From the IMG/VR virus record IMGVR_UViG_3300033068_000989, positions 32,163 to 96,162 of that record: a DNA stretch of 64,000 bases. One strand, given 5' to 3'. Positions 1 through 64,000 of this stretch are shown one piece after another. Below the pieces are notes generated by a model. The model was not told the origin of the DNA and did no database searches. It was given only the letters and a program-made list of their open reading frames with translations. This DNA is from a virus (lineage: Duplodnaviria; Caudoviricetes). Numbering within the stretch: position 1 is the first letter of the stretch; every line of letters begins with the position of its first letter. The position numbers and the translations under genes were made by a program.

Positions 1-32
1 TTTAAAAAACGACTAAAAACAAATAGTAAAAT

Positions 33-764
33 ATGTCGAAAACCATTGAAAACAATCAAATTGAAGAGTTACAAAAGGTTCAATTTAAATCAAAAGACAT
101 TGAGGGAAATAGCCAAAGAACAATTGGAGTACTATTCTCCCCAAACAATTCAACTGAGTGCACAAGAGATTATCTCGATTTTGCAAAACAATACGGACAA
201 GTAAGACTAGTAATGCCAGATGAATTTAAGAAAGATTTAGATTTACTTATAATTCCAGGAGGAATGGATATGAATGCGTCTACTAGAGCTTTTCTACCTA
301 GTATTTCTTTTAATCATGGTTGTACTGATCCATATTTTGAATATTTTAGATCATTTATCTTAGATGTATATATTGAGAATGAGATTCCAATATTTGGAAT
401 ATGTCTAGGATTTCAATTACTTGCCGCTAGATTCAATTCTAAACTATTCCCAGACATATCTGGACACACATCAGGTATGCACTATGTAGAAACTACAGAT
501 TTACGTATTAAAGTAAATACATACCATCACCAAGCTATTAAAGAATTAGGTGAAGAATTAATACCACTGGCATATTCTACTACTAAAAACGGTAAAAAAG
601 AATTAGTTGAAGCATTTACACATAAAGAATATAAAATATCAGGTGTACAATGGCATCCAGAAAGAATGCTAAATTTAGTATCCTCAAGTACATTTATAGA
701 AACAGGTAATCTTAGAGGAGATTTAATAACTAATCAGCTCATTAATAATCTACTAGCACCATGA
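33..764 (+). CDS. Class I glutamine amidotransferase / peptidase C26-like (gamma-glutamyl hydrolase)
   Basis: LIIPGGMD, PIFGICLGFQ (nucleophile Cys), VNTYHHQAI, GVQWHPE (His-Glu). Ends in TGA within an ATGA overlap; read-through would add ~9 codons. Confidence 0.88.
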   Translation: MSKTIENNQIEELQKVQFKSKDIEGNSQRTIGVLFSPNNSTECTRDYLDFAKQYGQVRLVMPDEFKKDLDLLIIPGGMDMNASTRAFLPSISFNHGCTDPYFEYFRSFILDVYIENEIPIFGICLGFQLLAARFNSKLFPDISGHTSGMHYVETTDLRIKVNTYHHQAIKELGEELIPLAYSTTKNGKKELVEAFTHKEYKISGVQWHPERMLNLVSSSTFIETGNLRGDLITNQLINNLLAP

Positions 765-1675
765 TTAGTACAGCCAAAAAAGTATCTCTAAAAAATAATT
801 ATACAGGATATACTATAGAAGGAGATACTGATTTAATATCTGTTGAGTATGAAGTAGCGTGGGATCCAGGTACAACAGAAAGACGATTTGTTTGGGAATA
901 TTTAACCCATGAAGACTTTATACGATATACAGAGTTTCCATCACACAGTGTAATACTAGAAGGTATAATCAAAGCTTGTAAAGAATATTTTCCATTTTTT
1001 GAAAACTTTTCAGTAGACGGTGGAGGAATTGAAGCTAATATACCACCTATGTGTTTAACCTTACATAAATCTGATGAAATACAAGAATATTTAGTAGAGT
1101 ATATGGATTTTCTAAAATACTTAGGATTTTCTGACGAATCATTATCTGCTGGAATTCATGTAAATGTTGATATGAGTATGTTGGGTAGAACTCAATTAGA
1201 CAAATCTGAAACTGTTAGAAAATTATGCCAATTTGCTTTTGATAATATTGATTTTGTCATTAAATTCTCTGGTAGAAAAAGAGGTGCTCAAATATTATCT
1301 GATATGTACCATTTCCTAGGAGATGTTTATAATTTAAAACCAAAATCTGAAAATTTAAGAGAATTTTTAATACATAAAAATCTATTAGCAGATTTCTTTA
1401 TGTCAGATAATACTTCATCACATCTAAGTCTATTTAATATGCATGCAGGTAAATGTGGTAGAGATGCCTTAGAAATTAGATGGTTTGGTACAACTTTAGA
1501 TATAAAAGAATATTATCAAATATTAGAATTTGCAGTAAGTCTAGTTCGTTTTAGTAGAGAATCTACTTTTGAAAAACTATCAGAATCAGATTATATACAA
1601 TATGTTAAAGAACATCCAACTATGTATAATAATCTCTTAGACAAATTAATCACTCATATTAATAGAATAAGATGA
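761..1675 (+). CDS. Putative COOH-NH2 ligase (amidoligase) family protein
   Basis: SVEYEV, DGGGIE, SAGIHVNV and LEIRWF match the amidoligase/glutamine-synthetase-fold pattern; adjacent to GATase and a second amidoligase. Confidence 0.65.
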   Translation: MISTAKKVSLKNNYTGYTIEGDTDLISVEYEVAWDPGTTERRFVWEYLTHEDFIRYTEFPSHSVILEGIIKACKEYFPFFENFSVDGGGIEANIPPMCLTLHKSDEIQEYLVEYMDFLKYLGFSDESLSAGIHVNVDMSMLGRTQLDKSETVRKLCQFAFDNIDFVIKFSGRKRGAQILSDMYHFLGDVYNLKPKSENLREFLIHKNLLADFFMSDNTSSHLSLFNMHAGKCGRDALEIRWFGTTLDIKEYYQILEFAVSLVRFSRESTFEKLSESDYIQYVKEHPTMYNNLLDKLITHINRIR

Positions 1676-3114
1676 CAGAAATTGAGAAAAAAGCTAGGGA
1701 ATCTCTAGATAATTCCATACCTTTGTATAAAAGTTTAAGTAGATTGGAATTAATTAAATTTAAAAGAGCTAATCCACTGCCAAAAGTTGAACCAAAATTT
1801 GGTATAAATATAGAAATAGAACTTTGGTCTATTATAAATGACGCAGAATTAGCTGAAGTTATGTCAGCTATGGACATACCAGTTACTACCAGTTCACAAT
1901 ATACACAAAGTCCATATTCAAAATGGTACATGCATAGTGATCCCTCTATTAGAGTAGATCACGATAAAATACAAAAACTTTTACAAGAAAACAAATATCC
2001 TATAAAAATCAGCTTACAAAACGTACAATACAACCAATCAATCCCTGTTTTAGGTTGTGGTCGTAATGAAACACATATAAAAGAAGAGTATATTCCAGAA
2101 GATATTAAAAAAATAGGAAAAGAATTAAACAAATTTCTTATACAACAAAAAGAAGAATTGATAAAGAAATTTGGTAACGTTTATTCTACTGAAGCTTTTA
2201 AGTTAGTTCAAGAAAAAAAATTAACTACTGAAGTACCTGTCGAAAACAATGAAGACTGTATTTCAGAGACTTCATCAACCCAATCTTCGAAATCAAATAT
2301 AGCTTATAAATATTCTGCACAACCTATGGAGTTATCTTCTCCAACTATATATAACTTTAAAGATTTAAGAAAACTTTTCTACCTATTTAAACACAAAGGA
2401 TTTAAAAGAACTCCATTAATATTTATAGGACCTTCATGTGGTTTACATATTACATTTTCTATACCACCAGATTTACCTTTTTCAGAAAAAGATAAATATA
2501 TACAAAAACTCGTGGAAGTTTTTGTATCACTTGAATCACAAATAATGGACATAGTTCCTGATCACAGAAAACGTAATACATACTGTAAACCTTTGCACAC
2601 ACATACAGATCTAGAAACTGTTATTAGATATTCTAAACAAGAGAAATATTCTTCTTTATATGTCGGTAAAGATAGATTTGCTAAACAAGAATTTAGATTT
2701 GTAAATGCTACTTCAAATGTATCAGAAATTGAAAATTGGATATTATTTTTACAGCAAGTAGTAGAATATACTTTAACTGTATTAGATGAAAAAATATCAA
2801 GATTACATTTATTTGATGTAATTACTCACCCACTTTTACAAGATTGGTTTTTAACACGTAGGGAATTTCTAACAACTAAAGCTAAAATAGACATCGTAGA
2901 TTCTAAAACATTGACTACTACACCATATTTATTAACTAAACAACTAAGAGATGAAGAATCCAAAAGAAAACAACAATACAAACTTGCCGAAAAAAATAGA
3001 GCAATGAATAGTAGATCTTATAAAAGAGAATCAATTCTTAATATTAAGAGATCGAAGAACGCACAAAGCGCTCGGCGTAGGGTACGGAATGGACGGAATA
3101 ACACAGGTAACTAA
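1672..3114 (+). CDS. Putative amidoligase (Amidoligase_2-like)
   Basis: FGINIEIE, SDPSI, MELSSP, SCGLHITF, RNTYC, KYSSL, EFRF motifs. Confidence 0.78.
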   Translation: MTEIEKKARESLDNSIPLYKSLSRLELIKFKRANPLPKVEPKFGINIEIELWSIINDAELAEVMSAMDIPVTTSSQYTQSPYSKWYMHSDPSIRVDHDKIQKLLQENKYPIKISLQNVQYNQSIPVLGCGRNETHIKEEYIPEDIKKIGKELNKFLIQQKEELIKKFGNVYSTEAFKLVQEKKLTTEVPVENNEDCISETSSTQSSKSNIAYKYSAQPMELSSPTIYNFKDLRKLFYLFKHKGFKRTPLIFIGPSCGLHITFSIPPDLPFSEKDKYIQKLVEVFVSLESQIMDIVPDHRKRNTYCKPLHTHTDLETVIRYSKQEKYSSLYVGKDRFAKQEFRFVNATSNVSEIENWILFLQQVVEYTLTVLDEKISRLHLFDVITHPLLQDWFLTRREFLTTKAKIDIVDSKTLTTTPYLLTKQLRDEESKRKQQYKLAEKNRAMNSRSYKRESILNIKRSKNAQSARRRVRNGRNNTGN

Positions 3115-3349
3115 TAAGCATGGAAAATTGCTATATTATAAAAATGCTCGTATTTCAGGAGAATGAAAAGATGGTATCCCTAATGGACAATGACTACCAA
3201 AAGTAGTAGGGGATACAACACCATCTGAAAAAGTATATGTGGAAAAGTTCATCCCAAGAAATCATAAATTAATTGACAATCAGGTAGCTGAATACCTTTG
3301 GGTAGATAAGGCGATGAGAATGTTATATACGCCTAACCGTAATTATTAA
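3089..3349 (+). CDS. 86-aa MORN-like protein containing two in-frame TGA codons (absent from ORF track)
   Basis: MDGITQVTNKHGKLLYYKNARISGE*KDGIPNGQ*LPKVVG...PNRNY; TGA at 3164-3166 and 3191-3193; GE(W)KDG.PNGQ resembles a MORN repeat; fills an otherwise empty gap. Confidence 0.65.
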
Positions 3350-3410
3350 TTACGCTTGCTGAAAGTTAAATGGATTAGGTAGTATGATTTTTATTATTTA
3401 AATAATTAAT

Positions 3411-4100
3411 ATGTTTAATTTTACTAAAGTTGATGCAACATTAAACCGACTTAAAACAAAGTTTAATCAACTTAAAATAAACGAGTTTAAATGGATATCT
3501 GTTAGTATAAACATAATATTGATAATCACTATTATGCATCTTTACACAGATATAATGAATATAAAGCAACAAACAAAAGAAGATATTGATACTTTAACAG
3601 AGACACTTGATTATTATCAATGTAATGTCGATTCTTTATCTAACTTAGTTACATATAAGCATACTGTTAAAACAAAAGTATCTAAACAGACACAGAAGTC
3701 ACCACAAAAAATAAAGGAATCAACAATTTTACAGTTTGATTCTTTTAAGTGGTATAATTCAGTTGATGTTTACTTACATAAATCCATGTGTAAAGCACTA
3801 GATCAATATTCTGGTCCAGACAACATTTTAATCACATCTATGCGAAGAAAATGGTGTAAGCATTCTAAACACTTCACAGGAGAGGCAGTTGATATACAAC
3901 TAAATCAAAGTGGTAGAAATATGTTAGAATGGATGATATCAGAGGAAGGTAAACTTTGGTTAACGGATCACAACCTATTTTTCTATATAGAAGACAAGCC
4001 CGGTTCGTCAAAATTAAAGGAATTTAGAGAGAGATTTAGTGAATATATTTTTGAAAACAAAAATGCTACTGGTTTGCATATTCATTTAGCTAGACTTTAA
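3411..4100 (+). CDS. Membrane-anchored M15-like zinc peptidase (possible cell-wall hydrolase)
   Basis: N-terminal hydrophobic helix and coiled coil; ITSMRR...SKHFTGEAVDIQ...HIHLA gives the HxxxxxxD...HxH zinc-ligand pattern. Confidence 0.65.
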   Translation: MFNFTKVDATLNRLKTKFNQLKINEFKWISVSINIILIITIMHLYTDIMNIKQQTKEDIDTLTETLDYYQCNVDSLSNLVTYKHTVKTKVSKQTQKSPQKIKESTILQFDSFKWYNSVDVYLHKSMCKALDQYSGPDNILITSMRRKWCKHSKHFTGEAVDIQLNQSGRNMLEWMISEEGKLWLTDHNLFFYIEDKPGSSKLKEFRERFSEYIFENKNATGLHIHLARL

Positions 4101-4429
4101 TGGTAGGAAAAATTGTAACATTATACTGGGATGAATTTAACACTGAGATTATTGGGAAGGCCAAGTTACTTAAATTAATAAGTAAAGGCCTTCCTATAAT
4201 CTTACCATCTGACACTGATTACGAATCTCCAACAGATAAGCAATTAGTATATAGATTTGATAAATATAAAGTACAATTTGTAGATGGCTATAAAGATCTT
4301 ACTGCTTCTGGTATTTATAAAGTACGTATACTACACAATATCGGTAAGGTAGCAAATAAAGAAAAATTTGAATTTAAAAACTTACCAAAAGACTCATTCT
4401 TAACTGTAAATGGTAAAGAAATTTTTTAA
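4100..4429 (+). CDS. Hypothetical protein
   Basis: 109-aa ORF coupled to the upstream gene (TAATG). Confidence 0.7.
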   Translation: MVGKIVTLYWDEFNTEIIGKAKLLKLISKGLPIILPSDTDYESPTDKQLVYRFDKYKVQFVDGYKDLTASGIYKVRILHNIGKVANKEKFEFKNLPKDSFLTVNGKEIF

Positions 4430-4443
4430 TTAAAAAACAAATA

Positions 4444-4827
4444 ATGGAAAACTCAATCCAAACTTTTTTAGAAAATCCAGAATATCAAAAATTAATGGTA
4501 GGTGTTGGTATATGCTTTGGTATTCTACTTATATTTTACATGGTATATAAAATTATGGTTAATCATGATCGTTCTACATCTTCCAAAGATAAAAAAACTA
4601 AGAACACTCAAGACTATAACAAATTAATTTTGAATGAATTGACTTCAAAAATAGAGCAATATCCTAATATGGATTTTGGAAACATTCTATTAGTTACAGG
4701 CATATTACAAACTGGCATATCTAAAACTGGTACTAAATATATTCTTAATCCAACTGGAGTTTCATCTAAGAAAATGTTTTCTCATATAAAATATGTAGTA
4801 CGTGATAAAGAATTAAGTGAAGATTAA
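4444..4827 (+). CDS. Hypothetical membrane protein
   Basis: One N-terminal hydrophobic helix (LMVGVGICFGILLIFYMVY); A-rich leader. Confidence 0.7.
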   Translation: MENSIQTFLENPEYQKLMVGVGICFGILLIFYMVYKIMVNHDRSTSSKDKKTKNTQDYNKLILNELTSKIEQYPNMDFGNILLVTGILQTGISKTGTKYILNPTGVSSKKMFSHIKYVVRDKELSED

Positions 4828-4842
4828 TAATAAAATTGTCAA

Positions 4843-6801
4843 ATGGATTTAACTAAAATACGCTTAGTAGCACCGTATTCAGTAGAAGGTATTGATAATG
4901 CTACTGTATGAGAGGCCTATAAGTATTTAAAACAATGTAAGTATATTACAGTAGATACAGAAACAGCTACTCACCCTTTATATACAAACATAGGATCTGG
5001 ATTAGATCCTTATACATCTATGCTAATCTCTATACAATTAGGAGATAAGGATAGACAATTTGTAATAGATACGAGATATGTTTCAATAGGTCCTTTAGCA
5101 TCTATATTAAGCTCAACTAAAATTGTGAAATTAGGTGTAAATTTAAAGTTTGATTACAAAATGATAAAACACCATTTAGGAATAGAGCTTAATAATATAT
5201 ATGACATAGGTTTAGCAGAGTTAATACTAACTAACGGATTAAATAAATCGTGGTCACTAGCAGCTATTGCTAAAAAATATTTAGATATAGATCTAAATAC
5301 TAAACAACTTTCTTTATGGGAATCCTATGTATCTAAGGATACAGTAAAACTTTATGAGAATTTAAAATATGAGAATCTTACTTTAGATCTAATAAAGTAC
5401 TCAGCTACAGATATTATTATTCCATCTCTAGTATATCCCAAAATACTTAAACAAATACGTGAAACTAATCAAGCTAAAGTAATAAAGTTAGAAAATGATT
5501 TCACTACTATAGTAGCAAAATGGGAATTAAAAGGAATTTATCTAGACGCAGATAAATGGTTAAATGTACTAGCGGATAATAAATTAGAATTATCTAAAGT
5601 AGAACAACAACTAAACCTGTATTTAATATCCCAAAAATTAGAACATTATTTAGGCATAAACTGGAACAGTTCTAAACAAGTCAGTGCTTTATTTAAGGAA
5701 TTAGATATACCTATACAAGTAATAGATTCAAAAAATAGTGTAGGAGATATCAAAGTTTATAAAAATACTGTGGGTCAAGCACATATAAAAAAGTTCAAAA
5801 GTAAGTTTGACATCTTACCATTATATCTGTCATATAAAAACTTATATAAAGCTATTAGTACATACGGATTTAAGTTTCTAAGTAATGTAAACCCTATATC
5901 TAATAGAATACACACAGACATTTATCAAATTAAGAGTACTGGTAGGATATCCTCATCAAGTCCTAATCTACAAAACATTCCTAGAACGGCTGATTTTAGG
6001 TCGTGTTTTATAGCACCAAAAGGAAAAACTTTTATTATATGTGACTACTCTGCTCAAGAGTCTAGAATTTTAGCTGACTATGCTAAAGAACCAGCAATGA
6101 TTGATTTTGCTATCAACGGTGATGGTGACTTTCACTCATTGACTGCTAAACAAATGTATGGAGAAGTAACACCAGAAAATAGGCCTATAGCTAAAATGTT
6201 AAATTTTGCTATTGCATATGGTGCATCAGCACATAAGATATCTGATCAAGCTCAGATTCCTACTAAACAAGCTCAAGAATTAATTGACCAATTCTTTAAG
6301 GCTTATCCTGTATTGAAACCATATTTTGAAAAAGTACAAAGACACGCATTAGGTAAAGGGTATCACATTACTGATGCTTATACTAAACGAAGATGTTATA
6401 TAGAGAATTTTGATAAGTATAAAACAGTAGAAGCTTACATCAAACATTATCAAAACTACTACCCATCTATAAAATTACCTTCAAAAATATGGTCAATATA
6501 CTTTAAAATGAAAGGCGAAATTGAAAGAGATAGTCAGAATTATCCTATTCAAGGGACTGGCGGTAGTATGACTAAATTAGCAGCAGTTTTAATAGATAAA
6601 GCTATTATAAAATTAGGTTGGAAAGAGAGAGCATATATCGTAAATATAATTCACGATGAAATTGTTGTAGAATGTGACACATCTATAGCAAATAAACTAT
6701 CTAAAATAGTGTCTAAATGTATGCAAGAAGCTGGTAAAATATTTATAAAAAGCGTACCGATGCCAGCAGAGGTACATATTTCTGAATTTTGGAAAAAATA
6801 A
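4843..6801 (+). CDS. polA: DNA polymerase family A (3'-5' exonuclease + polymerase), 652 aa with one in-frame TGA at 4909-4911
   Basis: ExoI motif ITVDTET...GLDPY lies upstream of the tracked start 5020; ExoII NLKFD; TGRISSSSPNLQNIP; motif A DYSAQESRI; motif B RPIAKMLNFAIAYG; motif C IIHDEI. Confidence 0.93.
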
Positions 6802-6805
6802 ACAA

Positions 6806-7870
6806 ATGAATTCAAATGTTACAGGTGTGGTAAATGATCACTCCATAATAATAATTTTAGGATTAGCCGTAGTAATTGGGCTTATTTACTGGATTCATAT
6901 TACCATGAAAAAGAATCCAGATATGACATTTGGGGATATAGTAAATGCAAAAATTGTTACTGAAAGAGTATCAATATTTATAATTACTTGTTTTATCATT
7001 AATATAACAGAGGCTATTATGGCTGCCTCAATAACTCCAATAGGAGAAACTGCCCCTAATCCTTTATCTAGGATTATGTCACACATGATAATAGCTATCG
7101 CAGGTATTACTTCTGGGCTATCTGTTCCCGATTTATTTAGAGCTACTATAGCTAAAGATTCTAAACACAGAGGTTATGCATTTATATTATTTATATTTGC
7201 ATTTATAGGTACATTTGGATTTCCTTATGGTAACCTTATTCTTATTGCAGGAGGTTTAAAAGAATATCAATTATTAAATATATACATATATGGATTATTT
7301 CCATGGAATGATATGGCAGCATATTATGCAAGTGTAGGATTACCAGTAAACTTTTCACCTATTGAACATATGTCATATGTATTAGTGACCTCTACATTCA
7401 TGACATTTGCTCACTACTTTTTAGTATTATTTGATGGCATTCATATGATCTATCATAATAAAACAGTATTAAATATAAAATTAGAAAACAAGGGTAAAGA
7501 TGGTAAGGATAAAGATGGTAAGTCTAAAGATTCTACTAAACCCAAAGATTTTGACCCTATTACCAAACTTATAAAACGATACTTTAATACTGGAGATTCT
7601 ACTAGTGAAGTTACAAATTGGATTACAAATGCACACAGAGTACATGATAACATGGATACTGGAGACAAAGCAAGACTATCTTCCAATATAGCTGCAATAG
7701 TATCTGAAATGGAAAAACTGGATAGAGATATAGCCAACTTAGATAAAGAAGAAAAATCAGCTAAAAAGTTAGAATTTAGAAACAAAATAAAAAGCTTCTT
7801 TAGAGAATCTACGAAGAATGGTAAAGGATTTGGTCTTACACTACCTAATGTAAGGGAGTTGGGAAACTAA
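6806..7870 (+). CDS. Multi-pass membrane protein with charged C-terminal domain
   Basis: About five hydrophobic segments then a K/D-rich linker; ends TTG GGA AAC TAA. Confidence 0.8.
   Translation: MNSNVTGVVNDHSIIIILGLAVVIGLIYWIHITMKKNPDMTFGDIVNAKIVTERVSIFIITCFIINITEAIMAASITPIGETAPNPLSRIMSHMIIAIAGITSGLSVPDLFRATIAKDSKHRGYAFILFIFAFIGTFGFPYGNLILIAGGLKEYQLLNIYIYGLFPWNDMAAYYASVGLPVNFSPIEHMSYVLVTSTFMTFAHYFLVLFDGIHMIYHNKTVLNIKLENKGKDGKDKDGKSKDSTKPKDFDPITKLIKRYFNTGDSTSEVTNWITNAHRVHDNMDTGDKARLSSNIAAIVSEMEKLDRDIANLDKEEKSAKKLEFRNKIKSFFRESTKNGKGFGLTLPNVRELGN
7861..7867 (+). promoter_or_regulatory. -1 ribosomal frameshift slippery heptamer G GGA AAC
   Basis: X XXY YYZ in the correct phase directly before the stop of 6806..7870; the -1 frame is open for 210 codons. 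Confidence 0.7.
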
Positions 7871-8493
7871 ATTTCCCCTTTACTTACAAATGTTCTAATG
7901 GATATAATTGTGAATCATTAGATGGAAAAACATGTGAGGCAGCAGAATGCGGTGCATCGAGATGTTTGTTATGTAATAAATCTATAGTAACTGTACCTGG
8001 ACAAGTTTGTAAAAACTGTGTAAATGTGTGTGACGCATGTGGTAGATCTGTTCCTGTTCCGTATGAATCTTTAACTAAGTATAAAGGGGATTATCTATGT
8101 GCAGATTGTTTAAACGTTAACAGATATTATGATAATATAAATGCTGACTATAAAATAAAGAAATGCACAATTTGTGGCAGTACATTTGAAACTCAAGATA
8201 ATGAGCATGTCTGCACAGATTGTGCGTCTGTAGCAATATGTGCCAATTGTGGTGATATGGTAGGTAGATCTAATTTAACACGACAAGGGTACTGTGAAAA
8301 TTGCTCCTCTAGAATGAATATAGACGTATGTGTAGTACCTCATTGCAATAGATCGAGTACAAATACACAAGGAATATGTCATTATCATTCATATGAATAT
8401 ATACTATGTCCTATATGTAACATAACTCCTATCAAAAAAGATACGGATATTATATGTGAAGGATGTATAAAAGCAGAAGATTTATATGACTAA
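7861..8493 (+). CDS. Cys-rich multi-zinc-finger domain, probably expressed as a -1 frameshift extension of 6806..7870
   Basis: Frame open from 7849 with no ATG near its start; Cys-rich pattern begins at ~7891, upstream of the tracked TTG 7966; many CxxC pairs. Confidence 0.7.
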   Translation, partial: GKLNFPFTYKCSNGYNCESLDGKTCEAAECGASRCLLCNKSIVTVPGQVCKNCVNVCDACGRSVPVPYESLTKYKGDYLCADCLNVNRYYDNINADYKIKKCTICGSTFETQDNEHVCTDCASVAICANCGDMVGRSNLTRQGYCENCSSRMNIDVCVVPHCNRSSTNTQGICHYHSYEYILCPICNITPIKKDTDIICEGCIKAEDLYD

Positions 8494-9691
8494 ATCTGAA
8501 TTACAAGAAAAAATTATAACTAAATACATGACTGAGCTTCCTAGTAGGGGTACAATTATACTACCAACTGGTGTTGGTAAAACAAGAGTAGCTTTACAAA
8601 TAGTTGAAAATCTATTTGCTAAAAAACTAATTAAAAGTTGTCTTGTTGTTACCCCTACTACAGTCTTGAAAGACGATTCTTGGCCAGCCGAAATTAAGTT
8701 ATTGAATTTACAAGAATTAAATATAACAATAGAATGTAAGCAAACAGCTTATAAGTTTAAAGATAAATATGATATAGTAGTAATAGATGAAGTTCATTCT
8801 GCTCTATCTTCTGTACATGGTAAAGTGTTAAACATACCATGTACATATATGCTTGGATTAACTGCTACCTTACCAGAACATGATGAAGATCATTTAGAAA
8901 TTTTGAAAAAAAGATTACCAGTATTCTTCTCGATAAGTTTAAAAGAATGTGTGGAACAAGGAATAGTACCAAGTTTTAAAGTATTTAACTTAAAAGTTAA
9001 ACTAAATAAAAAAGAACGAGCTAAATATTCTATCTATGATAAAATGTTTAACCAAGCTACAGCAGAGTTGCAAACTTATAAAAATAAAATTCCAGAATAT
9101 AACGAATTATCTGTATTTGATTTAGCACAAAAAGCTTCTTCAATTAAGACACATCCCTTACACAAAATTGGTAAGTCATATTGGTCAGCCATGTCTATGA
9201 GAAAATGGGAATGTTATAGAGCAGAATCTAAATTAGAAACAACAATAGAAATAATTAAAAAATATCCCGATAAAAAGTGGATAGTTTTCTCAAAAGAGAT
9301 TAAATTTGTAGAAGAATTAACTCAAAAATTACTAGATATAAAAATAAATGCGTTAAAATATCATTCACAAATGAAGGATATTGATAGAAAATTAGTATTG
9401 GAATTAATTTCTAAACCTAAATATAAAGTATTAGTCTCCGCAGAAGCACTTAATGTAGGATATAACTTACCTGACTTGGATGCCGCCATTTGTGCATCAG
9501 GTGTTTCTACAGAATTAGTGGGTATACAAATGGTTGGACGTATTAATAGATATAAAAAAGGAAAAATACCTGTAATGATTAATTTAGTTTGTGATAATAC
9601 ACAAGAAATGAATTGGGTATCTAAACGCACAGAAAATATGTCACCAATTTGGACAGATAATTTAAATAAAATAAATTTAACAAAATGGTAA
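8486..9691 (+). CDS. Superfamily 2 DExH helicase
   Basis: LPTGVGKT, VVIDEVH, LGLTAT, LNVGYNLP, QMVGRINR. Confidence 0.92.
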   Translation: MTKSELQEKIITKYMTELPSRGTIILPTGVGKTRVALQIVENLFAKKLIKSCLVVTPTTVLKDDSWPAEIKLLNLQELNITIECKQTAYKFKDKYDIVVIDEVHSALSSVHGKVLNIPCTYMLGLTATLPEHDEDHLEILKKRLPVFFSISLKECVEQGIVPSFKVFNLKVKLNKKERAKYSIYDKMFNQATAELQTYKNKIPEYNELSVFDLAQKASSIKTHPLHKIGKSYWSAMSMRKWECYRAESKLETTIEIIKKYPDKKWIVFSKEIKFVEELTQKLLDIKINALKYHSQMKDIDRKLVLELISKPKYKVLVSAEALNVGYNLPDLDAAICASGVSTELVGIQMVGRINRYKKGKIPVMINLVCDNTQEMNWVSKRTENMSPIWTDNLNKINLTKW

Positions 9692-10710
9692 TATCTAATT
9701 ATGCTACAAGACAAAAATTAGCTAACTATTTAGAAAAAGGCATACTTCCAAAAGATCTACAAGATCATAGAAAAGGAGAATATCTAGAAGATTTCTGTCT
9801 TTTTTGTGGATTGGAGCATGATAACATTGTATTTACTAAGTCATCTTATGGTGGAACAGGACTTGATGTACATATTTGTGAAGAATGTTTTAATGTTTTA
9901 GAAACAAAAAATATAGGGTATCAAAAAATGTTAAATTTTCACACAGAATCAAATAGATTAAACAATCTAAAAGCCTATCAAAAAACTAAAACTATCGCTA
10001 CAGATAAATACTCATTTACAAAAGGAGGTGAAAATGAAGGTAAATGTATATTTTGTACTGAAGAGTGCATAGGTGTTCCGTGGACATTAGAATTGCCTGT
10101 AGAAGATAACCAATATTATTATGGTGGAGATACATCTGTATGTGATAGATGTTATGAATGGCTAATATCAAATAACGTAACTTTACAAGCTGACGCATTC
10201 ACAGATAAATGCCCTAATTGTGAAAAACAATATGGAGTTTCGGTGCAAATTTGGAAAATACGTGAAACACTTAACTCACTAGGGGCGCACATATGTCCAC
10301 ATTGTTATTATGAAACACATAAACCACTGTCAAATGTAGTGGAATATATAAATTGTGAGGTATGTGACCTAAGTATAGTACATGAAAAAACCCTATATGT
10401 ATCTAAAAATACACCTACAATATTTAAAAAGTACTGTGGTAAATGTGTATTAGCATCATATAGACGAGAAGAGGAAATAATAATAAAGCATATAATTAAT
10501 AATGTATATTTGAATATAGATCTACATGCTTATGAATACAGAATTCTATATTATTCTACAGAAAATAAAGAAATGCAGTTAATATTAGAACATAAATGCT
10601 CTAATTCTACACCCCCATTTCTTATGGCTCACCAAGCTTCTACAATGGTTTATAAGCTATTAGAAGAAAACAAAATTCCAAGACAACCACAACAGGGATT
10701 ACTTTTCTAA
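9685..10710 (+). CDS. Cys-rich zinc-finger protein of unknown function
   Basis: About eight CxxC pairs. Confidence 0.75.
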   Translation: MVISNYATRQKLANYLEKGILPKDLQDHRKGEYLEDFCLFCGLEHDNIVFTKSSYGGTGLDVHICEECFNVLETKNIGYQKMLNFHTESNRLNNLKAYQKTKTIATDKYSFTKGGENEGKCIFCTEECIGVPWTLELPVEDNQYYYGGDTSVCDRCYEWLISNNVTLQADAFTDKCPNCEKQYGVSVQIWKIRETLNSLGAHICPHCYYETHKPLSNVVEYINCEVCDLSIVHEKTLYVSKNTPTIFKKYCGKCVLASYRREEEIIIKHIINNVYLNIDLHAYEYRILYYSTENKEMQLILEHKCSNSTPPFLMAHQASTMVYKLLEENKIPRQPQQGLLF

Positions 10711-10744
10711 TAATCCTTTTGAATATAATCTATAAAAATAAAAG

Positions 10745-11311
10745 ATGATTGATGAGAATATAATGAACAAAATTATTGCATATGATTTAACACTAGATCA
10801 AGCATTTATACTATACTGTAAATCGTCAGGAGCTAAATTTCTTACATATTATAGGCCACCTGCTAATGAGTACGATAAATTAATATTCTATGAGTACTTA
10901 GGTATTAATAGAACACTTACAAAAAAAGGTGTAGATTTATGTAAAGAATTATTTTCAGAAGGTAATTATGACAAAAGTATAGACGATGCATTTGAAATTT
11001 GGTGGCAAACATATCCAAGTAATGATGCTCATGGAAATTACTCTGCAAGAAGATTGATTAGATCAGGATCTAAACAAAAAATAAAAGCACTTTATATTAG
11101 TGCAATAAATAAATATAAACTGTCTACAGATGATATGCTAAAGTCTCTGAAAAATGAAATTGAATTTAGAAAGAACGCATCTACTAAAGATAATACCCTT
11201 TCTTTTATGCAAGCTCCCACTAAATGGCTAACTGAAGAATCTTATTTATTAAATTACGGCTCATCTGAAAATACCTCTAAATTTTCAGAGTATGGAAAGA
11301 GCGTCAACTAG
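10745..11311 (+). CDS. Putative replication initiator / helicase-loader-like protein
   Basis: FEIWWQTYP...FMQAPTKWL pattern typical of phage replication-initiator C-terminal domains; directly upstream of DnaB. Confidence 0.5.
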   Translation: MIDENIMNKIIAYDLTLDQAFILYCKSSGAKFLTYYRPPANEYDKLIFYEYLGINRTLTKKGVDLCKELFSEGNYDKSIDDAFEIWWQTYPSNDAHGNYSARRLIRSGSKQKIKALYISAINKYKLSTDDMLKSLKNEIEFRKNASTKDNTLSFMQAPTKWLTEESYLLNYGSSENTSKFSEYGKSVN

Positions 11312-12299
11312 AAAGGGATTAAAAGTAGAACATTATTCAGAGAAAATAGAACAGGCTAAAGTGTTTATTCGTAAAAGAATGAATAATGAAGCTCCATCTT
11401 TAAAAACATCATTTAAAAAACTAAACGATGCATTATTTGAAGGATTTGAATGGAATAGAATTGTAACAATTGCTGGGTTAAGTGCCAGTGGTAAGAGTTT
11501 ATTATTATCACAAATACGTAGAGATGTGGTAGACTATAACCCTAATGAGAAACTGAATATCTTAGCATTTGAAATGGAGATGCTAGGGGTCGATCAAGTT
11601 TCGCGAGATATTTCTTCTAAGACTGACTTAACTACTCGAGAACTTTACTCTGCTGGTTCTAAGTTAACAGAACAACAATACGACACCGTATGTAAAACAG
11701 CTGATAAAATGAAATATTATCCTATATTCATTGTGGATGATGTAGGAACTGTAGATGAAATTGTTCATACGATCCTCAATTTCGTGGAGGAGAACAAACT
11801 AATCGAAGAAAATAGAGGACTAATTTGTACGTTTGACCACAGTTTATTAGTGAAAGGTACAGTAGGTGAAGATCAAGAGAAATTAATTATAGATAAGTTA
11901 TACAAGACATTAATTCAATTAAAGAAATATTTCGAAACCATAAAACTAAAATCTTTATTCATAGTTCTATCACAGTTAAACAGGAGTATTGAAGAACCTC
12001 AAAGGATTACTAATCCAATGTTACATTACCCTACCAAAAATGATCTATTCGCATCCTCAGCTGCATTTTATTGTTCAGATTATGTGATAATTACACATAA
12101 ACCAGCAGGTATAGAAGGACTTGGCTCATATTATGGGCCATCTAGAGGAGAGGATTATCCATACGGATTGCCAGTATTTAATCCTAAAGATCCTCAACGT
12201 GCTATGATTTATTGGCACATAATTAAAGCAAGGTTTTCTTCATCACAGATCCTTATGATGGTGGAGAATTTTAAACACTCTAAAATAGAGGAGTATTAA
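11292..12299 (+). CDS. dnaB: DnaB-like replicative helicase (RecA-fold domain)
   Basis: IAGLSASGKS, FEMEM, FDHSLL, LSQLNRSIE, IIKAR. Confidence 0.9.
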   Translation: MERASTRKGLKVEHYSEKIEQAKVFIRKRMNNEAPSLKTSFKKLNDALFEGFEWNRIVTIAGLSASGKSLLLSQIRRDVVDYNPNEKLNILAFEMEMLGVDQVSRDISSKTDLTTRELYSAGSKLTEQQYDTVCKTADKMKYYPIFIVDDVGTVDEIVHTILNFVEENKLIEENRGLICTFDHSLLVKGTVGEDQEKLIIDKLYKTLIQLKKYFETIKLKSLFIVLSQLNRSIEEPQRITNPMLHYPTKNDLFASSAAFYCSDYVIITHKPAGIEGLGSYYGPSRGEDYPYGLPVFNPKDPQRAMIYWHIIKARFSSSQILMMVENFKHSKIEEY

Positions 12300-12317
12300 C
12301 TAATTAAATAAACTAAA

Positions 12318-12428
12318 ATGAGTTTATCAGATTTTATAACACTTGTAGTAATAATTAATTTTGCTACAGTGTTTATCCGAATATGACTACTTAAAGTCAC
12401 AAAATGAATAAAAGAATTATTGGTATAG
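12318..12428 (+). CDS. Possible 36-aa membrane peptide with in-frame TGA codons
   Basis: MSLSDFITLVVIINFATVFIRI*LLKVTK*IKELLV; TGA at 12384 and 12405; A-rich leader. Confidence 0.35.
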
Positions 12429-13078
12429 TAGGTAAATCGGGAACAGGTAAATCTACTTCAATAGAAACACTTGATCCGAAATCTACTTATATTATTAATG
12501 TATTAGGTAAAGCCTTACCATTTAAAGGATCTGAAAAATTATATAACACAACAAATAAAAATATAGCAGATATTTCATCTTACGACCAAATCATAACTGT
12601 ATTAAAAAAGATATCAGACGACAGGCCTGATATTAAAACAGTAGTAATAGAAGATGCCGGATATATAATGTTCATAGAAGAGTTCAGAAGAGCTAATGAA
12701 ACAGGGTATAGCAAATTTTCGGACATGGCGAATCATATGTATCAAATAATGACTACTGCTAAACATTGCAGGGAAGATTTAAATATAGTTTTTGTATTTC
12801 ACGAAAACTTAGAAGTAAAAGATGGATATGGTCTAATAAGAGAAATCAAATTAGGTGGTAAAATGATTAAAGAAAAATTCTCTCCTGAAGAAAATCTAAC
12901 AATGATATTGTATACAAAGGTAGAGTATGATCCAGTTGCTAAACAAAGTAAATATTCATTTATCACTAATACTACGGATGTATATCCGGCTAAATCACCG
13001 AAAGGTATGTTCGATACATTCGAAATACCTAACGACCTTAATTACGTAATTAACAAGGCTAACGAATATTATTCGTAG
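12404..13078 (+). CDS. AAA-family ATPase (Sak4/AAA_24-like)
   Basis: GKSGTGKSTS Walker A, VVIEDAGY, PAKSPKGMF...IPNDL. Confidence 0.85.
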   Translation: MNKRIIGIVGKSGTGKSTSIETLDPKSTYIINVLGKALPFKGSEKLYNTTNKNIADISSYDQIITVLKKISDDRPDIKTVVIEDAGYIMFIEEFRRANETGYSKFSDMANHMYQIMTTAKHCREDLNIVFVFHENLEVKDGYGLIREIKLGGKMIKEKFSPEENLTMILYTKVEYDPVAKQSKYSFITNTTDVYPAKSPKGMFDTFEIPNDLNYVINKANEYYS

Positions 13079-13114
13079 TCTTTATTGAATATAGTGACTA
13101 AAAATTAATTCACT

Positions 13115-13693
13115 ATGCAAACTAATCTATTTGGAAAAGACCTCTTAAATAAAATGAATACAGGAGGAAATGGCACAAAAATACCGAAAGGTATTCACTC
13201 TAAAATTAAATTGAAGGATATCGAAATAACTGACACTTATGTCGATATATGGTTCGAGAATCCTGAAGATGGCAAGACCATAAATAAACGACTATGGATC
13301 CCAGATATAAACAAAACAACTGCTAAAGAAGGGATGTCCGTTCAGGAAACGATTGAACTTAGAGTACACCAAGCTCTTTATCATCTACTAGATCTATCAC
13401 AACATATGATAGGAACAGAAACAACTGCTAATATTCCTATAGGAGATTTAAAAAGTACTGCGGCAGCTATTAGAACACTACTAATGCCGTACAGTAATAG
13501 CAAGTTTCTAAATCTTAAAGTAGTTACAACACAAGACGGTAAATATCCAGAGATTTCTAACTTTGTAGGCTATCTAGAACCTTATGTAGAAGGTAAAGAA
13601 CCTACTCTTGAATTTAAACCATCGGAATTATCTAGGATGCATCAGTCATCTATTCCAGATATGCCCGCATCAGATACAACAAATATAGTATAA
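13115..13693 (+). CDS. Hypothetical protein, possibly ssDNA-binding
   Basis: Position between Sak4-like ATPase and primase; beta-rich N-terminus; function inferred from context only. Confidence 0.45.
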   Translation: MQTNLFGKDLLNKMNTGGNGTKIPKGIHSKIKLKDIEITDTYVDIWFENPEDGKTINKRLWIPDINKTTAKEGMSVQETIELRVHQALYHLLDLSQHMIGTETTANIPIGDLKSTAAAIRTLLMPYSNSKFLNLKVVTTQDGKYPEISNFVGYLEPYVEGKEPTLEFKPSELSRMHQSSIPDMPASDTTNIV

Positions 13694-13694
13694 C

Positions 13695-14744
13695 ATGAAA
13701 GGAAAAGATCTGTTTGAATCAATTTTAAACGAACAAAATATTTTGTTACGTATTAGTGATGAACAGATATTTTCTAGGTATATATGTAAAGTTCAAAACT
13801 CATTGTCTTCTCCATTTAGAGTAGATAAGAAGAACTCTTGTGGATTCTATAAGAATAATAAGGGTAGGTATATCTTGCATGACTTCTCTACTGGACAAAG
13901 TTGGGGAGCAATATATGCTGTAATGGAGAAGACTAAAATGAGCTATGCAGAAGTTCTTAAGATGATAAACAAAGATTTTGAATTGCGGTTAGATACTCTT
14001 AATCCTGTAAATAAAGTCAGAGAACTTCAAATAGAAGAAACAAAACCAGTAAATAACATATCATATAGTATTAAACCATACGAGAAAAAAGAAATAGAAT
14101 ATTGGGAACAATACGGAATTACTTCTAATACATTATTGAAATATGGTGTTTACTGTGTGCAGTCTGTACAGTTTGCAAATTCTTCTTGAAGAGCTACTAA
14201 AAATAATCCTATATTTGTTTACACCACAAAAGATCCAAAAGTATTTAAACTATATCGTCCATTATCAACTAATCAAAAATGGGCAGCAAAGACTAATAGG
14301 TATGTTATATGGGGGCTAACCCAATTACCTAATAAAGGAAGTTTATTAGTAATAACTAAATCATTAAAAGATGTAATGGTATTACATGAGTTAGGAATTC
14401 CAGCAATTAGTCCAGATTCTGAAGTAATTAATATTCCTAATAATATAATTAAGGAACTAAAAAAACGATTCAAGTATGTAGTAAGTATGTATGATTACGA
14501 TACAGCTGGTATAGCAGCTGCAACTAAATTAGATATACACTATATGTTTCTATTTAAAACTAAAGATATTTCAGATTATTATCAGAAATATGGTAAGTAT
14601 AGTACGTACAGAGTACTAAAAAAACTAATATCAAAATCTTATCATAGACATGAAAAATTCTTATTTCACCAAAACTTTATCAGACCTAGCCGACAAAATA
14701 ATAGGAAGTTTAGATTGGGATTCCAAAGAGATATACCCTTCTAA
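13695..14744 (+). CDS. dnaG: DNA primase (DnaG/TOPRIM), 349 aa with in-frame TGA at 14187-14189
   Basis: SPFRVDKKNSCGFY N-domain, EYWEQYGI, then *RATKNNPIFVY...KLYRP...LVITKSLKDVM...YDYDTAG; tracked ORFs 13695..14189 and 14376..14744 are one frame split only by TGA. Confidence 0.9.
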
Positions 14745-14880
14745 AGAAAATGTATTTAATATTTTAGACGATTTAAATAGATATAAATCTAAAGTTATAA
14801 TCATTGGTCAGGATCCGTACTACACACCAAACATGGCTACTGGCAGAGCATTTGATGTACCTGTAGGTACTACAAAACTT
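14650..14880 (+). pseudogene. ung: Uracil-DNA glycosylase family 1, N-terminal fragment
   Basis: IYPSKENVF...KVIIIGQDPY...ATGRAFDVP; similarity stops just before the expected PPSL motif. Confidence 0.85.
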
Positions 14881-14926
14881 AAACACAGCACTGCACCCTG
14901 CCTTGCGGCAAACGTGTGTTATGGGC
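14870..14926 (+). repeat. attC-like site 1 (right half only)
   Basis: Ends GTTATGGGC (14918-14926); left arm missing; acaaaactt at the ung junction also occurs in the loop of site 5. Confidence 0.6.
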
Positions 14927-14984
14927 TGCCGTTCTTTTTCGATATAGCTCTGGGAGGGCTTTGCAAAACCCACAATTAAATAAA

Positions 14985-15278
14985 ATGGTAGAAAACCAAA
15001 ATTTCGGACAAGCTATTGAAGCCTTAAAGCAAGGTAAGAGAGCAGCAAGACAAGGATGGAATGGAAAGGGAATGTTTCTCTTTTTGTTGCCAGCAGGAAC
15101 AGTACCAACCAAAGCAATTCACGACCCTGCATTAAGGGAAGTAATTGAGCAAGAAATTGGTGGAGAAACATTTGAAGCATTGGGAAGTATCCGAATGTTT
15201 ACAGCCGACAAAAAGATTTTGACTGGTTGGCTTGCTTCTCAAACTGATATTCTTTCAGAAGATTGGGTTATCCTGTAA
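14985..15278 (+). CDS. tad2: DUF2829 / Tad2-like anti-defence nucleotide sponge (cassette 1)
   Basis: NFGQAIEALKQGKRAARQGWNGKGMF...GWLASQTDILSEDW; ATG 14985 after an A-rich leader preferred to the tracked start 14916. Confidence 0.8.
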   Translation: MVENQNFGQAIEALKQGKRAARQGWNGKGMFLFLLPAGTVPTKAIHDPALREVIEQEIGGETFEALGSIRMFTADKKILTGWLASQTDILSEDWVIL

Positions 15279-15291
15279 AAATTGTGGGTTT

Positions 15292-15321
15292 CGTAGGACG
15301 GTCTTTCGGGGTCGTCTTACG
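15292..15321 (+). other. 13-bp hairpin with TTCG loop after the Tad2-like gene
   Basis: cgtaggacggtct-ttcg-gggtcgtcttacg, four G-T pairs, no U-tract. Confidence 0.6.
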
Positions 15322-15324
15322 GTT

Positions 15325-15391
15325 GCCCATAACGTTTTGGCTATGCGTTCGGCTGACGATAGGAAGCTGACGTATAGGTGTTGTTAACTAC
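15325..15391 (+). repeat. attC-like site 2
   Basis: GCCCATAAC...ctatgcgt[t]cggct / agctgacgtatag...GTTAACTAC; stem with one bulged T. Confidence 0.8.
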
Positions 15392-15424
15392 TGTGCGACT
15401 TTAATAATTAAAAATATAAATAGA

Positions 15425-15844
15425 ATGAAAAACTTACTTTGGTTAGATGATATTAGAAACCCTTTTTTAAATGAAGAGGGTAAAGTACCAACAGATAAAA
15501 ATGGTGAATACTACAATATAAACTGGGTTTTAAATTACGAACAGTTTGTAAAATGGATTGAAATTTTTGGGTTACCTGATGCAATTTCTTTTGACCACGA
15601 TTTAGCAGATGAACATTATACCCCTGAATACTTTTGGGATAATTACGAGGAAAGTAAAAAGTTTCAAGAATGGCGTGGCAAAAATTACCAAGAAAAAACA
15701 GGAATGGACTGCGCTAAATGGCTTGTGGATTACTGTATGGATAATAAAAAGAAATTGCCTGAAATATACATACACTCTGCAAATCCTGTTGGTGCGGATA
15801 ATATAAAAGGGTTGTTGGATAACTTTGCTAAGCATTGTAGTTAA
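15425..15844 (+). CDS. Cyclic-phosphate-processing receiver (REC)-like protein (cassette 2)
   Basis: LWLDDIRNP, ISFDHDL, KTGMDCAKWL, IHSANPVGADNI; stop codon inside GTAGTTAAC. Confidence 0.75.
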   Translation: MKNLLWLDDIRNPFLNEEGKVPTDKNGEYYNINWVLNYEQFVKWIEIFGLPDAISFDHDLADEHYTPEYFWDNYEESKKFQEWRGKNYQEKTGMDCAKWLVDYCMDNKKKLPEIYIHSANPVGADNIKGLLDNFAKHCS

Positions 15845-15931
15845 CAGGGCATTTACGCTGCCCCGTAATTGAAAAACAAAAGTTGAACAGCGAATTGTCC
15901 GCAGGGGTAGCGTAAATGCCTTGTTAGCGGA
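15837..15931 (+). repeat. attC-like site 3
   Basis: aacagggcatttacgctgcccc / ggggtagcgtaaatgccttgtt, 22-bp stem with two G-T pairs; ends GTTAGCGGA. Confidence 0.85.
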
Positions 15932-15947
15932 TGGTGCGGTAAATTAA

Positions 15948-16160
15948 ATGAAAATGGTAATTGAAAAAGAAATTAAAGTTGGAAGCAAATACAGATTTGT
16001 TTCACAAAGCATTGACGAAGTAGTAACTATTACAGAAAGTCCCATAAAAAATAGTAGAGGCTTTTTGGAATATGGAGCAAGAAACAAAGATGGTATTTAT
16101 CGCATTTGCTTCAATAACGAACTATTCAAATTGGAAATGTCAGATAGCACTTGCCGCTAA
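15948..16160 (+). CDS. Small hypothetical protein (cassette 3)
   Basis: 70 aa; stop codon inside GCCGCTAAC. Confidence 0.7.
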   Translation: MKMVIEKEIKVGSKYRFVSQSIDEVVTITESPIKNSRGFLEYGARNKDGIYRICFNNELFKLEMSDSTCR

Positions 16161-16243
16161 CGGACGGTAGGCAGTTTGGCGACAGTAGCCGAAGTGTTGG
16201 CATTGTGCGGTCGGGCAGCTTGCACAAAACCGCTGTTAGCTGC
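16153..16243 (+). repeat. attC-like site 4 (degenerate stem)
   Basis: GCCGCTAAC...GTTAGCTGC; inner pairing is broken into short hairpins (ttggc/gccga, ttgtgc/gcacaa). Confidence 0.65.
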
Positions 16244-16284
16244 TGCTGCGGTAGATTTAGTAGAAACTTAATTAAAAAACGAAA

Positions 16285-16845
16285 ATGGGAAGTATAAAAG
16301 GACAAAAACATAATCCATACATTGAGGGAAAGTATGCACACTTAAACCCGAATGATGTGGTATTTACGCCCGATTGGTTGGCGAAGCAGATTTGTGGGAT
16401 GTTTGATATTGATGGCAAAGTATTAGAGCCGTGTAAAGGTGAAGGTGCATTTTTGAAATACCTGCCTGAAAATACAGATTGGTGCGAAATTGCAGAAGGT
16501 AGGAATTATTATGACTATAACGAGAAAGTAGATTGGATTGTAACAAACCCACCTTACAGCGATTACAACCGATTTTTAGAACACTCATTTGCATTGGCAG
16601 ACAATATCGTATTACTTGTGCCTGTTGCAAAAATGTTCAAGAGTTTGGGAACTTTGAAACTGATATTTGAATATGGTGGGTTTGTATCAATACATACTTT
16701 ACCAGCAAGTAAGGCAGGTTTCCCATTCGGGTTTCCGTGTGCTGTTTATTATTTGAAACGTGGTTACAAAGGAGAAACTAAAATTGAAATGTTGCAATGT
16801 ATGGATAATGTTCAATCGGAGTTGTTCAGTAGCAGTTGCAGCTAA
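16285..16845 (+). CDS. Small amino (N6-adenine-type) DNA methyltransferase (cassette 4)
   Basis: VFTP, VLEPCKGEGAF (motif I), IVTNPPYS (motif IV); stop codon inside GCAGCTAAC. Confidence 0.85.
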   Translation: MGSIKGQKHNPYIEGKYAHLNPNDVVFTPDWLAKQICGMFDIDGKVLEPCKGEGAFLKYLPENTDWCEIAEGRNYYDYNEKVDWIVTNPPYSDYNRFLEHSFALADNIVLLVPVAKMFKSLGTLKLIFEYGGFVSIHTLPASKAGFPFGFPCAVYYLKRGYKGETKIEMLQCMDNVQSELFSSSCS

Positions 16846-16960
16846 CGTTTTGCGTATATACGCAGTGCAACGAAAACTTAATTTGAAACACAAAACTTGA
16901 AAATATATGAAAAATTTAATTAAAAAACTGAAAGCATTGCGTATATACGCAGTTAGCAGT
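16838..16960 (+). repeat. attC-like site 5 (loop contains a start codon)
   Basis: GCAGCTAAC gttt tgcgtatatacgcagtgc ... gcattgcgtatatacgca GTTAGCAGT. Confidence 0.85.
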
Positions 16961-17056
16961 AGTTGTGAACATTCCTTTTATAGATATGGTATTAGATACG
17001 GGAAAAATTTATATAGATGTAGTCATTGTGGAAAAGAAAAAAGCAATTACTGCTAA
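16907..17056 (+). CDS. 49-aa zinc-ribbon-like peptide starting in site 5 and finishing in cassette 5 (absent from ORF track)
   Basis: MKNLIKKLKALRIYA|VSSSCEHSF...YRCSHCGKEKSNYC; CxH...CxxC; stop codon inside ACTGCTAAC. Confidence 0.7.
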   Translation: MKNLIKKLKALRIYAVSSSCEHSFYRYGIRYGKNLYRCSHCGKEKSNYC

Positions 17057-17290
17057 CGTGCCGAGTGTAAACGTTAGTAAATTAAAATTATAGCACAAAT
17101 GACAAAAAAAGAACTGGCAAAGTGGCTTCACGATAATTACGAAGCAGTTGCAAAAGAACAAAATTGGAATACACAACAAAGTTGCAAGGTAGAGTTTAAC
17201 ACTTTGCCTGATGCTAATAAACGCACAATGATTGAGATAGCAGATAGGCTTCTTAATTTTAATTTATTGCGTTTACACTTTGTTATGAAA
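17049..17290 (+). repeat. attC-like site 6 with a ~160-nt protein-coding loop
   Basis: agtgtaaacg[t]tagtaaattaaaatta / taattttaatttattgcgtttacact, ~26-bp stem with bulged T; ends GTTATGAAA. Confidence 0.8.
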
Positions 17291-17380
17291 TCGTTGCCCG
17301 ATGATTACGAAATTTATCAAAAAGCACACGAGATTGACGAAAAAGACTTTGCTCAATGGATGTACGAACTATTTAGGTAG
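17099..17380 (+). CDS. Hypothetical protein: N-module inside site 6 fused to truncated cassette 6
   Basis: ORF crosses GTT (17282) in frame as Val (...RLHF|VMKS...); ends at the right junction with ung. Confidence 0.7.
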   Translation: MTKKELAKWLHDNYEAVAKEQNWNTQQSCKVEFNTLPDANKRTMIEIADRLLNFNLLRLHFVMKSLPDDYEIYQKAHEIDEKDFAQWMYELFR

Positions 17381-17496
17381 AGCGTATACTATCTAACTCT
17401 AAAAATTGCGGCACTTTCCCGCCATTTAGTGAGATAAATTGTTTTGAACTTGCAAATATTACATTAAAAATATTAAAAAAACCTATATTATGATAG
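17377..17496 (+). pseudogene. ung: Probable uracil-DNA glycosylase C-terminal fragment
   Basis: VERILSNSKNCGTFPPFSEINCFELANITLKILKKPIL-TGA-TAG resembles the UNG tail F...N.F..AN..L.....PI.W-stop. Confidence 0.6.
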
Positions 17497-17999
17497 AAAA
17501 ACATAAGGAGTTAGAATTATATACAATTAATAGGGGATGTTGTTTTGCATCCCCTTTTATATTTGTGTATGGAGCATTAAGAAAAGGACATGCTTTACAT
17601 GATAGATACATATCACCTAGTAGTATATATGTAGGTACATATAGACTGCAAGGATTTATATTAGGAGTAACTGATAGACTATATTCCTGTATGCATACGG
17701 GAAAAGAAACTGATTCAGTTGTTATAGAAATTTATAGAATTGACACTGATTTAAATGATCCATTTAAATCAGACAAGTCTATATATAAATTTGTAGATAT
17801 GTGTCAATGGAACTATAAACTAGATGTATTAGAAGAACGGTATAAAGTAGCTATAATTACAGTAGAGAAAGGTGCTATGCAAATTACAGGAAAATTATAC
17901 TTAAGTGAAAAAGTAAAAACATTATATAAAACTGGTGATGTAAATAATCCTAAGCATTTTGTAGATTATCCATTATTAACTATTAAAAAATCACAATAA
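17490..17999 (+). CDS. Gamma-glutamylcyclotransferase (AIG2-like)
   Basis: IFVYGALRKG..H motif, VVIEIY. Confidence 0.75.
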   Translation: MIEKHKELELYTINRGCCFASPFIFVYGALRKGHALHDRYISPSSIYVGTYRLQGFILGVTDRLYSCMHTGKETDSVVIEIYRIDTDLNDPFKSDKSIYKFVDMCQWNYKLDVLEERYKVAIITVEKGAMQITGKLYLSEKVKTLYKTGDVNNPKHFVDYPLLTIKKSQ

Positions 18000-18949
18000 T
18001 GAAATATTACCCACACTTCCTGGGAGGGAAATCATCAAAGATGAAGAGATACTTCAAGTTAAATAAAGAATTTCCAATAGGACATCCACAAAGATACCCA
18101 ATAGAAAATGCTTTGTTTCCATATAAAGTAGATATTTCTTTTGGAAGTACTAAGCCATCAGATAAACATGTATTAAGAATTAATACATCACAAGCAATTA
18201 AAAATTGTTCTAATAAAGTTTTAACTAAAAATATTCTAAAAGATAAGTGTCCTATTGTAACTAAATATGCTAAACTAAGTACATTCATAGTAGGCGATGA
18301 GTTACATATAGGTAAAATTAAAGAGCAAATAAGTTTTCCATTAGTAGCCAAACTAATATATGGATACGGTGGAATAGGAATGTACTTTATAAGCACATTA
18401 GATGACCTACTAGACTTTCTAGAAAGACAAAAAAATAATTTAAATAATTACTTTCTAGAAGAATATTTTAATACTACAAATGAGTATAGAGTACATATAT
18501 CACCTCTACTTAAAAATACTAAGATTCAATATAAATATGAGTATGGAGTACAAGTAAATGGTAAATGGGAAATTAAATTAAGTCTACCGAAAGTTTATGA
18601 AACTCGTGAAATTTTATCTGTTGAAAAGAAATTTTCTAATAATTCATTAATTAGAAACAGAGATAATGACGCAGTATTTTCTTCTAATTTTAGTAAACCA
18701 GATTGTTGGGAGAAATTAATTGAAGATTGTTTTAAAGCAGCTGAATTACTAGGCGTAGATTTCTGTTGTTTTGATGTACTATACAATAAAGACACAGGAA
18801 AATATGTAATCTGTGAAGCTAACTCTAATCCAGGAATGGATAACTCTATCACTAACTCATCTAAAAATATAACCGCACAACATTACCAACAAATGTTTCC
18901 CTATTTAATCACTAATAAATACTTAAAAGTATGTGCAGTTTCTTATTAA
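17999..18949 (+). CDS. ATP-grasp ligase (RimK-like)
   Basis: NKVLTK, FPLVAK..GYGGIGM, EEYF...EYRVH, LGVDFCCFDV, ICEANSNPGM. Confidence 0.85.
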   Translation: MKYYPHFLGGKSSKMKRYFKLNKEFPIGHPQRYPIENALFPYKVDISFGSTKPSDKHVLRINTSQAIKNCSNKVLTKNILKDKCPIVTKYAKLSTFIVGDELHIGKIKEQISFPLVAKLIYGYGGIGMYFISTLDDLLDFLERQKNNLNNYFLEEYFNTTNEYRVHISPLLKNTKIQYKYEYGVQVNGKWEIKLSLPKVYETREILSVEKKFSNNSLIRNRDNDAVFSSNFSKPDCWEKLIEDCFKAAELLGVDFCCFDVLYNKDTGKYVICEANSNPGMDNSITNSSKNITAQHYQQMFPYLITNKYLKVCAVSY

Positions 18950-20253
18950 CTACAGGAGGTGTCAATGAATACCTAATTAAGCTCATATCATTTCAACAAG
19001 ATTATCTAGGAGGTGACGGCGCAGGGATTGTCTACGAAGTAGATGGTAACTACACTATAAAGAAGATACTTCCCAACGAAGATAACAAAATATGTAACAC
19101 ATATACACTATTAACAGATAATATAAAATTACCTACTGATTACAATCTACTTGCTTTACATACTAGAAAAACTACTATAGGAGAAGTATCTATAGAAAAT
19201 ACTCAACCTTACTTATTAAAAAATAAAGAAGGAGTAATATTTACAATTTTACACAAAGGCACAGTATATAACCATGACATACTCGCAAAAAGTCTAGGCG
19301 TACCTATTGGTACGACAGACTCTAAAACTATAGCAAATGCTGTAGTATTAGGAAAAGAAAAAGAATTTATGAATGACATCGTAGGAGAAGCTACAGTAGT
19401 TTGGTATCGTTCAGATATGCCAAACACAGTATTTGCAGTAGGACACTCGTCTGAAGTCTCTTACAGAACTCCAATATTTGTTGTTAAAAACAATATGGAG
19501 ATTATCGTAGCAACTTCTGGTGTAATTTTAAATGAAGTAGTAAAAACTTTTCATACAAAAGAAGATAAAAGCTGTTTATCAGAACTCCTTACTAAAGGAA
19601 TATTTTATAAAATAACTACAGATGATATAGAAACTCTGTATACTATCCCAAGTAAACCTAAAGTATTAATAATAAATAAACATTATGGTATTCCACAATC
19701 AATTAACAGGATCATACCAAAAGATTTAATATATTACTTTAACTCTGAACCAATTCAATCTAAATATACTATTTCACTGAGTAAAAAAGTTATTGAGATA
19801 GATCCGATAATAACAACTTCAAAAGGATTTATACTAGAAGAACGATTAGAAGATGGTATAATAACATACTATAAAAATGGTAATCTATATGGTACAGAAG
19901 AATCTGTAGCAGTTAATAAGCTTTACTTCTATAAAGGAATATTAATGAGTAGTAGAGAAAACTGTATCTTCTGTATAGAAAATAGAATAATCAACCCAGA
20001 AGTATTGTGTAATTACGCTTTCTATCCAGTACCAGAAAATATTTCTATAATAAATTCAGACAAGTCTGTAACAAATTCAATGTTTTATGGTAAGAATGTT
20101 AAGAATGTACTACCAATATTCTCTACTGAACTACACACATTTGACCAATTAATACTTACTAAGACAGAAAGATTGGACATAAATGCAGCAGTAGAACTAT
20201 GGGAATATGACTTGAATATACTTAATAAAAATAAAATACTAGTTTTAGAATAG
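18931..20253 (+). CDS. Class II (Ntn) glutamine amidotransferase-like protein, divergent
   Basis: Cys2, DGAGI, HTRKTTIG...ENTQPY, HKGTVYN, TDS. Confidence 0.75.
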   Translation: MCSFLLTTGGVNEYLIKLISFQQDYLGGDGAGIVYEVDGNYTIKKILPNEDNKICNTYTLLTDNIKLPTDYNLLALHTRKTTIGEVSIENTQPYLLKNKEGVIFTILHKGTVYNHDILAKSLGVPIGTTDSKTIANAVVLGKEKEFMNDIVGEATVVWYRSDMPNTVFAVGHSSEVSYRTPIFVVKNNMEIIVATSGVILNEVVKTFHTKEDKSCLSELLTKGIFYKITTDDIETLYTIPSKPKVLIINKHYGIPQSINRIIPKDLIYYFNSEPIQSKYTISLSKKVIEIDPIITTSKGFILEERLEDGIITYYKNGNLYGTEESVAVNKLYFYKGILMSSRENCIFCIENRIINPEVLCNYAFYPVPENISIINSDKSVTNSMFYGKNVKNVLPIFSTELHTFDQLILTKTERLDINAAVELWEYDLNILNKNKILVLE

Positions 20254-20304
20254 ATACTTGACATAAATTATATGTTAAATATTTAAATTATAAAAAATAT
20301 TTTT

Positions 20305-20312
20305 TATATTTG
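20305..20312 (+). promoter_or_regulatory. Bacteroidota-type -7 promoter element (TAnnTTTG)
   Basis: TATATTTG in an AT-rich intergenic gap 14 nt before ATG 20327. Confidence 0.45.
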
Positions 20313-20326
20313 TAAAAATATTTGTA

Positions 20327-20749
20327 ATGTCAGGAAAATATAAAGCTGTATCTACAGTAGATGAAAATGGAAATAAATTTAAGTCTAAATTAGAAGCATA
20401 TTGTCATAAAAAACTAGAGGAGAATGACATTGATTTCGGATATGAGACAGTGTCATTCATTCTTCTAGAAGATTTCCAGCATGAGTTTGAATCATGGGAA
20501 ATTAAAACATTAAAAAAAGAAAAAGTGTATTCTGCTTTAGCCAAGAAAGTATCAAAGATAAAATATATACCAGATTTTATAGGTAGGGATTGGCTTATAG
20601 AAACTAAAGGCAAGAGAACTCCAGAGTTTAATTTAAAATGGAAATTATTTAAATATTACCTACATAATAATGGATTATTCTATAATCTGTTTTTGCCTAC
20701 ATCCCAAAAACAAGTGGACTTAAGTATCAAAACCATATTAAATAATTAA
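20327..20749 (+). CDS. PD-(D/E)xK endonuclease (endonuclease I / DUF1064-like)
   Basis: FKSKLE...YE...YIPDF...IETKG...KWKLF. Confidence 0.82.
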   Translation: MSGKYKAVSTVDENGNKFKSKLEAYCHKKLEENDIDFGYETVSFILLEDFQHEFESWEIKTLKKEKVYSALAKKVSKIKYIPDFIGRDWLIETKGKRTPEFNLKWKLFKYYLHNNGLFYNLFLPTSQKQVDLSIKTILNN

Positions 20750-20750
20750 A

Positions 20751-20903
20751 ATGAGACCTGAAAAATGTGAATGCGGTATAGACAAGTACCGATGTTATTT
20801 ACATAATGAAGATAATGACGGAACAAACTTTATTATTCTGTCTACGTGTGTATTAGTATTTATAATAGTACTAATCACATTTATTAAAACATGTAATGGA
20901 TAA
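20751..20903 (+). CDS. Small membrane protein, 50 aa (absent from ORF track)
   Basis: MRPEKCECG...FIILSTCVLVFIIVLITFIK; fills the gap between two genes. Confidence 0.5.
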   Translation: MRPEKCECGIDKYRCYLHNEDNDGTNFIILSTCVLVFIIVLITFIKTCNG

Positions 20904-21963
20904 AATAAAAGAATACTTCGCATCTAAACGAATATCTAACTCATTATTAGGAGCATTATCTAATCCTAGATGGGTAAAAATGAAAATGGATAACCCAGAT
21001 GCTGAAGACGAAGATAAAAAACATTTTAGAGTAGGTTCAGCATTAGACTGTTTACTAACTTCAAATGGTGTATTTGATGACGAGTTTACTGTAGTAGACG
21101 TAGTTAGACCATATGGATATATGGCTAAATTCGTAGAGTGTTTACCTTCTGAATTAACACCAGAATCTCCAATAGATCACTATAGAGAAGCTTATGATAA
21201 AGCTGGATATAAAATGAAAATAGAAAGAGTAGTAGATTCTTTTTGGACTAATCCTACTGCAGTAGAATATTATAACGCTGTTAGAAGTAGTAAATCAGGC
21301 AAAACAATACTATCTAAAGATGAATATGATGTGGTAATACAATGTAGGGATAAAATTTTAGCAAATTCTTTTACACATAAGTATTTTGTAAACAATGATC
21401 CAAACATAGAATTAATACATCAGTTACCAATCTACTTTAACTATAAAAATCATGAATGTAAAGCACTATTAGACGGTGTCTATATAAATCATAGGGAAAA
21501 ATATATACAACCGTTTGATTTAAAAACAATAGGTAAAAGTATCTATGATTTTCCTACTTCATTTGTACAATTTGGATACTATAGACAAGCGGCCTTCTAC
21601 ACAGAAGCTTTAGCTAATTATAGAATTAAAGATAGAAAAGAACAAGGTCTTAGTGATATCTCTGGATATTTAATCAAAGATTTTATATTCATAGTAGTAG
21701 AATCTAAATTGGGATCATCCTATCCTGCCATAATATACAAGACTTCCGATTCAGATATTGATGCAGGTTTATATGGAGGATATAAAGGAGAAAAATATTA
21801 CAAAGGTGTTGACGAACTATTGGAAGCTTATGATTATCATAACTTTACACAACAATGGGATTTACCTATGGAATTATTTGAAAATGAAGGATGTATAACA
21901 TTAAACGTGTTTATAAATGAAAACGAAAAAGGAACATTCAGTGAGAATACGGAAAGTACCTAA
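20896..21963 (+). CDS. PD-(D/E)xK exonuclease (RecE/DUF3799-like)
   Basis: ISNSLL, GSALD, CKALLD...DLKT...GYYRQAAFY. Confidence 0.82.
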   Translation: MDKIKEYFASKRISNSLLGALSNPRWVKMKMDNPDAEDEDKKHFRVGSALDCLLTSNGVFDDEFTVVDVVRPYGYMAKFVECLPSELTPESPIDHYREAYDKAGYKMKIERVVDSFWTNPTAVEYYNAVRSSKSGKTILSKDEYDVVIQCRDKILANSFTHKYFVNNDPNIELIHQLPIYFNYKNHECKALLDGVYINHREKYIQPFDLKTIGKSIYDFPTSFVQFGYYRQAAFYTEALANYRIKDRKEQGLSDISGYLIKDFIFIVVESKLGSSYPAIIYKTSDSDIDAGLYGGYKGEKYYKGVDELLEAYDYHNFTQQWDLPMELFENEGCITLNVFINENEKGTFSENTEST

Positions 21964-22032
21964 AAAAGAAAAGGTTCAGACTGTATATCAGCCTAAACCT
22001 AAATCCGAATATAAGTTTTAAATAACTTAACT

Positions 22033-22602
22033 ATGACGAAATCAACGTCATTTATTAAACAAATTTTAGAAATTCCTCATGGACAATCTAAAAAAAATGG
22101 CTATATAGATGCATATATAGGGTATTATCCAGAGTCTAGAGATGAATGGGGAGACAATATTTATTTAGCATTTAAATTAGACCAAATTTCTTCCGATTAC
22201 AGAAGGTTTCTAATGGATCACAAAGATTTTATGACAGTTTATCTAAATGAACAAGATCTTGTATTTAAATTCAGTATTTCTAATGATTTTAAAATACAAG
22301 TGATGGACCCATTTAAAAATGGACAATACTCTAAAATAGATAGAAACTATGTTAAAACCTATTTTTCTCAATATGTTGCGGATAGATCACAACGTATAAA
22401 AACATCTATGAATTGGCAAATTTTAACTAAAGATGACGAACTCAAGAAGTATTGGGAAAAAAGAATAGGAGTAACATTTACTGAAGATATGGAGGTCTGG
22501 TCAAGACCTGAAAAAGAAGAAGAAATTTATGGATATCAAAGCTCAGACAATGAACCTTCGCCAGAAGATTGCGAAATATCTAACCCAAGATATACCGAAT
22601 AA
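22033..22602 (+). CDS. Hypothetical protein
   Basis: 189-aa ORF with A-rich leader. Confidence 0.75.
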   Translation: MTKSTSFIKQILEIPHGQSKKNGYIDAYIGYYPESRDEWGDNIYLAFKLDQISSDYRRFLMDHKDFMTVYLNEQDLVFKFSISNDFKIQVMDPFKNGQYSKIDRNYVKTYFSQYVADRSQRIKTSMNWQILTKDDELKKYWEKRIGVTFTEDMEVWSRPEKEEEIYGYQSSDNEPSPEDCEISNPRYTE

Positions 22603-22942
22603 GCCTATGATAAGTAGGCAGGAGGCTCTTAATATTCTCAATATTAGTATTGAAGAATATCAAAATTTAATTAGACAAAGGAATGGTAAGGCTGTCACAG
22701 AGAAGAAGCTACCAACTAGTCAAAATAATAACGGGGGTCCCCTAGAAGATTTTTTTAAAGAAGTAAGAAAAGAATATAAGCAGCAGAAACTATTAGAAAA
22801 GAATACGTTTAAATATGTAGATGAAGCTACGCATATAAAAAATAGTCTTGACAAACTTAATTATCAAGACTATATAAAAGCCGCTTTATCTATTTTCTAT
22901 GCTGACTATCTTAAAAAATATGGAATGAAGATCCATATTTAA
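22529..22942 (+). CDS. Hypothetical protein
   Basis: 137-aa ORF, last before the terminator; start uncertain. Confidence 0.65.
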   Translation: MDIKAQTMNLRQKIAKYLTQDIPNKPMISRQEALNILNISIEEYQNLIRQRNGKAVTEKKLPTSQNNNGGPLEDFFKEVRKEYKQQKLLEKNTFKYVDEATHIKNSLDKLNYQDYIKAALSIFYADYLKKYGMKIHI

Positions 22943-22973
22943 ATTTGCATAATTTATTGGTTTTATATTTGGT

Positions 22974-23016
22974 AGGCCCGTCGAGAGTAATCTTGGCGGG
23001 CCTTTTTTTTTTTTTT
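22974..23016 (+). terminator. Rho-independent terminator at the convergence of early and late modules
   Basis: aggcccgtcgaga-gtaa-tcttggcgggcct followed by a long T run. Confidence 0.92.
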
Positions 23017-23028
23017 CAGGATCATCTA

Positions 23029-26000
23029 CTATTCATCTTCTTCGTCACCTAAATTGAACGCACTTTCAGCATGTTGCCAAGTAGTCCTAAGTGAAGTAAA
23101 CACAGGTAAAGTACCAGAAAATTCATTAGACCCTCTTAATTCCTTATCTTTAGTTAAATATTCTTTATCGTCTATATCAATAACTTCTAATCCATCCACA
23201 CCATATAATAAATATGATAGGGATATTTGAGCTGTACCACTTAATATAGATGCTAACACTTTCATACTAGCTGGAGTTTGATTAATATCTTGATACATTT
23301 GCCATATTTTCCAATGTTGTAATGTTTCATTTATAATTTTTTGTGACCATTGGTACATTTTATCTTTTGGATCTGGAGCAGATCCAAATGCTAAATATTG
23401 TACGGCTTTCATCAATGCCCATACAGATATATTTAATCCCATATCAAGTATATTTTCTTTTTGTCCTTGATCTAATTTATCCCATGCATATTCATCTAAA
23501 CCTTTTGGAAAATTATTATCTATAAATTTAGAAACCTTAGTATCTTTACCAAATATTTTACTGATTGTGGGGGTGTAATACATTATCATACCTAATAAAG
23601 TCATCCATTTTCCTTCTATTGCCTTAGCTTTAAATTCGTATATTGTATTACCATCCTCATCTGTCTTACCAGTATTTTGATACCTACCTTTAATATAATT
23701 TTCTCCATGGGTCATCAAGCCATGTCTTAACACAGATTGTAAATGTCTTCTAAATTGAATCAATACTTGCCCTAATATAGACGCTTCCAAAAAAGATCTA
23801 TCCAATTGTGCGAAACCGCCTTGTTTTTCTTCATAAATAGCATGCATTGCCATTACTTCTTTATTAGACAATTCAGTTAATTCTTCTCTGTTACCATTAG
23901 AATCTATGATGATCCCTCTTACATATGGTTTACCATTCTCATCTTTTTTATATTCCCAAGTTTTATATTCTATACCCGTAGCCGGATCAATTTTTGTAAC
24001 TTCTTCATACATATCCCATAAAGATTTACCTTTCATAGGACCTTGTTCTACTTTAATATGTTCCATTTGTGCTCTAAAGAATGTACCAATAAGTACCTCT
24101 TCTGCAGTAGAATATGGAAGAAGTGCCATATTTGTGCTACCTAATTTATAGGAATCTGTTACAAAGTACTTTTGTTCTTTTCTTAGTGGAGATATAGAAG
24201 GTATATAATTAAATTGGTTCATTAAAACCCATAATTTATTTTGATTAAGTTGTCCTTTCATAGCAGATACCTGCATGTTAATAGAGGGGCCTAATGCTGC
24301 TCCAAATTCTGATGCTCCCATTGTAGTAAAATCATTTACAAACGAAGTGTATTTAGGATCATCATATAGTCTTTTCATAATAGATTGTTTAGAAGCTTCA
24401 GTAAATGATGAAAACATAATACCTAATGCATTTTTAAGACCGCCTGGTATATTAAATCCTAATCGTATATAAGCAGTCAGTTTTCCTAAAGATAATAACG
24501 CTTTTCCTAAATCAAATGTTTGTAGTATTCTTATATGTTCGTTAGTTTCTTTAGAATTAAATCCAAATGTAAATGGTAATGCCCTTGAAAAGGGACTAAC
24601 TAATTCAGGTCTTCTTCCTCGTAATGCCAAATCTTGATGAGCATCTAACCATTTTTGTAAATTTGGTAGTAATACTTCACCAGTAGATTTATCCATATTT
24701 TTAATTTTTATTGATTCTATAAACGAATGTGCAGGAGTCAAATATATTTTAGCATAAGCAGATTTCATAAAAGTTTCAAATTGGTTCTCAAGTGAAAAAG
24801 AGTATTCATTTTCCATATTAGCTATAATATTTCCTAATCCTCTTAAAGGAATTACTTCTGTATTATTATGCTGTTCATCAAACACCAATTCATAAAAATT
24901 AGTTAAATATTTTCTAAAAAATTGTCTAAATTTAAAACTGTCTTTATAGTCAAATTCAGACTCAAGTTTTGCAACTTTTGGAAACCATCCTGCAATATAT
25001 ACAAATGGCGAGTTCTTTCGTACTTCGGATGAATTTATCTCATTACCATATGTTATTGGTATTTTTTTTATTTTACCCCTTTCCTTTTTTATCCTATACG
25101 ACAGTTGTTTATTCCACAAAGAATCAGTTCTTTTAGGGTCTAATATTTTTGAATATCTATCATTAAGAAAATTCATAATGTCAATAAAAGGTTTTTTAAC
25201 CTTATCACCTTCCATTATCCACGAAAATCTAGAATCATTTTTAACATTTTCTATAAGTTCTTTTTCTGTAGTTGCTAATACTTTTATTGTAGTATTGGTA
25301 TCTTTATCATAATAATCTATAGCCATTTTAATAATAAGTTGTTTAAAAATACTACTATCTTCTTGAAAAGCTTTAGAAGCTTTTAACAGTTGTTCGTGTT
25401 CTACCTCTAAGACAGAAGATACTACTGGATGTTTTATATTGTAAGCTGAGCCTATCCAATATTCTCCCAAAGATAAATCCCTTATGTTTTTAAAATCATG
25501 CCCTCTTAAAAATGGCATAGTCTTTGCAGCATTATCCACGACGGCTTGGTTTATTACATCTAATAAATCTCTAATCTTTTCATCTTGTATATATTTTGAA
25601 CCATAATTAGAGTAATCCATAAATTTCTGCCTATAAATAACTTCTTGTGTTAAATCGTCTAAAAATATATCTTTTTTACTAGAACTTAATCTATTCCTAA
25701 TTGCTAATACCGCATCACTTTCAGCCATATACACACTAGGATCAAACAAATTTGGATCGATTGCAATTAATGTATCGTATTTATCTTTCATTTCATCCAT
25801 TAGAAACATCTCTATCATAGGTAAAAATTCTTTGGGATCAACATGAAACTTAGTTCCAGATTTATGCATAGCAGATTCATCAGGTATCCATACTGCCATA
25901 AGATTTTCAAACTTAGCTTGTGGATCGTTAATTCTAGTAAGTATTGCTTCCCACATTATTTGTAATTTAGCTATGTTTTGAGGGTTATCAGTAATATCTA

Positions 26001-26991
26001 TATTAGCTCTTCTATAATATTTTAATGGTATTGAATTAGTCATTGATGCAAAACGTTGTCCTGCTTTAAAATCTATGATAGAATAAGAATGTTCCTTATG
26101 TTGTATTAACATATCTATTACAGATTTAACGCCTAATATTTGCGAGTTCATAGGAACCTGAAAAGAATATCTAATAGTTGAATCTTTGTTATCAATTATC
26201 TCATGAATCCCTAATATTCTAAATAATTTAGATACATAATAAGCTATATTTTCATCTTTTAATATCCATCCAAACCATTTCTCATTTATCTGAATAACTT
26301 TATTAGTATTATTTCTAATAATACTATCCATTTGTTTAAATTGATTTATCTTTTCAAACAGATCAGCTAATTCTTGTGATGCATTATTATACGCAGTCTC
26401 ATCTTCTATCAATGGAAGAGTTAATACCAGTTCTTGTACTTTGCCTCTATTTGCAGCACTTTCTGCTTTATTCAAACGGTATTCTAAATAATCCTCTTTA
26501 GTTAAAGGTATTGCAGAATCGTTAGGTTTAATTTCTTCGCCGTCCCTAACATTCTTATATAATTCTTCCACTTCTTCTTTAATATGTTCTTGTATAGGCT
26601 TAAGTGGTTGTTGTCTAAACTTATTTATCATACCATCTGGCGTAGTTAATCCTACATATTCTATAGATGGGTTCACTCTACTTCCGCTTTGTATAAGCTG
26701 TTTAAAACTAGCAGGCATATTATTCTCACTATTACCCCTCTCTACCGCATCAGCTACTACTTCTCTAAACTTATCTTCGTTCCTTCCTCTATTACTTAAT
26801 CTATTAAATCTAGTCTGTTTAGAATTACCTAAAGTAAAATATACGTTATATTTTGAACTACTTAATTGCTTAGTAATAACATCTACGGATTCTAATGTGG
26901 GATCTAGCGCAAATATTTTATAGGCGAGCTCTTCTCCGCCTAATGCTACTAAATCTTTCCACTCTCTACTATTAATATTAGGACAACTCAT
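23029..26991 (-). CDS. Large virion cargo protein with PD-(D/E)xK nuclease-like domain
   Basis: N-terminal CPN...EWKDLV...GE..AY motif as in crAss-like cargo proteins; IDML...IIDFKAG...LQ nuclease-like motif; hydrophobic C-terminal helices. Confidence 0.65.
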   Translation of the reverse strand: MSCPNINSREWKDLVALGGEELAYKIFALDPTLESVDVITKQLSSSKYNVYFTLGNSKQTRFNRLSNRGRNEDKFREVVADAVERGNSENNMPASFKQLIQSGSRVNPSIEYVGLTTPDGMINKFRQQPLKPIQEHIKEEVEELYKNVRDGEEIKPNDSAIPLTKEDYLEYRLNKAESAANRGKVQELVLTLPLIEDETAYNNASQELADLFEKINQFKQMDSIIRNNTNKVIQINEKWFGWILKDENIAYYVSKLFRILGIHEIIDNKDSTIRYSFQVPMNSQILGVKSVIDMLIQHKEHSYSIIDFKAGQRFASMTNSIPLKYYRRANIDITDNPQNIAKLQIMWEAILTRINDPQAKFENLMAVWIPDESAMHKSGTKFHVDPKEFLPMIEMFLMDEMKDKYDTLIAIDPNLFDPSVYMAESDAVLAIRNRLSSSKKDIFLDDLTQEVIYRQKFMDYSNYGSKYIQDEKIRDLLDVINQAVVDNAAKTMPFLRGHDFKNIRDLSLGEYWIGSAYNIKHPVVSSVLEVEHEQLLKASKAFQEDSSIFKQLIIKMAIDYYDKDTNTTIKVLATTEKELIENVKNDSRFSWIMEGDKVKKPFIDIMNFLNDRYSKILDPKRTDSLWNKQLSYRIKKERGKIKKIPITYGNEINSSEVRKNSPFVYIAGWFPKVAKLESEFDYKDSFKFRQFFRKYLTNFYELVFDEQHNNTEVIPLRGLGNIIANMENEYSFSLENQFETFMKSAYAKIYLTPAHSFIESIKIKNMDKSTGEVLLPNLQKWLDAHQDLALRGRRPELVSPFSRALPFTFGFNSKETNEHIRILQTFDLGKALLSLGKLTAYIRLGFNIPGGLKNALGIMFSSFTEASKQSIMKRLYDDPKYTSFVNDFTTMGASEFGAALGPSINMQVSAMKGQLNQNKLWVLMNQFNYIPSISPLRKEQKYFVTDSYKLGSTNMALLPYSTAEEVLIGTFFRAQMEHIKVEQGPMKGKSLWDMYEEVTKIDPATGIEYKTWEYKKDENGKPYVRGIIIDSNGNREELTELSNKEVMAMHAIYEEKQGGFAQLDRSFLEASILGQVLIQFRRHLQSVLRHGLMTHGENYIKGRYQNTGKTDEDGNTIYEFKAKAIEGKWMTLLGMIMYYTPTISKIFGKDTKVSKFIDNNFPKGLDEYAWDKLDQGQKENILDMGLNISVWALMKAVQYLAFGSAPDPKDKMYQWSQKIINETLQHWKIWQMYQDINQTPASMKVLASILSGTAQISLSYLLYGVDGLEVIDIDDKEYLTKDKELRGSNEFSGTLPVFTSLRTTWQHAESAFNLGDEEDE

Positions 26992-27452
26992 TAATTAAGA
27001 TTTTGTAATTTATATAAAGATGAATAAATAAGTTCTTCAATTATATCTAATTGACTAAGGATATAGCTATCCTTAGTAGTTCCTCTAAATTCAGTAATGT
27101 ATTCTAATTTATACTTTAAATACTCTACAGCATCAAGTTCTTCATGTATTTCTATAGGAGTATAGCCAGATATAATACCATACTTACCTTGCCAAGACTC
27201 TACTAGAGAATCGACTAGATCTACTATGTCTTTATATAATGTATCTAATGCCATATGTGTAACATAAGAAGTTGTTTTAAAATGTTGTATATGCATATTA
27301 TCTCTCATTTCAAACAAACAAGAAACAAGACTGCCTATAGTATACTCACTGTACGATTCTTCAGGTTGTTCATAACTTGTATTTATTTGTTTGTCGTTCT
27401 GTACTTGACCTAAGTTATCTGTTTCTTCAAAGCTATTTGCTAATTGGTACAT
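26991..27452 (-). CDS. Ferritin/Dps-like four-helix protein (DUF5856-like)
   Basis: HIQHFKTTSYVTHMALDTLY..IVDLVDSLVESWQGKYG...LYKL. Confidence 0.75.
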   Translation of the reverse strand: MYQLANSFEETDNLGQVQNDKQINTSYEQPEESYSEYTIGSLVSCLFEMRDNMHIQHFKTTSYVTHMALDTLYKDIVDLVDSLVESWQGKYGIISGYTPIEIHEELDAVEYLKYKLEYITEFRGTTKDSYILSQLDIIEELIYSSLYKLQNLN

Positions 27453-27461
27453 ACTTATATT

Positions 27462-29138
27462 TTATTTTTTTGTATTTTCAAAATTTAATATGCCTTCATC
27501 AGATAAAAACTTACCAGTTTTTATGATGTCTTGTATACCAGACACTAAATTAATCAGATTAACTCCTCTGTTTTTAGCAAATCTTCTCCAAGTATCTCTA
27601 CTACCTACTGTTACTCCTCTAGAATTATACAATAGACGTCTTCTTGTTCCCACCACTGAATTGGCCCTTCTCATTTGATTATTTTGTAAAAAAGTATTAT
27701 GCTTATCAGCTCTTTTTCTGGCCTCGTCTATTGCATCATTGAACCTAACTTGTGCGGCATCTCTATCTAAAACTAATTTTTCTTTATTTTTAATTAACTC
27801 TTCTTTTAGTGCGGTATTACCAAGTTTTTCAGCTTGCTCTATACTTTTATCTAAAGCGGCATAGGTTTTATTAAAGTTTTTTATATCTTTATATTCTTTA
27901 TCTGCAAGATTTAAGTATTTACCTTCTCCAAAATATGCTCTAGATACCCGTTCTAAAGGCTTGTAACTTTTAAAGACTTCATTATTATTACTATCCACTG
28001 TTCTTTTAACTCGATTAATAGTAGGCAATGCTGCTCCGTATGTAAGTAGTTTTTCTTCTTCTGAAACTGCTCTACTATTTGTATCATTGTTAATAAGATC
28101 GTCAAGTAATAAAACTTGACGCCCTTTTAAAAGTAATTCAGCAGCATTTTCTAAAGTTGTCTCCCTGTTGCCACTTGTTTTTCGATCTAAATTGATTCCT
28201 CCTACACCTGTTGATAGAGCAATACCCCTGCCAGTTTTGTCATTTATTGTATTATCTATATTAGATAGAGTATTAAGTGCCTTTTTAATTGGTTTAGTCG
28301 CAACTTTATTGTAAATATTATTAGCAGCCTTTGTTACTTTAGGCAATATTTTAGGAGCAATTCTACTAGCCTCCCCTAATATTTTACGCACTGGTGCCGC
28401 CCCTAATTCGGGGACAAGTGCCAATGCGCCTGTTCCAGCATTTAGTGCGGCGTTTTTAAAGTTACCTTGTTTAAATTCACTGTCTGCCATTGCTAAGTTA
28501 CCTAACGCATTATTAACCAATATAAATGGATTAACGTAATCTTCTAAATCGTTATCAGCATTTGGAAACATTCTAAATACTTCAGCTCTACCAGAATTAT
28601 ACAACTCCCTATTATCAATTATCCCACGTTTAGATGGTAATGTGAAAGGGGTTGTTAATTCCCCTGATTGTAGTGTTTTATTGTAAAAATTTCTTGTATT
28701 TGCCCTTTCTCCATGTCGTAATATTCCCGCATATCTATTAGATTTAGACATGACTTCTGCTACATAAGGATCTAAATTTTTATACCAGTTTGATAATTCT
28801 TCTACTTTCCCCCAATTTCTAGTTGTACCATAACTTTTTGGTAAATATTGCTCTATTAACTTGTCATTAATAAAAGATTCATAATTTTCTGTTTCTTTCT
28901 CATTCATAGTGGACGCTAATCTGCCTGAAGCTTTAGCAAATGGAATTGATCTGTGTAACCAATTTTGTTGGGGATTTTCTTTTCTAATTTGTTTTAATCT
29001 ATTACTTACTTCTTGACTTATTTTATTACTTATTATCTCTACTTCTGGACCAATTACACCAATAGGAAGATCCACTGGTCCACCAGTAGCATACGACTTT
29101 CTATTGTAATTATTAACAGTTAATTTTTCTTTTTTCAT
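27462..29138 (-). CDS. Putative internal virion protein
   Basis: 558 aa; N-terminal YATGG motif; A/G-rich amphipathic segment. Confidence 0.6.
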   Translation of the reverse strand: MKKEKLTVNNYNRKSYATGGPVDLPIGVIGPEVEIISNKISQEVSNRLKQIRKENPQQNWLHRSIPFAKASGRLASTMNEKETENYESFINDKLIEQYLPKSYGTTRNWGKVEELSNWYKNLDPYVAEVMSKSNRYAGILRHGERANTRNFYNKTLQSGELTTPFTLPSKRGIIDNRELYNSGRAEVFRMFPNADNDLEDYVNPFILVNNALGNLAMADSEFKQGNFKNAALNAGTGALALVPELGAAPVRKILGEASRIAPKILPKVTKAANNIYNKVATKPIKKALNTLSNIDNTINDKTGRGIALSTGVGGINLDRKTSGNRETTLENAAELLLKGRQVLLLDDLINNDTNSRAVSEEEKLLTYGAALPTINRVKRTVDSNNNEVFKSYKPLERVSRAYFGEGKYLNLADKEYKDIKNFNKTYAALDKSIEQAEKLGNTALKEELIKNKEKLVLDRDAAQVRFNDAIDEARKRADKHNTFLQNNQMRRANSVVGTRRRLLYNSRGVTVGSRDTWRRFAKNRGVNLINLVSGIQDIIKTGKFLSDEGILNFENTKK

Positions 29139-29149
29139 ACTACATTAGT

Positions 29150-30838
29150 TTAGTTGTCTTTCTCTTGTTGTGATTGTAAATAGTGTGCCCCTAGTGGTGC
29201 AGAAACCACTGCAGGTAATTTATTAAATAAATCCTTAAGCTTTTGAGGATTTTGTATCATATTGAAAAATACTGAATGTACAGGAGTCTTCCCTTCCTTA
29301 CCCTCTTTTATTAAAGAATCTATCATTTCATCAGTAAGTATATCATCAGGAGTAAGCTTTAAATATTCTCTTAATTCTGCTATTCTTGCGTAGATTTCAG
29401 TAGGATCTTGTAGATATTCTTTATATGAATTAAATTTACCTTTAGCATTTCTAACAGGAATACCAACATTGTCTCCAAAGATACGAATAAGTTCTTCTTG
29501 AATACTCCATACATACCCCTTACTTCGAGGTAAGTATACATTTCCTTCTGTTAATCCATGATTACCTTCATGTATTCCTGTTGATTTAATATTCTTAGTA
29601 TATTTTGATACTAAATTTTGCCTCTTTCCAGCATAATCCATATCTAGAAAATGGCCGCTTATCCCTTCAGTGTCTCTCATTGTTCTTTTAGATCCTTCTC
29701 GCAAATTCTGAAGTTTGGCCTCTTTTGATTGAAATGCGGCTTCAAAATTTTTATTTTGTATTCTTTCTAATACCCGTGTCCACTCATTTTCAGTTATAAG
29801 TGGTATTTCAGGAAAGTTAAAATCTAATTCAGCCTGAGTAAGGTTAGCAATATTATATGGATCTTGCTTTGCCATTCTATTAAGTCCATTTATATAATTA
29901 ATACGTATATTTGAAACATCATTTTCTTCTTTTTCTAATGCTTTTATTCTTCTTATAACTTCAGGATGAGAGTACCAATTTTCCTGCCATTCATTAGCTG
30001 CAGCAAGTTCTTTCTCAGCATATCTTTGATAACTAGGCGATAATTTTTTAGGTAAAGTGGAGAGTTCGTACCCTATGTTCTCTAATCTATTAAATGTTTT
30101 TTGCATACCTATTTTATTAAACACATTTTCTATTGCACGTATTGTTTTTCGAGGAATACGTATAGCATTTTCTACATCTCCATTCCTTATTAAATCACTA
30201 CCTATATTTTCAGTAATACCTAGTGGTTTTATTTTAGAGAAAGTTTGAGCTCCTTTTGTAATAGGTATATTCAACGGGTCAAGTAATATATTCTGACCAG
30301 TCTCTGACCCTAATACAGATGCTGCAGTCTTAGAAATAGGATCCATGGTTGGGGTATTACTTAACTTATTCATAAAATTAGTAAACTTAGAACCTCTCAA
30401 TGCTGCTCCAGGTTCTATTTCTTTACCCCCTGTTAAAGCATATGTTGCTCCAGCTTGCGCTAATTGGAGAGGTGCCATAAGCCCTTGTCCTAATGCCCCA
30501 AAGAAATTGTCTGATGGATTTTCAGCATTATGCTTACCCCATCTAGTTAAAAAGTTTTTAACAGAGAATGGCCTCTTACCTACTATAGTTGTTTCTGGTC
30601 CCATTACTCCTTCTACAGGATTTTCTACAGGATCTTCCCCACCATCATATACTCCTCCACTCATAGCATAATCACTTGCTTTAGGTAGTTTCATAGCTAT
30701 AGCGTCAATAGATCTATGATCTCCTTTAGCTAAATATCCTAGTGCTTCTCTTCTTTTATTACGTGGAATTATTACTACATCACCATGTGTATTACGTATT
30801 ACTAACTCGCCGCCTTGTGCTTCTACTTTAGTACTCAT
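29150..30838 (-). CDS. Putative virion protein with zincin-like metallopeptidase motif
   Basis: IHEGNH (HExxH) and downstream YL.DPTEIYAR. Confidence 0.6.
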   Translation of the reverse strand: MSTKVEAQGGELVIRNTHGDVVIIPRNKRREALGYLAKGDHRSIDAIAMKLPKASDYAMSGGVYDGGEDPVENPVEGVMGPETTIVGKRPFSVKNFLTRWGKHNAENPSDNFFGALGQGLMAPLQLAQAGATYALTGGKEIEPGAALRGSKFTNFMNKLSNTPTMDPISKTAASVLGSETGQNILLDPLNIPITKGAQTFSKIKPLGITENIGSDLIRNGDVENAIRIPRKTIRAIENVFNKIGMQKTFNRLENIGYELSTLPKKLSPSYQRYAEKELAAANEWQENWYSHPEVIRRIKALEKEENDVSNIRINYINGLNRMAKQDPYNIANLTQAELDFNFPEIPLITENEWTRVLERIQNKNFEAAFQSKEAKLQNLREGSKRTMRDTEGISGHFLDMDYAGKRQNLVSKYTKNIKSTGIHEGNHGLTEGNVYLPRSKGYVWSIQEELIRIFGDNVGIPVRNAKGKFNSYKEYLQDPTEIYARIAELREYLKLTPDDILTDEMIDSLIKEGKEGKTPVHSVFFNMIQNPQKLKDLFNKLPAVVSAPLGAHYLQSQQEKDN

Positions 30839-30839
30839 A

Positions 30840-33800
30840 TTATTTTACATGTTTTTTATCCTTATTATTTACTATTCTTTTTATATTTGTGTCGAAATCA
30901 TATTTATTATCTATTAATATTGGTATGCCTATAGTGGTAAGTTTAGCGGCATTTTGTAATACTTTTTTATCTTTATATAATGAACTAAACTTGTCACCAT
31001 AGACGCCATTTTTGTTGAAAGATTTTAAGCTATTACCTAATATTAATACTTTATTAGCGTAATCAATACTTTTATTTTGTATATCTTTCTTACTATTAGC
31101 TTTTTCTGGAGAATTATACGAAACAATTGCTCTATATAAAGCATCCCCGTCAGATTTTTCAGTGGCTTTATAATTGCTGTATTTTCTTGCAAGAATCGCT
31201 AATGTAAACATATATGCATTCTCTTCATTAGTTCGATCGTCTAAATCAAATTCCTTTGATATTTCATCTATTCTTTTATTACTAAAGTTTTCTAACATCT
31301 TAATTCTACTATAACCGGTAGATGCGTATGGAGAAACTTTTTCACTGCTACCAGTTAAAGTTTGCAAACCTCTTTTAACTCGTCTAGCTATTGATGCGCC
31401 TATTTCATATGTATTCCTAACGACGTCACTCACTGTGTCAGGTAACTTGTCTCCCATAGAAAAACTGCTACCCACTTTAGATTCTTTAGACATTATTCCA
31501 ATAGCTGCTTTAGATAAAGAGCTCAACTCTTCTGCATTTAGTTTATAGAAATTTTGTATTTTTTTAGAATTTGCATTTATAAATTCTGTCATATTAACTA
31601 CTCTTTCATAACCTTTTTTACCGATGTATCGTGTTATAGAAGGATCAGCCTCAAATTTTTCTACCTCTTGGTAATTAGTAGGAATCTTGTCATAATTAGG
31701 CCTAGTTATTCTATTTATTTTATGAAAAATTCTTTTATTATACGCATTTTGTACTTTCCCATCACTATTAAATCTTATTGTATATGCTACACCTTGCCAT
31801 TTACCATCTTCTTTTTTTTGATGTGTATTATCATTTACATCAAATGAACCATCAGCATATACTTTTCTAACATACCCAACATGTGAATTACCATCCCCTT
31901 TTATGTCAGCTTCTGCTTGATATGGGGAAGTACCACCAGTAAATATAGATACTATATCCCCAGGTTTTACTCCTTTTATTTTACCTTTATCAGTCATTCT
32001 ATTGTATACAGAATTACCTCCTTTACGTATTACATTATCTGCCATATTCCAAGCATCTCCATATACACCTAATGTACTAAAAAATTTATCTACACCCATC
32101 TTAGTACTTATACTTTTATATATATCATCTCTTACAAACTTCGCACACTGATCTGATTCACATTTTATACCTTTATCAGAATAAAGAGGTAACTCTAATA
32201 AAGTTGTAATAGTAGATTGCGCTACGTTGTTTACTCCTTTACTTAATTCTTTATAAATATTTTTATAGTTTTCCCCCACTATCTTGTTAGTTATTTTTCT
32301 ATTTACTGAATCACTTGAACTATTTGAAAAAGGATTAAATTTATCTATATATCTAGACAAAGCAGCCATAGTACCTATATCCTCATAGTTTTTAAATTTA
32401 TCTATATATTTTTTAGTTTCTTCAATTTGTGCAATTTTCCTTTCTTCTATTGATGGAGGACGTGTTACAAACTCTTTACTATTTACATAGTAGTCCATCC
32501 AATTTCTAGAATATTCGGTATTATTAACCACTTTAGATTTCTTATCACCTTTAGGCTCCATAGGTTTTTTAATATTTTTTAACCTTGTAAATTCTTTTTC
32601 TTCTGGAGTATCATTAAACCCAAAAATAGCTTTTTCTAATTTTCTAAGTAATGAAGGTTCTTTTGCTTGAATAGTTAATCCATCAGCAGCATGATATTTA
32701 GTTTTACCATCAGAGAACATTACCCTACCGTTATCGATAGATAGGTCAATACCTCCTTGAGTATGTGAAGGACCCTTAAGATCTTTAACTATTTCCCATT
32801 GCGAACCTGGCGTAAATCCTAATGTTAATCCTGACTCAGCAGTTAGACCTCCAGAACTTTTACAATTTTTCTCTATTTCTTCAGCATGTTTTGATAATTC
32901 TTTATCTAATAATGCTTTTGCTAATAATACAGGATCATTATCCATAATTGCTGCTTTGAACAATTGTTCAGCTGTAGTTTCTTGTACTTTAATATTAGAT
33001 TTTCTTCCTCCTAATGTAAATCTATTGACATTAGAGTCTTTTAATCTAGCTTCTGCCTCTTCTGGAGTATCGTCTTTTGTTAATTTACTTTGTATTTTGT
33101 CTAATAATTGGTCTATATTTTTACTTTTTGTAACAGCCTGGTAATTTAATTCTTCATATAACGATTTACTAAAATATATGTTACTAGGTATAGATCTATT
33201 GGTAGATAGAATAATTTTAGAAAGTTGTTTAATATTTAAATGTGATGGGTCATTAGAATTATTAAATGTAAATATAAATTTAAGTTCTGGGGACTGTTCT
33301 GCGGCGTCTATTAATAAATTTATAGACTTCTTAACATTTTCTTCAAGTTGATTATACTCATAATATTTTCCATCAATATCATATACATCATTAAAAACTA
33401 ATCCAAATCCATATCCCTTAGTTCCCATTACTACCTTATTAACTTGCTTAGTTGCGCCGAAGTTACCAATTACAGATTTAGAAATATCTTTAGTCTTAAA
33501 TACTTCTTTAGCATTCCCAAATGCTTTTTTAACTTGTGCGGATATCGGAAGATTTAACGTATTTGTGACATAGACAAATACTCTATCCCCACCTAATGCG
33601 TTTAAATTAGGAAAATAATCAGAACCCGTTGAAGAGTACTGGTAAATAGATCTTATTTTATTTCTATTTATTTTATTAATTACATCTTGAGTTGGCATAT
33701 CTTCGTAAGTATCAGTAACTTCGTTATATACTTTATACCCTATATCATTTTCAATAACCGTATATTGTATAAAATCATCCTCTTCAAATGTTTCATAATT

Positions 33801-36800
33801 ATCTATTTGTAACAAAGATATTCTATGTCTTGCCATATCGTCAAAATACGTACCATATATTTTATCAGTAGGTAAATACTTTCTAGTATGCATATTTTTA
33901 TTATAAGTAATAGTAAACGTATTTTGTACGAGATTATTATCTTCGTCTAATACCTCTTTACTATGTATGTCATATTCTATACTAGGTATAAATTTAATTG
34001 TAGGCAGGTCCGTTCTAAAATGATCAGAAAAATTATAAGGCTTTTTAGTCAAAACAATTTTACCAGGATTTACCTTATGGTAAAAAGATACAGTAGTTAC
34101 TTTATCTCCTACTTCTATCTCATCTTGGTGTACTAATACAAGCATTTTATGATTTTTTACATCCTTTCCTAGTTTTATTATCGGTAAAGAATTTGGTTTG
34201 TTAGAAATTATAATATAATCATAATATGGTAAACTATTTTCAGCCTCTGCTCCATATAGATTTATTAACATATCATCTAATTTAGTTTTTCCTGCGTCAC
34301 TAAAATTATGTGCTATTATAGAATCTTTCTGCAAAATTTTTGAAAGTGTAGGAACACTTTCAGGAAATTTTTCAGCAACTCCCAACATGTATATCTTCCT
34401 TAAACCACTTGAATTAGCATTATTTTTTATCCAAGTATCATATGTTTTATTCAGATTACCAGTATATCTAGATAATATTTCAGGTGCTATAGCATTTACA
34501 TAGTTGTTAGAAGCAATTCTTAATCCAGTATGTATTATTGCATAAGTAATTAAATCCTTTTGTAAAGATGATTCTCTTCTTGTTGGGTCATAAACTACTT
34601 CATACCTAATAAATTCCCCGTCATCATCGTTAATAGGAATAAAATCGTAATAAGATAAGTCTGTGAATGCTTTATGATAGTCAGATATTTCAAATGAATA
34701 TAGGGAAATAGAATCGACTGTATTTATTGTCGCTCCAATTCCAGATTTAGTTACTAAATGTGCGATAAAGATATTTCTAAGAAAATCCGAATTTCTTTTT
34801 ATTTCTCTATCCTCATATCTCAGCACGGCATTTATTTTATCTATTACATCATTAACAAAAGAGTCTATACCATGTAAACTTCTCGTTTTAACCGCACCTT
34901 TTTTAATCGTTACTGACTGTCTGATATCAGTAAACATAATACTACTTACTTCTGAAGACATGAGAATATCTGATAGTAACCATGCCCCATACACACTAGC
35001 TGTACCTTCGTCCAATAAAATATTGGATGAAGTAGGCGTAATATAATTAACTATCTTCATGGATTTTTCAGAAAATATAGAGAAATTAGTTTTGATGTTA
35101 TATAAGTGATTCAATGTTTGTATGAGTGCAACAGCAATGTGTGGATTTGTGTCTAATATATTAAATATATCAAGTTGTATACCTGCGGCAAATATCAAAT
35201 CATGTTGATTATCGAAACTATTTTTCTTTAACTGTTCTAGCCCCTTTCTTATGTACTTAGAATATTCCTCAACTGATAAATTATTTGGCATATCTGCAAA
35301 CTTAGTATATAAGGCATCTAAAAACTTAGACTTAAATATTTGTTTAATCTTAGTCTCCCAGTTAAATAATTGCTGTGGACTAGTAGGTTTATCTTGTGGC
35401 AGACTAACTAATGGTATTAGCTTCCGTTTTTGTTGGGCAATATTGTAGATCTTGTGTAACATAAATAAAGCTTTCATTAATTCCATATTATTTCCGTTAT
35501 CTACTAACGATAAAAAGTCTACTTTATTTTCATTACGTAAGTTTTGTATATAAATTTCAAACATTGAATCAGTTATTGACATATCTCCAGGTTCCTCACC
35601 GTTTTTGGCATCTTTTAATTGTTTGAATTTAGCATCAACTTCCGTATCTTCGTCTACTTGTGATGAATCATCTTGTGTTATTTCACTATTTGATTGCTCC
35701 TCATAGTCACTTATATCTTCGTCTTGCACATCAGAATTATTATGGTCTTTAATTATTTCCATTAACTCTGTATTATTAGATTTAGCAGCTTTTAGTATTT
35801 CGTCTGTTGTTATACTTAAATCAGTATACGCATATGTGTAGGCTTTAGATCCATCTAAATTTGTTCCACTTTCCACCACAACCTCTTCTACTAATTTCAT
35901 TAAATGTGTTATAGTCCTATTTTTAAATGCTTCTTTTATTAATGGTATATTCATTAGTAATAATATATCTTCAAATGATACGTTATTTAAAGATAAACCA
36001 ACATCAATTAAGTTAGCATTTGCACCACTAAATCCTATTTCAAAAATTTCTGGGTTTTTAAGCGCGTCTAGGAAAGCGTTGAGTAGTTTATTATTAATCA
36101 TGTAAGATAGTGTGTCTTGCCCAAATGCTAAAACTTGTGTACCAAACCTAGATACCTCTTTATTATTTAAAGAGAATTCAAAATGTTTTGGTAAATATGG
36201 ATACATATTTTGTTTAGATGCCTTAGATAAATAAGCTAATACACCACTACCTTTAGCATAAATACTAATAGCATCAGCAGCTTCTTTTACATTAGAATAC
36301 TGCTGTATATTATCTTCTGGAAAAGATAAATCTTTGGTATTATGTTTTATGACTATTCCATTATCTTGTAAATATTGTAAAGCTGTAGCGATGATCTTAG
36401 TAGTAGTCACATCCAATATTCTATGATTGTTTGAAGGATCTAAATATGCTAGCATTATTGTTTTTACAAGCCTATTTTTTAACGCCGCTACTCTAGCCTC
36501 TTGTATAATTTTCTTATCTTTTCTTACTTCTTTTATTCGTTTATTTAATGCCCCAATTTCATTTTCATATTTGTTTTTACTTGCTACACTTTTTGCATTC
36601 TTTTTTCTTTCTTTATTAACTTTAAGTATATCTTTAAACTTTGTAATTTGTGTAGTTAACTTTGCTAATTCGTCTAAAGCAGCTTTTTCAAAATTTTCAA
36701 ACTGTGTATTATCTTTAAGATCGTATTCACTTTTTCCATTGATAATATGCGTAAACCCTACCAAAGAATCTGCGTTAAATGAAAATGTAGAGCCCGCTAA

Positions 36801-39800
36801 CTTTGATTTATATCCTACCTCATGTTCCTCGAATGATAATAAAAATAACGAGTCGACGTCAAAGTCCCAACCTTGTTTCATTATTTCAAGATCTGGAAGT
36901 ATGATTATATTACTATCTCCTTCTGTAGAATAAAAGTCTACTACTTTTATCAATAATCCAGCATTTAAATCACCAGATGGAATTCTAAATCCAAACATAT
37001 CAGGAGTTAAAAATAAAGGCTTACCATCCTTCAATGCTTTCTTTTGTGAATTTGTTAAAAAATATGCAGGAACAGCCGCCTCTGCATATGGAGTGCCGTC
37101 TTTAGTTTTGCCAATTCGCAGCTTATCCATGATTATGTTAATCTTACCATTACTGCCTTTAACTTTCTTCCTTACACTGTAACCAATGTCTGACTTTAAC
37201 GTAAGTTTACCTCCCCTTACTCTGATCCTAGAAGCATTCTTATTTAATTTGGATCCTAACATAGTAATTATCTTACTTAAAATAAGTGGGTGATCCACAG
37301 AAAGTCCTGCTTCTATAGCATTCCTTACAGCAAAATCATCGTTAGCCCCTGTATTACTACTGATAGCCATTTTCTTTATGTCTTTTTTACTTACTTGTCC
37401 CTTTTTGAAAATACTACTATATAATATATTTTGTAGTGCTGCTAAAGTATTATAAGCCTCTACTGCATGTTCTGTATTTTCTACAGTAGACATAAAATGA
37501 AGTAATTGCCTAGGTACTGCTGTAGTAATGTCTGAAGAGTGTGGGTTAAACTGAATTTTAAATAAAGACATATCTATAGGAATTACATTAGAATCTGTAT
37601 CTATAGAGATATTACTTAAAACATTACCAGCTTCGTCAAATAGGTTTTCACCACTAGGTGTTAATACTTTATTAGCTGAATTAAATACTAACATATCAAT
37701 TGGCTTACCATTATATTCCATCTCATCTAACATTTTTCGAAGCTTAGCTAATTGTTCTCTACTTTTTGCAGATCTGGATTCAGCATTAATAAAGTTATCG
37801 TCTAATACAATAATTGCATTCTTTAAACCTACCGGAAATGTTTTTACATCTAATAATTTTATAGTTAATTTTGGCTTTTTGTTATCATTACTTTCAGAGT
37901 ATTCTTTTATAAAATGAACTCCTTCAAAAAACTTATTTTTAGCCAATGATTTTTTGTGTTTTATCTGCCATGCCTCTAAAGCTTCTTTTATAGTTGGATA
38001 CGTATTGTCATTGTCAGGTGTACGTATTTCTGACCATCCAAAAGCTTGATCTTTAATAGCCGCTCTTAGATTAAGGCCAGTTCCAAATCCTTTTTGTAAT
38101 TTATAAAAAAACTTAGGCGTAATAAATACTGTTCCATCTGTTCTCTCTATATTAGAAAACTCTCCATTATTTTTTGTTATTTGATTTAAAATATTATTCA
38201 GGTCGTTGTGGTCTATATCAAACTGCTGTAACATACTAGCATAATCACTTCCTGGAGTAATTACATCTTTAGCCATTAACATATTAGCAAATTTAGGTGT
38301 ACCGTATCTATCATCAATTAAGGACAGATAACCTGGTGAAACAGATAGTTGAGATCTCTTGCCTATATTTTCAACAGATCCATACATATTAAAATCACCA
38401 TATGCTAGTTGAGAAAGTCCATAACTATTTACATAGTTATTTGCTAAATACGATAAAACCATGAAATTAAATACATCATTGCTAGGATAAGCTGCTTTAG
38501 TAAATTCTTCTGTATGTGCTTTAAAGTTTTTTAAATCTTCTGGTAAAACGGTTTCATCAATTAGAGATTTAAACATTCCTCTAATTACTGTATTTTTTAT
38601 TGATGTGGAGCTAAATGTACTTCTTATTAATCCATATGCTTTGCTAAATTCATCAGATAATGGTAATCCTGTGTTCTCATAATTTGTCACTAGATTTTTT
38701 GCTTTATCATATAACTGTTTTATCATATCAGCAATTAGAATATTTCTATATTCTTCATTAGAATATTTTTTTATTCCTTTATATTTTTGTGCAGCCTCCG
38801 ACTTTTCTGCGTTATTTAACAAAGAAAAATTTAATCTCTCTTTTTTATTATAAGAAGGATGATTCCGATGTCGTTCTTCTACATAATCTAATTGTTCTAT
38901 CATAGAATGAAATGCTTGAATTATTCCATCTATTCCTAAATAAGATACCTGAGGTATCTCAGATTTAGTAGATAATCCTTGTTGGTATAAAGGTTGGTAG
39001 TACGACTTTTTATATTCGGCATCAAATTTCCCCCTACCTATTTGCGCAAAAAAGAAATCATTCATCAATAATTGCAATCTGCGTGTGTCAGAAATTCTTT
39101 CTGCACTTGTTATATATTTACCAGATCTTCTTAATAAGAATCGAGTGGTACCATTAAAAATGGTACTAATATTATTTATAAATATATTCTTAGTAAAAAA
39201 TTCGCCATTTAAATATTTAGATACTTCTCCTTTCTTTAATCTATTGTAGTCTTTTACTATCTCTCTAAATGAAAATGTAGGGATATATTCTAGCAATGTT
39301 TTATTGTCTGCACTTCTTACAGTTTTTACTACTTTTATTACACTATTCTTTTTAGCTAAATCTGCTACTCTATCCCCTAATATTTTTATAGCCTTATTTG
39401 ATAGAAAAATATTTTTAAACTCGGTATATGTTTCAATATCGATGTTACGACCTTTGCCAATGAGTCTGGGCAATTCAGATTTTGCATCAATTAACTCTTT
39501 ATAAACTGACGACATCGCTGTCATAATATTATTCAACAAATTACTATATTCTTTTTCTTCTTTAATGGCTTCTTTAAAATTCGTTAGATAATCTAACCCA
39601 AATAATCGTAAAAAATTGTTAACAATTTTTTCTGCTTCATCAGCTTTATGTCTTAATATTCCACTAAATACTGCACTCATGTGCTTATTACTAGTTATAA
39701 ATATTTCTGTACCATTGTAATTCACAGGAGATGTTCCTATAAGCATGTCAAAAAGTTCGTCTAATAATCTCACTTTAGTACCAAGAGACACGCCTAATGA

Positions 39801-42800
39801 AGACATTTTTTTCGCTTTAGAAGATCTGTAAATTTGTCCACCTTCCTCTCCTTTTTTAATACCAGAATTATCGTGAATCTCGATATAAGTAACTTTAGCT
39901 AAACTTCCTAAGTAAGTTCTTAAATTAACTAAATCATTAAAGGCTTTATTCTTTTTATATAGATTTAAAATAATATCAGCTCGTTCTGTATTTTTTGATT
40001 TACTTACAGCTTCTTCTATAGAAGAGTATTTAGTTATTTTTACCTTGTCACCAAAATTATACTTAGCTTCTTCCACTGTCATGCCAGATACATCGATATT
40101 ATTAGATGGATCCACAACTTCTATAACATAGAAGTCCCCAGAAAATTTATCAGCCCCTTTAGAAAAATTGTCTATAAATACTGATATTGTCGTAGGAATT
40201 GGTTTGCTAATAAGTTCTCCTGTTTCTTGATCCTCTATTTCTTCGCCTATAAAATTATCTATAGTTTCAATTAACTTATCTAATATAGCTAAATCAATTC
40301 TATTAAAACCCGATGACTTTTTAATTGCCAATAGACTCTCTCTTATTTGTGTAACATTATTTAAGTTATCTAAATCTATATAGTCATGTAGTAAGTCAGA
40401 TATAAATGTAATAGCATATTTAGGTAACACGAAACTTACTATTATATTATCAGAACCATATATAGGTATTAATGATAAATAATTCTTCACTTCTGTACTA
40501 AATGAATCAACAAAGTTAGATTCATCTGATTTTGAAATTTCATTATGTAGATTGCTTTCACCTTTATCTAGTTCAATGGAAGCCCAATTATTAAAAATAT
40601 ACCTAAGTACTTTTTGATACTCATTAGAAGTATTATTTGATAATATTTCTAGCACTTTAATTGTGTCATTATACCTATTATAAAGAGAAATTATCTTAGT
40701 TATTTCTGTAAATACAGAAATTCTTTCCCCTTTTAACGTTAGCAGCTCCTTCATAGACAAGCCATCCTCGTCTAATTTCCGATCTAGTTCTAATTTTGTA
40801 TTTTTCTTTTCTTCTAAAACATCCAATAAATCATCCACATTATTTATATTACTAAATCCTTCTTCTTTTAAAGTGTTCTTAAATTCTTTATCTAATGTGA
40901 CATAAAGATTATTTATATTTTTATGTGCAATCTTTTGGGCATCTTGAAAAGGTATAACAGATTCATCTGAATTTTGTGCTAAGTATATTTGTTTTTTAAC
41001 TTCAAATACAGCTTGATTAAATAGTTGTATTGAGTTACCGAATGATCTTTTTAACTCGTTAAGATTTTCGTATTTAACAGATATCTTATGCGAACCTGTA
41101 GAATCATCTACTGATTTATTTATTACGAATCTGTTTCTATCATTTAGACTAATTAGTATATTTTTAATATTTTCAATTACTTGTGTAAGTAACTCATTTT
41201 TTTCTTGTTCTGAATACTCATCATAATCTTTTATCTCATTAACGAATTGTTGTAAATCTTCATAGACATCCACCATACCAGGATGATTATTTTTTAAATA
41301 CGTGATCCCACTTAATGCAATTTCTAATAAAGTGCGTGAATCATCAGTTGTCTCAGATGCTGTCTCAGATGCTGTCTCAGATGCTGTCTCAGATGCTGTT
41401 TTCCTGGTAGCTTTGGATGTTGTTTTCCTGGTAGCTTTGGCTCTTTTTGTCTTTGCCTTTACTATTGGATTTTCTTCAGTCTTTGCTTCTTCTGTATATA
41501 AATCTTTTAAAGACGTAATTGCTAAATTATATAAATTCTCATTTTCTTTTTTACTAAATCCAAATAAATCTGCTATCGCTTTTATAACACTGGCAAACAA
41601 ATTACGTAAAAGTGATTTGCTTCTTACATTTATTTCTAATTCTTTTTTAGTAATTCTGTAATCTATTTGTTTTAATAAATCAATAAATTCTTTATTACTT
41701 AGATTGGCTATAAATTCTTCTTCAGTAAGTTCACCTACTGTGGTGGAGTATATATCTTCTAATGCTTTACCAGATACTTTAGGGGCAACTGCATCAAATA
41801 GCTTTTTAAGTTGCTTGATTCTTTCTACAAATTTTTTCTCTTGTGGAGTTCTTAATTTTTCTGGGACATCGAAAACTCTTATAGTTGCTGCATGTATTAA
41901 TTCATGTAATAATGTGGTAAGTTTATAATTTTTTCCTAGTATAACCACAGTTGTTCCGTCTTTCTTAATATACGTCACACCTGCCCCACGTGGAAATTTT
42001 TCAGATGTGTAAAATTGAACGTTTCCTATATGTGATAATATTACATCTGCTACTTCTTCCAATCCTTCCTTAGCGAATCGTTGTGGCGTAAGTTTTAACT
42101 CGCTTTTTCTATACCCAGATTTTGGTGAATCTTCTTTATTTTTCCATTTGTTCACATGTTTCTCTAGCTCTATTCCTAATTCTTCTAATGTCTGAGATTC
42201 ATCTGTACTTGGTGACGTACTTTTTTTAGTGGCTTTGCCAATTTTACCTACAATTAATTTAGGTGGGGTATAATGCGAGAAATAGGTTATAGTTTGTTCT
42301 TCTATTTTTCTCCTATTTTCAGAATCAGTCATATCTAGTGCAGATACAGACGGTCTTATATTTATTCTAAGAAAATGTCCATTATCTAATTTAATAGGCT
42401 GTCCAGGTAATATTTGACTAATTATGTCCGAAAGCATTTGTGAAGTAACAGGCACACTTTCAAAATTACTGAGAGCAACTTGTAACGCTTTAGCTTCTTC
42501 TGGATGCAAGTCTTCTAATCGTTTAATTAGTTTACTATTCTTACCTCTATATTTTCCAGTATCTGCGTGTTCCTCAAGTATTATTTTATTAACCGCTTCT
42601 TGTAATACTTTTACCATATTAACTCTCTTTCCATCTTTCTCGATAACAAGAGTTTCACTTATTTTATCTAGCCTTTCCTTATTACTCGGATTATCTATAG
42701 TTCTGCCTAGAACTATATCTCTAAATGCCATGTTTAGACCTCCTAACCAAGACATTTTTTTACCCACATGTGATCCAGTTGCACCATGAGTTAATGATAA

Positions 42801-45800
42801 TAATGATCTAGCTGTAGATTTTCTTTCAGACGTACCATCGTTATACGTAATTGTATAACTAGTATTTAATTCATACCCAAATAATTTATTAGATCCTGTA
42901 GATCTTGCTAATCTTGTCCAAGCTCTAGTAGTATTAGTGCCACCTATACCATGTATATATGTTTTAAAGTTTTCTATATCCGTGGTATTAGTAGAATTAT
43001 CTACTATTTCTATTTGTACCTTTATAAATTTATCATCTTTACCAATTTTTTTATCAAAATTAAAAGTATACCCCATATCTTTGTATAACTCCTCCACCTC
43101 ATCTATAGCTTCTTGAGTATTTTCTATAACCAGTGTTTTACTTTTAGCGGAATACAGTTGTTTTACTACTTTATCTAACGAGGTAATTAATTCGTCTAAA
43201 GTTTTTTCAGAAATATCTTTAGTAATAAAATCTATTTGTTTGTGCTCTAATAATTTTTTAACAATTTCTCTTACTCTTTTCCTATCTTTTAGTTGTAGGT
43301 TTATACCTTTTTCTTGTGTATGTATATACGCTAATTTAGCAAAGTCATCTATTATGTATGTATTTAGACGTTTGCCAGGATCCCCTAAAGTTAGTTGATA
43401 ACCTACTTTATTTGCTTTCTTTAGTTCACTATTATTAGTAAACAAACTTTCTAAATCATTGATATCCGCTAAGAAATCTCTTAGCGGTTGTATGGTTTTA
43501 TCATACCATCCGAACGTTCCATCACTATTTCTAGTATTGGCTAGATTTTGACTTAATAAAATCCATTGCGGAGCAGCATTAGGGGAATCTTGTCTATAGT
43601 CAGTTATTTCTAATGCAACATGTCCTATAACATTTTCATTAAATCCTCTTCTTCCTAATTCATTCTCTACAAAGTAGGTTCTAGTTATTACTACTGTCCG
43701 TACCTTAGAATAGTCAATTCCCTTTTTAGGATCATTATCTATATACATTTGGTACTTAGCTGGAGTGTATTTCCCAGTTTTAATATCTAAAATTTTCCTA
43801 TCTTCGTAGAAACTATTTAACCAATCTTCTAGTATATTGTCCATGGATGTTTCAACTGTATTTCCTTGGAAAAAATATACATAGTTAGCTTTAGATATAA
43901 ATTTACTTGACAATTCCGCCATAATTTGTTCACTTGGATTAGTGATAAACTCATTGAGTTTTTTACCTGGCACAAAATTTACGGTTTTAGCCTTAGACTC
44001 TCTTAAATAAGAGAATCTACCATTTAATTCCTCTGAAGTTAATACAGCTACTTCATAGTACCTACCCTCTAAATCTGGAGCAATGGCAATAATTTTAATA
44101 TTAAAACCATTCCTAGTATTATTTCTTTGCCTAATAATAGTAATCTTCAAATCATCGGTAGGTTTTCTACCTTTAGTAACTTTTTTAATATTAACATTAT
44201 TTACCTCCTTGAAAGATATGTTATTTTTGTTATTTAATATCTCATTACTAGGTATTTCTGGTGGTATAAATTCATTAGTATTAGGATCAAGTATTACATC
44301 ATCTACAGCATCTTCCCCTGTTCCTTCTTTTGCTTGTACTCTCTCTCCATCCTCGTCATCATATTCTTCTTCATCGTCAGTATATTCATCATCTTCTTCT
44401 TCTTCGTCAGTATATTCATCTGCTTTATCTTTCCCCTTTTCTTTTTTGCTGTCGCTTTTCTCTTTATTAGTTTCTTCTTTAATTTCTTTCTCTACTCCAA
44501 AATATCTTTCAGCAGAATTGGCTAACCCATCTAACATCATAGATTGCGCCACTGCTAAATGTTCTCTGACCTTATTACCAATGTCTAAACTACCATCTAC
44601 TTCTTGTTTATTAGTATTCACCGTTACTGCAGAAGGAGCTATACCTACAAATTCCCTTGCCCTACCAATTGCTGTATACATAGCTGTATTAAAGGCATTA
44701 GCAGAAAATATTTCTCCATTTATATCTTTACCATTATGCGACATTAAAATATATACCTCATCAACAGTTATACTTTGAGTATCGTAGTAAGTTAATACTT
44801 GGACATTAAGTTTATCCAAAGATAAATCAGTTTCTGCGCCTAATTTTTTTATAAATGCATCTCTTTCTTCCTCGGTGTTAACAACAACTACGGCTGTTCT
44901 AGTAGTCTTTCTTTTTGCTAAAAATTTAGGAAGATTGTCTGCTACTACTTGGATTACGCCTAAAGAAGAATCACTGTATTCTGATAAAGTAGAAATATCT
45001 GAAATAGTATCAATACTGTCAATAAACTCTGTATTATCTTTAAAACTCATTAAAGCATTTGTAATCGACTGTATATTAGATCTATAAATTGTATTAAGTG
45101 GGGATAATTGTACAAGACCTGTAGCGTTCCCTATAGACACTTCTCCATGCATACCGCCTCGAGCCATATCTGTTATTAAAATATGAGTATTGTCTTTTCT
45201 ATTCTGAGACATATCTCCTGCAAATATTACTTTAAGCTTGTTACTACCCTTTCTTTTACTATTGACACTAATGACTAATTTATTTACAGCGTCTATCTGT
45301 TTGTTAGACATTGCAAATGCCTCATCTACTATTAGTATATTTATTTCATCCAGATCAGATTCTGAAAGTTCTTCAATAGTTTTATTATTTACACGTGACG
45401 AATCTATATGCCTATTAATATTGTCTGCAGAAATTGAAGTGTGCCCTGTACCTAGTATGATATCAGTATTGTTATCACCATACATTTTAGCATATACCTT
45501 AGATATCAAGCCTAGTACAGTAGATTTGCCTGATCCTAATACTCCAGATAAAACTGCTGCATAACTCATATCATCTTCAGTGCCTATATCATTGGAGGAA
45601 AGAAACAAAATCGCATCTAAGATAGATACAAATTGTTGTTGTGATAGATTTATATTATTCTCACTGGTTATTTCTTCGATAGCTTTTTTAAATTCTACAA
45701 AAGAAAATCTAGTATTCATATTTTTTTGTAGAAGTTGGATACCTATCAAAGGTCTAAAAAAATCTAAAATTAATTTATTAATTGCGTCGGCTTCTTCTCG

Positions 45801-48800
45801 TGTAAGTATTTTTGCATCCACATCTTTGTTTAGTTTATTCAAAGCTTCAAGTGGATTATTGTGTGTTACAATCTGGTATAATGCAGTTCCTGGTAAACTT
45901 AATAAGTTAATAGCATCTTCTCTTTTTCTATTTTTAAAGATAAAATGTATGTGTGTTGAAATTAATCTGCTTACTTGTTTCCAAGGATTATCTAATATTG
46001 TTTCTAGGGATATTATTCGAGAATCAATTTTTACCCCTAGTTCGCTTTCTATCTGATCTAACAATCTACTTTTAAGATCTTCTAAAGCTTCTAGTAATTT
46101 AGTACGTAATTCTGAGTTATCATCAACATGAGAAAGTGCAGATGTTAAAAATCCTATCATATTAGGAAGAGATAATTGTTCTTTCTGATATTGTAATTCT
46201 TCAATAATATCAAAATCAGTATCTTCTAATAACTCAGAAAATATTTTTATTATCTCATTATCCTCATCTAAATCATCTACACCATGTATACCAAATACAT
46301 CAAATATTCCATGTACTCTGTAATCCTGGTACATCTGATTTGCAGCATCTATTTTTGCTATATTTCCTTTTACTTTTAGTTCAATGTATTCATACTTACT
46401 TAATAAATTATTTATTAATTCTAGCATTTCTTCCCTGAACTCATTACTTATATCAGTTCTTTTTTCATACGTAGTTTTAGCTCTACGTAAATATTGAACA
46501 GTTTTTTTCACTTGCTCTAAGTCCGTGAATAAATTAGCGGCTTCTTCCCTAAGAGGATTAATAGTCTCACCTCCAAATGCAAGTTCTGCTCTTTTAATTG
46601 GATCATCCTCTTGTCTAAATAATTGTGATAAAAAGTCTTCAAATAAATTTAAAATGCCTTGATCATGTTCATTAAACATTTCCATAAAGGCGTCTTTTAA
46701 ATCTACATTAATTGGATTACTTTTATACTTATTTATTTTATCAGAAGTTTTACTTAATTTTTCTTTAACAGTTTTAAGTATTATAATCTTATTATTTAAA
46801 TCTCTTAGTTGGTTACCTATGTCTTCTATATCCGCATATAATTTATCTAATTCTTTTTTAGCTTGAATGCTTTGTGCCATTTCCATAGTAGTGTCACTTG
46901 GTAAACTAACAGGATCTATACCAAGAATACTTTGAATGATATTTTCAACTCGTTGTGAAACAGTTTCAGATATAGGCGCTTCTTCTCCGTCCTCTATTAC
47001 CTCCACAGATCTACCTGCTAGTAACTCATAAAATATAGACAAGGCCTCTGGATCTGATTCGATACTTAAGTTGTTATCTATCTCTTTAGCTAAAGATCTT
47101 AACGTTAGAAGTATATCGCCTATTATATCCTCATCACCAATTTTTAAACTATTCCGAATATTGTTAAACGTATTCAATAAAGTAAAGATTGATAATCTCG
47201 TAAGCGGTTTACCGTTTTTCGTTTCTCTAAGTTGGTCAACAAATAACTCTAAAACATCATTAATATCATCAATATTATCTCTAACACTATTAGATGATAA
47301 AGCATCTATATCCGCCTTCAAAGTTTCAGAAAAATACGCCATGTCACCATATTCATCTATAAAAGCAAATATGCCTTTTTCAGGATCACTCTCATCTCTA
47401 AAATGTACACTGTATTTATATTCCATTGCTGCGGCAACAGATAACATACCTGCATTACGTGCGGATATACCAGGTTTAAACTTTTTATCATATACTCTTG
47501 CTGACCCCACTTTACGATATCTAGAATCCGCAGTATTGTATAAGTGATGTATCCTACCATCAACAACTTGGCTAATAGTTTTATAGTTTTCTAGCGCATT
47601 AGTTTCTTCCTGTATGTATAGCTTTTCTTTAAGTGCATCTAATATTTTATCTCTTTCTTCAACTATAGTCTTTCTTTCTTCCTCTGTTTTTGCTTCTTTT
47701 AACTTTACATCTGCTTCAGCTACGGCTTCCCAAGCTTTCCTTATTCCCTCTTCAGTTTCACTATGTCTTAGATGTTCTTTTCTAATCATTTCCATCGTAA
47801 CAGACTTATCCCCAAGTGATAAATCTTGCAGATGTTGATTTAATTCAATCAAGTCTTTATATCTTTCTTGTCGAACAGCCGACATTTTATTTAAAGCATC
47901 CTCGTCTATTTTTACACTATTTGCGTATGCTTGTAAATCAGGATCCACCTCTAGAAGTGTGTCTATACTATTCCCCACAAAAAATTCTGTCCTTAATAAA
48001 TCTATTTGTTCAGATTTTTTACGTGATATTTCATATTGACTTTGAAGATACTTCTCACGTTCTTCTTCAGTCATCATGTTAATTTCTTCTTCAGTTTTCT
48101 TTCCTAATGTTTCAGCAATACTATCTATTTTCTCAAATTTATTTTGTAGGTCTAGAACCATTTTTTTCAAAATGCCCTTGTTATTAGTAAATTCTACATC
48201 AGCATTTAACTCTTTCATAGCTTGTTCATTAAACGCAGGTAGATTGTCTAATATAATATCAAGTTCTTCACTACTAAAATTATGATTAGATAAGGTAGTT
48301 AGGTAATATGCAAATTCCATTAGGGCCATTTTCTTAACTCTAGCTACAGTTTCCATATCTCCAGCTAATAACGCTTTTTGTGCAAGCTCATTTAGTTCAA
48401 CAATATGCGTAATTCTTTTAGATGCTCTTGCAAATGCCTCTGGATCAATTGACAACTGGTTAGTACTTGGATCTATTAAGCTAGTTGTTACTATATTGTT
48501 ACCTTCGCTATCAGTAGTATTTATGTCAAATGTTCTAAATGGCTGCTTCATATCTTCTGCAGCTAGATTTTTTGCTAACTTAATATTACTAGCTATTCCT
48601 CTTGCTATCTCTCCATATGTGTTTATAAATTCCTGGGTCTGTTGATACTCTCTATGTGCATGATAAGCAGACATTGGTCCAGATATTCCTAAAGCTGCAA
48701 ACATTGCTTGAGATGCTTCGTCTTCTGGAGTACCTGCTTTAGTTTGTAAGAACGATGTATCTAGTTGGCCAAATGTCAACATGTTCATAGCAACTGCTGT

Positions 48801-50099
48801 TAGATTACCGGCAAATCCCCTGGCATTGGATAAACTGGAAGTAATAACGTCATAAAAATCATATAGATCGGAAGACTTTTTATTATTTACTAAGTTTTCT
48901 GTATATTTTTTTACAAATGTATCTTGAAATGATGCTTGAAAGTTTTCTTCTATAAATGATTCATTAAGTACCCCTTTAGCGAATGCTTTAAATAAATTAG
49001 GTCTGATACTTGCTTCTGCTAATTCTTTAATCGCTGCTTTTTCTTCTTGTGATACAGCTGCCGCTAATATTTTATTTTTTAAAGATCTATGAACGGACTT
49101 ATCAGTTCCTAATATCCACTTAGCTTCTAATAAAGTATTACTAATTGACAACAATACTGCATTGTATGCAAACACAGTATTCAGTACTCTTTTACCAGCT
49201 TCTTCTTTTTGTAAAGCTATTTTATCCAGTTGTTCTTTTTTCTGTACGTCAGTTAAAATTGGGTTATTCCTGACTTTAAACATTTCTGTATTAAAGAACT
49301 CATCAACTTGAAGTTTAGCGTCATGTGCTTCAGAACCTGCTTCAAATCCAGTATTTGCTAAACCTGTTAATATATGCGTAAGTCCTACACCAGTTGCTTC
49401 TTTTGCGTATTGTAAGGTTTTACCAGCTTGTACAGCAAGTGGCTTTATAAAGGCTGGCGTTTTATTAGCTTCTAATAACATGTTTGTTATAGACCTTCCT
49501 CTTCGAAGTGCTTGTATACTTTTTCCAACAAGTGTGGCGGATGTTACAAAAGCTATACCATCCGCAAAATCTTTTGCCCACCATTCAGGTGTTGCCAATC
49601 TTCCTACAGCGTTTGATTCTGTATAGTTTCTGCTAGAGTATATTGGTAAAGTGTTCTCTTGAAACTCATCGAAAGAATTTCTAATACCGTTTAGTACTGG
49701 ATTATCGGATAATCCCTTTATTATATTACCTTCTATGTCTGGTAACGCTGCTTTACCTAATTCCCATAGTCCACCAGCCAAAGAAGAAATTGTTTGAGTT
49801 CCTTTATTCATTATATTAAATGGTAAATATATTAAACCATTTGTTAACTTATGTGATATAGGTTGATGCTCTCCTCTGAAATATGTTTGAGAAGACATAC
49901 TACTCATATAAGCATCGTATTTACTAGGCTTACTATATTCCCTATAATCAACATCTCTACTATATAGGCGACTACTAAAAGAATTAGTAGAGTTATTTAT
50001 AGAATTTTTAATTAATGTTCTGGTTAGTGAACCACTAGATTGCCCAAATGGTGAATATGCAGGAGGTGTTCCTAACTGAGGTTGTGCTGTAATACTCAT
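30840..50099 (-). CDS. 6419-aa virion polyprotein: SF1 helicase-like + zincin + RNA polymerase + CHAP-like + lysozyme-like domains
   Basis: GVLGSGKST/IVDEA/GDMSQ/YTAIGRAR (~45545-44650); HELIH (41892-41906); FRIPS...DFDVD (36852-36866); QCAKFV...GDAW...SHVG (~32150-31870); IMSKES...SYN...YANKV (~31500-31040). Confidence 0.85.
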   Translation of the reverse strand: MSITAQPQLGTPPAYSPFGQSSGSLTRTLIKNSINNSTNSFSSRLYSRDVDYREYSKPSKYDAYMSSMSSQTYFRGEHQPISHKLTNGLIYLPFNIMNKGTQTISSLAGGLWELGKAALPDIEGNIIKGLSDNPVLNGIRNSFDEFQENTLPIYSSRNYTESNAVGRLATPEWWAKDFADGIAFVTSATLVGKSIQALRRGRSITNMLLEANKTPAFIKPLAVQAGKTLQYAKEATGVGLTHILTGLANTGFEAGSEAHDAKLQVDEFFNTEMFKVRNNPILTDVQKKEQLDKIALQKEEAGKRVLNTVFAYNAVLLSISNTLLEAKWILGTDKSVHRSLKNKILAAAVSQEEKAAIKELAEASIRPNLFKAFAKGVLNESFIEENFQASFQDTFVKKYTENLVNNKKSSDLYDFYDVITSSLSNARGFAGNLTAVAMNMLTFGQLDTSFLQTKAGTPEDEASQAMFAALGISGPMSAYHAHREYQQTQEFINTYGEIARGIASNIKLAKNLAAEDMKQPFRTFDINTTDSEGNNIVTTSLIDPSTNQLSIDPEAFARASKRITHIVELNELAQKALLAGDMETVARVKKMALMEFAYYLTTLSNHNFSSEELDIILDNLPAFNEQAMKELNADVEFTNNKGILKKMVLDLQNKFEKIDSIAETLGKKTEEEINMMTEEEREKYLQSQYEISRKKSEQIDLLRTEFFVGNSIDTLLEVDPDLQAYANSVKIDEDALNKMSAVRQERYKDLIELNQHLQDLSLGDKSVTMEMIRKEHLRHSETEEGIRKAWEAVAEADVKLKEAKTEEERKTIVEERDKILDALKEKLYIQEETNALENYKTISQVVDGRIHHLYNTADSRYRKVGSARVYDKKFKPGISARNAGMLSVAAAMEYKYSVHFRDESDPEKGIFAFIDEYGDMAYFSETLKADIDALSSNSVRDNIDDINDVLELFVDQLRETKNGKPLTRLSIFTLLNTFNNIRNSLKIGDEDIIGDILLTLRSLAKEIDNNLSIESDPEALSIFYELLAGRSVEVIEDGEEAPISETVSQRVENIIQSILGIDPVSLPSDTTMEMAQSIQAKKELDKLYADIEDIGNQLRDLNNKIIILKTVKEKLSKTSDKINKYKSNPINVDLKDAFMEMFNEHDQGILNLFEDFLSQLFRQEDDPIKRAELAFGGETINPLREEAANLFTDLEQVKKTVQYLRRAKTTYEKRTDISNEFREEMLELINNLLSKYEYIELKVKGNIAKIDAANQMYQDYRVHGIFDVFGIHGVDDLDEDNEIIKIFSELLEDTDFDIIEELQYQKEQLSLPNMIGFLTSALSHVDDNSELRTKLLEALEDLKSRLLDQIESELGVKIDSRIISLETILDNPWKQVSRLISTHIHFIFKNRKREDAINLLSLPGTALYQIVTHNNPLEALNKLNKDVDAKILTREEADAINKLILDFFRPLIGIQLLQKNMNTRFSFVEFKKAIEEITSENNINLSQQQFVSILDAILFLSSNDIGTEDDMSYAAVLSGVLGSGKSTVLGLISKVYAKMYGDNNTDIILGTGHTSISADNINRHIDSSRVNNKTIEELSESDLDEINILIVDEAFAMSNKQIDAVNKLVISVNSKRKGSNKLKVIFAGDMSQNRKDNTHILITDMARGGMHGEVSIGNATGLVQLSPLNTIYRSNIQSITNALMSFKDNTEFIDSIDTISDISTLSEYSDSSLGVIQVVADNLPKFLAKRKTTRTAVVVVNTEEERDAFIKKLGAETDLSLDKLNVQVLTYYDTQSITVDEVYILMSHNGKDINGEIFSANAFNTAMYTAIGRAREFVGIAPSAVTVNTNKQEVDGSLDIGNKVREHLAVAQSMMLDGLANSAERYFGVEKEIKEETNKEKSDSKKEKGKDKADEYTDEEEEDDEYTDDEEEYDDEDGERVQAKEGTGEDAVDDVILDPNTNEFIPPEIPSNEILNNKNNISFKEVNNVNIKKVTKGRKPTDDLKITIIRQRNNTRNGFNIKIIAIAPDLEGRYYEVAVLTSEELNGRFSYLRESKAKTVNFVPGKKLNEFITNPSEQIMAELSSKFISKANYVYFFQGNTVETSMDNILEDWLNSFYEDRKILDIKTGKYTPAKYQMYIDNDPKKGIDYSKVRTVVITRTYFVENELGRRGFNENVIGHVALEITDYRQDSPNAAPQWILLSQNLANTRNSDGTFGWYDKTIQPLRDFLADINDLESLFTNNSELKKANKVGYQLTLGDPGKRLNTYIIDDFAKLAYIHTQEKGINLQLKDRKRVREIVKKLLEHKQIDFITKDISEKTLDELITSLDKVVKQLYSAKSKTLVIENTQEAIDEVEELYKDMGYTFNFDKKIGKDDKFIKVQIEIVDNSTNTTDIENFKTYIHGIGGTNTTRAWTRLARSTGSNKLFGYELNTSYTITYNDGTSERKSTARSLLSLTHGATGSHVGKKMSWLGGLNMAFRDIVLGRTIDNPSNKERLDKISETLVIEKDGKRVNMVKVLQEAVNKIILEEHADTGKYRGKNSKLIKRLEDLHPEEAKALQVALSNFESVPVTSQMLSDIISQILPGQPIKLDNGHFLRINIRPSVSALDMTDSENRRKIEEQTITYFSHYTPPKLIVGKIGKATKKSTSPSTDESQTLEELGIELEKHVNKWKNKEDSPKSGYRKSELKLTPQRFAKEGLEEVADVILSHIGNVQFYTSEKFPRGAGVTYIKKDGTTVVILGKNYKLTTLLHELIHAATIRVFDVPEKLRTPQEKKFVERIKQLKKLFDAVAPKVSGKALEDIYSTTVGELTEEEFIANLSNKEFIDLLKQIDYRITKKELEINVRSKSLLRNLFASVIKAIADLFGFSKKENENLYNLAITSLKDLYTEEAKTEENPIVKAKTKRAKATRKTTSKATRKTASETASETASETASETTDDSRTLLEIALSGITYLKNNHPGMVDVYEDLQQFVNEIKDYDEYSEQEKNELLTQVIENIKNILISLNDRNRFVINKSVDDSTGSHKISVKYENLNELKRSFGNSIQLFNQAVFEVKKQIYLAQNSDESVIPFQDAQKIAHKNINNLYVTLDKEFKNTLKEEGFSNINNVDDLLDVLEEKKNTKLELDRKLDEDGLSMKELLTLKGERISVFTEITKIISLYNRYNDTIKVLEILSNNTSNEYQKVLRYIFNNWASIELDKGESNLHNEISKSDESNFVDSFSTEVKNYLSLIPIYGSDNIIVSFVLPKYAITFISDLLHDYIDLDNLNNVTQIRESLLAIKKSSGFNRIDLAILDKLIETIDNFIGEEIEDQETGELISKPIPTTISVFIDNFSKGADKFSGDFYVIEVVDPSNNIDVSGMTVEEAKYNFGDKVKITKYSSIEEAVSKSKNTERADIILNLYKKNKAFNDLVNLRTYLGSLAKVTYIEIHDNSGIKKGEEGGQIYRSSKAKKMSSLGVSLGTKVRLLDELFDMLIGTSPVNYNGTEIFITSNKHMSAVFSGILRHKADEAEKIVNNFLRLFGLDYLTNFKEAIKEEKEYSNLLNNIMTAMSSVYKELIDAKSELPRLIGKGRNIDIETYTEFKNIFLSNKAIKILGDRVADLAKKNSVIKVVKTVRSADNKTLLEYIPTFSFREIVKDYNRLKKGEVSKYLNGEFFTKNIFINNISTIFNGTTRFLLRRSGKYITSAERISDTRRLQLLMNDFFFAQIGRGKFDAEYKKSYYQPLYQQGLSTKSEIPQVSYLGIDGIIQAFHSMIEQLDYVEERHRNHPSYNKKERLNFSLLNNAEKSEAAQKYKGIKKYSNEEYRNILIADMIKQLYDKAKNLVTNYENTGLPLSDEFSKAYGLIRSTFSSTSIKNTVIRGMFKSLIDETVLPEDLKNFKAHTEEFTKAAYPSNDVFNFMVLSYLANNYVNSYGLSQLAYGDFNMYGSVENIGKRSQLSVSPGYLSLIDDRYGTPKFANMLMAKDVITPGSDYASMLQQFDIDHNDLNNILNQITKNNGEFSNIERTDGTVFITPKFFYKLQKGFGTGLNLRAAIKDQAFGWSEIRTPDNDNTYPTIKEALEAWQIKHKKSLAKNKFFEGVHFIKEYSESNDNKKPKLTIKLLDVKTFPVGLKNAIIVLDDNFINAESRSAKSREQLAKLRKMLDEMEYNGKPIDMLVFNSANKVLTPSGENLFDEAGNVLSNISIDTDSNVIPIDMSLFKIQFNPHSSDITTAVPRQLLHFMSTVENTEHAVEAYNTLAALQNILYSSIFKKGQVSKKDIKKMAISSNTGANDDFAVRNAIEAGLSVDHPLILSKIITMLGSKLNKNASRIRVRGGKLTLKSDIGYSVRKKVKGSNGKINIIMDKLRIGKTKDGTPYAEAAVPAYFLTNSQKKALKDGKPLFLTPDMFGFRIPSGDLNAGLLIKVVDFYSTEGDSNIIILPDLEIMKQGWDFDVDSLFLLSFEEHEVGYKSKLAGSTFSFNADSLVGFTHIINGKSEYDLKDNTQFENFEKAALDELAKLTTQITKFKDILKVNKERKKNAKSVASKNKYENEIGALNKRIKEVRKDKKIIQEARVAALKNRLVKTIMLAYLDPSNNHRILDVTTTKIIATALQYLQDNGIVIKHNTKDLSFPEDNIQQYSNVKEAADAISIYAKGSGVLAYLSKASKQNMYPYLPKHFEFSLNNKEVSRFGTQVLAFGQDTLSYMINNKLLNAFLDALKNPEIFEIGFSGANANLIDVGLSLNNVSFEDILLLMNIPLIKEAFKNRTITHLMKLVEEVVVESGTNLDGSKAYTYAYTDLSITTDEILKAAKSNNTELMEIIKDHNNSDVQDEDISDYEEQSNSEITQDDSSQVDEDTEVDAKFKQLKDAKNGEEPGDMSITDSMFEIYIQNLRNENKVDFLSLVDNGNNMELMKALFMLHKIYNIAQQKRKLIPLVSLPQDKPTSPQQLFNWETKIKQIFKSKFLDALYTKFADMPNNLSVEEYSKYIRKGLEQLKKNSFDNQHDLIFAAGIQLDIFNILDTNPHIAVALIQTLNHLYNIKTNFSIFSEKSMKIVNYITPTSSNILLDEGTASVYGAWLLSDILMSSEVSSIMFTDIRQSVTIKKGAVKTRSLHGIDSFVNDVIDKINAVLRYEDREIKRNSDFLRNIFIAHLVTKSGIGATINTVDSISLYSFEISDYHKAFTDLSYYDFIPINDDDGEFIRYEVVYDPTRRESSLQKDLITYAIIHTGLRIASNNYVNAIAPEILSRYTGNLNKTYDTWIKNNANSSGLRKIYMLGVAEKFPESVPTLSKILQKDSIIAHNFSDAGKTKLDDMLINLYGAEAENSLPYYDYIIISNKPNSLPIIKLGKDVKNHKMLVLVHQDEIEVGDKVTTVSFYHKVNPGKIVLTKKPYNFSDHFRTDLPTIKFIPSIEYDIHSKEVLDEDNNLVQNTFTITYNKNMHTRKYLPTDKIYGTYFDDMARHRISLLQIDNYETFEEDDFIQYTVIENDIGYKVYNEVTDTYEDMPTQDVINKINRNKIRSIYQYSSTGSDYFPNLNALGGDRVFVYVTNTLNLPISAQVKKAFGNAKEVFKTKDISKSVIGNFGATKQVNKVVMGTKGYGFGLVFNDVYDIDGKYYEYNQLEENVKKSINLLIDAAEQSPELKFIFTFNNSNDPSHLNIKQLSKIILSTNRSIPSNIYFSKSLYEELNYQAVTKSKNIDQLLDKIQSKLTKDDTPEEAEARLKDSNVNRFTLGGRKSNIKVQETTAEQLFKAAIMDNDPVLLAKALLDKELSKHAEEIEKNCKSSGGLTAESGLTLGFTPGSQWEIVKDLKGPSHTQGGIDLSIDNGRVMFSDGKTKYHAADGLTIQAKEPSLLRKLEKAIFGFNDTPEEKEFTRLKNIKKPMEPKGDKKSKVVNNTEYSRNWMDYYVNSKEFVTRPPSIEERKIAQIEETKKYIDKFKNYEDIGTMAALSRYIDKFNPFSNSSSDSVNRKITNKIVGENYKNIYKELSKGVNNVAQSTITTLLELPLYSDKGIKCESDQCAKFVRDDIYKSISTKMGVDKFFSTLGVYGDAWNMADNVIRKGGNSVYNRMTDKGKIKGVKPGDIVSIFTGGTSPYQAEADIKGDGNSHVGYVRKVYADGSFDVNDNTHQKKEDGKWQGVAYTIRFNSDGKVQNAYNKRIFHKINRITRPNYDKIPTNYQEVEKFEADPSITRYIGKKGYERVVNMTEFINANSKKIQNFYKLNAEELSSLSKAAIGIMSKESKVGSSFSMGDKLPDTVSDVVRNTYEIGASIARRVKRGLQTLTGSSEKVSPYASTGYSRIKMLENFSNKRIDEISKEFDLDDRTNEENAYMFTLAILARKYSNYKATEKSDGDALYRAIVSYNSPEKANSKKDIQNKSIDYANKVLILGNSLKSFNKNGVYGDKFSSLYKDKKVLQNAAKLTTIGIPILIDNKYDFDTNIKRIVNNKDKKHVK
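41349..41440. repeat. Coding tandem repeats in a linker of the giant protein
   Basis: tgtctcagatgc x4 (ASET) next to gttttcctggtagctttgg x2 at 24-nt period (KATRKT). Confidence 0.9.
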
Positions 50100-50107
50100 A
50101 ATTTATC

Positions 50108-52255
50108 TTATTGTGTTAATGCGTCTATTACTTGGTAATCAGATACATTGCCTTTATATGTAAGTGTTTTATTTTTACTAAAATATCTTTCATAAGAACC
50201 TTTGGTGTATTCAGTTCCCATTTCAGCATCCGCTCCATTAAGTGACATAGGTTGCCCATTATAAACTGTCACTCTTTTTCTTCTGCCTTTATTATCTATG
50301 TATGTTAAAAATACTTTATTATATAGAAGTTCTTGTGTTCTGTTGTCAGCTGGATTTAATCGTGTATCAGATGGAGCTAGATCCCAACTTTCTATTCTTT
50401 CAACATCTCTTGGAATGTCTATAAAACCAGGTAGTCTATTAGAAATCCCCCTAACCATGTGATTAGAAATAGGATCGTCTCCACCCACACCAGTAAATGA
50501 TATAACTCTATTGCTTCCTATTCTTATGCCGCTATTAGAATGTTGGAATTTTTTAGCGTTAAGTAGTGCTTCATTGTAATCATTCATGGTATTTTTAAAA
50601 TTGTTACCAATATTTAAACCATCTAATGTAGACACTAAAGCTATTCTACCATCGCCTAATTTAATACTGAAAGCATAGTCTTTATTTTGTATACTAGGTC
50701 CTACTAAATCTGTTACTACAAATTTAGTAACATCTTTTCTAGTTGTTTCGTTTATCTTTTCATCATTTTTAAGATCTGCTACAGTATATTCTGTGCCGTA
50801 TTTTTCTATTTTACCGTCTTTACCAATTATAGTTACTGGATATTGTTCTGATTGTAATATGTGGTCAGTGATAGCTTTTTGATCTCCCATACTAACAGGT
50901 ATTCCAACTAATTGGTCCCTATTACTGTGATTATTATAATAAGTCTGATAACCATTTACTAACCCCCTAATAGTTTGTCTAGTAATCCCTTGATCAATCA
51001 ATTCATTAACATACAGCATAAATTTATTTTTATCGAAAGAAGGTTCATTTTCTGAAATAGCGTCAGCTATTTTAGAAGCTTCCTTTTTCAAATTAATAAC
51101 CTGTAATTTCTTAGGCTTATCGCCAAATCCGTATCCACCTATTCCTCTCATTATTATATTATTGAAAGTATCTCCAATGGTTGAACTAAATCCTTCATTA
51201 GAAGGAGTAATATTTTTTAATATTTTTTCATAGTCTAAATTATTATAATCTACTTGATCAAGTGTTGCACCTATTCCAACTTCTCTTGGTGGAGGAGTAT
51301 TATACGAACGAGATGCATCATATAATTGTTGCATTGCTCCTAATTTTTCTCTATGCATTCGCAGATCTAAAGCAGGGTCTTTCATTCTATGTATATCCGG
51401 TTTAATATCATTTACATATGCGTAACCTGCTATTTGTCCATAATCGTTTTGGAACAACCTCTGTGTAATTTCCTTCATATCATCAGGATCAGTGATATCG
51501 CCCTTAGCGGCTTCTAGCCTAGATCTAAATCCCAGGTCACTTATATAATGTGCATCCCCTTGCAATGCCCCTAACATATTTTGAACAAGTGTTTTACCTT
51601 CCTTATATTCTATACCAGTTGTCCTGTCCACTAGTGTATAACCATCTTTACCAGACGCAAGACTATATTTTTTTAACTCAGGTGTATTCTTAAGAACTTC
51701 AGTTAATCTACTATATACATCATATTCAGGAGGTGGTGCGGCAAGTGAAGATTCTTTGTTGTATCTACCAGCTTCAGGATCAAATCCTCCTAGATCTTGT
51801 AAACCTTTTTTAAACATGTAAACAGCATCAGATAATCTATTAGCTGTATACGAGTCTTTCTTATCGGCATGTTTAAGTAACTCTTGATAGGATGTGACAT
51901 AATCATCATAAGCTCTTTTTACAGCTCCTGCTTTACCAGTTAAAAGATCATTGGTAATTCCTCTCTGTAATTCTTTTATCTTACGAATCTGTGCATATAC
52001 ATCACCTGGATTTTTTGCTATGAAATCTTTTACTTCACTTTTTCTATTCTGCCACTCTTTATTAATAGCTGCAGCTTCTTTTTCATAAGCAGTTCCTGCT
52101 ATACCCATAGACCTAAATTGATTTAATGCATCAAATGCTTCCTCAGAAGCGTCTAGCAATTTCCTTCTCTCTTTTACAGTTTCATTAAGAAGTTCTAATG
52201 GATACGTAGAAGGTTTATAGTCAAGTGGTTTAAATTGTACAAATCTATTTGCCAT
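50108..52255 (-). CDS. Putative virion cargo/ejection protein
   Basis: 715 aa, helical N-terminus, directly upstream of the RNAP polyprotein as in crAss-like phages. Confidence 0.6.
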   Translation of the reverse strand: MANRFVQFKPLDYKPSTYPLELLNETVKERRKLLDASEEAFDALNQFRSMGIAGTAYEKEAAAINKEWQNRKSEVKDFIAKNPGDVYAQIRKIKELQRGITNDLLTGKAGAVKRAYDDYVTSYQELLKHADKKDSYTANRLSDAVYMFKKGLQDLGGFDPEAGRYNKESSLAAPPPEYDVYSRLTEVLKNTPELKKYSLASGKDGYTLVDRTTGIEYKEGKTLVQNMLGALQGDAHYISDLGFRSRLEAAKGDITDPDDMKEITQRLFQNDYGQIAGYAYVNDIKPDIHRMKDPALDLRMHREKLGAMQQLYDASRSYNTPPPREVGIGATLDQVDYNNLDYEKILKNITPSNEGFSSTIGDTFNNIIMRGIGGYGFGDKPKKLQVINLKKEASKIADAISENEPSFDKNKFMLYVNELIDQGITRQTIRGLVNGYQTYYNNHSNRDQLVGIPVSMGDQKAITDHILQSEQYPVTIIGKDGKIEKYGTEYTVADLKNDEKINETTRKDVTKFVVTDLVGPSIQNKDYAFSIKLGDGRIALVSTLDGLNIGNNFKNTMNDYNEALLNAKKFQHSNSGIRIGSNRVISFTGVGGDDPISNHMVRGISNRLPGFIDIPRDVERIESWDLAPSDTRLNPADNRTQELLYNKVFLTYIDNKGRRKRVTVYNGQPMSLNGADAEMGTEYTKGSYERYFSKNKTLTYKGNVSDYQVIDALTQ

Positions 52256-52258
52256 CGT

Positions 52259-54424
52259 TTATTGTCTTCTTTTAGTAAGTTTATTTGTTCTTTCCATTTC
52301 TGACATTAATGATTCATATGCCTCTGGATCTCTATTAAACAAAATCTCTAATGCTCTTTGTTGAGTAGTTTGTTCATTAAATCCTTTACCCACATTAGAC
52401 AATGTTTGTAGGGAATTATAAAGACCATTCGTATAGTTAGCTCTATTCTGTTCATTCGCTATATCAGATGCAGCCTGTGCTTGTGCATTAAATTGGTTTT
52501 GCTGTTGCATTCTTTGCTCATACTGTGTACGAGCTTGCTGATTTAAATTATCATATTGATTAATTATACTAGCATCAGTTCTATATTTATTAGCATATAA
52601 GTTCTGTAAACCAGATGCTACTCCAGCAGAAGAATAACTATTGGCTAAATTTTGTCTAGCGGCATTCGTAGTTAATTGATTCTGTGCTAATGCAGACGCA
52701 GGATTAAATTTATTCTGTGTAATAACAGTTCTATCTAATCTTGGTCTATTAACTTCTGGTTTATCAAATATAGATAGGGCAGTTTGTAAACCAGCTGCTC
52801 CCAATTGCATATAATCCCCTATACCATATTTATATTTTAAATCTGGTGGTTGTTTATCAGGTGGTAAGTCTGTACCTACTTGTTGATACGGATCATTATC
52901 TGGATTGTCTTTATTTGCCTTTAATACCGCTTGATTAATCAATGCAGCCTTTTGTTCATTACTAAGAGCTTGATATGCAGCAGCATCTTGATTGTACCCA
53001 CTCTTAGTAAGGTAATCGTTCCAAGAAGTATCTAGATGTGCATCATCTCTATTACCACTCAATACCTTAGTAGGATCTTTTTGATATACTAGATAGTCTT
53101 TTAGATTTTCCTTTCTTTGTGTAGCTGCTTTAACTTTATCATTATAGATTTTTTGAAATCCTGGCTGTCCATATAGTGTGGCAAAATTAGGCCCAAATAT
53201 GTCTGGTGATGATAATAGATCAGTTGCTTTAGGATCTATAACTTTTCTATCTCTATCATAACGCATCCCTTCATCAGTCTTTAAATACTCTCCTGCAGCA
53301 TCCATAAATACAGGTTTATCTATGTGGTAACCTGCATACTGTTTGTATTTATTAGAATATTTAAATCCAGCTGGTACTGTGTCTAGCTCAGTTTGTATTT
53401 GTTCTGGGGTAAGAGATCCTGCTGCTTTTTTAGCGGCTTGGTATCTCTTTTGATTAGTTTCATATTCTTCTTGTGGAACATATCCTTCTGCGTTATGTGC
53501 ACCAAATGCATTACCATAGCCAGCATCTGTAAAAAGATTTAAATTGTCTTGTGCATATTTATCTAGATCCTCATTAGTTAATGAAGGATATCTAATAGCA
53601 TTAACTTCTTTTCCTGGGTTAACCCATGGACTAGTTGTTAATTTATTAATGGGTACAGGCACTCCTCCAGCATACGCATAATTCATTCTGCCACCATATG
53701 CCATACCTTGACCAGGTTGTATTGGCATTCCATTACCTTGTCTTTTACCCATAGCTTGCGCTACTGTTTCTTGAGTGGCAAATAATTTTTCTTTCTCTTT
53801 TTCTAAAGCTTTAAGTGTAGCCATATTTATAATGGATGGTTTTTTACCTAGCTTAGCTATTAATCTTTCCAGCTTCTTAGAACTTTCCGCAAAAGACTTT
53901 CCAGTTCTTGGATCGTGTAATTTCTCAGAGAATACTCTATCATTCTGTGTATCTATCATTTCGCCATTATCAACCGCTAATGGCATTCCCTTATAGTCCA
54001 TATCTACACCATCAGTTTCACCTTCTCCTCCTGTGACTTCCATTGCATTAGGAGAGATTTGTTCTACTTCTCCTCCTTCAATCATACCACCTTCTGCGTA
54101 TCCATATGGGTTAGTATTATTGTATCCAACAGTTGGATTAGCGCCAGATGGTTTAGAAAATGCGCCTATAATAGACCCTAATCCAGATGCAGCTGCTCCA
54201 ATAACTTGTCCGCCTGGTATGACAGATGCTATACCACCGCCAATTTTTAATACATTTGCAATATCTCCTCCTGCATTCATATACGTCTTTGCTAACGGAT
54301 TGCTAGAGATGCCGGGAGATTGTGTAGCTTGATTCATACTCCACATTTGTTCAAAAGATATTGGAGTGTTGTGTGCAGCTAACTGTATATTATAACCGTA
54401 TTTATTTCTATTGTATTTTTTCAT
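52259..54424 (-). CDS. Putative virion cargo/ejection protein
   Basis: G/A-rich membrane-like segment, repeated YAxGG-like motifs, Q/N/A-rich coiled C-terminus. Confidence 0.6.
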   Translation of the reverse strand: MKKYNRNKYGYNIQLAAHNTPISFEQMWSMNQATQSPGISSNPLAKTYMNAGGDIANVLKIGGGIASVIPGGQVIGAAASGLGSIIGAFSKPSGANPTVGYNNTNPYGYAEGGMIEGGEVEQISPNAMEVTGGEGETDGVDMDYKGMPLAVDNGEMIDTQNDRVFSEKLHDPRTGKSFAESSKKLERLIAKLGKKPSIINMATLKALEKEKEKLFATQETVAQAMGKRQGNGMPIQPGQGMAYGGRMNYAYAGGVPVPINKLTTSPWVNPGKEVNAIRYPSLTNEDLDKYAQDNLNLFTDAGYGNAFGAHNAEGYVPQEEYETNQKRYQAAKKAAGSLTPEQIQTELDTVPAGFKYSNKYKQYAGYHIDKPVFMDAAGEYLKTDEGMRYDRDRKVIDPKATDLLSSPDIFGPNFATLYGQPGFQKIYNDKVKAATQRKENLKDYLVYQKDPTKVLSGNRDDAHLDTSWNDYLTKSGYNQDAAAYQALSNEQKAALINQAVLKANKDNPDNDPYQQVGTDLPPDKQPPDLKYKYGIGDYMQLGAAGLQTALSIFDKPEVNRPRLDRTVITQNKFNPASALAQNQLTTNAARQNLANSYSSAGVASGLQNLYANKYRTDASIINQYDNLNQQARTQYEQRMQQQNQFNAQAQAASDIANEQNRANYTNGLYNSLQTLSNVGKGFNEQTTQQRALEILFNRDPEAYESLMSEMERTNKLTKRRQ

Positions 54425-57400
54425 TATCTTATAAATGGTTTAAATGTTGTTATCATAGATTCAAAGGTCATCTTTACATTATCTTTATGATTAAAGAATA
54501 GTCGTACTCCCATGAATTGATCAGTCATTCTAGATTTATTAAACAGGGATGCATTTAGATTTATTGCATTTGAATTAATTACTTTATCAATAAAGTACTG
54601 TGGAGCTATTGAGTTCCAATCTTTTGTAAAAATTGGTACATCAACTGTAACCATATCATTTATCTTATTGATAAAGAATTCTCGTCCCTTTCTTTCGTAA
54701 TATATTTTTGTTAAATCTGTATTAAGTACAGAAGAAAAATCTGTTTGTTTTTCTAATGTTAGCAATCCAGTTGTAATATCTGACCCATAAAAAATTACTT
54801 TATTAAATGAAGTGTCGTATAGATCATTATAGGTATTAGTATTGATATCAAATTCTTGGCAATCATGTACTAAAATAATTGGTTCAAATTTTTTAGTATT
54901 AGCTGGAGTTGGGTTGGCGATTAGATCTATGATAAAATCTTTTTTAACTCCATCATAATACGTTTGATATCTTCCAATATTGTGTTTAAATATCTCATTC
55001 TGTTTAGAAGCATAAAAATCAGATTCAGTATTCCACATATAGTCTGGCATATATGAATGAAAAGATGCCCAGGCTTTGTTTGGTAACGAATAGGATATAG
55101 TAAAGGATTTGTTCTCAAACACTGAACTATCAAACATATTAACAGGTGTATTAAATATATCATTAGATACCATACCGCCATCTGTTAACTTATATTTATC
55201 TGTGTCTATGATTTTAAAATCTCTTTTATGTAGTATCAGTCTTCTATGTCTAGTATCATATACCATGTGGTACCCGATACCTAATATGTCTGTAGGTGAT
55301 TTAAATGGATACTCCTTATTATAAAACTTCTTGCATTGCTCGTCAAGTTCTAACTTCAGGTTGTTCTCAAAATAATTTCTCATTCCATTATTTGATATCT
55401 CTACTAAACCTTCAGACATTTGAAATATCTTACCAGATAAAGAATCTACAAAAAATGTTCCTGCTTCTGTTATAGTAGTTGCCCAAGGATCTGTAGATCC
55501 TCCATAAGCATAACTTAGAGAAACTAATCGTCTAGGTGGTATAGAGAATATATCTCCAGTACCTATATAAAGATTATTCTCATTAGTCTGAATTTGTTGT
55601 GCTCTTGTAGAAATAAAATATAATGCTTTTGGGGTATGTGCATATAATTCGTTCTTATCTACAAATAGATTATTTATAGATAAAGTGTCTCCAGGTAAAT
55701 CAGTATAATTAAGATTTAGAAACTTCTTATAATAATCTATGGTCTGCTCTTGAAACGATTTTTCAGAATACTTAATTCTAAAAGGAAACCTATTATCACA
55801 TTTAGAACAGTAGTCATAGGTAGGTTGGATAGGAAACCCTGGAGCTTCGTCAGATATGCCTGAGTAATCTCTATTGTACCCCCAATATTCCGGAGTTTTA
55901 AAGTAGTGATCCTGATCACTATTATCAGGATGAGCCGGATCTACTTGTTTAATAAAGTTATATAGATGATCTAAATTTGCTTTACGTAAATTCTTTTTAA
56001 AATACTTTTGATCATTTCTAGAAGCTTCATGTCTCAGATCTACATTTATTTCAGATTCATAGAACGCGTTAAAGTAATCTCCACTAACATTAAATACATC
56101 GTCTGGATTAAACGGTTTAGATTGTTGTTTGTAGGTAACCGCCATTTTGCCTATAAATCCATCACCAGAAAAATTAGGTGGATAAGACAATAACGGTTTA
56201 TTGGCTACATTTATTTTAGAAGCAAAGTACTTATATCTAGAATTAGTTGGCCTATAATTAATTGCATATATATTGCTAAACGAATCAACTTGTTTTTTCA
56301 TATTGACATATGAAATAGATATTGTTGTTGCAGTACCAGACACTATTTGATTAGAAAACTCATTAGACTCTAAGAACAATAAACTAGATATAGTAGGATT
56401 TCGTAATCTAGATATAAATAAATTATTATTAAAATATTTATTTACAATAGTATTTCCACCTAATATTCCTACTACAAAACTACCAGATTGTGTTCTATAT
56501 CTAAGATCAACATTCTCAAATGGGTCTGCAGTAGAGTCTCCGCCATACAAAGGTGTAAACGTAGATAGATAAGATGACTCTTCTATTATCCTATGTTTAA
56601 ATCCTATAAATTTAGATAATGGATTAGTAATTGGGTCAGCTATATCTGGTATAATTGGAGTATTACTACTTAAATCTAAAAAGAATATTTCATTACCAGA
56701 TGAGAAATTACCAAATATTTTCGCACCATTAACAGCATCTATGCCTATCCCAGAATAAGGAAAACTTAATTGAAGCTGATTAGTATAGTGTGAACCATTT
56801 AGGTACTCCTTGTTGAATAAAGCTTTAGGTGATACAAACATTGCATACTTATCTCTAAGTCTTCCTTCAACTTCTACTTGGCAAGTAGAGAACCATGTAG
56901 ACACATTGGTAGTATTTGGACTCTTTGCATTTTCTGGATAACCTGTAAGTAAATACCCGCTATCTAAAACTGTTTTATCTGAATCGTTTCTAATAGAAAC
57001 CATTATCTCCCATTCAGTAAAATCATTTTTTATTTTATCTGTTAAGGCATCAAAGAATTCGTCTAACAGTGGTCTATAACCAATTGGTAATATATGTACT
57101 ATTGCATCTTTGTCTTCTCTTTCATCAAGTAGTCCAGATTCATTACTACCTATTGTATGTATAAAATCTTTAGTGTTTGAATACAATCCTGTTAACATTC
57201 TATCAGGGAATCGATGATGTCTTATCTTACCTTCTGGAAATACTCTTTCTCCAGTACAATCTACTGTGTCTGGATAGTCTTTATCTGATTCATGATATGC
57301 CATTATGCCAGAATACCCATCTTGATATTTAATAGCTGTATTATACGCTTTCCATCTCTCTATTTTATTACCAACCTTTGGTTCTACATGTTGTGCATCC

Positions 57401-58854
57401 CATACATCTATTGTAGCAGAATCGGGCAATGACTGGGTAGATGAATTAATATTAGGTGATATAGCTATGTGTCTAGGTACTACTTCTAATAATTGTTTAT
57501 CCCAAGATTGATTTGGAATACTTACATTTACTTTATTACGTACATGCTTGTTATCATTTCCTAGATTAATTAGTTGTATGTCATTGATAATAGTTCTACC
57601 AGGTATATGAAACACAGGAGTACTCCATCCTTTTTTATGATGCCCTCTAATACCAAATGCATATACTTCATCTGCTATAAAGGTTCTTGCATTAGTATAT
57701 GTAAATGGATTCTTTCCAGAACCTCCATTTTCTATACTTAGATTATCTTCCCAATTTACAGGCTTTGTTACCCATTCGATACCTATCGTATTGGCAGCTC
57801 TTTGTAGTAGTGCATAATCATACTTACCGTATGTAAAATTAGCTAAGAACAATCTGTTATCTATTTGTACATGCGCTTCTACAATGTCAACAATACCAGC
57901 ATCTATAGTAAGTTCTTCTAAAGTAGTTAGTATATCGGATGATATATCTACCCCTCTATATGTAAACTCTTCTATAGGGCTATTTATATATTCTTCCTGA
58001 AGTATGTATGCCTTAGTAGTTTTACCTAATGAGTCTATCCTAGCTAATACGCCTATCTGATAAAATGTGAACCCTTGATCTAAATTCTCTATTTTTAATG
58101 TAATACTTTTTTTAGTAATTGGCACACCTCCATCATCATCTGCTACTATTTCAATATTCTGTCCACCGTCTACTTGATAGAAATCTCCGTATAAACTTTC
58201 ATCTACTATAGGAACTCCATCAGTTAATAGCATCCATGGTGTAGGATTTAAATTTTCATCTAGATATCTAATTCTGAATCTATATGTACCTAATGGGGTA
58301 TTTCCTCCACCATCGTTTACTCTAAGTAATGACATCTGAGGATAGGAAAATTGTCTAGATAAAGACAACTCCTCGCACTCAAATTCATTATTGTTATTGT
58401 AATACTGACTTAATGAATCAATGTTAATTACTCTATATGGATTTACACCATCTGTAAAATAAATAAGTCTTTCACATCCTTTAAATATTCTAAATAAACT
58501 TTTAATTCTGTTCTTAGAAGAAAAGTTAAGACAAGTCGCATTAACTAATGTAGTATAATTACATGATACTTGGTTAAGTAAGCCTATTTCAGAATATGTA
58601 TTATCTGTAGAAAATATTAGGATGTCGTCTCCATCTAATTGTTGAGCTCCTATTATAGTGTATCCAGCTTTGACACTATTACAAAAAGCAGTACCCTTCT
58701 CATTGGTTATGGTAGGATAGTCGCCATCTGTAGATTCGAGCACACCATTCAATATAAATGGTGATGTAGATTCAGGCTGGTATTTTAATTTAGTATCTAA
58801 AGAAAGACCACTAGATACGTTACTCAAATGTACATTATTTTCTTGACTATACAT
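54424..58854 (-). CDS. Tail stabilisation / nozzle protein (P22 gp10-like position)
   Basis: 1476 aa; GLSLD...NEKG...IIG, IYFTDGVNPYRVINI, DEVYAFGI, FTISYS...WASFHSYMP pattern and gene order of crAss-like tails. Confidence 0.75.
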   Translation of the reverse strand: MYSQENNVHLSNVSSGLSLDTKLKYQPESTSPFILNGVLESTDGDYPTITNEKGTAFCNSVKAGYTIIGAQQLDGDDILIFSTDNTYSEIGLLNQVSCNYTTLVNATCLNFSSKNRIKSLFRIFKGCERLIYFTDGVNPYRVINIDSLSQYYNNNNEFECEELSLSRQFSYPQMSLLRVNDGGGNTPLGTYRFRIRYLDENLNPTPWMLLTDGVPIVDESLYGDFYQVDGGQNIEIVADDDGGVPITKKSITLKIENLDQGFTFYQIGVLARIDSLGKTTKAYILQEEYINSPIEEFTYRGVDISSDILTTLEELTIDAGIVDIVEAHVQIDNRLFLANFTYGKYDYALLQRAANTIGIEWVTKPVNWEDNLSIENGGSGKNPFTYTNARTFIADEVYAFGIRGHHKKGWSTPVFHIPGRTIINDIQLINLGNDNKHVRNKVNVSIPNQSWDKQLLEVVPRHIAISPNINSSTQSLPDSATIDVWDAQHVEPKVGNKIERWKAYNTAIKYQDGYSGIMAYHESDKDYPDTVDCTGERVFPEGKIRHHRFPDRMLTGLYSNTKDFIHTIGSNESGLLDEREDKDAIVHILPIGYRPLLDEFFDALTDKIKNDFTEWEIMVSIRNDSDKTVLDSGYLLTGYPENAKSPNTTNVSTWFSTCQVEVEGRLRDKYAMFVSPKALFNKEYLNGSHYTNQLQLSFPYSGIGIDAVNGAKIFGNFSSGNEIFFLDLSSNTPIIPDIADPITNPLSKFIGFKHRIIEESSYLSTFTPLYGGDSTADPFENVDLRYRTQSGSFVVGILGGNTIVNKYFNNNLFISRLRNPTISSLLFLESNEFSNQIVSGTATTISISYVNMKKQVDSFSNIYAINYRPTNSRYKYFASKINVANKPLLSYPPNFSGDGFIGKMAVTYKQQSKPFNPDDVFNVSGDYFNAFYESEINVDLRHEASRNDQKYFKKNLRKANLDHLYNFIKQVDPAHPDNSDQDHYFKTPEYWGYNRDYSGISDEAPGFPIQPTYDYCSKCDNRFPFRIKYSEKSFQEQTIDYYKKFLNLNYTDLPGDTLSINNLFVDKNELYAHTPKALYFISTRAQQIQTNENNLYIGTGDIFSIPPRRLVSLSYAYGGSTDPWATTITEAGTFFVDSLSGKIFQMSEGLVEISNNGMRNYFENNLKLELDEQCKKFYNKEYPFKSPTDILGIGYHMVYDTRHRRLILHKRDFKIIDTDKYKLTDGGMVSNDIFNTPVNMFDSSVFENKSFTISYSLPNKAWASFHSYMPDYMWNTESDFYASKQNEIFKHNIGRYQTYYDGVKKDFIIDLIANPTPANTKKFEPIILVHDCQEFDINTNTYNDLYDTSFNKVIFYGSDITTGLLTLEKQTDFSSVLNTDLTKIYYERKGREFFINKINDMVTVDVPIFTKDWNSIAPQYFIDKVINSNAINLNASLFNKSRMTDQFMGVRLFFNHKDNVKMTFESMITTFKPFIR

Positions 58855-59686
58855 TCTTTATAATTTCTGATTTATTTAATCCCATAAAAAATTGATCATA
58901 TTGTCTTTCTCTCGGTACTAATCTATTGTGCCATCTTCTCATATTTTCTAAGCTGTCTATAGATGGGAGATTCATAGATCCGGACGATTTAGCAGATAAT
59001 GTTTCATACATAGTTAAATGCCATTCCTTTTGCCTATCTGCATATTGATCAGTTCCCATTGCTTTTAATGATTTAGACATATAATATCTATATAAACAAT
59101 AATGCATTATAGCATCTCTAAGATCTGGATTATCTGGCATAAGTATTTCTCCGTCTTCACTTTGTGGATAAGCCATGTATGATACAAGTATTAATCCCTC
59201 TTTTAAAGAAGTAGTAACTACCATATCTTCTGATACTGTGTAATCATGCTCACAGTTTTGACAAAATGGAATACCATGTCCACAATGAATACTTAAAGCG
59301 AAAGGTGTAGAAGATAGTCTTAATGGTCTCCATCTATTTACACCAGACGTGTACATACTTGTTAATGCTGAATAAGGTATAGTAGAATTAACGAACTGAT
59401 CTGTATCTAATCCTAGTTGTTCTTTTATGTCTTCTAAAGCTTGTTCATACGAACATATCTTATACGCAATTTGATGCACATACCGCAAATCTTTTGGTAG
59501 TGGGAATTTGTGTTCTATACAATTAAGTAATGCTACTTTAGTAGTATATACTTTAGTAGATTTATTTTTTCTTAAAGCTCTGTATGCCCATTCTAGCATA
59601 TTAGCTTCATTCCATTCTTTAGTCTCTATCATTGTAGAGATATCATACAGAACGGTTTTAAGTGGTATATATGGTAATGCTTCCAT
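58847..59686 (-). CDS. Tail tubular / ring protein
   Basis: LP.DL..V.Q and Y.AYP..EDG...MPD...AI..Y motifs; directly upstream of the stabilisation protein. Confidence 0.7.
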   Translation of the reverse strand: MEALPYIPLKTVLYDISTMIETKEWNEANMLEWAYRALRKNKSTKVYTTKVALLNCIEHKFPLPKDLRYVHQIAYKICSYEQALEDIKEQLGLDTDQFVNSTIPYSALTSMYTSGVNRWRPLRLSSTPFALSIHCGHGIPFCQNCEHDYTVSEDMVVTTSLKEGLILVSYMAYPQSEDGEILMPDNPDLRDAIMHYCLYRYYMSKSLKAMGTDQYADRQKEWHLTMYETLSAKSSGSMNLPSIDSLENMRRWHNRLVPRERQYDQFFMGLNKSEIIKNV

Positions 59687-60180
59687 TATTTTAGATCGTA
59701 TTTATAGATAGTGTTATTGGTTTTAATTGCTTTAGCTAGATCAGCTCTTATTAGTCTATTAGGTCTAAATAGAAATAATTGTCTGTACCATTTGTTGTGG
59801 TATCTTTTACTACTTCTATTCCAGAATATTTTAGCATAATACTTTTCTGAATGTTTGTTCTTATGGACTCTTTTTTCGCCAGTCTTCTTAAAGTAATCAA
59901 AATCTATTTTAGAACCTTTTGTTTCTTTCCTAATTACTTGTAGCGTACCTAAGAAAAACGGTAGTAATACTCGGTTACCTGTATTAATTAAGTAATGCAT
60001 TAGGTACTCATTAAGTTTAGACATTAACAAGTCATACTCTTTGAAGCCTAGATCAAAGTCTATCTTAGTCATAAGGTCTTCATATACATCTTTTTGTGTT
60101 AATCTAGGATGTACTTTTTTATGAGCAACTCTATTCCATTCTATTATTTCTTCTCTAGTTTTCTTTGTCAGGTCCGGCAT
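59686..60180 (-). CDS. IHF/HU-like basic protein of the crAss-like tail module
   Basis: G.RVLLP..LGTLQV.R, KIDF, F.P.R motifs; K/R-rich; syntenic position. Confidence 0.65.
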   Translation of the reverse strand: MPDLTKKTREEIIEWNRVAHKKVHPRLTQKDVYEDLMTKIDFDLGFKEYDLLMSKLNEYLMHYLINTGNRVLLPFFLGTLQVIRKETKGSKIDFDYFKKTGEKRVHKNKHSEKYYAKIFWNRSSKRYHNKWYRQLFLFRPNRLIRADLAKAIKTNNTIYKYDLK

Positions 60181-60859
60181 CTACGTCTTTCGCATTGTTC
60201 AGGTTATCTTCAGGCATTCTATACATATTCTGTAATTCTTGTATTACCATTAATCGCATTGGTCTAGATAGTTCAGCATCTATAGGAAAATCATCATCTA
60301 TCGGATCGTAGCATGGTTCTTCTGTTAACTTACCATTATTGCATTTACAAAATGTATTAATTGTTTCGGGATCTTCCCATATAGCAGATAATAAAACGAT
60401 CTTTAAATCTGTACTATTTATTACATATATATGTTGATTCTCTATAAAATAAGCTATCTTAGGATTCTTATTAGTATCTGAATATTTTGTTAAGTCATTT
60501 TGAGTTAATGAACTTATGTCTAAAATTCTTCCAGAAGCAGTTAATACTGTAAGAGAAGATCCCCATTTAGATACAAGATCTCTGGGTATCTTGCAGGTAG
60601 ATTTTAATATTTTGCATCCTACACTTTCTGGGATACAATCACAATCATGATAAGTAGTTAGTTCTAAAGGAACACATATTGTCTGATAAGATAATTGCGA
60701 TACTTCCTTATACTTATTTATTTTTTCTTTTATTAATTGAGATCTAGCAGTCTTTAATAGAAATGCAATTAGCTTCTCGGATAATCTAGAATCATCTGAG
60801 GCTAACCCCCTTTCCAGTATATTCTTAACTGCGTAAATATGTTCTCTTAATTTTGCCAT
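60155..60859 (-). CDS. Tail ring / adaptor structural protein
   Basis: SDDS.LS...I.F, YQTICV.LE, WEDP, D.DFPID pattern; ATG at 60859 (MAKLRE) preferred to the tracked start 60868. Confidence 0.65.
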   Translation of the reverse strand: MAKLREHIYAVKNILERGLASDDSRLSEKLIAFLLKTARSQLIKEKINKYKEVSQLSYQTICVPLELTTYHDCDCIPESVGCKILKSTCKIPRDLVSKWGSSLTVLTASGRILDISSLTQNDLTKYSDTNKNPKIAYFIENQHIYVINSTDLKIVLLSAIWEDPETINTFCKCNNGKLTEEPCYDPIDDDFPIDAELSRPMRLMVIQELQNMYRMPEDNLNNAKDVDAGPDKEN

Positions 60860-60865
60860 AACATA

Positions 60866-60873
60866 CAAAGTTA
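60866..60873 (-). promoter_or_regulatory. Bacteroidota-type -7 promoter element
   Basis: TAACTTTG on the - strand, 6 nt before ATG 60859, in an AT-rich gap. Confidence 0.5.
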
Positions 60874-60923
60874 ATTAAAATAAAAATTATTATAAAATAC
60901 TATATTTATAGTAGTATTAAAAC

Positions 60924-60956
60924 AATAGGGTTAGCATATTAATATGTAACCCTATT
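60924..60956 (-). terminator. Probable terminator hairpin
   Basis: aatagggtta(g)catatt / aatatgtaaccctatt inverted repeat followed by GTTTT on the - strand. Confidence 0.55.
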
Positions 60957-60980
60957 TATGTTTAGATATATCTACAGAAT

Positions 60981-62399
60981 TTATGCGCAATTATTACAAT
61001 TAGAATTGATTGGTACACACGTACAATCTCCGTCATATGTTGCCTTAAATCCTGCATTTTGTGAGTAGATAACATGTTTACATCTAGAACAAGATCCACA
61101 AGTAGCCTTGACTGATACACATTCATCTGTATCTCCCATAGTTCCTGCTACATAAGTAATCTTTCCTGTAGTTGGTTTATTACTCCATTTAAAGTTACTT
61201 TCATTATTACATCCAGGTGTACTAGAAGATGCAGATAATTGTAGTCTTGTACATGTTCTAGAATATGGAAATCCTGGTCCAGGTGATATTAATTGCCCAG
61301 GTGGGTCAGTAGTAACTGTATATTTCCATACACTAGGTGGGTTAATCTCTATATGATCAATATCACTACTATTAAAATCTACTATATCCTTATATCCTAC
61401 AGTTATTTTATATGGGTCTATACATCCACCACTAAGTGAAACTTCTGGTAAATAGTATATAGTATTAGGGTCATAATACATTTGTGCACTTAATGCTACT
61501 TTTTGCCAATCGCCATCACCAGGTATAAACACATTATTTCTATATTTCAGTATAGCGCCTACTTTAGGACCAATCCAGATACAAGGATCTGGAGTATTAT
61601 TACAACACACACCAGATTCATCTATTACATTTTTTACCTTAAATCTAATATGTATTTGGCCTCCTGTATATGTTACATCTAATTTATAGTGTACATTTTC
61701 TATAGGTAATCCAGGGGCTGTGTGAGCAGCGAATTCAGTTTCTATAATTTTTTTTATGTTACATTTTATATACTGTGCAGCATCCACAAATGAACAACCA
61801 AAGTCTTCTGATAAAGCAATAGTAACAGTTTTTGTGTCGGTAACTTTTACACCATTTACACATTTAGTTAGTGATAATGTTATCTCTGCTAGGGTATTAC
61901 CTTCTATCCCTCCATAGAAAGGATATGACCACCCAGTCCACATTGGAACATTAAGATCAACATTAAATGGAGCATCACTCACAGTAGTACAACTAGATGT
62001 AATTCTTTCTGTACCTTGAAAATTAAGTTTTTCACTACAACATAGATTCTGAATAACTGGACTAACTATACTAAATGTATCAGTACAAGGTACTGATGAT
62101 GAAGTGACAGTTAAGTCCAACGCACTTTTCTGTATAGTAACTGTGCTATTGCATGGTAAACAGCATGTGCCAGATAAATGGTATGTAAATACATAAGTAC
62201 CATTAACTACTATCTCTACACACGATTGGTGATTACCTGCTAAAGTATCCCCAACATTTTTAGTCATAGGCGAAGCACATGCTCCACTAACTAATGGGCA
62301 TACACCTGCTTGAATTGATGTGGGACCAGAAGTATATGTCCATGTACCACCCGTAGTAGGTGACCCACCTAGATGAGAAAATAAACAAAAACTAGCCAT
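60981..62399 (-). CDS. Cys-rich surface/fibre-like structural protein
   Basis: LFSHLGGSPTTGGTW and GTYVFTY; very Cys/Thr/Gly-rich. Confidence 0.6.
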   Translation of the reverse strand: MASFCLFSHLGGSPTTGGTWTYTSGPTSIQAGVCPLVSGACASPMTKNVGDTLAGNHQSCVEIVVNGTYVFTYHLSGTCCLPCNSTVTIQKSALDLTVTSSSVPCTDTFSIVSPVIQNLCCSEKLNFQGTERITSSCTTVSDAPFNVDLNVPMWTGWSYPFYGGIEGNTLAEITLSLTKCVNGVKVTDTKTVTIALSEDFGCSFVDAAQYIKCNIKKIIETEFAAHTAPGLPIENVHYKLDVTYTGGQIHIRFKVKNVIDESGVCCNNTPDPCIWIGPKVGAILKYRNNVFIPGDGDWQKVALSAQMYYDPNTIYYLPEVSLSGGCIDPYKITVGYKDIVDFNSSDIDHIEINPPSVWKYTVTTDPPGQLISPGPGFPYSRTCTRLQLSASSSTPGCNNESNFKWSNKPTTGKITYVAGTMGDTDECVSVKATCGSCSRCKHVIYSQNAGFKATYDGDCTCVPINSNCNNCA

Positions 62400-62402
62400 A
62401 TA

Positions 62403-63068
62403 TTATACACAAGTTGTGATTATTCCAGAAGTACCTGCAGAACCTCCACCATTTATATGAATAAGTAATGTGTGTTCTACTACACACTCAGCACAAGTTC
62501 CACTAGGACCATCTAAATCAACCATGTATTTATATGTATAATCTGCACCAGGAACAACATCTGGATCATTGGTATTAAACATTCCAGTAGCTCCTGGATT
62601 ACCAGTACCACTAACTTTTACCCAAGAACCACCAGCTGGAGCATTTTTACCACATGGACTTAAATCAGCTTTCATGTTGTAAGATCCCGTACCATCACAG
62701 TAATATACTGGACCAGCACTATCACTAGCTGGAGCATTAGTCAGTGTCCATGTTATAGTAGATGTTGGTGGGTTGGCACACCCTTCTTCTGGTGGTGTGT
62801 ATGTAAATGTATATACCCATGCTGTATAACATGTGGATGGTGCGTCATCGCCTTGTGGATCCCACCATATGTGCTCCTCCCCTGTTGTAAATGGGTAAGG
62901 TAAAGAAGGAAATGATTTTGCAGAATAGGCTCCTGGAGGGTCTCCTTCTGCTATCTGTAAACTACCTGATGAAGGAGCGCCAGTACCTGTTATAGAAGTA
63001 AGTGACCAAGTTCCACCTCCAGTAGGCGATCCACCAAGTAATGTAAATAAGTCTTTTGCACAAGCCAT
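62403..63068 (-). CDS. Surface/fibre-like structural protein, N-terminus paralogous to the downstream gene
   Basis: DLFTLLGGSPTGGGTW, YTFTYT, and a second unit PAGGSW...YTYKY. Confidence 0.6.
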   Translation of the reverse strand: MACAKDLFTLLGGSPTGGGTWSLTSITGTGAPSSGSLQIAEGDPPGAYSAKSFPSLPYPFTTGEEHIWWDPQGDDAPSTCYTAWVYTFTYTPPEEGCANPPTSTITWTLTNAPASDSAGPVYYCDGTGSYNMKADLSPCGKNAPAGGSWVKVSGTGNPGATGMFNTNDPDVVPGADYTYKYMVDLDGPSGTCAECVVEHTLLIHINGGGSAGTSGIITTCV

Positions 63069-63090
63069 TGTTTAAAGTTTTAATTTATGT

Positions 63091-64000
63091 TTAAAATAAT
63101 ATAAAAGATACTGGGGTACATTTATTAGTTACCCCTACATTAAATCCATCCACACCTGCGTATGTGAATTTAAAATATTCCAATTCTGGATCTGTTACCA
63201 GTAGGTATGTAGAGTTGTAGTATGTTGCATTATGTCCGTAGATATTATACTTATTAACTTTATTATCCCAAGATAAATGCGATCCCCCCGTCCATTTAGC
63301 ATTGTAAGAATTTAAAACAGTTGCTAATTCTGTAGTTTGTGTGAAATTATCAGAAGTTGTAACAACAGGACTACCTACTATTTTATACTCAGTAATAGTT
63401 TTTGGACAACACACATTGTATGCCCCAGCAGTGTCATAGTTTCCAGTTAAATCGTTAGCTTGTAACGCGTCACCAGCAGAAAAATATGACAAAGGATCTG
63501 GAATATTACCAACACAATACGGAGGTGGGGGTACCACATTTCGATAACCAGGTGTGAAACCTACTCCTGGTTCCCATACGCCTGCTCCATTAGCTTGTGG
63601 AGGAGTTACATGAACTGTGTCCTCAAATACAAATATCTTAACTTTTTTTACTATATCAGTATCAAAAGATGATTCTAATGAATCTATTATAGATCTAGCT
63701 TTAGTTTTTATTACAATATCTTTAGCATTTTGTACTGGTGTTATTGGGTGATACGGATCATCATAAGAATTTACATTATTAGTAGCCCATGCCCAATCTT
63801 TTTTATGAAATTTATATGTTTGTCCAGTAACCAGCGAAGATGCGGATAGTACAGCAGATGATAAATATTGTGAGAAATTAGTTCCAGTTAACCAATTATC
63901 GTCTGTACCTGATTTAACTCCTGTAACTAATTTAGGATTCTGTCCTATTATTAATGTAGCAGAAGCTATCTCTGATCCATTCACTATAACTTGTACATCT
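63091..64000 (-). CDS. Structural protein, 5' end outside the window
   Basis: Frame is open to the window edge (DVQVIVNGSEI...); beta-rich composition. Confidence 0.6.
   Translation of the reverse strand, partial: DVQVIVNGSEIASATLIIGQNPKLVTGVKSGTDDNWLTGTNFSQYLSSAVLSASSLVTGQTYKFHKKDWAWATNNVNSYDDPYHPITPVQNAKDIVIKTKARSIIDSLESSFDTDIVKKVKIFVFEDTVHVTPPQANGAGVWEPGVGFTPGYRNVVPPPPYCVGNIPDPLSYFSAGDALQANDLTGNYDTAGAYNVCCPKTITEYKIVGSPVVTTSDNFTQTTELATVLNSYNAKWTGGSHLSWDNKVNKYNIYGHNATYYNSTYLLVTDPELEYFKFTYAGVDGFNVGVTNKCTPVSFILF

Follow-up and report, generated by a model that had tools for sequence, protein, structure and literature searches.

Block-wise recoding with 'dual-coded' genes has been published for phages, and only 3 of 17 code-11/code-4 phages carry a Sup-TCA tRNA (10.1101/2022.06.29.495998; PMC7886860; 10.1101/2021.08.26.457843). 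The locus studied here resembles the block-wise code 4 gut phages in several respects: it belongs to a crAss-like phage with a probably standard-code host, TGA is used as tryptophan, an early block that follows the standard code and has TGA stops precedes blocks that are free of them, and most genes are 'dual-coded'. A detectable Sup-TCA tRNA is missing, as is common in TGA-recoded phages. One difference is that sense TGA is limited here to the replication module and is never found in late, structural or lysis genes. It is also very sparse, with a gain in coding density below the 5-10% that screens require, and one small gene is fully recoded, whereas its neighbors contain almost no sense TGA.

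The readthrough protein A1 of phage Qbeta is a classical case of a leaky UGA. Unlike UGA of this type, which allows a single optional extension at the end of an ORF, the UGAs of the present locus lie within enzyme domains, with up to five in one gene. Near-cognate readthrough by tRNA-Trp(CCA), including variants whose anticodon stem has 4 bp (PMC13092985), is similar in that a dedicated suppressor tRNA is not needed, tryptophan is inserted, and competition with RF2 and context dependence match the A that follows TGA here.

The window, i.e., the whole stretch of 64,000 nucleotides analyzed, comes from the 96-kb genome of a crAss-like phage from a wastewater / activated sludge habitat, as distinct from the gut habitat of the code 4 phages. 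The genome has two opposed gene modules and a giant late ORF of 6419 aa (the virion RNA polymerase gene), and PF23898 (Crass_capsid) was matched on orthologous capsid genes of relatives. By these sequence features the phage belongs to Crassvirales, with the capsid assigned through the orthologues. Viral contigs and deposited phage records contain only distant relatives of its DNA polymerase gene polA (33% identity or less), and a TerL scan of metagenome contigs found only relatives at 39-44%. Coordinates of the features are listed in the table.

Features of the window that bear on the meaning of TGA (window coordinates)
Feature	Position	Strand	Remarks
Last two TGA-terminated early-block genes	33..1675	+	GATase 33-764; ORF 761-1675; both end at an ATGA overlap (762 and 1673)
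132-aa gene, unnamed phage protein family	2951..3349	+	Sense TGA at 3005, 3164 and 3191; TGG at 3299
Family A DNA polymerase with 3'-5' exonuclease (polA)	4843..6801	+	652 aa upon readthrough of TGA 4909-4911 (codon 23)
Conserved hydrophobic micro-ORF, 22 aa	12318..12386	+	Ends in TGA (12384)
DNA primase (N-terminal domain and TOPRIM)	13695..14744	+	349 aa with TGA 14187-14189 (codon 165) as Trp
Disrupted UDG, weak C-terminal remnant	17389..17496	+	Followed by TGA-TAG; remnant match E = 0.3
Late block (virion, packaged RNA polymerase)	23029..63984	-	In-frame TGA 0; TGA stops 0

Three zones can be distinguished by the use of TGA. It serves as a gene terminator in the upstream early block; the replication block contains sparse sense TGA, and none of its ORFs of at least 50 aa ends in TGA; the late block has TGA in neither role. 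We infer the timing of these blocks from gene content and strand. Genome-wide, seven genes are terminated by TGA, and all seven lie upstream of the 132-aa gene, between genome positions 20312 and 33837. In five lineages, which are not fully independent, 14 of 59 genes upstream of this gene end in TGA, compared to 0 of 83 downstream (p = 1.7e-6). The original prediction, made from the sequence alone, stated that the only TGA stops of the window are ATGA overlaps, and this is borne out at both early-block junctions; an exception within the replication block is the micro-ORF discussed below. It also stated that the late genes lack in-frame TGA and TGA stops, which holds for the whole genome (33 late genes, 18,099 codons, 145 TGG, no TGA in either role). 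The pattern had further been described as inverted. This is correct insofar as sense TGA is confined to replication-module genes and absent from late genes, both in this genome and in relatives, opposite to the distribution that is usually published; however, the earliest plus-strand block keeps its TGA terminators, and thus the genome obeys the known order in which a standard-code early block comes first. Coding density is 0.918 under code 11 versus 0.929 under code 4, so that the gain demanded by published screens is not reached. Comparison of the C-terminal stretches beyond TGA 'stops' with those of relatives was uninformative because these tails are not conserved. A scan for promoters and terminators gave a signal no higher than the shuffle level. 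It should be noted that two group I introns are present, both within the late coding region, and that metatranscriptome contigs span the region, although such contigs cannot show transcription or editing.

The 132-aa gene stands at the head of the replication module and shares its first 164 nt, in a different frame, with the 3' end of the amidoligase gene (1672-3114). Two of its sense codons, at 3164 and 3191, had been noticed before and are indeed present; the true start is at 2951, not at 3089, and a third TGA at 3005 had been overlooked. Orthologues in five related genomes (L018, L021, L022, L023 and G001:C13) contain 3-5 TGA codons each, and TGA and TGG are exchanged at four or five tryptophan columns when six genomes are compared. 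Homologues of the protein form 122 clusters, and the residues of the wider family at the TGA columns are W/R, W/Y/F and W. Counting tryptophan codons in five lineages, which are not fully independent, we found TGA in 19 of 23 cases in the small gene and in 3 of ~193 (~1.6%) in the other replication genes (p = 1.6e-20). The share of 83% in the small gene is the same as the proportion of A-ending codons in other NNA/NNG pairs (0.80-0.88). The dN/dS ratio of 0.07-0.17 is indicative of purifying selection, codon-periodic conservation sets in just past 3005, and no TAA, TAG or frameshift occurs within the gene in any lineage, despite saturated synonymous sites; the low dN/dS and the frame kept intact in every lineage indicate that the gene is translated.

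The earlier description of this ORF as MORN-like was not upheld: the MORN profile was not matched, and neither Pfam (E <= 0.01) nor PHROG searches of the small protein returned a family. An AF2 model (pLDDT 92) gave only E > 0.2 with Foldseek against the PDB and Z <= 2.9 with VIA-align. We also considered a +1 frameshift that would fuse the amidoligase with the small ORF and rejected it, since the homologues, 100-140 aa in length, are separate proteins with N-termini that start upstream of the 3005 column. A conserved intergenic element at 3350-3363 is encountered again in the window no more often than expected by chance.

The primase TGA lies inside a single continuous match to the PHROG primase (residues 6-286). 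The corresponding column contains TGG in L018, L019 and L022, TGA in L023 and W in the outgroup L027, so that the reading of this codon as tryptophan, proposed before any alignment was made, agrees with the homologues; the TGA itself is present in two lineages. The situation is different for polA. Its TGA does precede the ExoI motif, as originally pointed out; however, the homologues do not have tryptophan at this column, which is occupied by N, K, L or M in close relatives and by E, Q or S in more distant ones. The aligned column is thus variable and lacks Trp, and the TGA of polA is seen in a single lineage. The Pfam exonuclease match covers residues 21-205, the ExoI motif DTET (residues 38-41) comes after the TGA and before the first canonical start (5020), and the polA proteins of relatives are uninterrupted at 652 aa.

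Two other codons of the original list of in-frame TGAs have to be removed, i.e., two of the six cited, whereas those at 3164, 3191, 4909 and 14187 remain. The codon at 12384 had been taken for a recoded tryptophan in a small membrane ORF; it is equivalent to a stop, because the orthologues in L018, L022 and L023 have '...IRI' followed by TAG at the identical codon, and readthrough would add 14 residues only. The codon at 17491 had been taken for the terminal tryptophan of UDG; it belongs to the ATGA that starts the next ORF (17490-17999, GGACT-like), and UDG is disrupted, being split by ~2.5 kb.

The bases at the TGA sites were checked in independent assemblies from other studies, and an assembly error is contradicted. 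The TGA at 4909 is retained in a contig that is 99.5% identical (L017); the X3-run contig, from a different study, has 24 differences over 2900-14800, none of them at any TGA; and in four more assemblies the small protein is encoded only if TGA is read as W.

Related genomes differ in the use of TGA. In the outgroups L027 and L028, sense TGA is lacking and TGA stops occur all along the genome, whereas L026 has ~29% TGA, and two of its TGAs are aligned with TGG in the window. The late regions of L034, L035 and G001:C13 contain neither in-frame TGA nor TGA stops. The complete 103.7-kb relative G001:C13 has the identical three-zone layout (coding density of 0.929 under code 11 and 0.931 under code 4) and lacks TGA in both polA and primase. 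The earlier suggestion of an early stage of code change is consistent with this gradient, which runs from none in the outgroups, through ~1.6% plus one fully recoded gene in the clade, to ~29% in L026. A possible hint to the host, the 'Ca. Dependentiae' MAG that contains G001:C13, was taken as a binning artefact since this MAG also contains other phage-like contigs; its prfB is ordinary.

Taken at the level of sequence comparison, the tryptophan at the primase column of relatives, the interchange of TGA and TGG in the small gene, and the L026 TGAs at TGG positions of the window show that UGA is decoded as tryptophan in replication-module genes of this clade. Glycine (code 25) does not agree with the data, as W, Y, F or R, and not Gly, is found at the TGA columns. 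Sense TGA is followed by A in 23 of 28 cases, compared to 18 of 61 for TGG, which suggests rivalry with a still active release factor.

A decoder was searched for elsewhere in the genome, as the original prediction had proposed; neither a tRNA-Trp(UCA) nor a release factor was found. ARAGORN detected zero tRNAs in the genome, both with its default settings and when introns were allowed; relaxed thresholds produced AT-rich junk only, including a 'tRNA-Trp' at genome positions 21985-22063 that was dismissed for this reason (19% GC). An Rfam search of the whole genome (E <= 1) was likewise negative for tRNA (the tRNA model by itself reached 8.4 bits at best), the release-factor Pfam domains RF-1 and PCRF were not found, and none of the tRNA matches of the G001 MAG is on contig C13.

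We favor a 'soft' code switch, with a probability of about 0.5. UGA would be read by the tRNA-Trp of the host, or by an unrecognized phage factor acting upon host translation, and this reading would become effective only once the early block has been expressed. The small gene would then be produced only when UGA suppression is on, and almost all genes would be spelled in a way that both codes can read. Several observations count against the soft switch. In the micro-ORF, TGA stands where relatives have TAG and may still terminate, which fits partial, not full, suppression; the A bias after sense TGA points to competition with a release factor. In addition, efficient suppression from mid-infection on predicts a drift of late genes toward TGA, as in known recoded phages, yet late TGA is zero. 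The earlier idea that opal suppression acts as a gate on replication was not confirmed; the TGAs in polA and primase are sporadic, and therefore a designed gate is unsupported.

It is possible, although rather doubtful, that host decoding is constitutively leaky, so that TGA is tolerated in enzymes needed in low amounts, several TGAs limit the small protein to very small amounts, and abundant late proteins avoid TGA. The failure to find a phage tRNA or release factor is expected in this case, as are the strong A bias after sense TGA, the avoidance of TGA in both roles by late genes, and the use of TGA for tryptophan and as a stop equivalent within one block at distances of 1.8 kb or less. [quoted passage not shown] However, leakiness alone does not explain why early TGA stops are kept and those of the replication block are lost in five lineages, while the outgroups keep them. 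Partial readthrough of four or five TGAs would reduce the yield by orders of magnitude, yet the small gene is under strong purifying selection, and its TGA share corresponds to the neutral expectation.

It is quite improbable that the clade alternates between standard-code hosts and hosts in which UGA encodes tryptophan, with essential genes shunning TGA, the small gene needed or allowed only in the latter hosts, and the lineages with TGA in polA or primase confined to them. The near absence of TGA in both roles from the replication and late blocks, together with the neutral-looking TGA share of the small gene, would fit this scheme; avoidance of TGA has been proposed as a route to hosts of two codes (PMC10746230), and a family of Patescibacteriota in which UGA = Trp has recently been described (PMC13092985). 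Conversely, the nearest cellular relatives of the phage GroEL are standard-code Bacteroidota (~45% identity), and Bacteroides crAss-like phages are among the best polA matches in deposited phage records. No UGA = Trp host is known for Crassvirales. In addition, each genome has 7 or 8 early genes that terminate in TGA, with ATGA overlaps that are conserved, and an A bias after sense TGA would be needless where RF2 is absent.

Finally, it is hardly credible that the TGAs reflect decaying genes with nonsense mutations, errors of assembly, selenocysteine or glycine, and not recoding: the polA TGA at a variable column of one lineage and the true disruption of the adjoining UDG would be compatible with decay, but identical TGAs recur in independent assemblies, other lesions are absent and dN/dS is low, the stretches after TGA are conserved and collinear with relatives, the TGA columns contain W, Y or F and not G/C residues, and polA would lose its ExoI motif unless read through.

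A more specific form of the switch, which we consider unlikely, is that UGA is switched without a suppressor tRNA by an early phage protein that disables or titrates RF2 or reprograms the tRNA-Trp of the host; the TGA-dense 132-aa gene would be a read-out or timer that is translated only after the switch, and the clade would represent the first step of a code change that reaches replication genes before late genes. If this is true, host genes ending in UGA would be crippled.

Under standard annotation, polA is shortened to 593 instead of 652 aa, with loss of ExoI, the primase is split, and the small gene is overlooked. Phage recoding is detected today by a gain in coding density and is seen as a trait of late genes driven by suppressor tRNAs; the clade represents a form that such screens miss. 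Since related genomes span the range from zero sense TGA to ~29%, the clade is a natural series on how a code change begins, and it also bears on what decodes UGA in recoded phages that have no suppressor tRNA.

UGA is, on the evidence of sequence comparison, decoded as Trp in this phage, including in a small gene that overlaps the 3' end of the amidoligase gene. The 296-nt "gap" after the amidoligase gene contains an ORF whose conservation shows codon periodicity and begins shortly past position 3005. An exhaustive HMMER search recovered 122 clusters of stand-alone homologues of 100-140 aa; their N-termini start upstream of the onset of this conservation, and thus the gene was delimited as listed in the table below. 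The original prediction had placed two in-frame TGA codons, at 3164 and 3191, in a "MORN-like" ORF. Both codons lie within the small gene, as does another at 3005, whereas the MORN label is incorrect: the protein matched no Pfam or PHROG family, and comparison of its structure model (pLDDT 92) gave no clear match.

Features of the phage genome and of a more distant relative (plain positions, window; L024, the phage's own record in whole-genome coordinates; L026, fragment of the relative)
Feature	Position	Strand	Details
Small gene, 132 aa	2951-3349		TGA at 3005, 3164, 3191; overlaps amidoligase 3' end
Conserved non-coding element, then AT-rich run	3350-3405		downstream of small gene
polA	4843-6801		652 aa under code 4, TGA at codon 23
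Primase	13695-14744		TGA at codon 165
Large terminase, 1105 aa	L024:9581-12898	-	with extra segments
GroEL-like chaperonin, late, 539 aa	L024:12898-14517	-	PHROG E = 3.7e-144
Group I intron family RF00028	L024:4669-4925	-	73.6 bits (above cut-off)
Group I intron family RF00028	L024:3553-3691	-	38.3 bits
More distant relative, fragment	L026:1-3696		GC 39%

The small gene is under purifying selection, with dN/dS of 0.07-0.17 and saturated synonymous sites; its neighbour gene is similar. In the family alignment, the columns are W/R at 3005, variable with some W at 3164, W/Y/F at 3191 and W at 3299, the last being TGG in this genome and TGA in three relatives. The gene shares 164 nt with the amidoligase 3' end in two frames (2951-3114). 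The octamer TGAATAGT (3005-3012) is identical in five lineages, and, when the amidoligase is translated, the base preceding it always gives a codon of the form NTG. The downstream non-coding element occurs once within the window and is also present in three relatives (L018, L022 and L023).

Across five lineages, 19 of the 23 Trp codons of the small gene are TGA. This share, 83%, equals the fraction of A-ending codons (0.80-0.88) among the remaining NNA/NNG pairs. In the rest of the replication genes, there are 3 TGA versus approximately 190 TGG codons (p = 1.6e-20 compared to the small gene). Sense TGA codons are followed by A in 23 of 28 cases, and TGG codons in 18 of 61.

The bases at these codons are genuine: a 99.5% identical contig from another sample (L017) keeps the polA TGA, a contig from a sequencing run of another study (X3) covering 2900-14800 shows 24 differences in the full list and none at any TGA, and in four further assemblies the small protein is obtained only when TGA is translated as W. 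Gene decay or artefact as the source of the codons is excluded.

Stop codons are partitioned along the genome. All seven TGA-terminated genes (7/7) are located upstream of the small gene, at 20312-33837 in genome numbering, and every one is an ATGA overlap; among ORFs of at least 50 aa, the replication and late blocks have no TGA stops. The same partition was seen in L018, L021, L022 and L023; across five lineages, TGA stops were found in 14 of 59 genes upstream versus 0 of 83 downstream of the small gene (p = 1.7e-6). As originally predicted, the late genes (ORFs of at least 50 aa) neither contain in-frame TGA nor end in it, with 0 TGA and 145 TGG in 18,099 codons; two late regions of relatives (L034 and L035) agree. 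A complete relative of 103,683 bp (G001:C13) has the same layout, with four sense TGA codons, all in the small gene. In outgroups L027 and L028 (polA 40% identical), TGA stops occur everywhere and sense TGA is absent. Coding density is 0.918 under code 11 versus 0.929 under code 4.

The predicted in-frame TGA codons of polA (4909) and primase (14187) are both present. With code 11, polA has no canonical start before M60 (5020), so that the ExoI DTET motif (residues 38-41, within a Pfam exonuclease domain at 21-205) would be lost; the primase codon falls within a single unbroken PHROG match (residues 6-286). Close relatives (polA 56-72% identical) were retrieved with flanking sequence and aligned. 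The primase column is TGG in L018, L019 and L022, TGA in L023 and W in outgroup L027, whereas the polA column is variable and non-Trp (AAT, AAA, AAG or ATG), its TGA being confined to this phage's lineage. Both TGA codons look like tolerated lineage-specific changes rather than the designed gate on replication that had been proposed. In L018 (Sak4-like gene, 17720-18819) and L023 (DnaB gene, 13876-14965), two ORFs are separated by a gap with no TGA involved, possibly an insertion, intron or frameshift.

Two other proposed sense codons have different explanations. The TGA at 12384, assigned to a small membrane ORF, terminates a conserved 22-aa micro-ORF and is equivalent to a stop, since the corresponding codon of orthologues is TAG. 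The TGA at 17491, taken as the terminal Trp of UDG, is part of the ATGA opening ORF 17490-17999. UDG (14650-17496) is itself split by an interval of approximately 2.5 kb, whose ORFs include one for a cREC_REC-like protein and one for part of a methyltransferase, into an N-terminal part (14731-14859, matching residues 10-52 of the L022 UDG) and a C-terminal remnant (17389-17478; weak match, E = 0.3).

The phage is crAss-like: it has a late ORF of 6419 aa, Bacteroides crAss-like phages are among the top polA matches in deposited phage records, and the Crass_capsid Pfam family was found in orthologous capsid genes of relatives. The IMG/VR virus record is a single contig of 96,162 bp (GC approximately 30%, CheckV completeness 95%) and, because a capsid-like ORF runs across the joined ends, probably a circularly permuted complete genome; the window covers its bases 32163-96162. 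The sequence is present in wastewater, activated-sludge and bioreactor metagenomes from 13 studies. The nearest cellular homologues of the GroEL-like gene are from Bacteroidota (approximately 45% identity). A weak Cpn10-like ORF lies nearby in relative L035. The terminase orthologue in L034 (1469 aa) contains intein and LAGLIDADG domains. Both RF00028 matches lie between late ORFs outside the window and probably split a structural gene. G001:C13 was binned in a MAG labelled Candidatus Dependentiae, together with C76 (a small-gene homologue with one TGA) and C1 (approximately 35 clustered tRNA genes); all three look like low-GC phage contigs co-binned with the bacterium.

The suggested search for tRNA-Trp(UCA) or a release factor recovered neither in the genome: ARAGORN (default settings, introns allowed or relaxed thresholds) and Rfam found no tRNA, Pfam domains RF-1 and PCRF were absent, 20 early-block ORFs had no translation-related Pfam match, and none of the tRNA hits of the G001 MAG was on C13.

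We favour a soft switch, in which the meaning of UGA would change after early gene expression. Nearly as good is permanently leaky reading of UGA by the host, e.g., via a tRNA-Trp with a 4-bp stem (PMC13092985). Three observations incline us towards partial suppression: the lack of TGA in late genes, the micro-ORF that ends in TGA and the frequent A following sense TGA codons. Alternation between hosts is possible.

The layout resembles the published block-wise scheme with "dual-coded" genes (PMC7886860; 10.1101/2021.08.26.457843; 10.1101/2022.06.29.495998). Unlike in that scheme, sense TGA codons are restricted here to the replication module, are too sparse to be detected by coding density, and fully recode a single small gene. 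In the more distant relative L026, TGA accounts for approximately 29% of Trp codons and is found in frame in five of the fragment's six genes from the replication module, polA among them; L026 is possibly at a more advanced stage of recoding.

What the first reader, a model, noticed from the sequence alone, without database searches (positions are those of the whole stretch)
14870..17376. Phage-borne integron-like cassette array with self-complementary cassette ends and no integrase
Seen: each complete unit starts with a GTTA core whose reverse complement closes the same unit. Pairs: GTTATGGGC 14918 / GCCCATAAC 15325; GTTAACTAC 15383 / GTAGTTAAC 15837; GTTAGCGGA 15923 / GCCGCTAAC 16153 (8/9); GTTAGCTGC 16235 / GCAGCTAAC 16838; GTTAGCAGT 16952 / ACTGCTAAC 17049. 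Units are separated by stem-loops, some with one bulged T, and four genes stop at the TAA of TAAC. Established: this is the footprint of integron cassettes that circularise and integrate at G|TT. Differences from canonical attC: cores often break GTTRRRY, and pairing continues in a fixed pattern (9 bp, then TG/AG opposite TT, then 3-4 bp) in all five cassettes. Inference: a distinct cassette-shuffling system of Bacteroidota phages, with the recombinase supplied in trans.
Basis: partly seen in the sequence, partly recalled or inferred. Interest (0 to 1): 0.93.

Follow-up and report, generated by a model that had tools for sequence, protein, structure and literature searches.

The report
Orphan integron-like cassette array in phage
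A crAss-like phage carries a row of six small swappable genes, several of them likely counter-defence genes. Each is joined to a folded DNA site, and they belong to a large integron-like gene-swapping system of Bacteroidota and their phages that uses a small Xer-type recombinase, which this phage lacks.

Summary
All five GTTA-N5 / N5-TAAC pairs lie at the stated coordinates, and each extends by [A/T]G opposite TT plus 3-4 further pairs.

The block has a higher G+C content than its surroundings. It sits inside a truncated uracil-DNA glycosylase gene of a 96-kb crAss-like phage that has no tyrosine recombinase.

The same architecture occurs in hundreds of IMG/VR phage contigs and in Bacteroidota chromosomes.
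- I found 337 units in 982 kb, against 11 in a control with the sequence reversed.
- Homologous genes carry different but compensated ends.
- Identical cassettes sit in different contexts, and the shared sequence stops exactly at TAAC|.
- The gene travels with its upstream hairpin (43 pairs share only the upstream hairpin; none shares only the downstream one).

A 265-297-aa tyrosine recombinase sits at the TAAC end of sister arrays. In loci picked by recombinase homology alone, 224 units lie upstream on its strand, against 5 elsewhere. The recombinase is nearest to XerA and IntI but lacks about 50 residues where VchIntIA carries its long segment.

The window therefore holds an orphan, CALIN-like array of this system. 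The recombinase would have to come in trans, or the array is frozen.

Circular intermediates and recombinase activity were not tested. This scan has noted the same system before in at least 52 other genomes. I found no paper describing it in the library I could search.

The parts
14650..14868 (+). N-terminal third of a family-1 uracil-DNA glycosylase gene, broken at the left edge of the array
   Evidence: Residues 22-72 align with residues 32-82 of solved UNG proteins (E 2.7e-8). phrog_12143 profile positions 37-84 of 227 are matched. The similarity stops at about codon 73.
14869..14917 (+). Left edge of the array: remnant of a hairpin site with no TAAC core on its left
   Evidence: Read directly from the sequence. 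No complete stem could be drawn. G+C rises here.
14918..15333 (+). Unit A: GTTATGGGC-TG-CCGT ... ACGG-TT-GCCCATAAC, enclosing the Tad2-like ORF 14985-15278
   Evidence: The arms have 13 Watson-Crick pairs plus 1 G.T out of 15. The ORF matches PF11195 Tad2-like at 3e-22. An inner 12-bp inverted repeat lies at 14966-14977 / 15280-15291.
15334..15382 (+). Hairpin site 1, which belongs to cassette B
   Evidence: Folding energy is -20.5 kcal/mol on the + strand against -6.1 on the - strand.
15383..15845 (+). Unit B: GTTAACTAC-TG-TGC ... GCA-TT-GTAGTTAAC, enclosing the cREC_REC ORF 15425-15844
   Evidence: PF20274 matches at 3.1e-21. Homology with L011 runs exactly from GTTA to TAAC. The simulated circle junction folds at -15.7 against -7.8 kcal/mol in the array context.
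15846..15922 (+). Hairpin site 2, with a 23-bp stem, which belongs to cassette C
   Evidence: Inverted repeat I1 is 91% complementary. Folding energy is -42.7 on the + strand against -35.4 on the - strand.
15923..16161 (+). Unit C: GTTAGCGGA-TG-GTGC ... GCAC-TT-GCCGCTAAC, enclosing a 70-aa ORF 15948-16160 of unknown family
   Evidence: Arms. No Pfam or PHROG match.
16162..16234 (+). Hairpin site 3, which belongs to cassette D
   Evidence: Folding energy is -29.5 on the + strand against -17.6 on the - strand. By eye, it resembles the hairpin upstream of the L001 methyltransferase cassette (sequences).
16235..16846 (+). Unit D: GTTAGCTGC-TG-CTGC ... GCAG-TT-GCAGCTAAC, enclosing an NPPY DNA methyltransferase ORF 16285-16845
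   Evidence: phrog_799 DNA methyltransferase matches at 2.8e-28. Homologues at 74-88% identity carry other, compensated cores.
16847..16951 (+). Hairpin site 4, which belongs to cassette E. Its loop holds the ATG (16907) of the 49-aa ORF.
   Evidence: Its 5' arm plus core, TAACGTTTTGCGTATATA, is found exactly in more than 119 IMG/VR contigs and in 29 GTDB contigs.
16952..17057 (+). Unit E: GTTAGCAGT-AG-TTG ... CAA-TT-ACTGCTAAC, carrying most of the 49-aa ORF 16907-17056
   Evidence: Arms. There is a weak phrog_7696 match at 1e-4.
17058..17380 (+). Cassette F, decayed: a 15-nt mini-hairpin, then GTTAGTAAA without a matching TAAC arm, then a 93-aa ORF 17099-17380
   Evidence: Only a partial inverted repeat is present (I6, 74%). 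No family match.
17380..17496 (+). Possible C-terminal relic of the glycosylase gene (it would end with TGA read as Trp); not confirmed
   Evidence: Translated. No PHROG or PDB match. The resemblance to UNG C-termini rests on my memory only.

Best explanation
The region 14869-17380 is an orphan array of six cassettes, the first and last damaged. It belongs to an integron-like site-specific recombination system that is widespread in Bacteroidota phages and chromosomes.

Each cassette consists of a hairpin site followed by a gene segment. The segment starts GTTA-N5-[A/T]G-N4 and ends N4-TT-N5-TAAC. Cassettes are exchanged at the shared core: TAAC| on the gene strand, which is G|TT on the other strand.

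The two ends of a cassette are complementary because they become neighbours in the excised circle. There they lengthen the hairpin into one long folded site, with a fixed G.T pair on one strand only.

The enzyme is most likely the 265-297-aa tyrosine recombinase encoded at the TAAC end of sister arrays. It is related to XerA and IntI but lacks about 50 residues where VchIntIA has a long segment. This phage has no such gene. Its array was therefore either built elsewhere and is now frozen, or is served in trans by a co-resident phage or by the host.

The array landed in, or replaced part of, the phage's uracil-DNA glycosylase gene.

Shown here: the architecture, covariation, mobility, breakpoints and the link to the recombinase. 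Inferred: folding as single-stranded DNA, the choice of strand, circular intermediates and supply in trans.
For: Architecture and chance:
- The five units and their hairpins are confirmed.

Family size:
- 337 units (232 distinct arm pairs) in 119 loci and 982 kb, against 11 in the reversed-sequence control.
- 49 units on the gene strand and 0 on the other strand in the first 149 loci.

Covariation:
- Methyltransferase homologues carry the cores GTTAGCTGC, GTTATATGC and GTTACCTAC, each matched at the other end.
- Positions that played no part in the selection still pair.

Mobility:
- The window's cREC and methyltransferase cassettes have other neighbours elsewhere.
- The cassette pairs L226/L263 and L226/L280 are 100% identical and end exactly at TAAC|.

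Cassette content:
- Among homologous bodies in different loci, 43 pairs share only the upstream hairpin. Excluding the hairpin used for selection leaves 27.
- No pair shares only the downstream hairpin; 45 share neither and 29 share both.

Recombinase:
- In 7 of 8 distinct hairpin-selected loci it lies just 3' of the last unit on the same strand. The eighth, L254, had no strict unit.
- In 80 loci chosen by recombinase homology alone there are 224 units upstream on its strand, against 1, 3 and 1 in the other three positions.
- 52 of the 56 loci with enough upstream DNA have at least one unit, with a median gap of 74 nt.
- NCBIfam scores are XerA_Arch 165-200 bits and integron integrase TIGR02249 150-176 bits.
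- The alignment to VchIntIA skips its residues 188-264.

Bacterial sister arrays:
- They lie beside the same recombinase and carry GmrSD, Schlafen-like, HNH and nucleotidyltransferase cargo.

Folding:
- Simulated circle junctions of window cassettes B-E fold 6-10 kcal/mol better than in the array context, and the + strand folds better than the - strand in each.

Absence in this phage:
- No PF00589 match and no tblastn trace of the small recombinase in the 96-kb genome.
Against: - No circle, excision junction or rearranged variant of this particular array was seen.
- In 45 of 88 informative pairs of homologous genes the upstream hairpin is not shared either. These include all comparisons of the window's cREC and methyltransferase cassettes. 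Either exchange at |GTTA also occurs, or the hairpins turn over by another route.
- Nine array-bearing phage genomes share no gene apart from cargo, and most arrays lack the recombinase in cis.
- 97% of phage cargo ORFs lie on the strand that folds better, so a role for the same structures in the mRNA cannot be excluded.
- Only 5 of the 20 best bacterial recombinase hits had strict units within 2 kb.
Confidence: 0.78

Rival explanations
1. This is a classical integron fragment (CALIN). The sites are divergent attC sites made and moved by a host IntI-type integron integrase, and the phage picked them up from a host integron.
For: - The sites have AAC/GTT cores, hairpins between genes, and a cassette start complementary to the cassette's own end.
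- Phage CALINs are documented, and IntI1 recombines the attC sites of some of them, including sites from a Polaribacter phage (PMC9892861).
Against: - The recombinase that actually flanks sister arrays lacks about 50 residues where VchIntIA carries a long segment. It also scores below the TIGR02249 cut-off of 265 bits.
- The cores break GTTRRRY.
- Pairing runs 15 bp outward with a fixed G.T pair.
- In phages the hairpin lies upstream of the ORF.
- Polaribacter phage P12002L, a published CALIN carrier, has none of these units.
Confidence: 0.07
2. The structures are RNA elements only. Long-range 5'-3' stems and 5'-UTR hairpins would process, stabilise or regulate translation of each cistron. The mosaic between phages would then come from ordinary recombination.
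For: - G.T pairs lie only on the coding strand in phages (49 against 0; 304 of 313 units).
- The + strand folds better than the - strand.
- Many start codons sit in hairpin loops (132 of 304 units).
Against: - Identity between cassettes stops exactly at the 4-5-nt core.
- A tyrosine recombinase is bound to the arrays by position and strand.
- In bacterial arrays the cargo ORFs lie on the strand opposite to the G.T strand.
- No Rfam family matches.
Confidence: 0.05
3. These are PeSL-like regulatory cassettes, as in T4-type phages. Repeated promoter and stem-loop modules between small genes would shuffle by homologous recombination using the phage's own machinery.
For: - The genes are small accessory genes of a virulent-type phage, separated by stem-loops with AT-rich loops.
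- No recombinase is present in cis.
- The PeSL comparison itself is from my memory, not from a paper read here.
Against: - Hairpin sequences differ widely within one array, so only 4-5 nt of homology is shared.
- The unit-specific complementary ends are not explained.
- A dedicated recombinase exists in sister arrays.
Confidence: 0.04
4. These are non-autonomous transposons (MITE-like or IS200/IS605-like elements) with terminal inverted repeats. A transposase encoded elsewhere would move them, and they would insert next to TAAC.
For: - Each unit has terminal inverted repeats of about 15 nt.
- Every unit ends in TAAC, which could serve as the next target.
Against: - The repeat sequences differ from unit to unit, which does not fit recognition by one transposase.
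- No target-site duplication is seen.
- The only enzyme consistently linked to the arrays is a tyrosine recombinase. HUH and DDE transposase families were not searched for specifically.
Confidence: 0.03

Closest known systems
Integrons (IntI integrase, attI, attC-bounded cassettes) and CALINs (clusters of attC sites lacking an integrase), including the CALINs reported in phages (PMC9892861; PMC9024848)
   Same: - Arrays of mostly single-gene cassettes.
- Hairpin-forming sites with an AAC/GTT core.
- The start of each cassette is complementary to its own far end.
- Crossover at the conserved core.
- One strand folds better than the other.
- A tyrosine recombinase of the Xer/IntI clade sits at one fixed end of the array, beside a non-hairpin, attI-like AT-rich site.
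- The cargo is defence or resistance genes in bacteria and methyltransferase or counter-defence genes in phages.
- Orphan arrays without the enzyme are common.
   Different: - The recombinase is 265-297 aa and lacks about 50 residues where VchIntIA carries a long segment.
- The cores do not fit RYYYAAC/GTTRRRY.
- End pairing is about 15 bp, with a fixed [A/T].T and G.T step.
- In phages the cargo ORFs run towards the recombinase, and the hairpin precedes the ORF.
- The recombinase and the cargo point the same way.
- Polaribacter phage P12002L, a published CALIN carrier, has none of these units.
XerA / XerC / XerD chromosome-dimer resolvases
   Same: They are the best sequence and structure-database matches of the array recombinase: PDB 4a8e XerA-like at E 2e-38, and NF040815 at 165-200 bits. 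Size and two-domain layout are the same.
   Different: Xer enzymes act on a single 28-bp dif site in duplex DNA (from memory). Here the enzyme is tied to arrays of long hairpin sites, with 224 units on one side of it. Its scores lie below the curated Xer cut-offs.
pdif modules of Acinetobacter plasmids (gene modules between inverted XerC/D sites; from memory, mentioned in PMC9771954 but not read)
   Same: Discrete gene modules are bounded by inverted recombination sites, found in varied contexts, and served by a Xer-type enzyme supplied in trans.
   Different: pdif sites are conserved 28-bp duplex sites. Here the ends are unit-specific and co-vary, and long hairpins lie between the units.
PeSL mobile regulatory cassettes of T4-type phages (from memory)
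   Same: Small accessory genes of virulent phages are separated by stem-loop modules and shuffled between relatives.
   Different: PeSL shuffling relies on sequence homology of the repeated module. Here only a 4-5-nt core is shared, the ends are self-complementary, and a dedicated recombinase exists.

Membership tests
Classical integron / CALIN | An IntI integrase carrying the IntI-specific insertion in the catalytic domain | tested here: not met
   The whole phage record has no PF00589 match. The sister-array recombinase scores 150-176 bits against the TIGR02249 cut-off of 265. Its alignment to VchIntIA skips residues 188-264, against 27 residues in the query.
Classical integron / CALIN | attC sites: imperfect hairpins bounded by an inverse core ending in AAC and a core starting with GTT | tested here: met
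   Junctions of the form TAAC - stem-loop - GTTA lie between all complete units.
Classical integron / CALIN | Core consensus RYYYAAC / GTTRRRY | tested here: not met
   The window cores are GTTATGG, GTTAACT, GTTAGCG, GTTAGCT and GTTAGCA. The family consensus is GTTA[T/G]NNG[C/T].
Classical integron / CALIN | The first bases of a cassette are complementary to the inverse core of its own site, not to that of its neighbour | tested here: met
   This holds for five of five units here and for 232 distinct arm pairs elsewhere.
Classical integron / CALIN | Cassettes occur in different orders and contexts, with breakpoints at the core | tested here: met
Classical integron / CALIN | The attC lies 3' of the ORF, and ORFs point away from attI and the integrase | tested here: not met
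   In phage arrays the co-inherited hairpin is upstream of the ORF (43 against 0), and ORFs run towards the recombinase. The bacterial sister arrays do have the classical order.
Classical integron / CALIN | Sites detected by the IntegronFinder or HattCI attC models | not testable with these tools
   These models are not available here, and Rfam holds no matching family.
Classical integron / CALIN | Excised circular cassettes and recombination of one folded strand | not testable with these tools
Only simulated circle junctions were folded.
Bacteroidota/phage cassette arrays served by the small Xer-like recombinase (unnamed; defined here and in earlier notes of this scan) | Unit ends GTTA-N5-[A/T]G-N4 / N4-TT-N5-TAAC, with the G.T pair on one strand | tested here: met
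   Five of five window units show it.
Bacteroidota/phage cassette arrays served by the small Xer-like recombinase (unnamed; defined here and in earlier notes of this scan) | Hairpin sites shared with other member arrays | tested here: met
   The 18-nt core plus arm of window hairpin 4 recurs exactly in more than 119 viral contigs. Of the 119 loci fetched, 105 hold at least one strict unit.
Bacteroidota/phage cassette arrays served by the small Xer-like recombinase (unnamed; defined here and in earlier notes of this scan) | The small recombinase and an AT-rich attI-like site at the TAAC end of the array | tested here: not met
   Both are absent from the window and from the whole phage record. 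The right edge abuts glycosylase-gene remains. The array is therefore an orphan.
PeSL regulatory cassettes (T4-type phages) | A repeated promoter plus stem-loop module whose sequence homology mediates the exchange | tested here: not met
   The hairpins within the array share no extended sequence. Promoter content was not tested.

The most novel reading that the evidence does not exclude
A second lineage of integrons exists, built on a small Xer-like recombinase without the long VchIntIA segment and on a different folded-site design: a co-varying outer stem of about 15 bp with a fixed G.T pair, next to the hairpin.

Bacteroidota would use it to bank defence and resistance genes. Their phages, including crAss-like phages, would use the mirror-image form to bank counter-defence genes. 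Cassettes could pass between hosts and unrelated phages, and orphan arrays such as this one would be serviced in trans during co-infection.
Probability: 0.55. Interest if true: 0.9.

Novelty: new variant of a known kind. Interest (0 to 1): 0.8.

Why it matters
Integrons are the textbook engine of gene-cassette exchange, but they are held to be rare in Bacteroidota and marginal in phages.

These data point to a parallel system that standard integron finders may miss, for two reasons. Its recombinase scores below the curated integron-integrase cut-off and lacks about 50 residues where VchIntIA has a long segment. Its cores do not fit RYYYAAC/GTTRRRY.

The system is common. A close relative of the recombinase also occurs in 133 of 401 sampled Bacteroidota genomes.

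If it is active, it would help explain how unrelated phages of this phylum share counter-defence genes such as Tad2-like, cREC and orphan methyltransferase genes. It would also give a simple marker for finding new defence and counter-defence genes: they are the cargo.

For this window, it explains an odd higher-G+C block that interrupts a replication-module gene of a crAss-like phage.

Tried and rejected
- Close relatives of this phage, sought with the downstream 316-aa protein to see an array-free glycosylase gene: none found. A blastn search of 'phages' gave only short cargo hits.
- Rfam, on the window region and on four related loci: nothing meaningful.
- The tyrosine recombinases found in 2 of 11 array-bearing viral records are ordinary arm-type phage integrases (PF17293 and/or PF13102 SAM-like domains). 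One has an HTH_17 gene nearby, and they lie far from or unrelated to the array end. I rejected them as the array enzyme.
- An all-against-all protein comparison of nine array-bearing phage genomes found no shared enzyme.
- Housekeeping-size Xer genes in five MAGs that hold arrays have no units nearby.
- A loose junction pattern run on those genomes returned no more hits than its control, so it was uninformative.
- MAG contigs with arrays that I annotated look like phage DNA: an M15 peptidase, a lectin-fold tail-like protein and Tpt1.
- Polaribacter phage P12002L, a published CALIN carrier, has no unit of this type.
- The proposed C-terminal relic of the glycosylase gene has no PHROG or PDB match.
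- My first ungapped stem finder for the hairpins was too strict. I replaced it with ViennaRNA folding.
- No covariance model was built. The regular-expression and pairing finder, with its controls, answered the question.

Full report
**Setting.** The window is bases 32163-96162 of a 96,162-base IMG/VR virus record that CheckV estimates as 95% complete. Its gene content looks crAss-like to me, including a 6,419-aa ORF. G+C is about 0.27-0.31 around the region and rises to 0.36-0.45 between 14.65 and 16.9 kb.

**Observation.**
- Each extends to about 15 nt: GTTA-N5-[T/A]G-N3-4 at the start of a unit pairs with N3-4-TT-N5-TAAC at its end. Position 11 is always G opposite T.
- Exact 9-mer pairs of this kind occur four times in this 2.5 kb, one per gene and tiled. 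They occur three times in the other 61.5 kb, all AT-rich.
- Between the units lie stem-loops of the form TAAC-g-arm-loop-arm-t-GTTA. Every one of them folds better on the + strand than on the - strand.
- Four ORFs end on the TAA of TAAC.

**Cargo and flanks.**
- The ORFs are Tad2-like (PF11195, 3e-22), cREC_REC (PF20274, 3.1e-21), a 70-aa unknown and an NPPY DNA methyltransferase (phrog_799, 2.8e-28).
- They are followed by a 49-aa ORF whose ATG lies in a hairpin loop, and by a 93-aa unknown.
- The gene to the left is the first 73 codons of a family-1 uracil-DNA glycosylase. They align with residues 32-82 of solved enzymes (E 2.7e-8) and then stop.
- A proposed C-terminal relic at 17380-17496 could not be confirmed.
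- The array therefore interrupts or replaces part of that gene. Its first and last elements are incomplete.

**It is a family.**
- Relatives of the methyltransferase and cREC proteins in IMG/VR lie on many unrelated contigs. A subset sits in arrays of the same build, and no locus holds two of the window's cassettes.
- Methyltransferase homologues of 74-88% identity carry different cores (GTTAGCTGC, GTTATATGC, GTTACCTAC). Each is matched at the other end of its unit, which is compensatory change.
- A strict finder gave 49 units on the gene strand, none on the other strand and 2 in reversed sequence, over 817 kb.
- The 18-nt core plus arm of window hairpin 4 occurs exactly in more than 119 viral contigs. 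It also occurs in 29 GTDB contigs, about 18 of them labelled Bacteroidota.
- Those 119 viral loci hold 337 units (232 distinct arm pairs), against 11 in the control. The consensus is GTTA[T/G]NNG[C/T][A/T]GT.
- When selection uses the 9-bp match alone, position 11 is G.T in 55% of pairs (control 6%). Positions 12-15 pair in 53-70% (control 24-33%).

**What the mobile unit is.**
- I compared homologous unit bodies in different loci. In 43 pairs only the upstream hairpin was also homologous, or 27 after removing the hairpin used for selection. In no pair was only the downstream hairpin homologous. In 45 pairs neither was, and in 29 both were.
- Two pairs of 100%-identical cassettes show the limits directly. 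Identity starts right after a TAAC, runs through the hairpin and the gene, and ends at the next TAAC.
- The cassette is therefore [hairpin + GTTA..gene..TAAC], and crossovers fall within the shared TAAC(G). Read on the other strand, this is the integron geometry: crossover at G|TT and the site at the 3' end of the cassette. The cargo ORFs, however, are then antisense.
- Joining the ends of window cassettes B-E in silico gives one continuous hairpin. It is 6-10 kcal/mol more stable than the same site in its array context, and the + strand is the more stable one. That explains why each cassette's ends match each other rather than its neighbour's.
- The 45 pairs that share neither hairpin include the window's own cREC and methyltransferase cassettes. 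Hairpins are therefore also replaced, perhaps by rarer exchange at |GTTA. This is unexplained.

**The enzyme.**
- This phage has no tyrosine recombinase.
- Of ten other array-bearing records, two have one. Both are arm-type phage integrases away from the array end.
- Nine such genomes share no gene apart from cargo.
- Earlier notes of this scan pointed to a small Xer-like recombinase, and I tested that lead. A home-made Xer profile found 265-297-aa recombinases in 9 of the hairpin-selected loci, 8 of them distinct. In the 7 distinct loci with strict units, the gene lies just 3' of the last unit on the same strand. It is preceded by an AT-rich TAAC-TATTATATATAA-like stretch.
- The converse test is stronger. 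In 80 viral loci chosen only by homology to this protein, 224 units lie upstream on its strand, against 1, 3 and 1 in the other three positions. 52 of the 56 loci with enough upstream DNA have units, with a median gap of 74 nt.
- The protein scores highest with XerA_Arch (165-200 bits) and with the integron-integrase model TIGR02249 (150-176 bits). Both are below their cut-offs.
- Its alignment to VchIntIA skips that protein's residues 188-264, against 27 residues in the query. From memory, that segment holds the IntI-specific insertion.
- No trace of the recombinase exists in this phage.

**Bacteria.**
- Close relatives of the recombinase (E <= 1e-60) occur in 133 of 401 sampled Bacteroidota genomes.
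- Five of the 20 best hits have strict units within 2 kb of the gene's 3' end.
- Longer fetches show arrays on megabase contigs, again with the recombinase at the TAAC end. There the cargo ORFs lie on the strand opposite to the G.T strand, which is the classical integron order.
- Their cargo includes GmrSD, a Schlafen/AlbA_2 protein, an HNH nuclease and a LinB-like nucleotidyltransferase.

**Comparison with what is known.**
- Phage-borne CALINs have been published, and IntI1 recombines some of their sites (PMC9892861). The Polaribacter phage from that paper has none of the present units.
- IntegronFinder 2.0 reports very few integrons in Bacteroidetes (PMC9024848).
- Five further literature searches found no description of this recombinase-and-site design. 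The library is incomplete, so this does not prove novelty.
- This scan has noted the same architecture in at least 52 other genomes. Those notes served as leads only.

**Verdict.**
- The window holds an orphan array of an integron-like system whose recombinase and site design differ from classical integrons.
- What is missing is any direct sign of activity, whether circles, rearrangements or enzyme assays, and the identity of the in-trans supplier for this phage.

Noticed in passing
window 13695-14744: The primase-like gene is in two ORFs, 13695-14189 and 14376-14744 (the second has a Toprim domain). They are separated by an in-frame TGA near 14187. Another first-stage note proposes sparse TGA-to-Trp recoding. 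I did not test it.
   Followed up: no
window 14966-14977 / 15280-15291: A perfect 12-bp inverted repeat hugs the Tad2-like ORF, inside the outer cassette arms. It forms a second, inner stem around the gene.
   Followed up: no
L153 (G001 60001-72722), about 3660-4000: A GC-rich stretch of about 330 nt, apparently structured, lies between the first array hairpin and the first full cassette of a 72.7-kb phage. It has no Rfam match.
   Followed up: partly
hairpin loops in L001, L006, L011, L038, L054 and window 15865-15900, 16870-16935: The loops often contain AAGCAC[A/T]A and ACTTGAAAA-like words, and often the start codon of the next ORF. They may be promoter, ribosome-loading or regulator sites.
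   Followed up: no
L465 about 14235-14350; also L467, L468 and L469: In bacterial arrays, the stretch between the last TAAC and the recombinase stop codon begins TAAC-T[CT]A[TC]TTATA. In L465 it also carries an 11-nt word twice (TATAGGTCTCA), which recalls the accessory repeats of attI sites.
   Followed up: partly
L468 (G172:C1 992000-1011700), 9098-18789: A chromosomal array beside the small recombinase carries defence- and resistance-type cassettes: GmrSD, Schlafen/AlbA_2 with HATPase_c_4, an HNH nuclease and a LinB-like nucleotidyltransferase.
   Followed up: partly
L153 2295-3020: A NUMOD4-HNH-AP2 homing-endonuclease gene sits directly in front of the first array hairpin of phage G001. 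An arm-type integrase and an HTH_17 gene lie just before it.
   Followed up: no
L181 333-4390: A contig labelled as a Flavobacterium MAG has an array whose cassettes hold large ORFs (776 and 160 aa) on the strand opposite to the G.T strand. This is the bacterial orientation.
   Followed up: partly

Follow-up and report, generated by a model that had tools for sequence, protein, structure and literature searches.

Could a phage keep a store of counter-defence genes in the way that bacterial integrons stockpile defence systems (10.1101/2024.07.02.601686)? The question is raised by a phage record of ~96 kb with a short run of small gene cassettes arranged as in an integron, about 2.5 kb long, which we analysed within a window of 64,000 nucleotides (positions 32,163 to 96,162 of IMG/VR record IMGVR_UViG_3300033068_000989; coordinates below are those of the window). 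A preliminary description had read the array as a phage-side arsenal, with families linked to phage-host conflict in three of the five complete cassettes. HMM and structure searches uphold all three families, Tad2, cREC_REC and methylase, at the ORFs to which they had been assigned. Our analysis nevertheless favours a narrower reading, to which we give a probability of roughly 0.6: a truncated, integrase-less integron-type array drawn from a phage accessory pool, in which counter-defence is credible for one to three cassettes.

The array consists of five complete units plus fragments and lies within the replication-gene block of the phage. Each of the five tiled units starts with GTT plus 6 nt and ends with the matching reverse complement plus AAC, and hairpins lie between the units. 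The inverted ends match at 9/9 positions in four pairs (14918-15333, 15383-15845, 16235-16846 and 16952-17057) and at 8/9 in one (15923-16161), one ORF is bracketed per pair, and among 200 Markov shuffles of the window, one produced a chain as good as the observed tiling. Tiled-pair searches elsewhere accepted perfect pairs only, or 8/9 pairs bridging perfect ones; a permissive search for tiled GTT/AAC pairs, with 8/9 matches allowed, returned chains everywhere and was discarded as noise. Independent support comes from other contigs, homology to which breaks exactly at the GTT and AAC points of the array units. Tiled ends and homology breakpoints together demonstrate that this is a real cassette array.

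Cassette 1 (14918..15333, plus strand; GTTATGGGC ... GCCCATAAC, 9/9 inverted ends) carries the Tad2-like ORF 14985-15278 and is bounded at identical points in four other loci (L121, L061, L044 and L122). The ORF matches the Pfam family PF11195, Tad2-like (DUF2829), over positions 2-73 of the 73-position profile (E 3e-22; 79.4 bits, the cut-off being 25), and it matches the solved Tad2 proteins SptTad2 (8wjd, 6.8e-21) and HgmTad2/AcrIIA7 (8kbi, 9.6e-20) as well as ModTad2 (3.5e-16) and SPO1 Tad2 (2.7e-14). In the HMMER alignment, residues W21, N22, G23, M76, W87, L88, S90, T92 and D93 of the HgmTad2 gcADPR pocket are all identical in the cassette protein, A78T, T82K and V84L being the only changes among the gcADPR-contact residues; the study that lists these contacts found that the HgmTad2 mutants W21A/N22A and S90A/T92A/D93A lose gcADPR binding (10.1101/2023.11.15.567273). 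The second pocket, for cGG/cGAMP, is confined to the HgmTad2/SptTad2 subgroup (10.1101/2023.11.15.567273), and its HgmTad2 residues R31, S47, F70 and N85 are L, A, A and T in our ORF, in which the cyclic-dinucleotide-pocket insertion is also shorter than in HgmTad2. With the mutation-tested gcADPR residues kept and all four mutation-tested cGG-pocket residues replaced, the pattern points to evasion of Thoeris, not of CBASS. On sequence grounds, the product qualifies as a bona fide Tad2-family sponge candidate, most likely a Tad2-type tetrameric sponge that would sequester the Thoeris signal gcADPR, and it would probably lack the HgmTad2/SptTad2-style binding of cyclic di-GMP or cGAMP. The proposal that this protein sequesters Thoeris/CBASS signals thus keeps its family assignment and its Thoeris half; the apparent loss of the cGG pocket weakens the CBASS half and leaves Tad2 membership standing.

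Cassette 2 (15383..15845, plus strand; GTTAACTAC ... GTAGTTAAC, 9/9 ends) carries ORF 15425-15844, the stop codon of which, TAA, sits within the terminal TAAC of the cassette. The ORF belongs to the cyclic-phosphate-processing REC-like family, as had been proposed, with matches to PF20274, cREC_REC (E 3.1e-21, 76.3 bits against a cut-off of 27), and to phrog_1479 (1.3e-25). Homology to five loci (L085, L091, L097, L100 and L101) spans 15382-15845 exactly, and across eight homologs of 52-89% identity the acidic active-site set D8, D9, D57, H58 and D59 is invariant, as are K91, T92, G93, H117 and S118. The product would be a cREC phosphoesterase, predicted to open cyclic phosphates, either those at damaged RNA ends or those of molecules derived from ADP-ribose. 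Its standing as conflict-linked cargo is less secure, the family being experimentally uncharacterised according to its defining papers (PMC9503650) and absent from a catalogue of 268 anti-defence proteins. In cultured phages of Cellulophaga and Tenacibaculum, both cREC and DUF2829 homologs are unremarkable genes of the early region.

Cassette 4 (16235..16846, plus strand, 9/9 ends) encodes a 186-aa NPPY methylase core, ORF 16285-16845. The call of an NPPY DNA methyltransferase is borne out by phrog_799, 'DNA methyltransferase' (2.8e-28), by motif I, EPCKGEGAF (residues 48-56), and motif IV, TNPPY (87-91), both invariant in 21 aligned family members, and by a DNA-adenine-methylase-like fold. 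Pfam N6_Mtase reaches 14.5 bits, under its threshold of 20.4, NCBIfam gave no match and the PADLOC type II methylase matches are weak (3e-4), so that the DNA-methylase label rests on PHROG and the fold. Foldseek places the AF2 model (pLDDT 77, pTM 0.77) with the catalytic domains of M.BseCI, M.TaqI, HsdM and CamA at E-values of 4e-7 to 1e-5 (M.BseCI 1.9e-6, M.TaqI 2.5e-6, HsdM 2.2e-6; TMq 0.57-0.62), and the RNA methylases KsgA and TrmM are likewise among the fold matches. A target-recognition domain is absent, as the fold matches cover only the N-terminal catalytic domains of enzymes of 380-610 aa. The family is unnamed and highly conserved, at 73-91% across its proteins of 170-200 aa; a search over lengths of 102-326 aa gave 586 relatives, about 170-230 aa long among the matches listed. 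Most likely, the product would act on its own as a catalytic core for N6-adenine methylation, protecting phage DNA from restriction by modifying it. With a Tad2 relative, a methylase-like enzyme and a predicted cyclic-phosphate esterase in its cassettes, it is likely that the array includes some counter-defence cargo.

The preliminary description had further put forward ORFs 15948, 16907 and 17099 as new anti-defence proteins, a suggestion that fares poorly, two of the three not being simple genes. ORF 15948-16160, the 70-aa ORF of cassette 3 (15923..16161, plus strand, 8/9 ends; homology to L112 stops at 16161), matches no family in Pfam, PHROG, NCBIfam or PADLOC. An exhaustive HMMER search of 1.8 billion representatives returned 9 relative clusters for it, the ESM Atlas contributed unnamed viral clusters only, and its AF2 model, at pLDDT 55, is unusable. 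The Cys-rich 49-aa ORF 16907-17056 of cassette 5 (16952..17057, plus strand, 9/9 ends) starts within the loop of the preceding hairpin (unit 4) and has only weak, zinc-ribbon-like matches (NF050000 3e-4, phrog_7696 1e-4). ORF 17099-17380, which matches no family, is two units read through in one frame and fused at GTT 17282. Its first ~62 codons lie in a large hairpin-bounded unit (17058..17284, plus strand) with arms AGTGTAAACG / CGTTTACACT (inverted repeat I14), where L114 matches 17053-17284 at 94% and one set of protein homologs covers residues 1-63 only; for this N-terminal unit, the best homolog score in the Atlas, 0.75, is uninformative. The remainder, a 31-aa ORF (17285-17380) in frame with ORF 17099, is the start of a further cassette (17285..17385, plus strand), which forms the right end of the array and has no terminal hairpin; its homologs, L118-L120, match residues 56-91 of ORF 17099 only (17265-17370). 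A PADLOC scan of the cassettes for defence genes produced weak methylase and HNH similarities only.

Units of this array recur in arrays on viral contigs (L061, with 9 cassettes, L102, L107, L115, L118 and L121), and of 150 loci, just 17 have anything else in common with this phage. Related arrays occur on dozens of uncultured viral contigs, many of them probably from Bacteroidota phages, going by their inferred hosts. The cassette genes belong to phage-typical families found almost only on viral contigs. On our reading, the cargo of the present array was sampled from small accessory genes of phages, a pool circulating as GTT...AAC-bounded units among uncultured phages.

The enrichment of anti-defence functions expected of homologous arrays was found in part. 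In a cargo-independent sample of 61 cargo families from 17 arrays, picked by hairpin motif, DNA methylases account for about 6 families, with further methylase cassettes beyond the sample (L042 and the phrog_799 cassettes); DNA modification is the recurrent recognisable theme in such arrays. No other known anti-defence family shows enrichment. Arrays with a Tad2-like cassette number at least seven; neither Tad2 nor cREC is among the 61 families, and that both turn up in other arrays is in part a consequence of the way in which those loci were identified. About 80-87% of the cargo in related arrays has no Pfam family (about 20 of 25 families in one set, about 87% of the 61 in the cargo-independent sample), and the named non-methylase cargo comprises HNH endonucleases, DUF3850/ASCH, a metallophosphoesterase, DUF4406 and a MazG-like protein, none of which is an established anti-defence family.

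These results bear directly on the strongest form of the original proposal, in which the array is a dedicated phage store of counter-defence genes that mirrors defence-rich bacterial integrons, ORFs 15948, 16907 and 17099 included. The three conflict-linked families, the recurrence of methylase and Tad2-like cassettes and the precedent of the bacterial integrons speak for such a store, as do the cargo proteins themselves, which are small and fast-evolving and have viral clusters as their nearest neighbours in the Atlas, as is typical for anti-defence genes. Set against the preponderance of cargo families that match nothing, the recognisable cargo of other kinds, the fused ORF 17099, the hairpin-loop start of ORF 16907 and the few relatives and poor model of ORF 15948, this evidence leaves the full arsenal unlikely in our judgement.

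The unit boundaries address what kind of array this is. All five sites have the R'' (..TAAC) and R' (GTTA..) boxes, and each cassette start is complementary to its own R'' (5/5), as in a circularly permuted attC. By DNA fold prediction, two hairpins are strong and three are no better than shuffles; no strand is assigned to the four inter-cassette units. Unit 1 (15334..15382) has a weak stem, an 8-9 bp L-type stem recognised by eye (GGCTATGCGT / ACGTATAGGT), and its predicted fold is not above shuffles. Unit 2 (15846..15922) forms a 23-bp stem with a 39-nt loop (inverted repeat I5, 91% complementary; -20.6 kcal/mol, z -5.5). The fold of unit 3 (16162..16234) comprises a GCTAAC / GTTAGC box, an internal loop and a CGGT stem; the R-box pairing is present, yet the fold is not above shuffles. 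Unit 4 (16847..16951) has a 14-bp palindromic stem, TGCGTATATACGCA, and a loop of about 60 nt that contains ATG 16907 (repeats D16 and I13; -20.2 kcal/mol, z -3.4). An Rfam scan of 14000-18000 yielded as its sole match a sub-threshold, meaningless MIR530, the attC family being absent from Rfam.

For the Tad2, cREC and ORF3 units, homology to other contigs ends with the AAC of R'', beyond which the hairpins are different. Homology is thus lost at GTT as well as at AAC, and what moves is the gene unit minus the hairpin that follows it, which an integron cassette should keep. In some hairpin sub-families, the hairpin is instead linked to the unit downstream of it; in one of them, the downstream unit start is the same in 5/5 copies seen and the upstream ends differ. 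The hairpin stems covary, and G-T wobbles are found on the sense strand only. Uncultured phages, many apparently of Bacteroidota, might maintain and exchange a dedicated integrase-less shuffling system distinct from integrons, built on both box halves and on sense-strand or RNA hairpins, with cargo dominated by counter-defence, a possibility that we regard as doubtful; if it were true, new anti-defence genes could be sought in large numbers among the unknown cassettes, which would label themselves as candidates. Still less probable is a phage-specific gene-shuffling process (microhomology recombination at unit ends) or transcript-hairpin system that merely resembles attC arrays: the breakpoints, the hairpin sub-family, the one-sided wobbles and the lack of an integrase in all 8 array-bearing viral records searched would suit it, but the boxes fit the attC R''/R' pattern (TAAC, GTTA), with a stop codon inside R'' and a unit start complementary to its own end, and IntI1 recombines attC sites from virulent phages, one of them a Polaribacter phage, in vitro (PMC9892861).

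The integron-type reading must also accommodate the insertion site. The carrier, which looks virulent and probably has a member of Flavobacteriia as its host, has lost the middle of its uracil-DNA glycosylase (UDG) gene to the array, UDG residues 69-174 being gone. The family-1-like N-terminal part (14650..14859, plus strand; 68-70 residues) is cut off by the array; it matches phrog_12143 (1e-8), and residues 1-68 of the intact 210-aa UDG of the relative L001 align with it (tblastn, E 3e-16). The C-terminal remnant (17389..17478, plus strand) lies at the expected position in the same frame and aligns with L001 residues 175-204 at 47% identity (tblastn, E 0.13). In the relatives L001-L004, the primase and the 210-aa UDG are intact and the array is absent. 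The hairpin-like segment 17392-17436, 3' of ORF 17099, was considered as an attC and rejected, being coding sequence of the C-terminal glycosylase remnant. At its left end, the array begins with the 3' remnant of an attC-like hairpin unit (14884..14917, plus strand), marked by a rise in GC and a match to L061: upstream of its Tad2 cassette, L061 has this unit in full, the 3' arm of which matches the remnant, ...GGCAAACGTGT before GTT. A 4.5-kb contig (L005), 98% identical over 14274-15333, was entertained as a sister phage with different downstream cassettes; both of its flanks come from an unrelated, GC-richer phage, and since it may be an assembly chimera, it was excluded as evidence for cassette turnover.

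Because the array is cut mid-element at both ends and a phage gene was destroyed, accidental capture would fit too. The array could be a piece of a host integron or of an integrase-less attC cluster, gained by illegitimate recombination and of no benefit, the cargo of which would be uninformative on phage biology. Consistent with this, no tyrosine recombinase or integrase (PF00589) was found in the whole 96-kb record, array GC is 37% compared with 31% in the rest of the window, and across related arrays GC is fairly uniform (0.30-0.39) over backbones of 0.26-0.42, as fits an outside pool. Yet every cassette has close homologs on viral contigs, the search of bacterial genomes having covered the Tad2-like protein only, and the closest 'bacterial' match (L121, 99% aa) adjoins a primase of phage type, its contig of 101 kb having been binned into a MAG. 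The integron integrase, TIGR02249, was above cut-off in none of three MAGs and two viral records with close cassette homologs, which yielded generic tyrosine recombinases only. Moreover, the Tad2-like and cREC families are characteristic of phages, and neither the family-assigned cassette ORFs nor the 70-aa one is disrupted. Every cassette ORF runs in the direction of the flanking genes, with which, judging from this orientation, the cassettes are probably co-transcribed; a scan for sigma-70 promoters and terminators gave counts at or below shuffle expectation, Bacteroidota promoters lying outside the sigma-70 model. Taken together, we find a useless passenger improbable.

If phage arrays do hold counter-defence genes, membership in a cassette would flag small phage genes for anti-defence screening, much as bacterial integrons have already been used for finding defence systems. 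The solid data point is that a Tad2-family sponge candidate comes as a mobile cassette, and the quantitative hint is that about one cargo family in ten in the independent sample is a DNA methylase.

The closest known systems are the attC clusters lacking an integrase (CALINs) that Qi et al. (2023) described in virulent phages, with methylase cassettes and a proposed anti-restriction benefit (PMC9892861); the existence of such clusters in virulent phages, the methylase cargo and the anti-restriction argument for phage cassettes are thus already published. Our array likewise has co-oriented small cassettes, attC-like hairpins, no integrase and a DNA-methylase-like enzyme as cargo, and the CALIN set includes a phage of a Flavobacteriia-type host, Polaribacter phage P12002L (PMC9892861). 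It differs from CALINs in that the cargo adds a Tad2-family sponge and a cREC protein, that such arrays lie on dozens of uncultured viral contigs and that the gene units are often common to contigs without the downstream hairpin. With sedentary chromosomal integrons, described as biobanks, the array shares small promoterless cassettes with conflict-related genes, but the bacterial integrons have an integrase, attI, a Pc promoter and experimentally shown defence activity, whereas here the cassettes are phage-borne, have no platform and are assigned functions by inference (10.1101/2024.07.02.601686). Among individual proteins, the methylase resembles gamma-class M.TaqI, M.BseCI and HsdM and orphan phage methylases in its motif order, I then IV, its Rossmann catalytic fold and its lack of a partner endonuclease; unlike M.TaqI, M.BseCI and HsdM, it is only 186 aa long and misses the C-terminal target-recognition domain. 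The cREC protein conforms to the phage cREC domains predicted by Iyer, Burroughs and Aravind (PMC7824862, PMC9503650) in being stand-alone, ~140 aa long and phage-encoded with the acidic residues kept; described contexts are neighbourhoods with RNA ligase, Nudix, sirtuin or KptA (PMC7824862, PMC9503650), whereas ours is an isolated cassette, so that context yields no functional clue. The Tad2-like protein has the Pfam domain in common with SPO1 Tad2, HgmTad2 (AcrIIA7) and SptTad2, with about 45% identity to the last, and whereas the known Tad2 or DUF2829 sponges are fixed early genes, here the gene is a mobile cassette.

The cassette array in the window is real. Five consecutive segments (14918-15333, 15383-15845, 15923-16161, 16235-16846 and 16952-17057) each open with a 9-mer (GTT and six further bases) whose exact reverse complement, ending in AAC, closes the segment, with 9/9 matching positions in four segments and 8/9 in one. 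Each brackets one ORF, whose TAA stop falls within the terminal TAAC in four of the five, and imperfect hairpins of 49-105 nt stand between the segments. Compared with shuffled sequences, two hairpins fold far better (z of -5.5 and -3.4) and the remaining ones no better; a chain of equal quality appeared in 1 of 200 Markov shuffles. Homology provides independent support for this frame, as matches on other contigs end exactly at the GTT or AAC of the segments: for the cREC unit, they span 15382-15845 in five loci, for the unit of the 70-aa ORF at 15948, they end at 16161, and for the Tad2 unit, they span 14910-15334 in L121, a MAG-binned contig.

The source IMG/VR record (96,162 bp, completeness rating 95%; the window is bases 32163-96162) encodes no tyrosine recombinase anywhere along its length. 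Replication and nucleotide-metabolism genes occupy the + strand up to ~23 kb and large structural genes the - strand, with one ORF of 6419 aa in the structural block at 30840-50099. Within a window of ~30% GC, the array stretch (14.9-17.4 kb) sets itself apart at 37%. Four related phage contigs (L001-L004, 73% amino acid identity in a neighbouring gene) carry no array; their primase (351 aa) and uracil-DNA glycosylase (210 aa) are both intact and are followed by an ATP-grasp-like gene. In the window, the array replaces the middle of the glycosylase gene, of which residues 1-68 (14650-14859) and ~175-204 (17389-17478) persist. At its left end, the array keeps just the 3' portion of a hairpin unit, and on the right it ends without a hairpin; its capture looks like illegitimate recombination rather than site-specific insertion.

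Several further features were observed around the array. The window primase (13695-14744) is one continuous frame except for a single in-frame TGA at 14187-14189, which aligns with a Trp of the relatives' intact primase; it may be decoded as Trp, or it may be a nonsense mutation. The glycosylase remnant is separated from the ATP-grasp-like gene by a gene for a GGACT/AIG2-like gamma-glutamyl cyclotransferase (17490-17999; PF06094, 1.5e-5); this position is empty in L001-L004. Window positions 14274-15333 recur at 97-98% identity on L005, a viral contig of 4473 nt, and comprise half of the primase together with the truncated glycosylase and the Tad2 cassette as far as its terminal AAC. On one flank of this match L005 carries an ATPase gene and on the other genes for terminase subunits, all of them GC-richer and from a different phage; the contig is a recombinant or else a chimeric assembly.

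The preliminary description portrayed the cargo as a counter-defence arsenal on the strength of three families, all of which were correctly assigned, given the Pfam and PHROG matches at the respective ORFs. The 97-aa Tad2-like protein (14985-15278; PF11195, 3e-22) matches the solved Tad2 proteins SptTad2 (6.8e-21, ~45% identity), HgmTad2/AcrIIA7 (9.6e-20) and SPO1 Tad2 (2.7e-14). HgmTad2 contacts gcADPR through W21, N22, G23, M76, A78, T82, V84, W87, L88, S90, T92 and D93, and binding is lost in the W21A/N22A and S90A/T92A/D93A mutants (Li et al., 10.1101/2023.11.15.567273). In the alignment, all five mutation-tested residues are identical in the window protein, as are G23, M76, W87 and L88. 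The second HgmTad2 pocket, for cGG and cGAMP, relies on the mutation-tested R31, S47, F70 and N85 (10.1101/2023.11.15.567273); the window protein has L, A, A and T at these positions, and a shorter form of the insertion on which the pocket is built. Judging from these residues, the protein is likely a gcADPR sponge against Thoeris but, in our reading, would not sequester cGG/cGAMP as HgmTad2 does. Because the former residues are kept and the latter replaced, the proposed Thoeris/CBASS activity has to be narrowed to Thoeris. Separately, a second inverted repeat, AAAACCCACAATT / AATTGTGGGTTT (14965-14977 and 15280-15291), closely flanks this ORF within the first cassette; its upstream copy and a motif, GGCTTTG(T/C)AAAAC, are kept in Tad2 cassettes of other contigs and may represent an expression signal.

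The 139-aa cREC protein (15425-15844; cREC_REC PF20274, 3e-21) belongs to a family that its authors defined from sequence analysis alone, without experimental characterisation, and predicted to open cyclic phosphates independently of metal, at RNA ends or in ADP-ribose 1''-2'' cyclic phosphate (PMC7824862, PMC9503650). The window protein retains the acidic D8, D9, D57 and D59 and other invariant positions. The family is absent among 268 catalogued anti-defence proteins, and a homolog in Cellulophaga phage phi4:1 is an ordinary early-region gene. The protein could plausibly serve counter-defence, by repairing RNA or by degrading a signal.

The 186-aa methylase (16285-16845; phrog_799 'DNA methyltransferase', 2.8e-28; Pfam N6_Mtase below threshold) is highly conserved, with 586 matches at 73-91% identity, those listed being ~170-230 aa long and none bearing a functional name or Pfam domain. 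The best Foldseek matches of its AlphaFold model (pLDDT 77) include the catalytic domains of M.BseCI, M.TaqI, type I HsdM subunits and CamA (4e-7 to 1e-5), with RNA methylases further down the ranking, and we infer that its substrate is DNA. As the matched enzymes are 380-610 aa long, it lacks a recognition domain, and it is indeed solitary.

The remaining ORFs, advanced earlier as candidate anti-defence genes, make weaker candidates than claimed. ORFs 15948-16160 and 17099-17380 have no Pfam or PHROG match, and ORF 16907-17056, whose start codon falls inside the loop of the hairpin before it, has weak zinc-ribbon-like matches. Among 1.8 billion representatives, just nine clusters are related to ORF 15948, whose structure model is unusable; its last 38 residues (..GFLEYGARNKDGIYRICFNDELFKLE..) sit behind unrelated N-terminal halves in two proteins, P0124 and P0125. 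Nine stretches of a 540-aa protein, P0126, also match this ORF, best at residues 38-55. ORF 17099 is a fusion, with homologs covering either residues 1-63 or residues 56-91, and a join at GTT 17282, where a 31-aa ORF (17285-17380) begins.

Two samples of related arrays were checked for enrichment in anti-defence functions: methylases recur in them, and for the remaining functions a lack of enrichment is neither established nor refuted. Arrays that the cassette proteins of the window itself led to (L042, L044, L060, L061, L065, L102, L106, L107, L115, L118 and L121) contributed 25 further cargo ORFs, ~20 without a Pfam family; Pfam and PHROG identified one methylase (L042), a DUF3850/ASCH protein, a weak HTH and two HNH endonucleases. 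The latter, at L118:3995-4378 (phrog_2118, 1.5e-38) and L121:7041-7475 (phrog_2118, 1.3e-20), place selfish nucleases among the cargo too. Arrays were also picked regardless of cargo, through a conserved hairpin family (GGGGATT, ~62 nt, CGTCAGCCCC) preceding several cassettes; the 87 viral stretches that this query hit peak sharply in length at 80 nt, and from them came 19 arrays with 98 cassette ORFs in 76 families. Among the 61 families scanned, from 17 arrays, ~87% had no Pfam family and none was Tad2 or cREC. Pfam recognised four methylases (three N6_N4, one D12); PHROG matches brought in a phrog_799 and a phrog_757 methylase, a PAPS-reductase-like and a MazG-like protein, and placed DUF4406 in a nucleoside 2-deoxyribosyltransferase family. 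With methylases at ~10% of these families, DNA modification is thus the sole recurrent recognisable theme. Altogether, the counter-defence reading is partly supported: a Tad2-type sponge candidate does reside in a real array, alongside a plausible orphan methylase, a predicted esterase and ORFs without family, but the wider arsenal is hypothetical and merits a systematic census. We found no literature describing anti-defence cassette arrays in phages or tying DUF2829/Tad2 to integron cassettes.

Integrase-less attC clusters are known from phages: 17 were described, including in virulent phages and a Polaribacter phage, IntI1 recombined 5 of 6 phage attC sites tested, five methylase cassettes were noted, and an anti-restriction benefit was proposed (Qi et al. 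2023, PMC9892861). Cassette proteins led to 150 loci, on viral contigs and on MAG contigs from a genome scan with the Tad2-like protein, of which only 17 share anything beyond cassettes with this phage, so the units circulate among unrelated phages. Array GC is alike across backbones of widely differing GC. In the nearest "bacterial" match (99% amino acid identity), a contig of 101 kb that was assigned to a Flavobacteriaceae MAG, the array adjoins a phage-type primase. No integrase was found in eight array-bearing viral records, and no integron integrase exceeded the cut-off in three MAGs. An attC-like hairpin family of ~127 nt (..TAAC, stem, GGGGATT, ~62 nt, CGTCAGCCCC, stem, GTTA..) recurs on dozens of viral contigs (L161-L247; for example, L190, L176, L169 and L194). 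Its stems covary between sub-families, and their G-T wobbles are confined to the sense strand, which suggests folding as the top strand or in the transcript. In one hairpin sub-family, the downstream unit start is constant in 5/5 copies seen, and the upstream ends vary. Unlike in canonical integrons, gene units common to several contigs occur without their downstream hairpin. These features concern mechanism, not cargo, and are compatible with a system that is not a simple by-product of bacterial integrons.

Follow-up and report, generated by a model that had tools for sequence, protein, structure and literature searches.

Integrons are thought to move whole genes; in the locus described here, sites of that type fall within genes and link parts of proteins in frame. 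Within a 64-kb stretch of phage DNA (hereafter the window), which is part of a 96-kb virus record of ~30% G+C, two small ORFs begin inside attC-like hairpin sites and are read out of the site into the sequence behind it. Where sites lie within genes and join their parts in frame, recombination makes new proteins, beyond new gene orders. We think it fairly likely that the two ORFs are local cases of a modular system that is widespread in phages, probably those of Bacteroidota, and in which protein heads and protein tails are re-paired in frame.

The window matches named phages only weakly and over short segments: part of a primase resembles that of the crAss-like phage cr118_1, and segments of the cassette genes match Cellulophaga and Tenacibaculum phages. 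The primase-like gene of the window is split over two ORFs, one for the N-terminal domain and one for the Toprim domain (13695-14744). When both strands of all 64 kb are scanned, attC-like sites are confined to a single array (Table 1), the right end of which was placed by comparison with a related locus, L137. Sites 2-6 are imperfect inverted repeats in the R''-L''...L'-R' order of attC sites, their R boxes ending on the inner side in AAC and GTT, and 192 sites in related loci share this layout of boxes and arms. By the site scan, six sites fall within 2.5 kb with no integrase near, which is the arrangement (at least two attC-type sites close by, without an integrase) that characterizes CALINs. 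Such attC clusters are known in virulent phages (Qi et al. 2023, PMC9892861). A search with the PF00589 profile finds no tyrosine recombinase in the 96-kb record, nor is there one in two complete relatives, and this phage is without the integrase of a complete integron, in which an IntI with its specific insertion, an attI site, and a promoter lie by the array. The array in the window is a captured fragment that lacks an integrase. It carries the complete cassettes listed in Table 1 and a further 70-aa ORF in addition to the two ORFs considered here. The cargo of the complete cassettes is of the counter-defense type, as is that of a related locus, L136, with an ART-PolyVal protein, two N6_N4 methyltransferases, and an ASCH protein. 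At its site of insertion, the array interrupts a uracil-DNA-glycosylase-like gene that is recognizable by a GQDPY motif near 14810; the middle of this gene is missing, and its flanks lie at 14650-14880 and 17371-17490.

Sites 5 and 6 differ in size and share one plan. The arms of site 5 (16851-16868 and 16934-16951) are 18 nt long, 94% complementary, and 65 nt apart in an inverted-repeat search, and the start codon of the 49-aa ORF (ATG 16907; ORF 16907-17056) sits in this 65-nt loop. Codon 16 of the ORF is the GTT of the site (16952-16954) and is followed by AGC AGT, and there is no in-frame ATG, GTG, or TTG past the GTT at which translation of the rest could start. The stop, TAA 17054-17056, lies within the GCTAAC (17052-17057) that opens the next site. 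In site 6 the arms (17064-17090 and 17254-17279) measure ~27 nt, with a 13-nt part that is perfectly paired and an additional 10-bp inner stem. Codons 1-61 of the 93-aa ORF (17099-17380) lie within the site, and codon 62 is GTT, followed by ATG AAA. The original prediction had described this anatomy from the letters of the window: a cassette 5 without a start of its own, whose ORF arises in the site loop, crosses the core as GTT AGC AGT, and is stopped in frame by the closing TAAC, and a site 6 with a loop of ~160 nt that holds ~61 codons before the core is read as V-M-K. Coordinates and frames agree with that description in both cases. The second tail is incomplete: the array ends within it, at 17370/17371. 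A metagenome contig (L018) has the same junction, and an intact homologue (P0001 in L137) extends this tail by 20 nt to an R'' of its own.

Table 1. Positions of the array, its sites and modules in the window, and of two recombinase genes in related loci
Feature	Position	Strand	Description	Basis
Array	14877..17370	+	Six attC-like sites and cassettes, no integrase; insert of 37% G+C, phage genome of 30% G+C	Composition, sequence, site scan
Tad2-like protein (PF11195)	14985-15278		Complete cassette	
cREC_REC protein (PF20274)	15425-15844		Complete cassette	
NPPY DNA methyltransferase	16285-16845		Complete cassette	
Site 5	16841..16957	+	R'' GCTAAC 16841-16846; R' GTTAGC 16952-16957; constrained fold -36.1 kcal	
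Mini-head of site 5	16907..16951	+	15 codons within site 5, the last ones from the L' arm	ORF list
Tail module 5, headless	16952..17057	+	GTT to GCTAAC; zinc-ribbon-like, 33 codons past the Val; own start codon absent; ends mutually complementary	
Site 6	17052..17287	+	R'' GCTAAC 17052-17057; R' GTTATG 17282-17287; 163-nt coding loop	
62-aa head (N-module) of site 6	17099..17284	+	Conserved; ends in residues encoded by the L' arm and Val	Homologue alignment
Tail 6, truncated	17285..17380	+	Module to 17370; last codons and stop from the phage backbone	
Xer/IntI-like recombinase, example	L129:1183-1983			
Xer/IntI-like recombinase, example	L132:1459-2262	-		

The product of site 6 gives the clearest view of where one module ends and the next begins. 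Its 151 homologue clusters all derive from phage or metagenome DNA, and they are ~90% identical over residues 1-62 and unrelated past the Val; in an alignment of 46 clusters, residues 1-62 are nearly invariant and no alignment is possible after the Val. Val stands at the junction in 103 of the 110 homologues that could be parsed, and the tail measures 26-40 aa in 96 of the 110. Carriers of the head include phage contigs with genes for replication or queuosine, four viral records, and eleven metagenome contigs; among bacteria and archaea, searched at one genome per species, the sole match was a 16-residue fragment. At the DNA level, the conserved unit of site 6 in 14 independent copies is bounded by the AAC of R'' and the GTT of R', and both flanks diverge at the boxes. 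Variable sites within the head number 15, 5, and 27 at codon positions 1, 2, and 3 (14 distinct DNA copies), which is the pattern of a translated gene. The structural model of the head has two helices (pLDDT ~85 in the head), and all 50 of the 50 Foldseek matches listed for it are RyR domains, weak ones (E 0.2-1.2, TM ~0.4); neither the RyR profile (PF02026) nor any other Pfam profile matches the head. For the head-tail proteins as a group, Pfam and PHROGs hold no family and give weak zinc-ribbon matches only.

Most tails behind the site-6 head open with one 21-nt sequence, GTTGTAGGGCRAAGCGAACAG, and this motif by itself leads to 106 viral contigs. There it nearly always falls in the middle of an ORF of 75-100 aa, with very diverse heads of ~30-60 aa before it and diverse tails of ~30-40 aa behind it, and each of these heads lies within the loop of a site, in the order R'', L'', A/T-rich leader, ATG, head, L', GTT. 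One such gene, Gundel1_62, is present in an isolate, Tenacibaculum phage Gundel_1, where it is annotated as a single CDS. Two Cys/His pairs of a zinc-ribbon-like kind are found in 110 of 206 distinct tails and in none of 190 heads. The variation within the motif is purely non-synonymous, an indication that the DNA itself is constrained. The motif (for example L002:6184-6204) includes GCGAAGC, found on the sense strand only, which we take to be an unusually stable DNA mini-hairpin. A second conserved type of junction, V-x-x-S-L-P (GTTAKS...TCGTTGCC), lies behind different heads in the window (17285-17310), in L016, and in L037 (minus strand, ~6200).

The reading frame at the GTT is far from random, as had been anticipated. 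Of 99 motif junctions flanked by sufficient sequence, 98 have no stop codon in the GTT frame over at least 25 codons to either side; neither of the other two frames is open to this extent in any of the 99. The same question can be put to the 192 sites picked by structure alone, in which ORFs born in the site and crossing the GTT do so in frame 0 in 72 cases, in frame 1 in 12, and in frame 2 in 4. The 45 sites shorter than 100 nt contribute 1, 0, and 0 of these ORFs in frames 0, 1, and 2, the 80 sites of 100-149 nt contribute 20, 12, and 3, and the 67 sites of at least 150 nt contribute 51, 0, and 1. Loop size predicts coding, from 1 of 45 of the shortest sites to 51 of 67 of the longest. The phase at the crossover had been expected to be fixed. 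Frame 0 does dominate, but the sites fall into three phase classes. Module lengths are related as well, with short heads of 13-28 aa leading into long bodies of 50-230 aa, and long heads leading into short tails.

The hairpins themselves bear marks of selection. When the 5'UTR of each of 109 related junctions is paired with the L' arm of its own locus, the median is -23.9 kcal, compared to -11.5 kcal when the 5'UTR of another locus is substituted, and -15 kcal or lower is reached by 88 of the 109 own pairs versus 113 of 545 controls. Because the arms differ in sequence from locus to locus and yet pair far better with their own partner than with a foreign one, the structure must be under selection. 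Structure is kept while sequence varies, with covarying arms, as is characteristic of attC sites. The two ends of a tail (R' and the next R'') are complementary too, with an inner stem that covaries. There is also a pronounced strand bias: for sites identified through their motif and ORF, the sense strand gives the better fold in 90 cases versus 1 with RNA parameters and in 81 versus 4 with DNA parameters, and G.T pairs number 326 in sense-strand stems versus 48 on the other strand. Sites 4-6 of the window have extra unpaired bases on the 5' arm, as judged by eye; in attC sites, extrahelical bases mark the bottom strand that is recombined. Rfam holds no family for the sites.

If heads and tails are separate modules, they should be found apart, and the original prediction was that homologues would switch partners exactly at the Val. 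This is what the related loci show, the site-6 head being found on dozens of unrelated tails and tail 5 behind a different head of 41 aa. Among 116 distinct junctions, drawn from comparison data that are nearly all metagenome contigs, 104 pairs share the head only and have unrelated tails, and 8 pairs share the tail only (81-100% nucleotide identity) behind unrelated heads, so that the halves are not always found together. The identity of shared tails extends from the GTT to just past the AAC, and that of shared heads from the AAC of R'' to the GTT. A set of 217 distinct head-tail proteins resolves into 84 head clusters and 105 tail clusters, with at least two head clusters in 15 of the 22 tail clusters that have several members; single-linkage clustering lumps most of the zinc ribbons, and these counts thus understate the diversity of tails. 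As far as comparison of sequences can tell, the shuffling would encode new chimeric proteins and go beyond the reordering of genes, in line with the prediction. The further claim that any N-module could be fused to any C-module fares less well. Re-pairing in frame is seen, but the 62-aa head is paired only with short tails and the pairing is therefore restricted; a search for longer fusions, which is weak evidence, found this head on no partner of 164 aa or more.

The two ORFs of the window can be placed within this pool. The copy of tail 5 in L136 is 97% identical exactly from GTT to GCTAACG and has unrelated flanking nucleotides; it follows the unrelated 41-aa head (P0121, 75 aa), and the site after it is a compact one and not site 6. 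A mini-head like that of site 5 (15 aa) recurs in a 108-nt site of L089, there on a different tail of 59 aa. The 49-aa ORF is most likely a by-product of rearrangement, a mini-head on a tail whose fuller partner elsewhere is the 41-aa head. Both examples in the window look like by-products of this kind, the one a mini-head on an orphan tail and the other a head on a truncated tail.

The linkage of the parts bears on how they move. Head and tail are shared with both flanks different in 4 pairs, an upstream gene is shared together with the head in 0, and a tail together with the next site in 0. In an integron cassette, the cargo is linked to the attC site that follows it and there is a single crossover at G|TT; here, shared tails lose identity right past the AAC(G). 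This pattern, read from sequence comparison, suggests that a site usually travels with the gene behind it, which is not classical integron behavior, and the AAC end appears to be the more constant crossover. The classical cassette model, in which the cargo moves with the following attC site, was rejected on this linkage. A model in which the crossover splits a gene, and a circular cassette joins the site-6 head to the preceding tail, was also dropped, this tail being found elsewhere without site 6. A more recent event can be read from L018, which is 99% identical to the window (15864-18024) on both sides, including the right junction of the array, and in which a different head-body gene (114 aa) stands where the window has cassettes 4 and 5. 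Its right break lies at the TAAC of site 6, and its left break lies inside the loop of site 4 and not at a box. With the same right junction and another cassette, L018 indicates that the array has changed since its capture by this phage lineage.

A candidate enzyme is found in related phages. Tyrosine recombinases are encoded by 10 of 48 motif-bearing viral records and are Xer/IntI-like in 6 of these, and most motif-bearing records lack one. The Xer/IntI-like proteins are 263-274 aa long (~266 aa) and score below the NCBIfam cutoffs for XerA and integron integrase, with TIGR02249 giving 145-150 bits in two stretches against a cutoff of 265. Both sequences that were read, those of L129 and L132, have recognizable catalytic R, HxxR, H, and Y residues. 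In all six loci inspected (L128-L133), the gene starts 50-65 nt past the last cassette on the same strand. A homologue of 41% identity occurs in 2 of 37 further records, G065 and G073 (L134, L135), the position at the array end having been read in L128-L133. A recombinase that follows the last cassette looks like a mirror image of the integron platform, one that is absent from the phage of the window. Turned over, the layout is that of an integron with its genes facing the other way, so that crossover would usually take place at the AA|C end and the site would move with the gene behind it.

In the picture that emerges, an attC-like site (R''..AAC, L'', loop, L', GTT..R') can hold an A/T-rich leader, a start codon, and a head of 13 to ~60 codons. 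Of the two arms, the 3' arm alone is coding; the reading frame passes through L', takes the GTT as Val, and continues into the tail, the stop of which lies in or beside the next R''. Heads, which extend from AAC to GTT, and tails, which extend from GTT to AAC, behave as distinct modules of recombination and have been re-paired in frame over evolution, with many chimeric small proteins as the outcome. The likely mechanism is structure-specific recombination at the base of hairpins formed by the sense strand, with a putative Xer/IntI-like tyrosine recombinase from another phage or from the host as the enzyme. The usual crossover may be AA|C, with the site moving together with the gene behind it. 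The GTT would serve as a second exchange point, used either through the other strand, as is known at lower frequency, or through homologous exchange in the ~35-nt constant junction block. In the window, site 5 supplies a 15-aa mini-head to an orphan zinc-ribbon tail, and site 6 a 62-aa head to a tail cut short where the array ends. The sequences show the anatomy and the frames, the switching of partners, the breakpoints, the strand bias, and selection on the coding sequence; which enzyme acts, on which strand, and whether shuffling brings a benefit are inferred. Breaks at both boxes, and tails that are never linked to the following site, do not fit the integron reaction with its one crossover. 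Against the proposal itself stand the missing recombinase, in this phage as in its two complete relatives and most motif-bearing records, and the left break of L018, which falls in a site loop instead of at a box.

The same observations lend themselves to a reading in which exchange is not site-specific and proceeds by homologous or microhomology recombination between conserved linkers, much as for the PeSL elements of T4-type phages. The ~35-nt block around the GTT (L' consensus and 21-nt motif) and a 10-14-nt block at R'' would provide the homologies. Around the GTT, this block is nearly constant in the main family, and homologous recombination could therefore produce the same pattern. The motif is identical in 106 viral contigs, most of its carriers have no tyrosine recombinase, and the left break of L018 lies within the left half of a site that both loci share. 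PeSL-mediated shuffling is moreover documented in T4-type phages (PMC2839356). Set against this, many breaks share only TAAC or GTT and have unrelated flanks (the window versus L136, L137, and L018), the site-6 head is joined to tails whose R' boxes are of at least five types, and the arms covary in a way that keeps a structure for which homology-driven exchange has no need. Homology-driven exchange is possible for the motif family and fits poorly where only TAAC or GTT is shared, and as an account of the whole we regard it as unlikely.

We give still less credence to the reading in which the hairpins act chiefly in mRNA, controlling the translation, processing, or stability of small early genes, so that exchange would be a side effect of conserved stem bases. 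The strong bias toward the sense strand, in G.T(U) pairs as in folding, fits a structure acting in mRNA equally well, and the start codon does lie in the loop of a long-range stem. Yet compact non-coding sites of the same family stand between complete genes, as in integron arrays, and six loci have the Xer/IntI-like recombinase at the array end; no Rfam family matches, and the GCGAAGC in the junction motif would presumably form its stable mini-hairpin as DNA. A role in mRNA is also compatible with recombination of the DNA, and as the main explanation we consider it quite improbable. It is more improbable by far that these are ordinary small genes with fast-diverging C-termini, or chimeric assemblies of mostly metagenomic contigs in which the head, a 230-nt repeat, could have misled assemblers: divergence cannot place the same tails (81-100% nucleotide identity) behind unrelated heads, tail modules of ~105 nt are flanked by repeats of 21 nt and 10 nt that are shorter than the usual final assembly k-mers, and independent samples (window, L018, L137, L138) yield the same combinations, so that together with the single CDS of the Gundel_1 isolate both readings are contradicted.

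The preferred reading, of heads and tails re-paired at coding sites, has points of contact with several known systems. The sites resemble integron attC sites and CALINs in their imperfect AAC/GTT hairpins with structure kept while sequence varies, in small co-oriented gene arrays with the stop codon in R'', and in a cargo of methyltransferases and other conflict genes, with most phage carriers lacking an integrase. They differ from integron attC sites in loops of 100-230 nt that contain a start codon and a head read in frame through the box, and also in having breaks at both boxes, cargo unlinked to the following site, and a sense strand that folds better. Where a recombinase is present, it follows the last cassette on the same strand and is without the IntI insertion, unlike in integrons. 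Synthetic attC sites have been placed in protein-coding sequence; these were engineered, had small loops, and were tested with IntI1 (Nivina et al. 2020, PMC7439510). That design has in common with the present sites an attC-type hairpin in the reading frame that serves as a peptide linker, with recombination inside the gene, whereas here the sites are natural and the loop is a whole N-terminal module with its start codon. Fused gene cassettes of class 1 integrons are rare accidents that arise from loss of attC (PMC4670013). They too yield a protein that is read across a cassette boundary, but in our case the sites remain intact, with a systematically preserved frame and with parts that reassort.

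The PeSL cassettes of T4-type phages place a promoter and a terminator between whole genes and are exchanged by homology (Arbiol et al. 2010, PMC2839356; PMC4122927), and a PeSL is recognized by a sigma-70 early promoter with a compact terminator stem-loop. As with PeSLs, short conserved stem-loops flank small phage genes of unknown function and there is modular shuffling; unlike with PeSLs, one of the two exchange points lies inside the gene, in a fixed frame. In shufflons and other cases of C-terminal switching (Rci with PilV, invertible tail-fiber segments), a dedicated recombinase inverts resident segments within one genome. Shufflons likewise join an N-terminal part in frame to alternative C-terminal parts, and do so by site-specific recombination, whereas in the phages considered here no single genome contains a resident set of alternatives, and exchange is seen between genomes. 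Full-text searches of the literature gave no description of natural attC-type sites that encode protein heads.

It is possible, though on balance we lean against it, that phages, probably those of Bacteroidota, possess in these arrays a natural counterpart of exon shuffling, in which recombination sites are coding and have phase classes, a pool of heads and tails supplies new small proteins, perhaps for host takeover or counter-defense, and an Xer/IntI-like recombinase of the phages' own works on a mirror-image integron platform. Such a system would be the analogue of exon shuffling in viruses of prokaryotes and a natural precedent for engineered coding attC sites (Nivina et al. 2020). The head-tail genes define a very large and unannotated pool of two-part small phage proteins that lies beside counter-defense genes. 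They also point to a candidate recombinase and to an isolate, Tenacibaculum phage Gundel_1, as a direct test system for translation, recombination, and function. A doubled gene is found in L086 (minus strand, junctions at 6787 and 8553), which carries the same head-tail gene twice, with identity extending only ~180 nt before the GTT and 90 nt after it.
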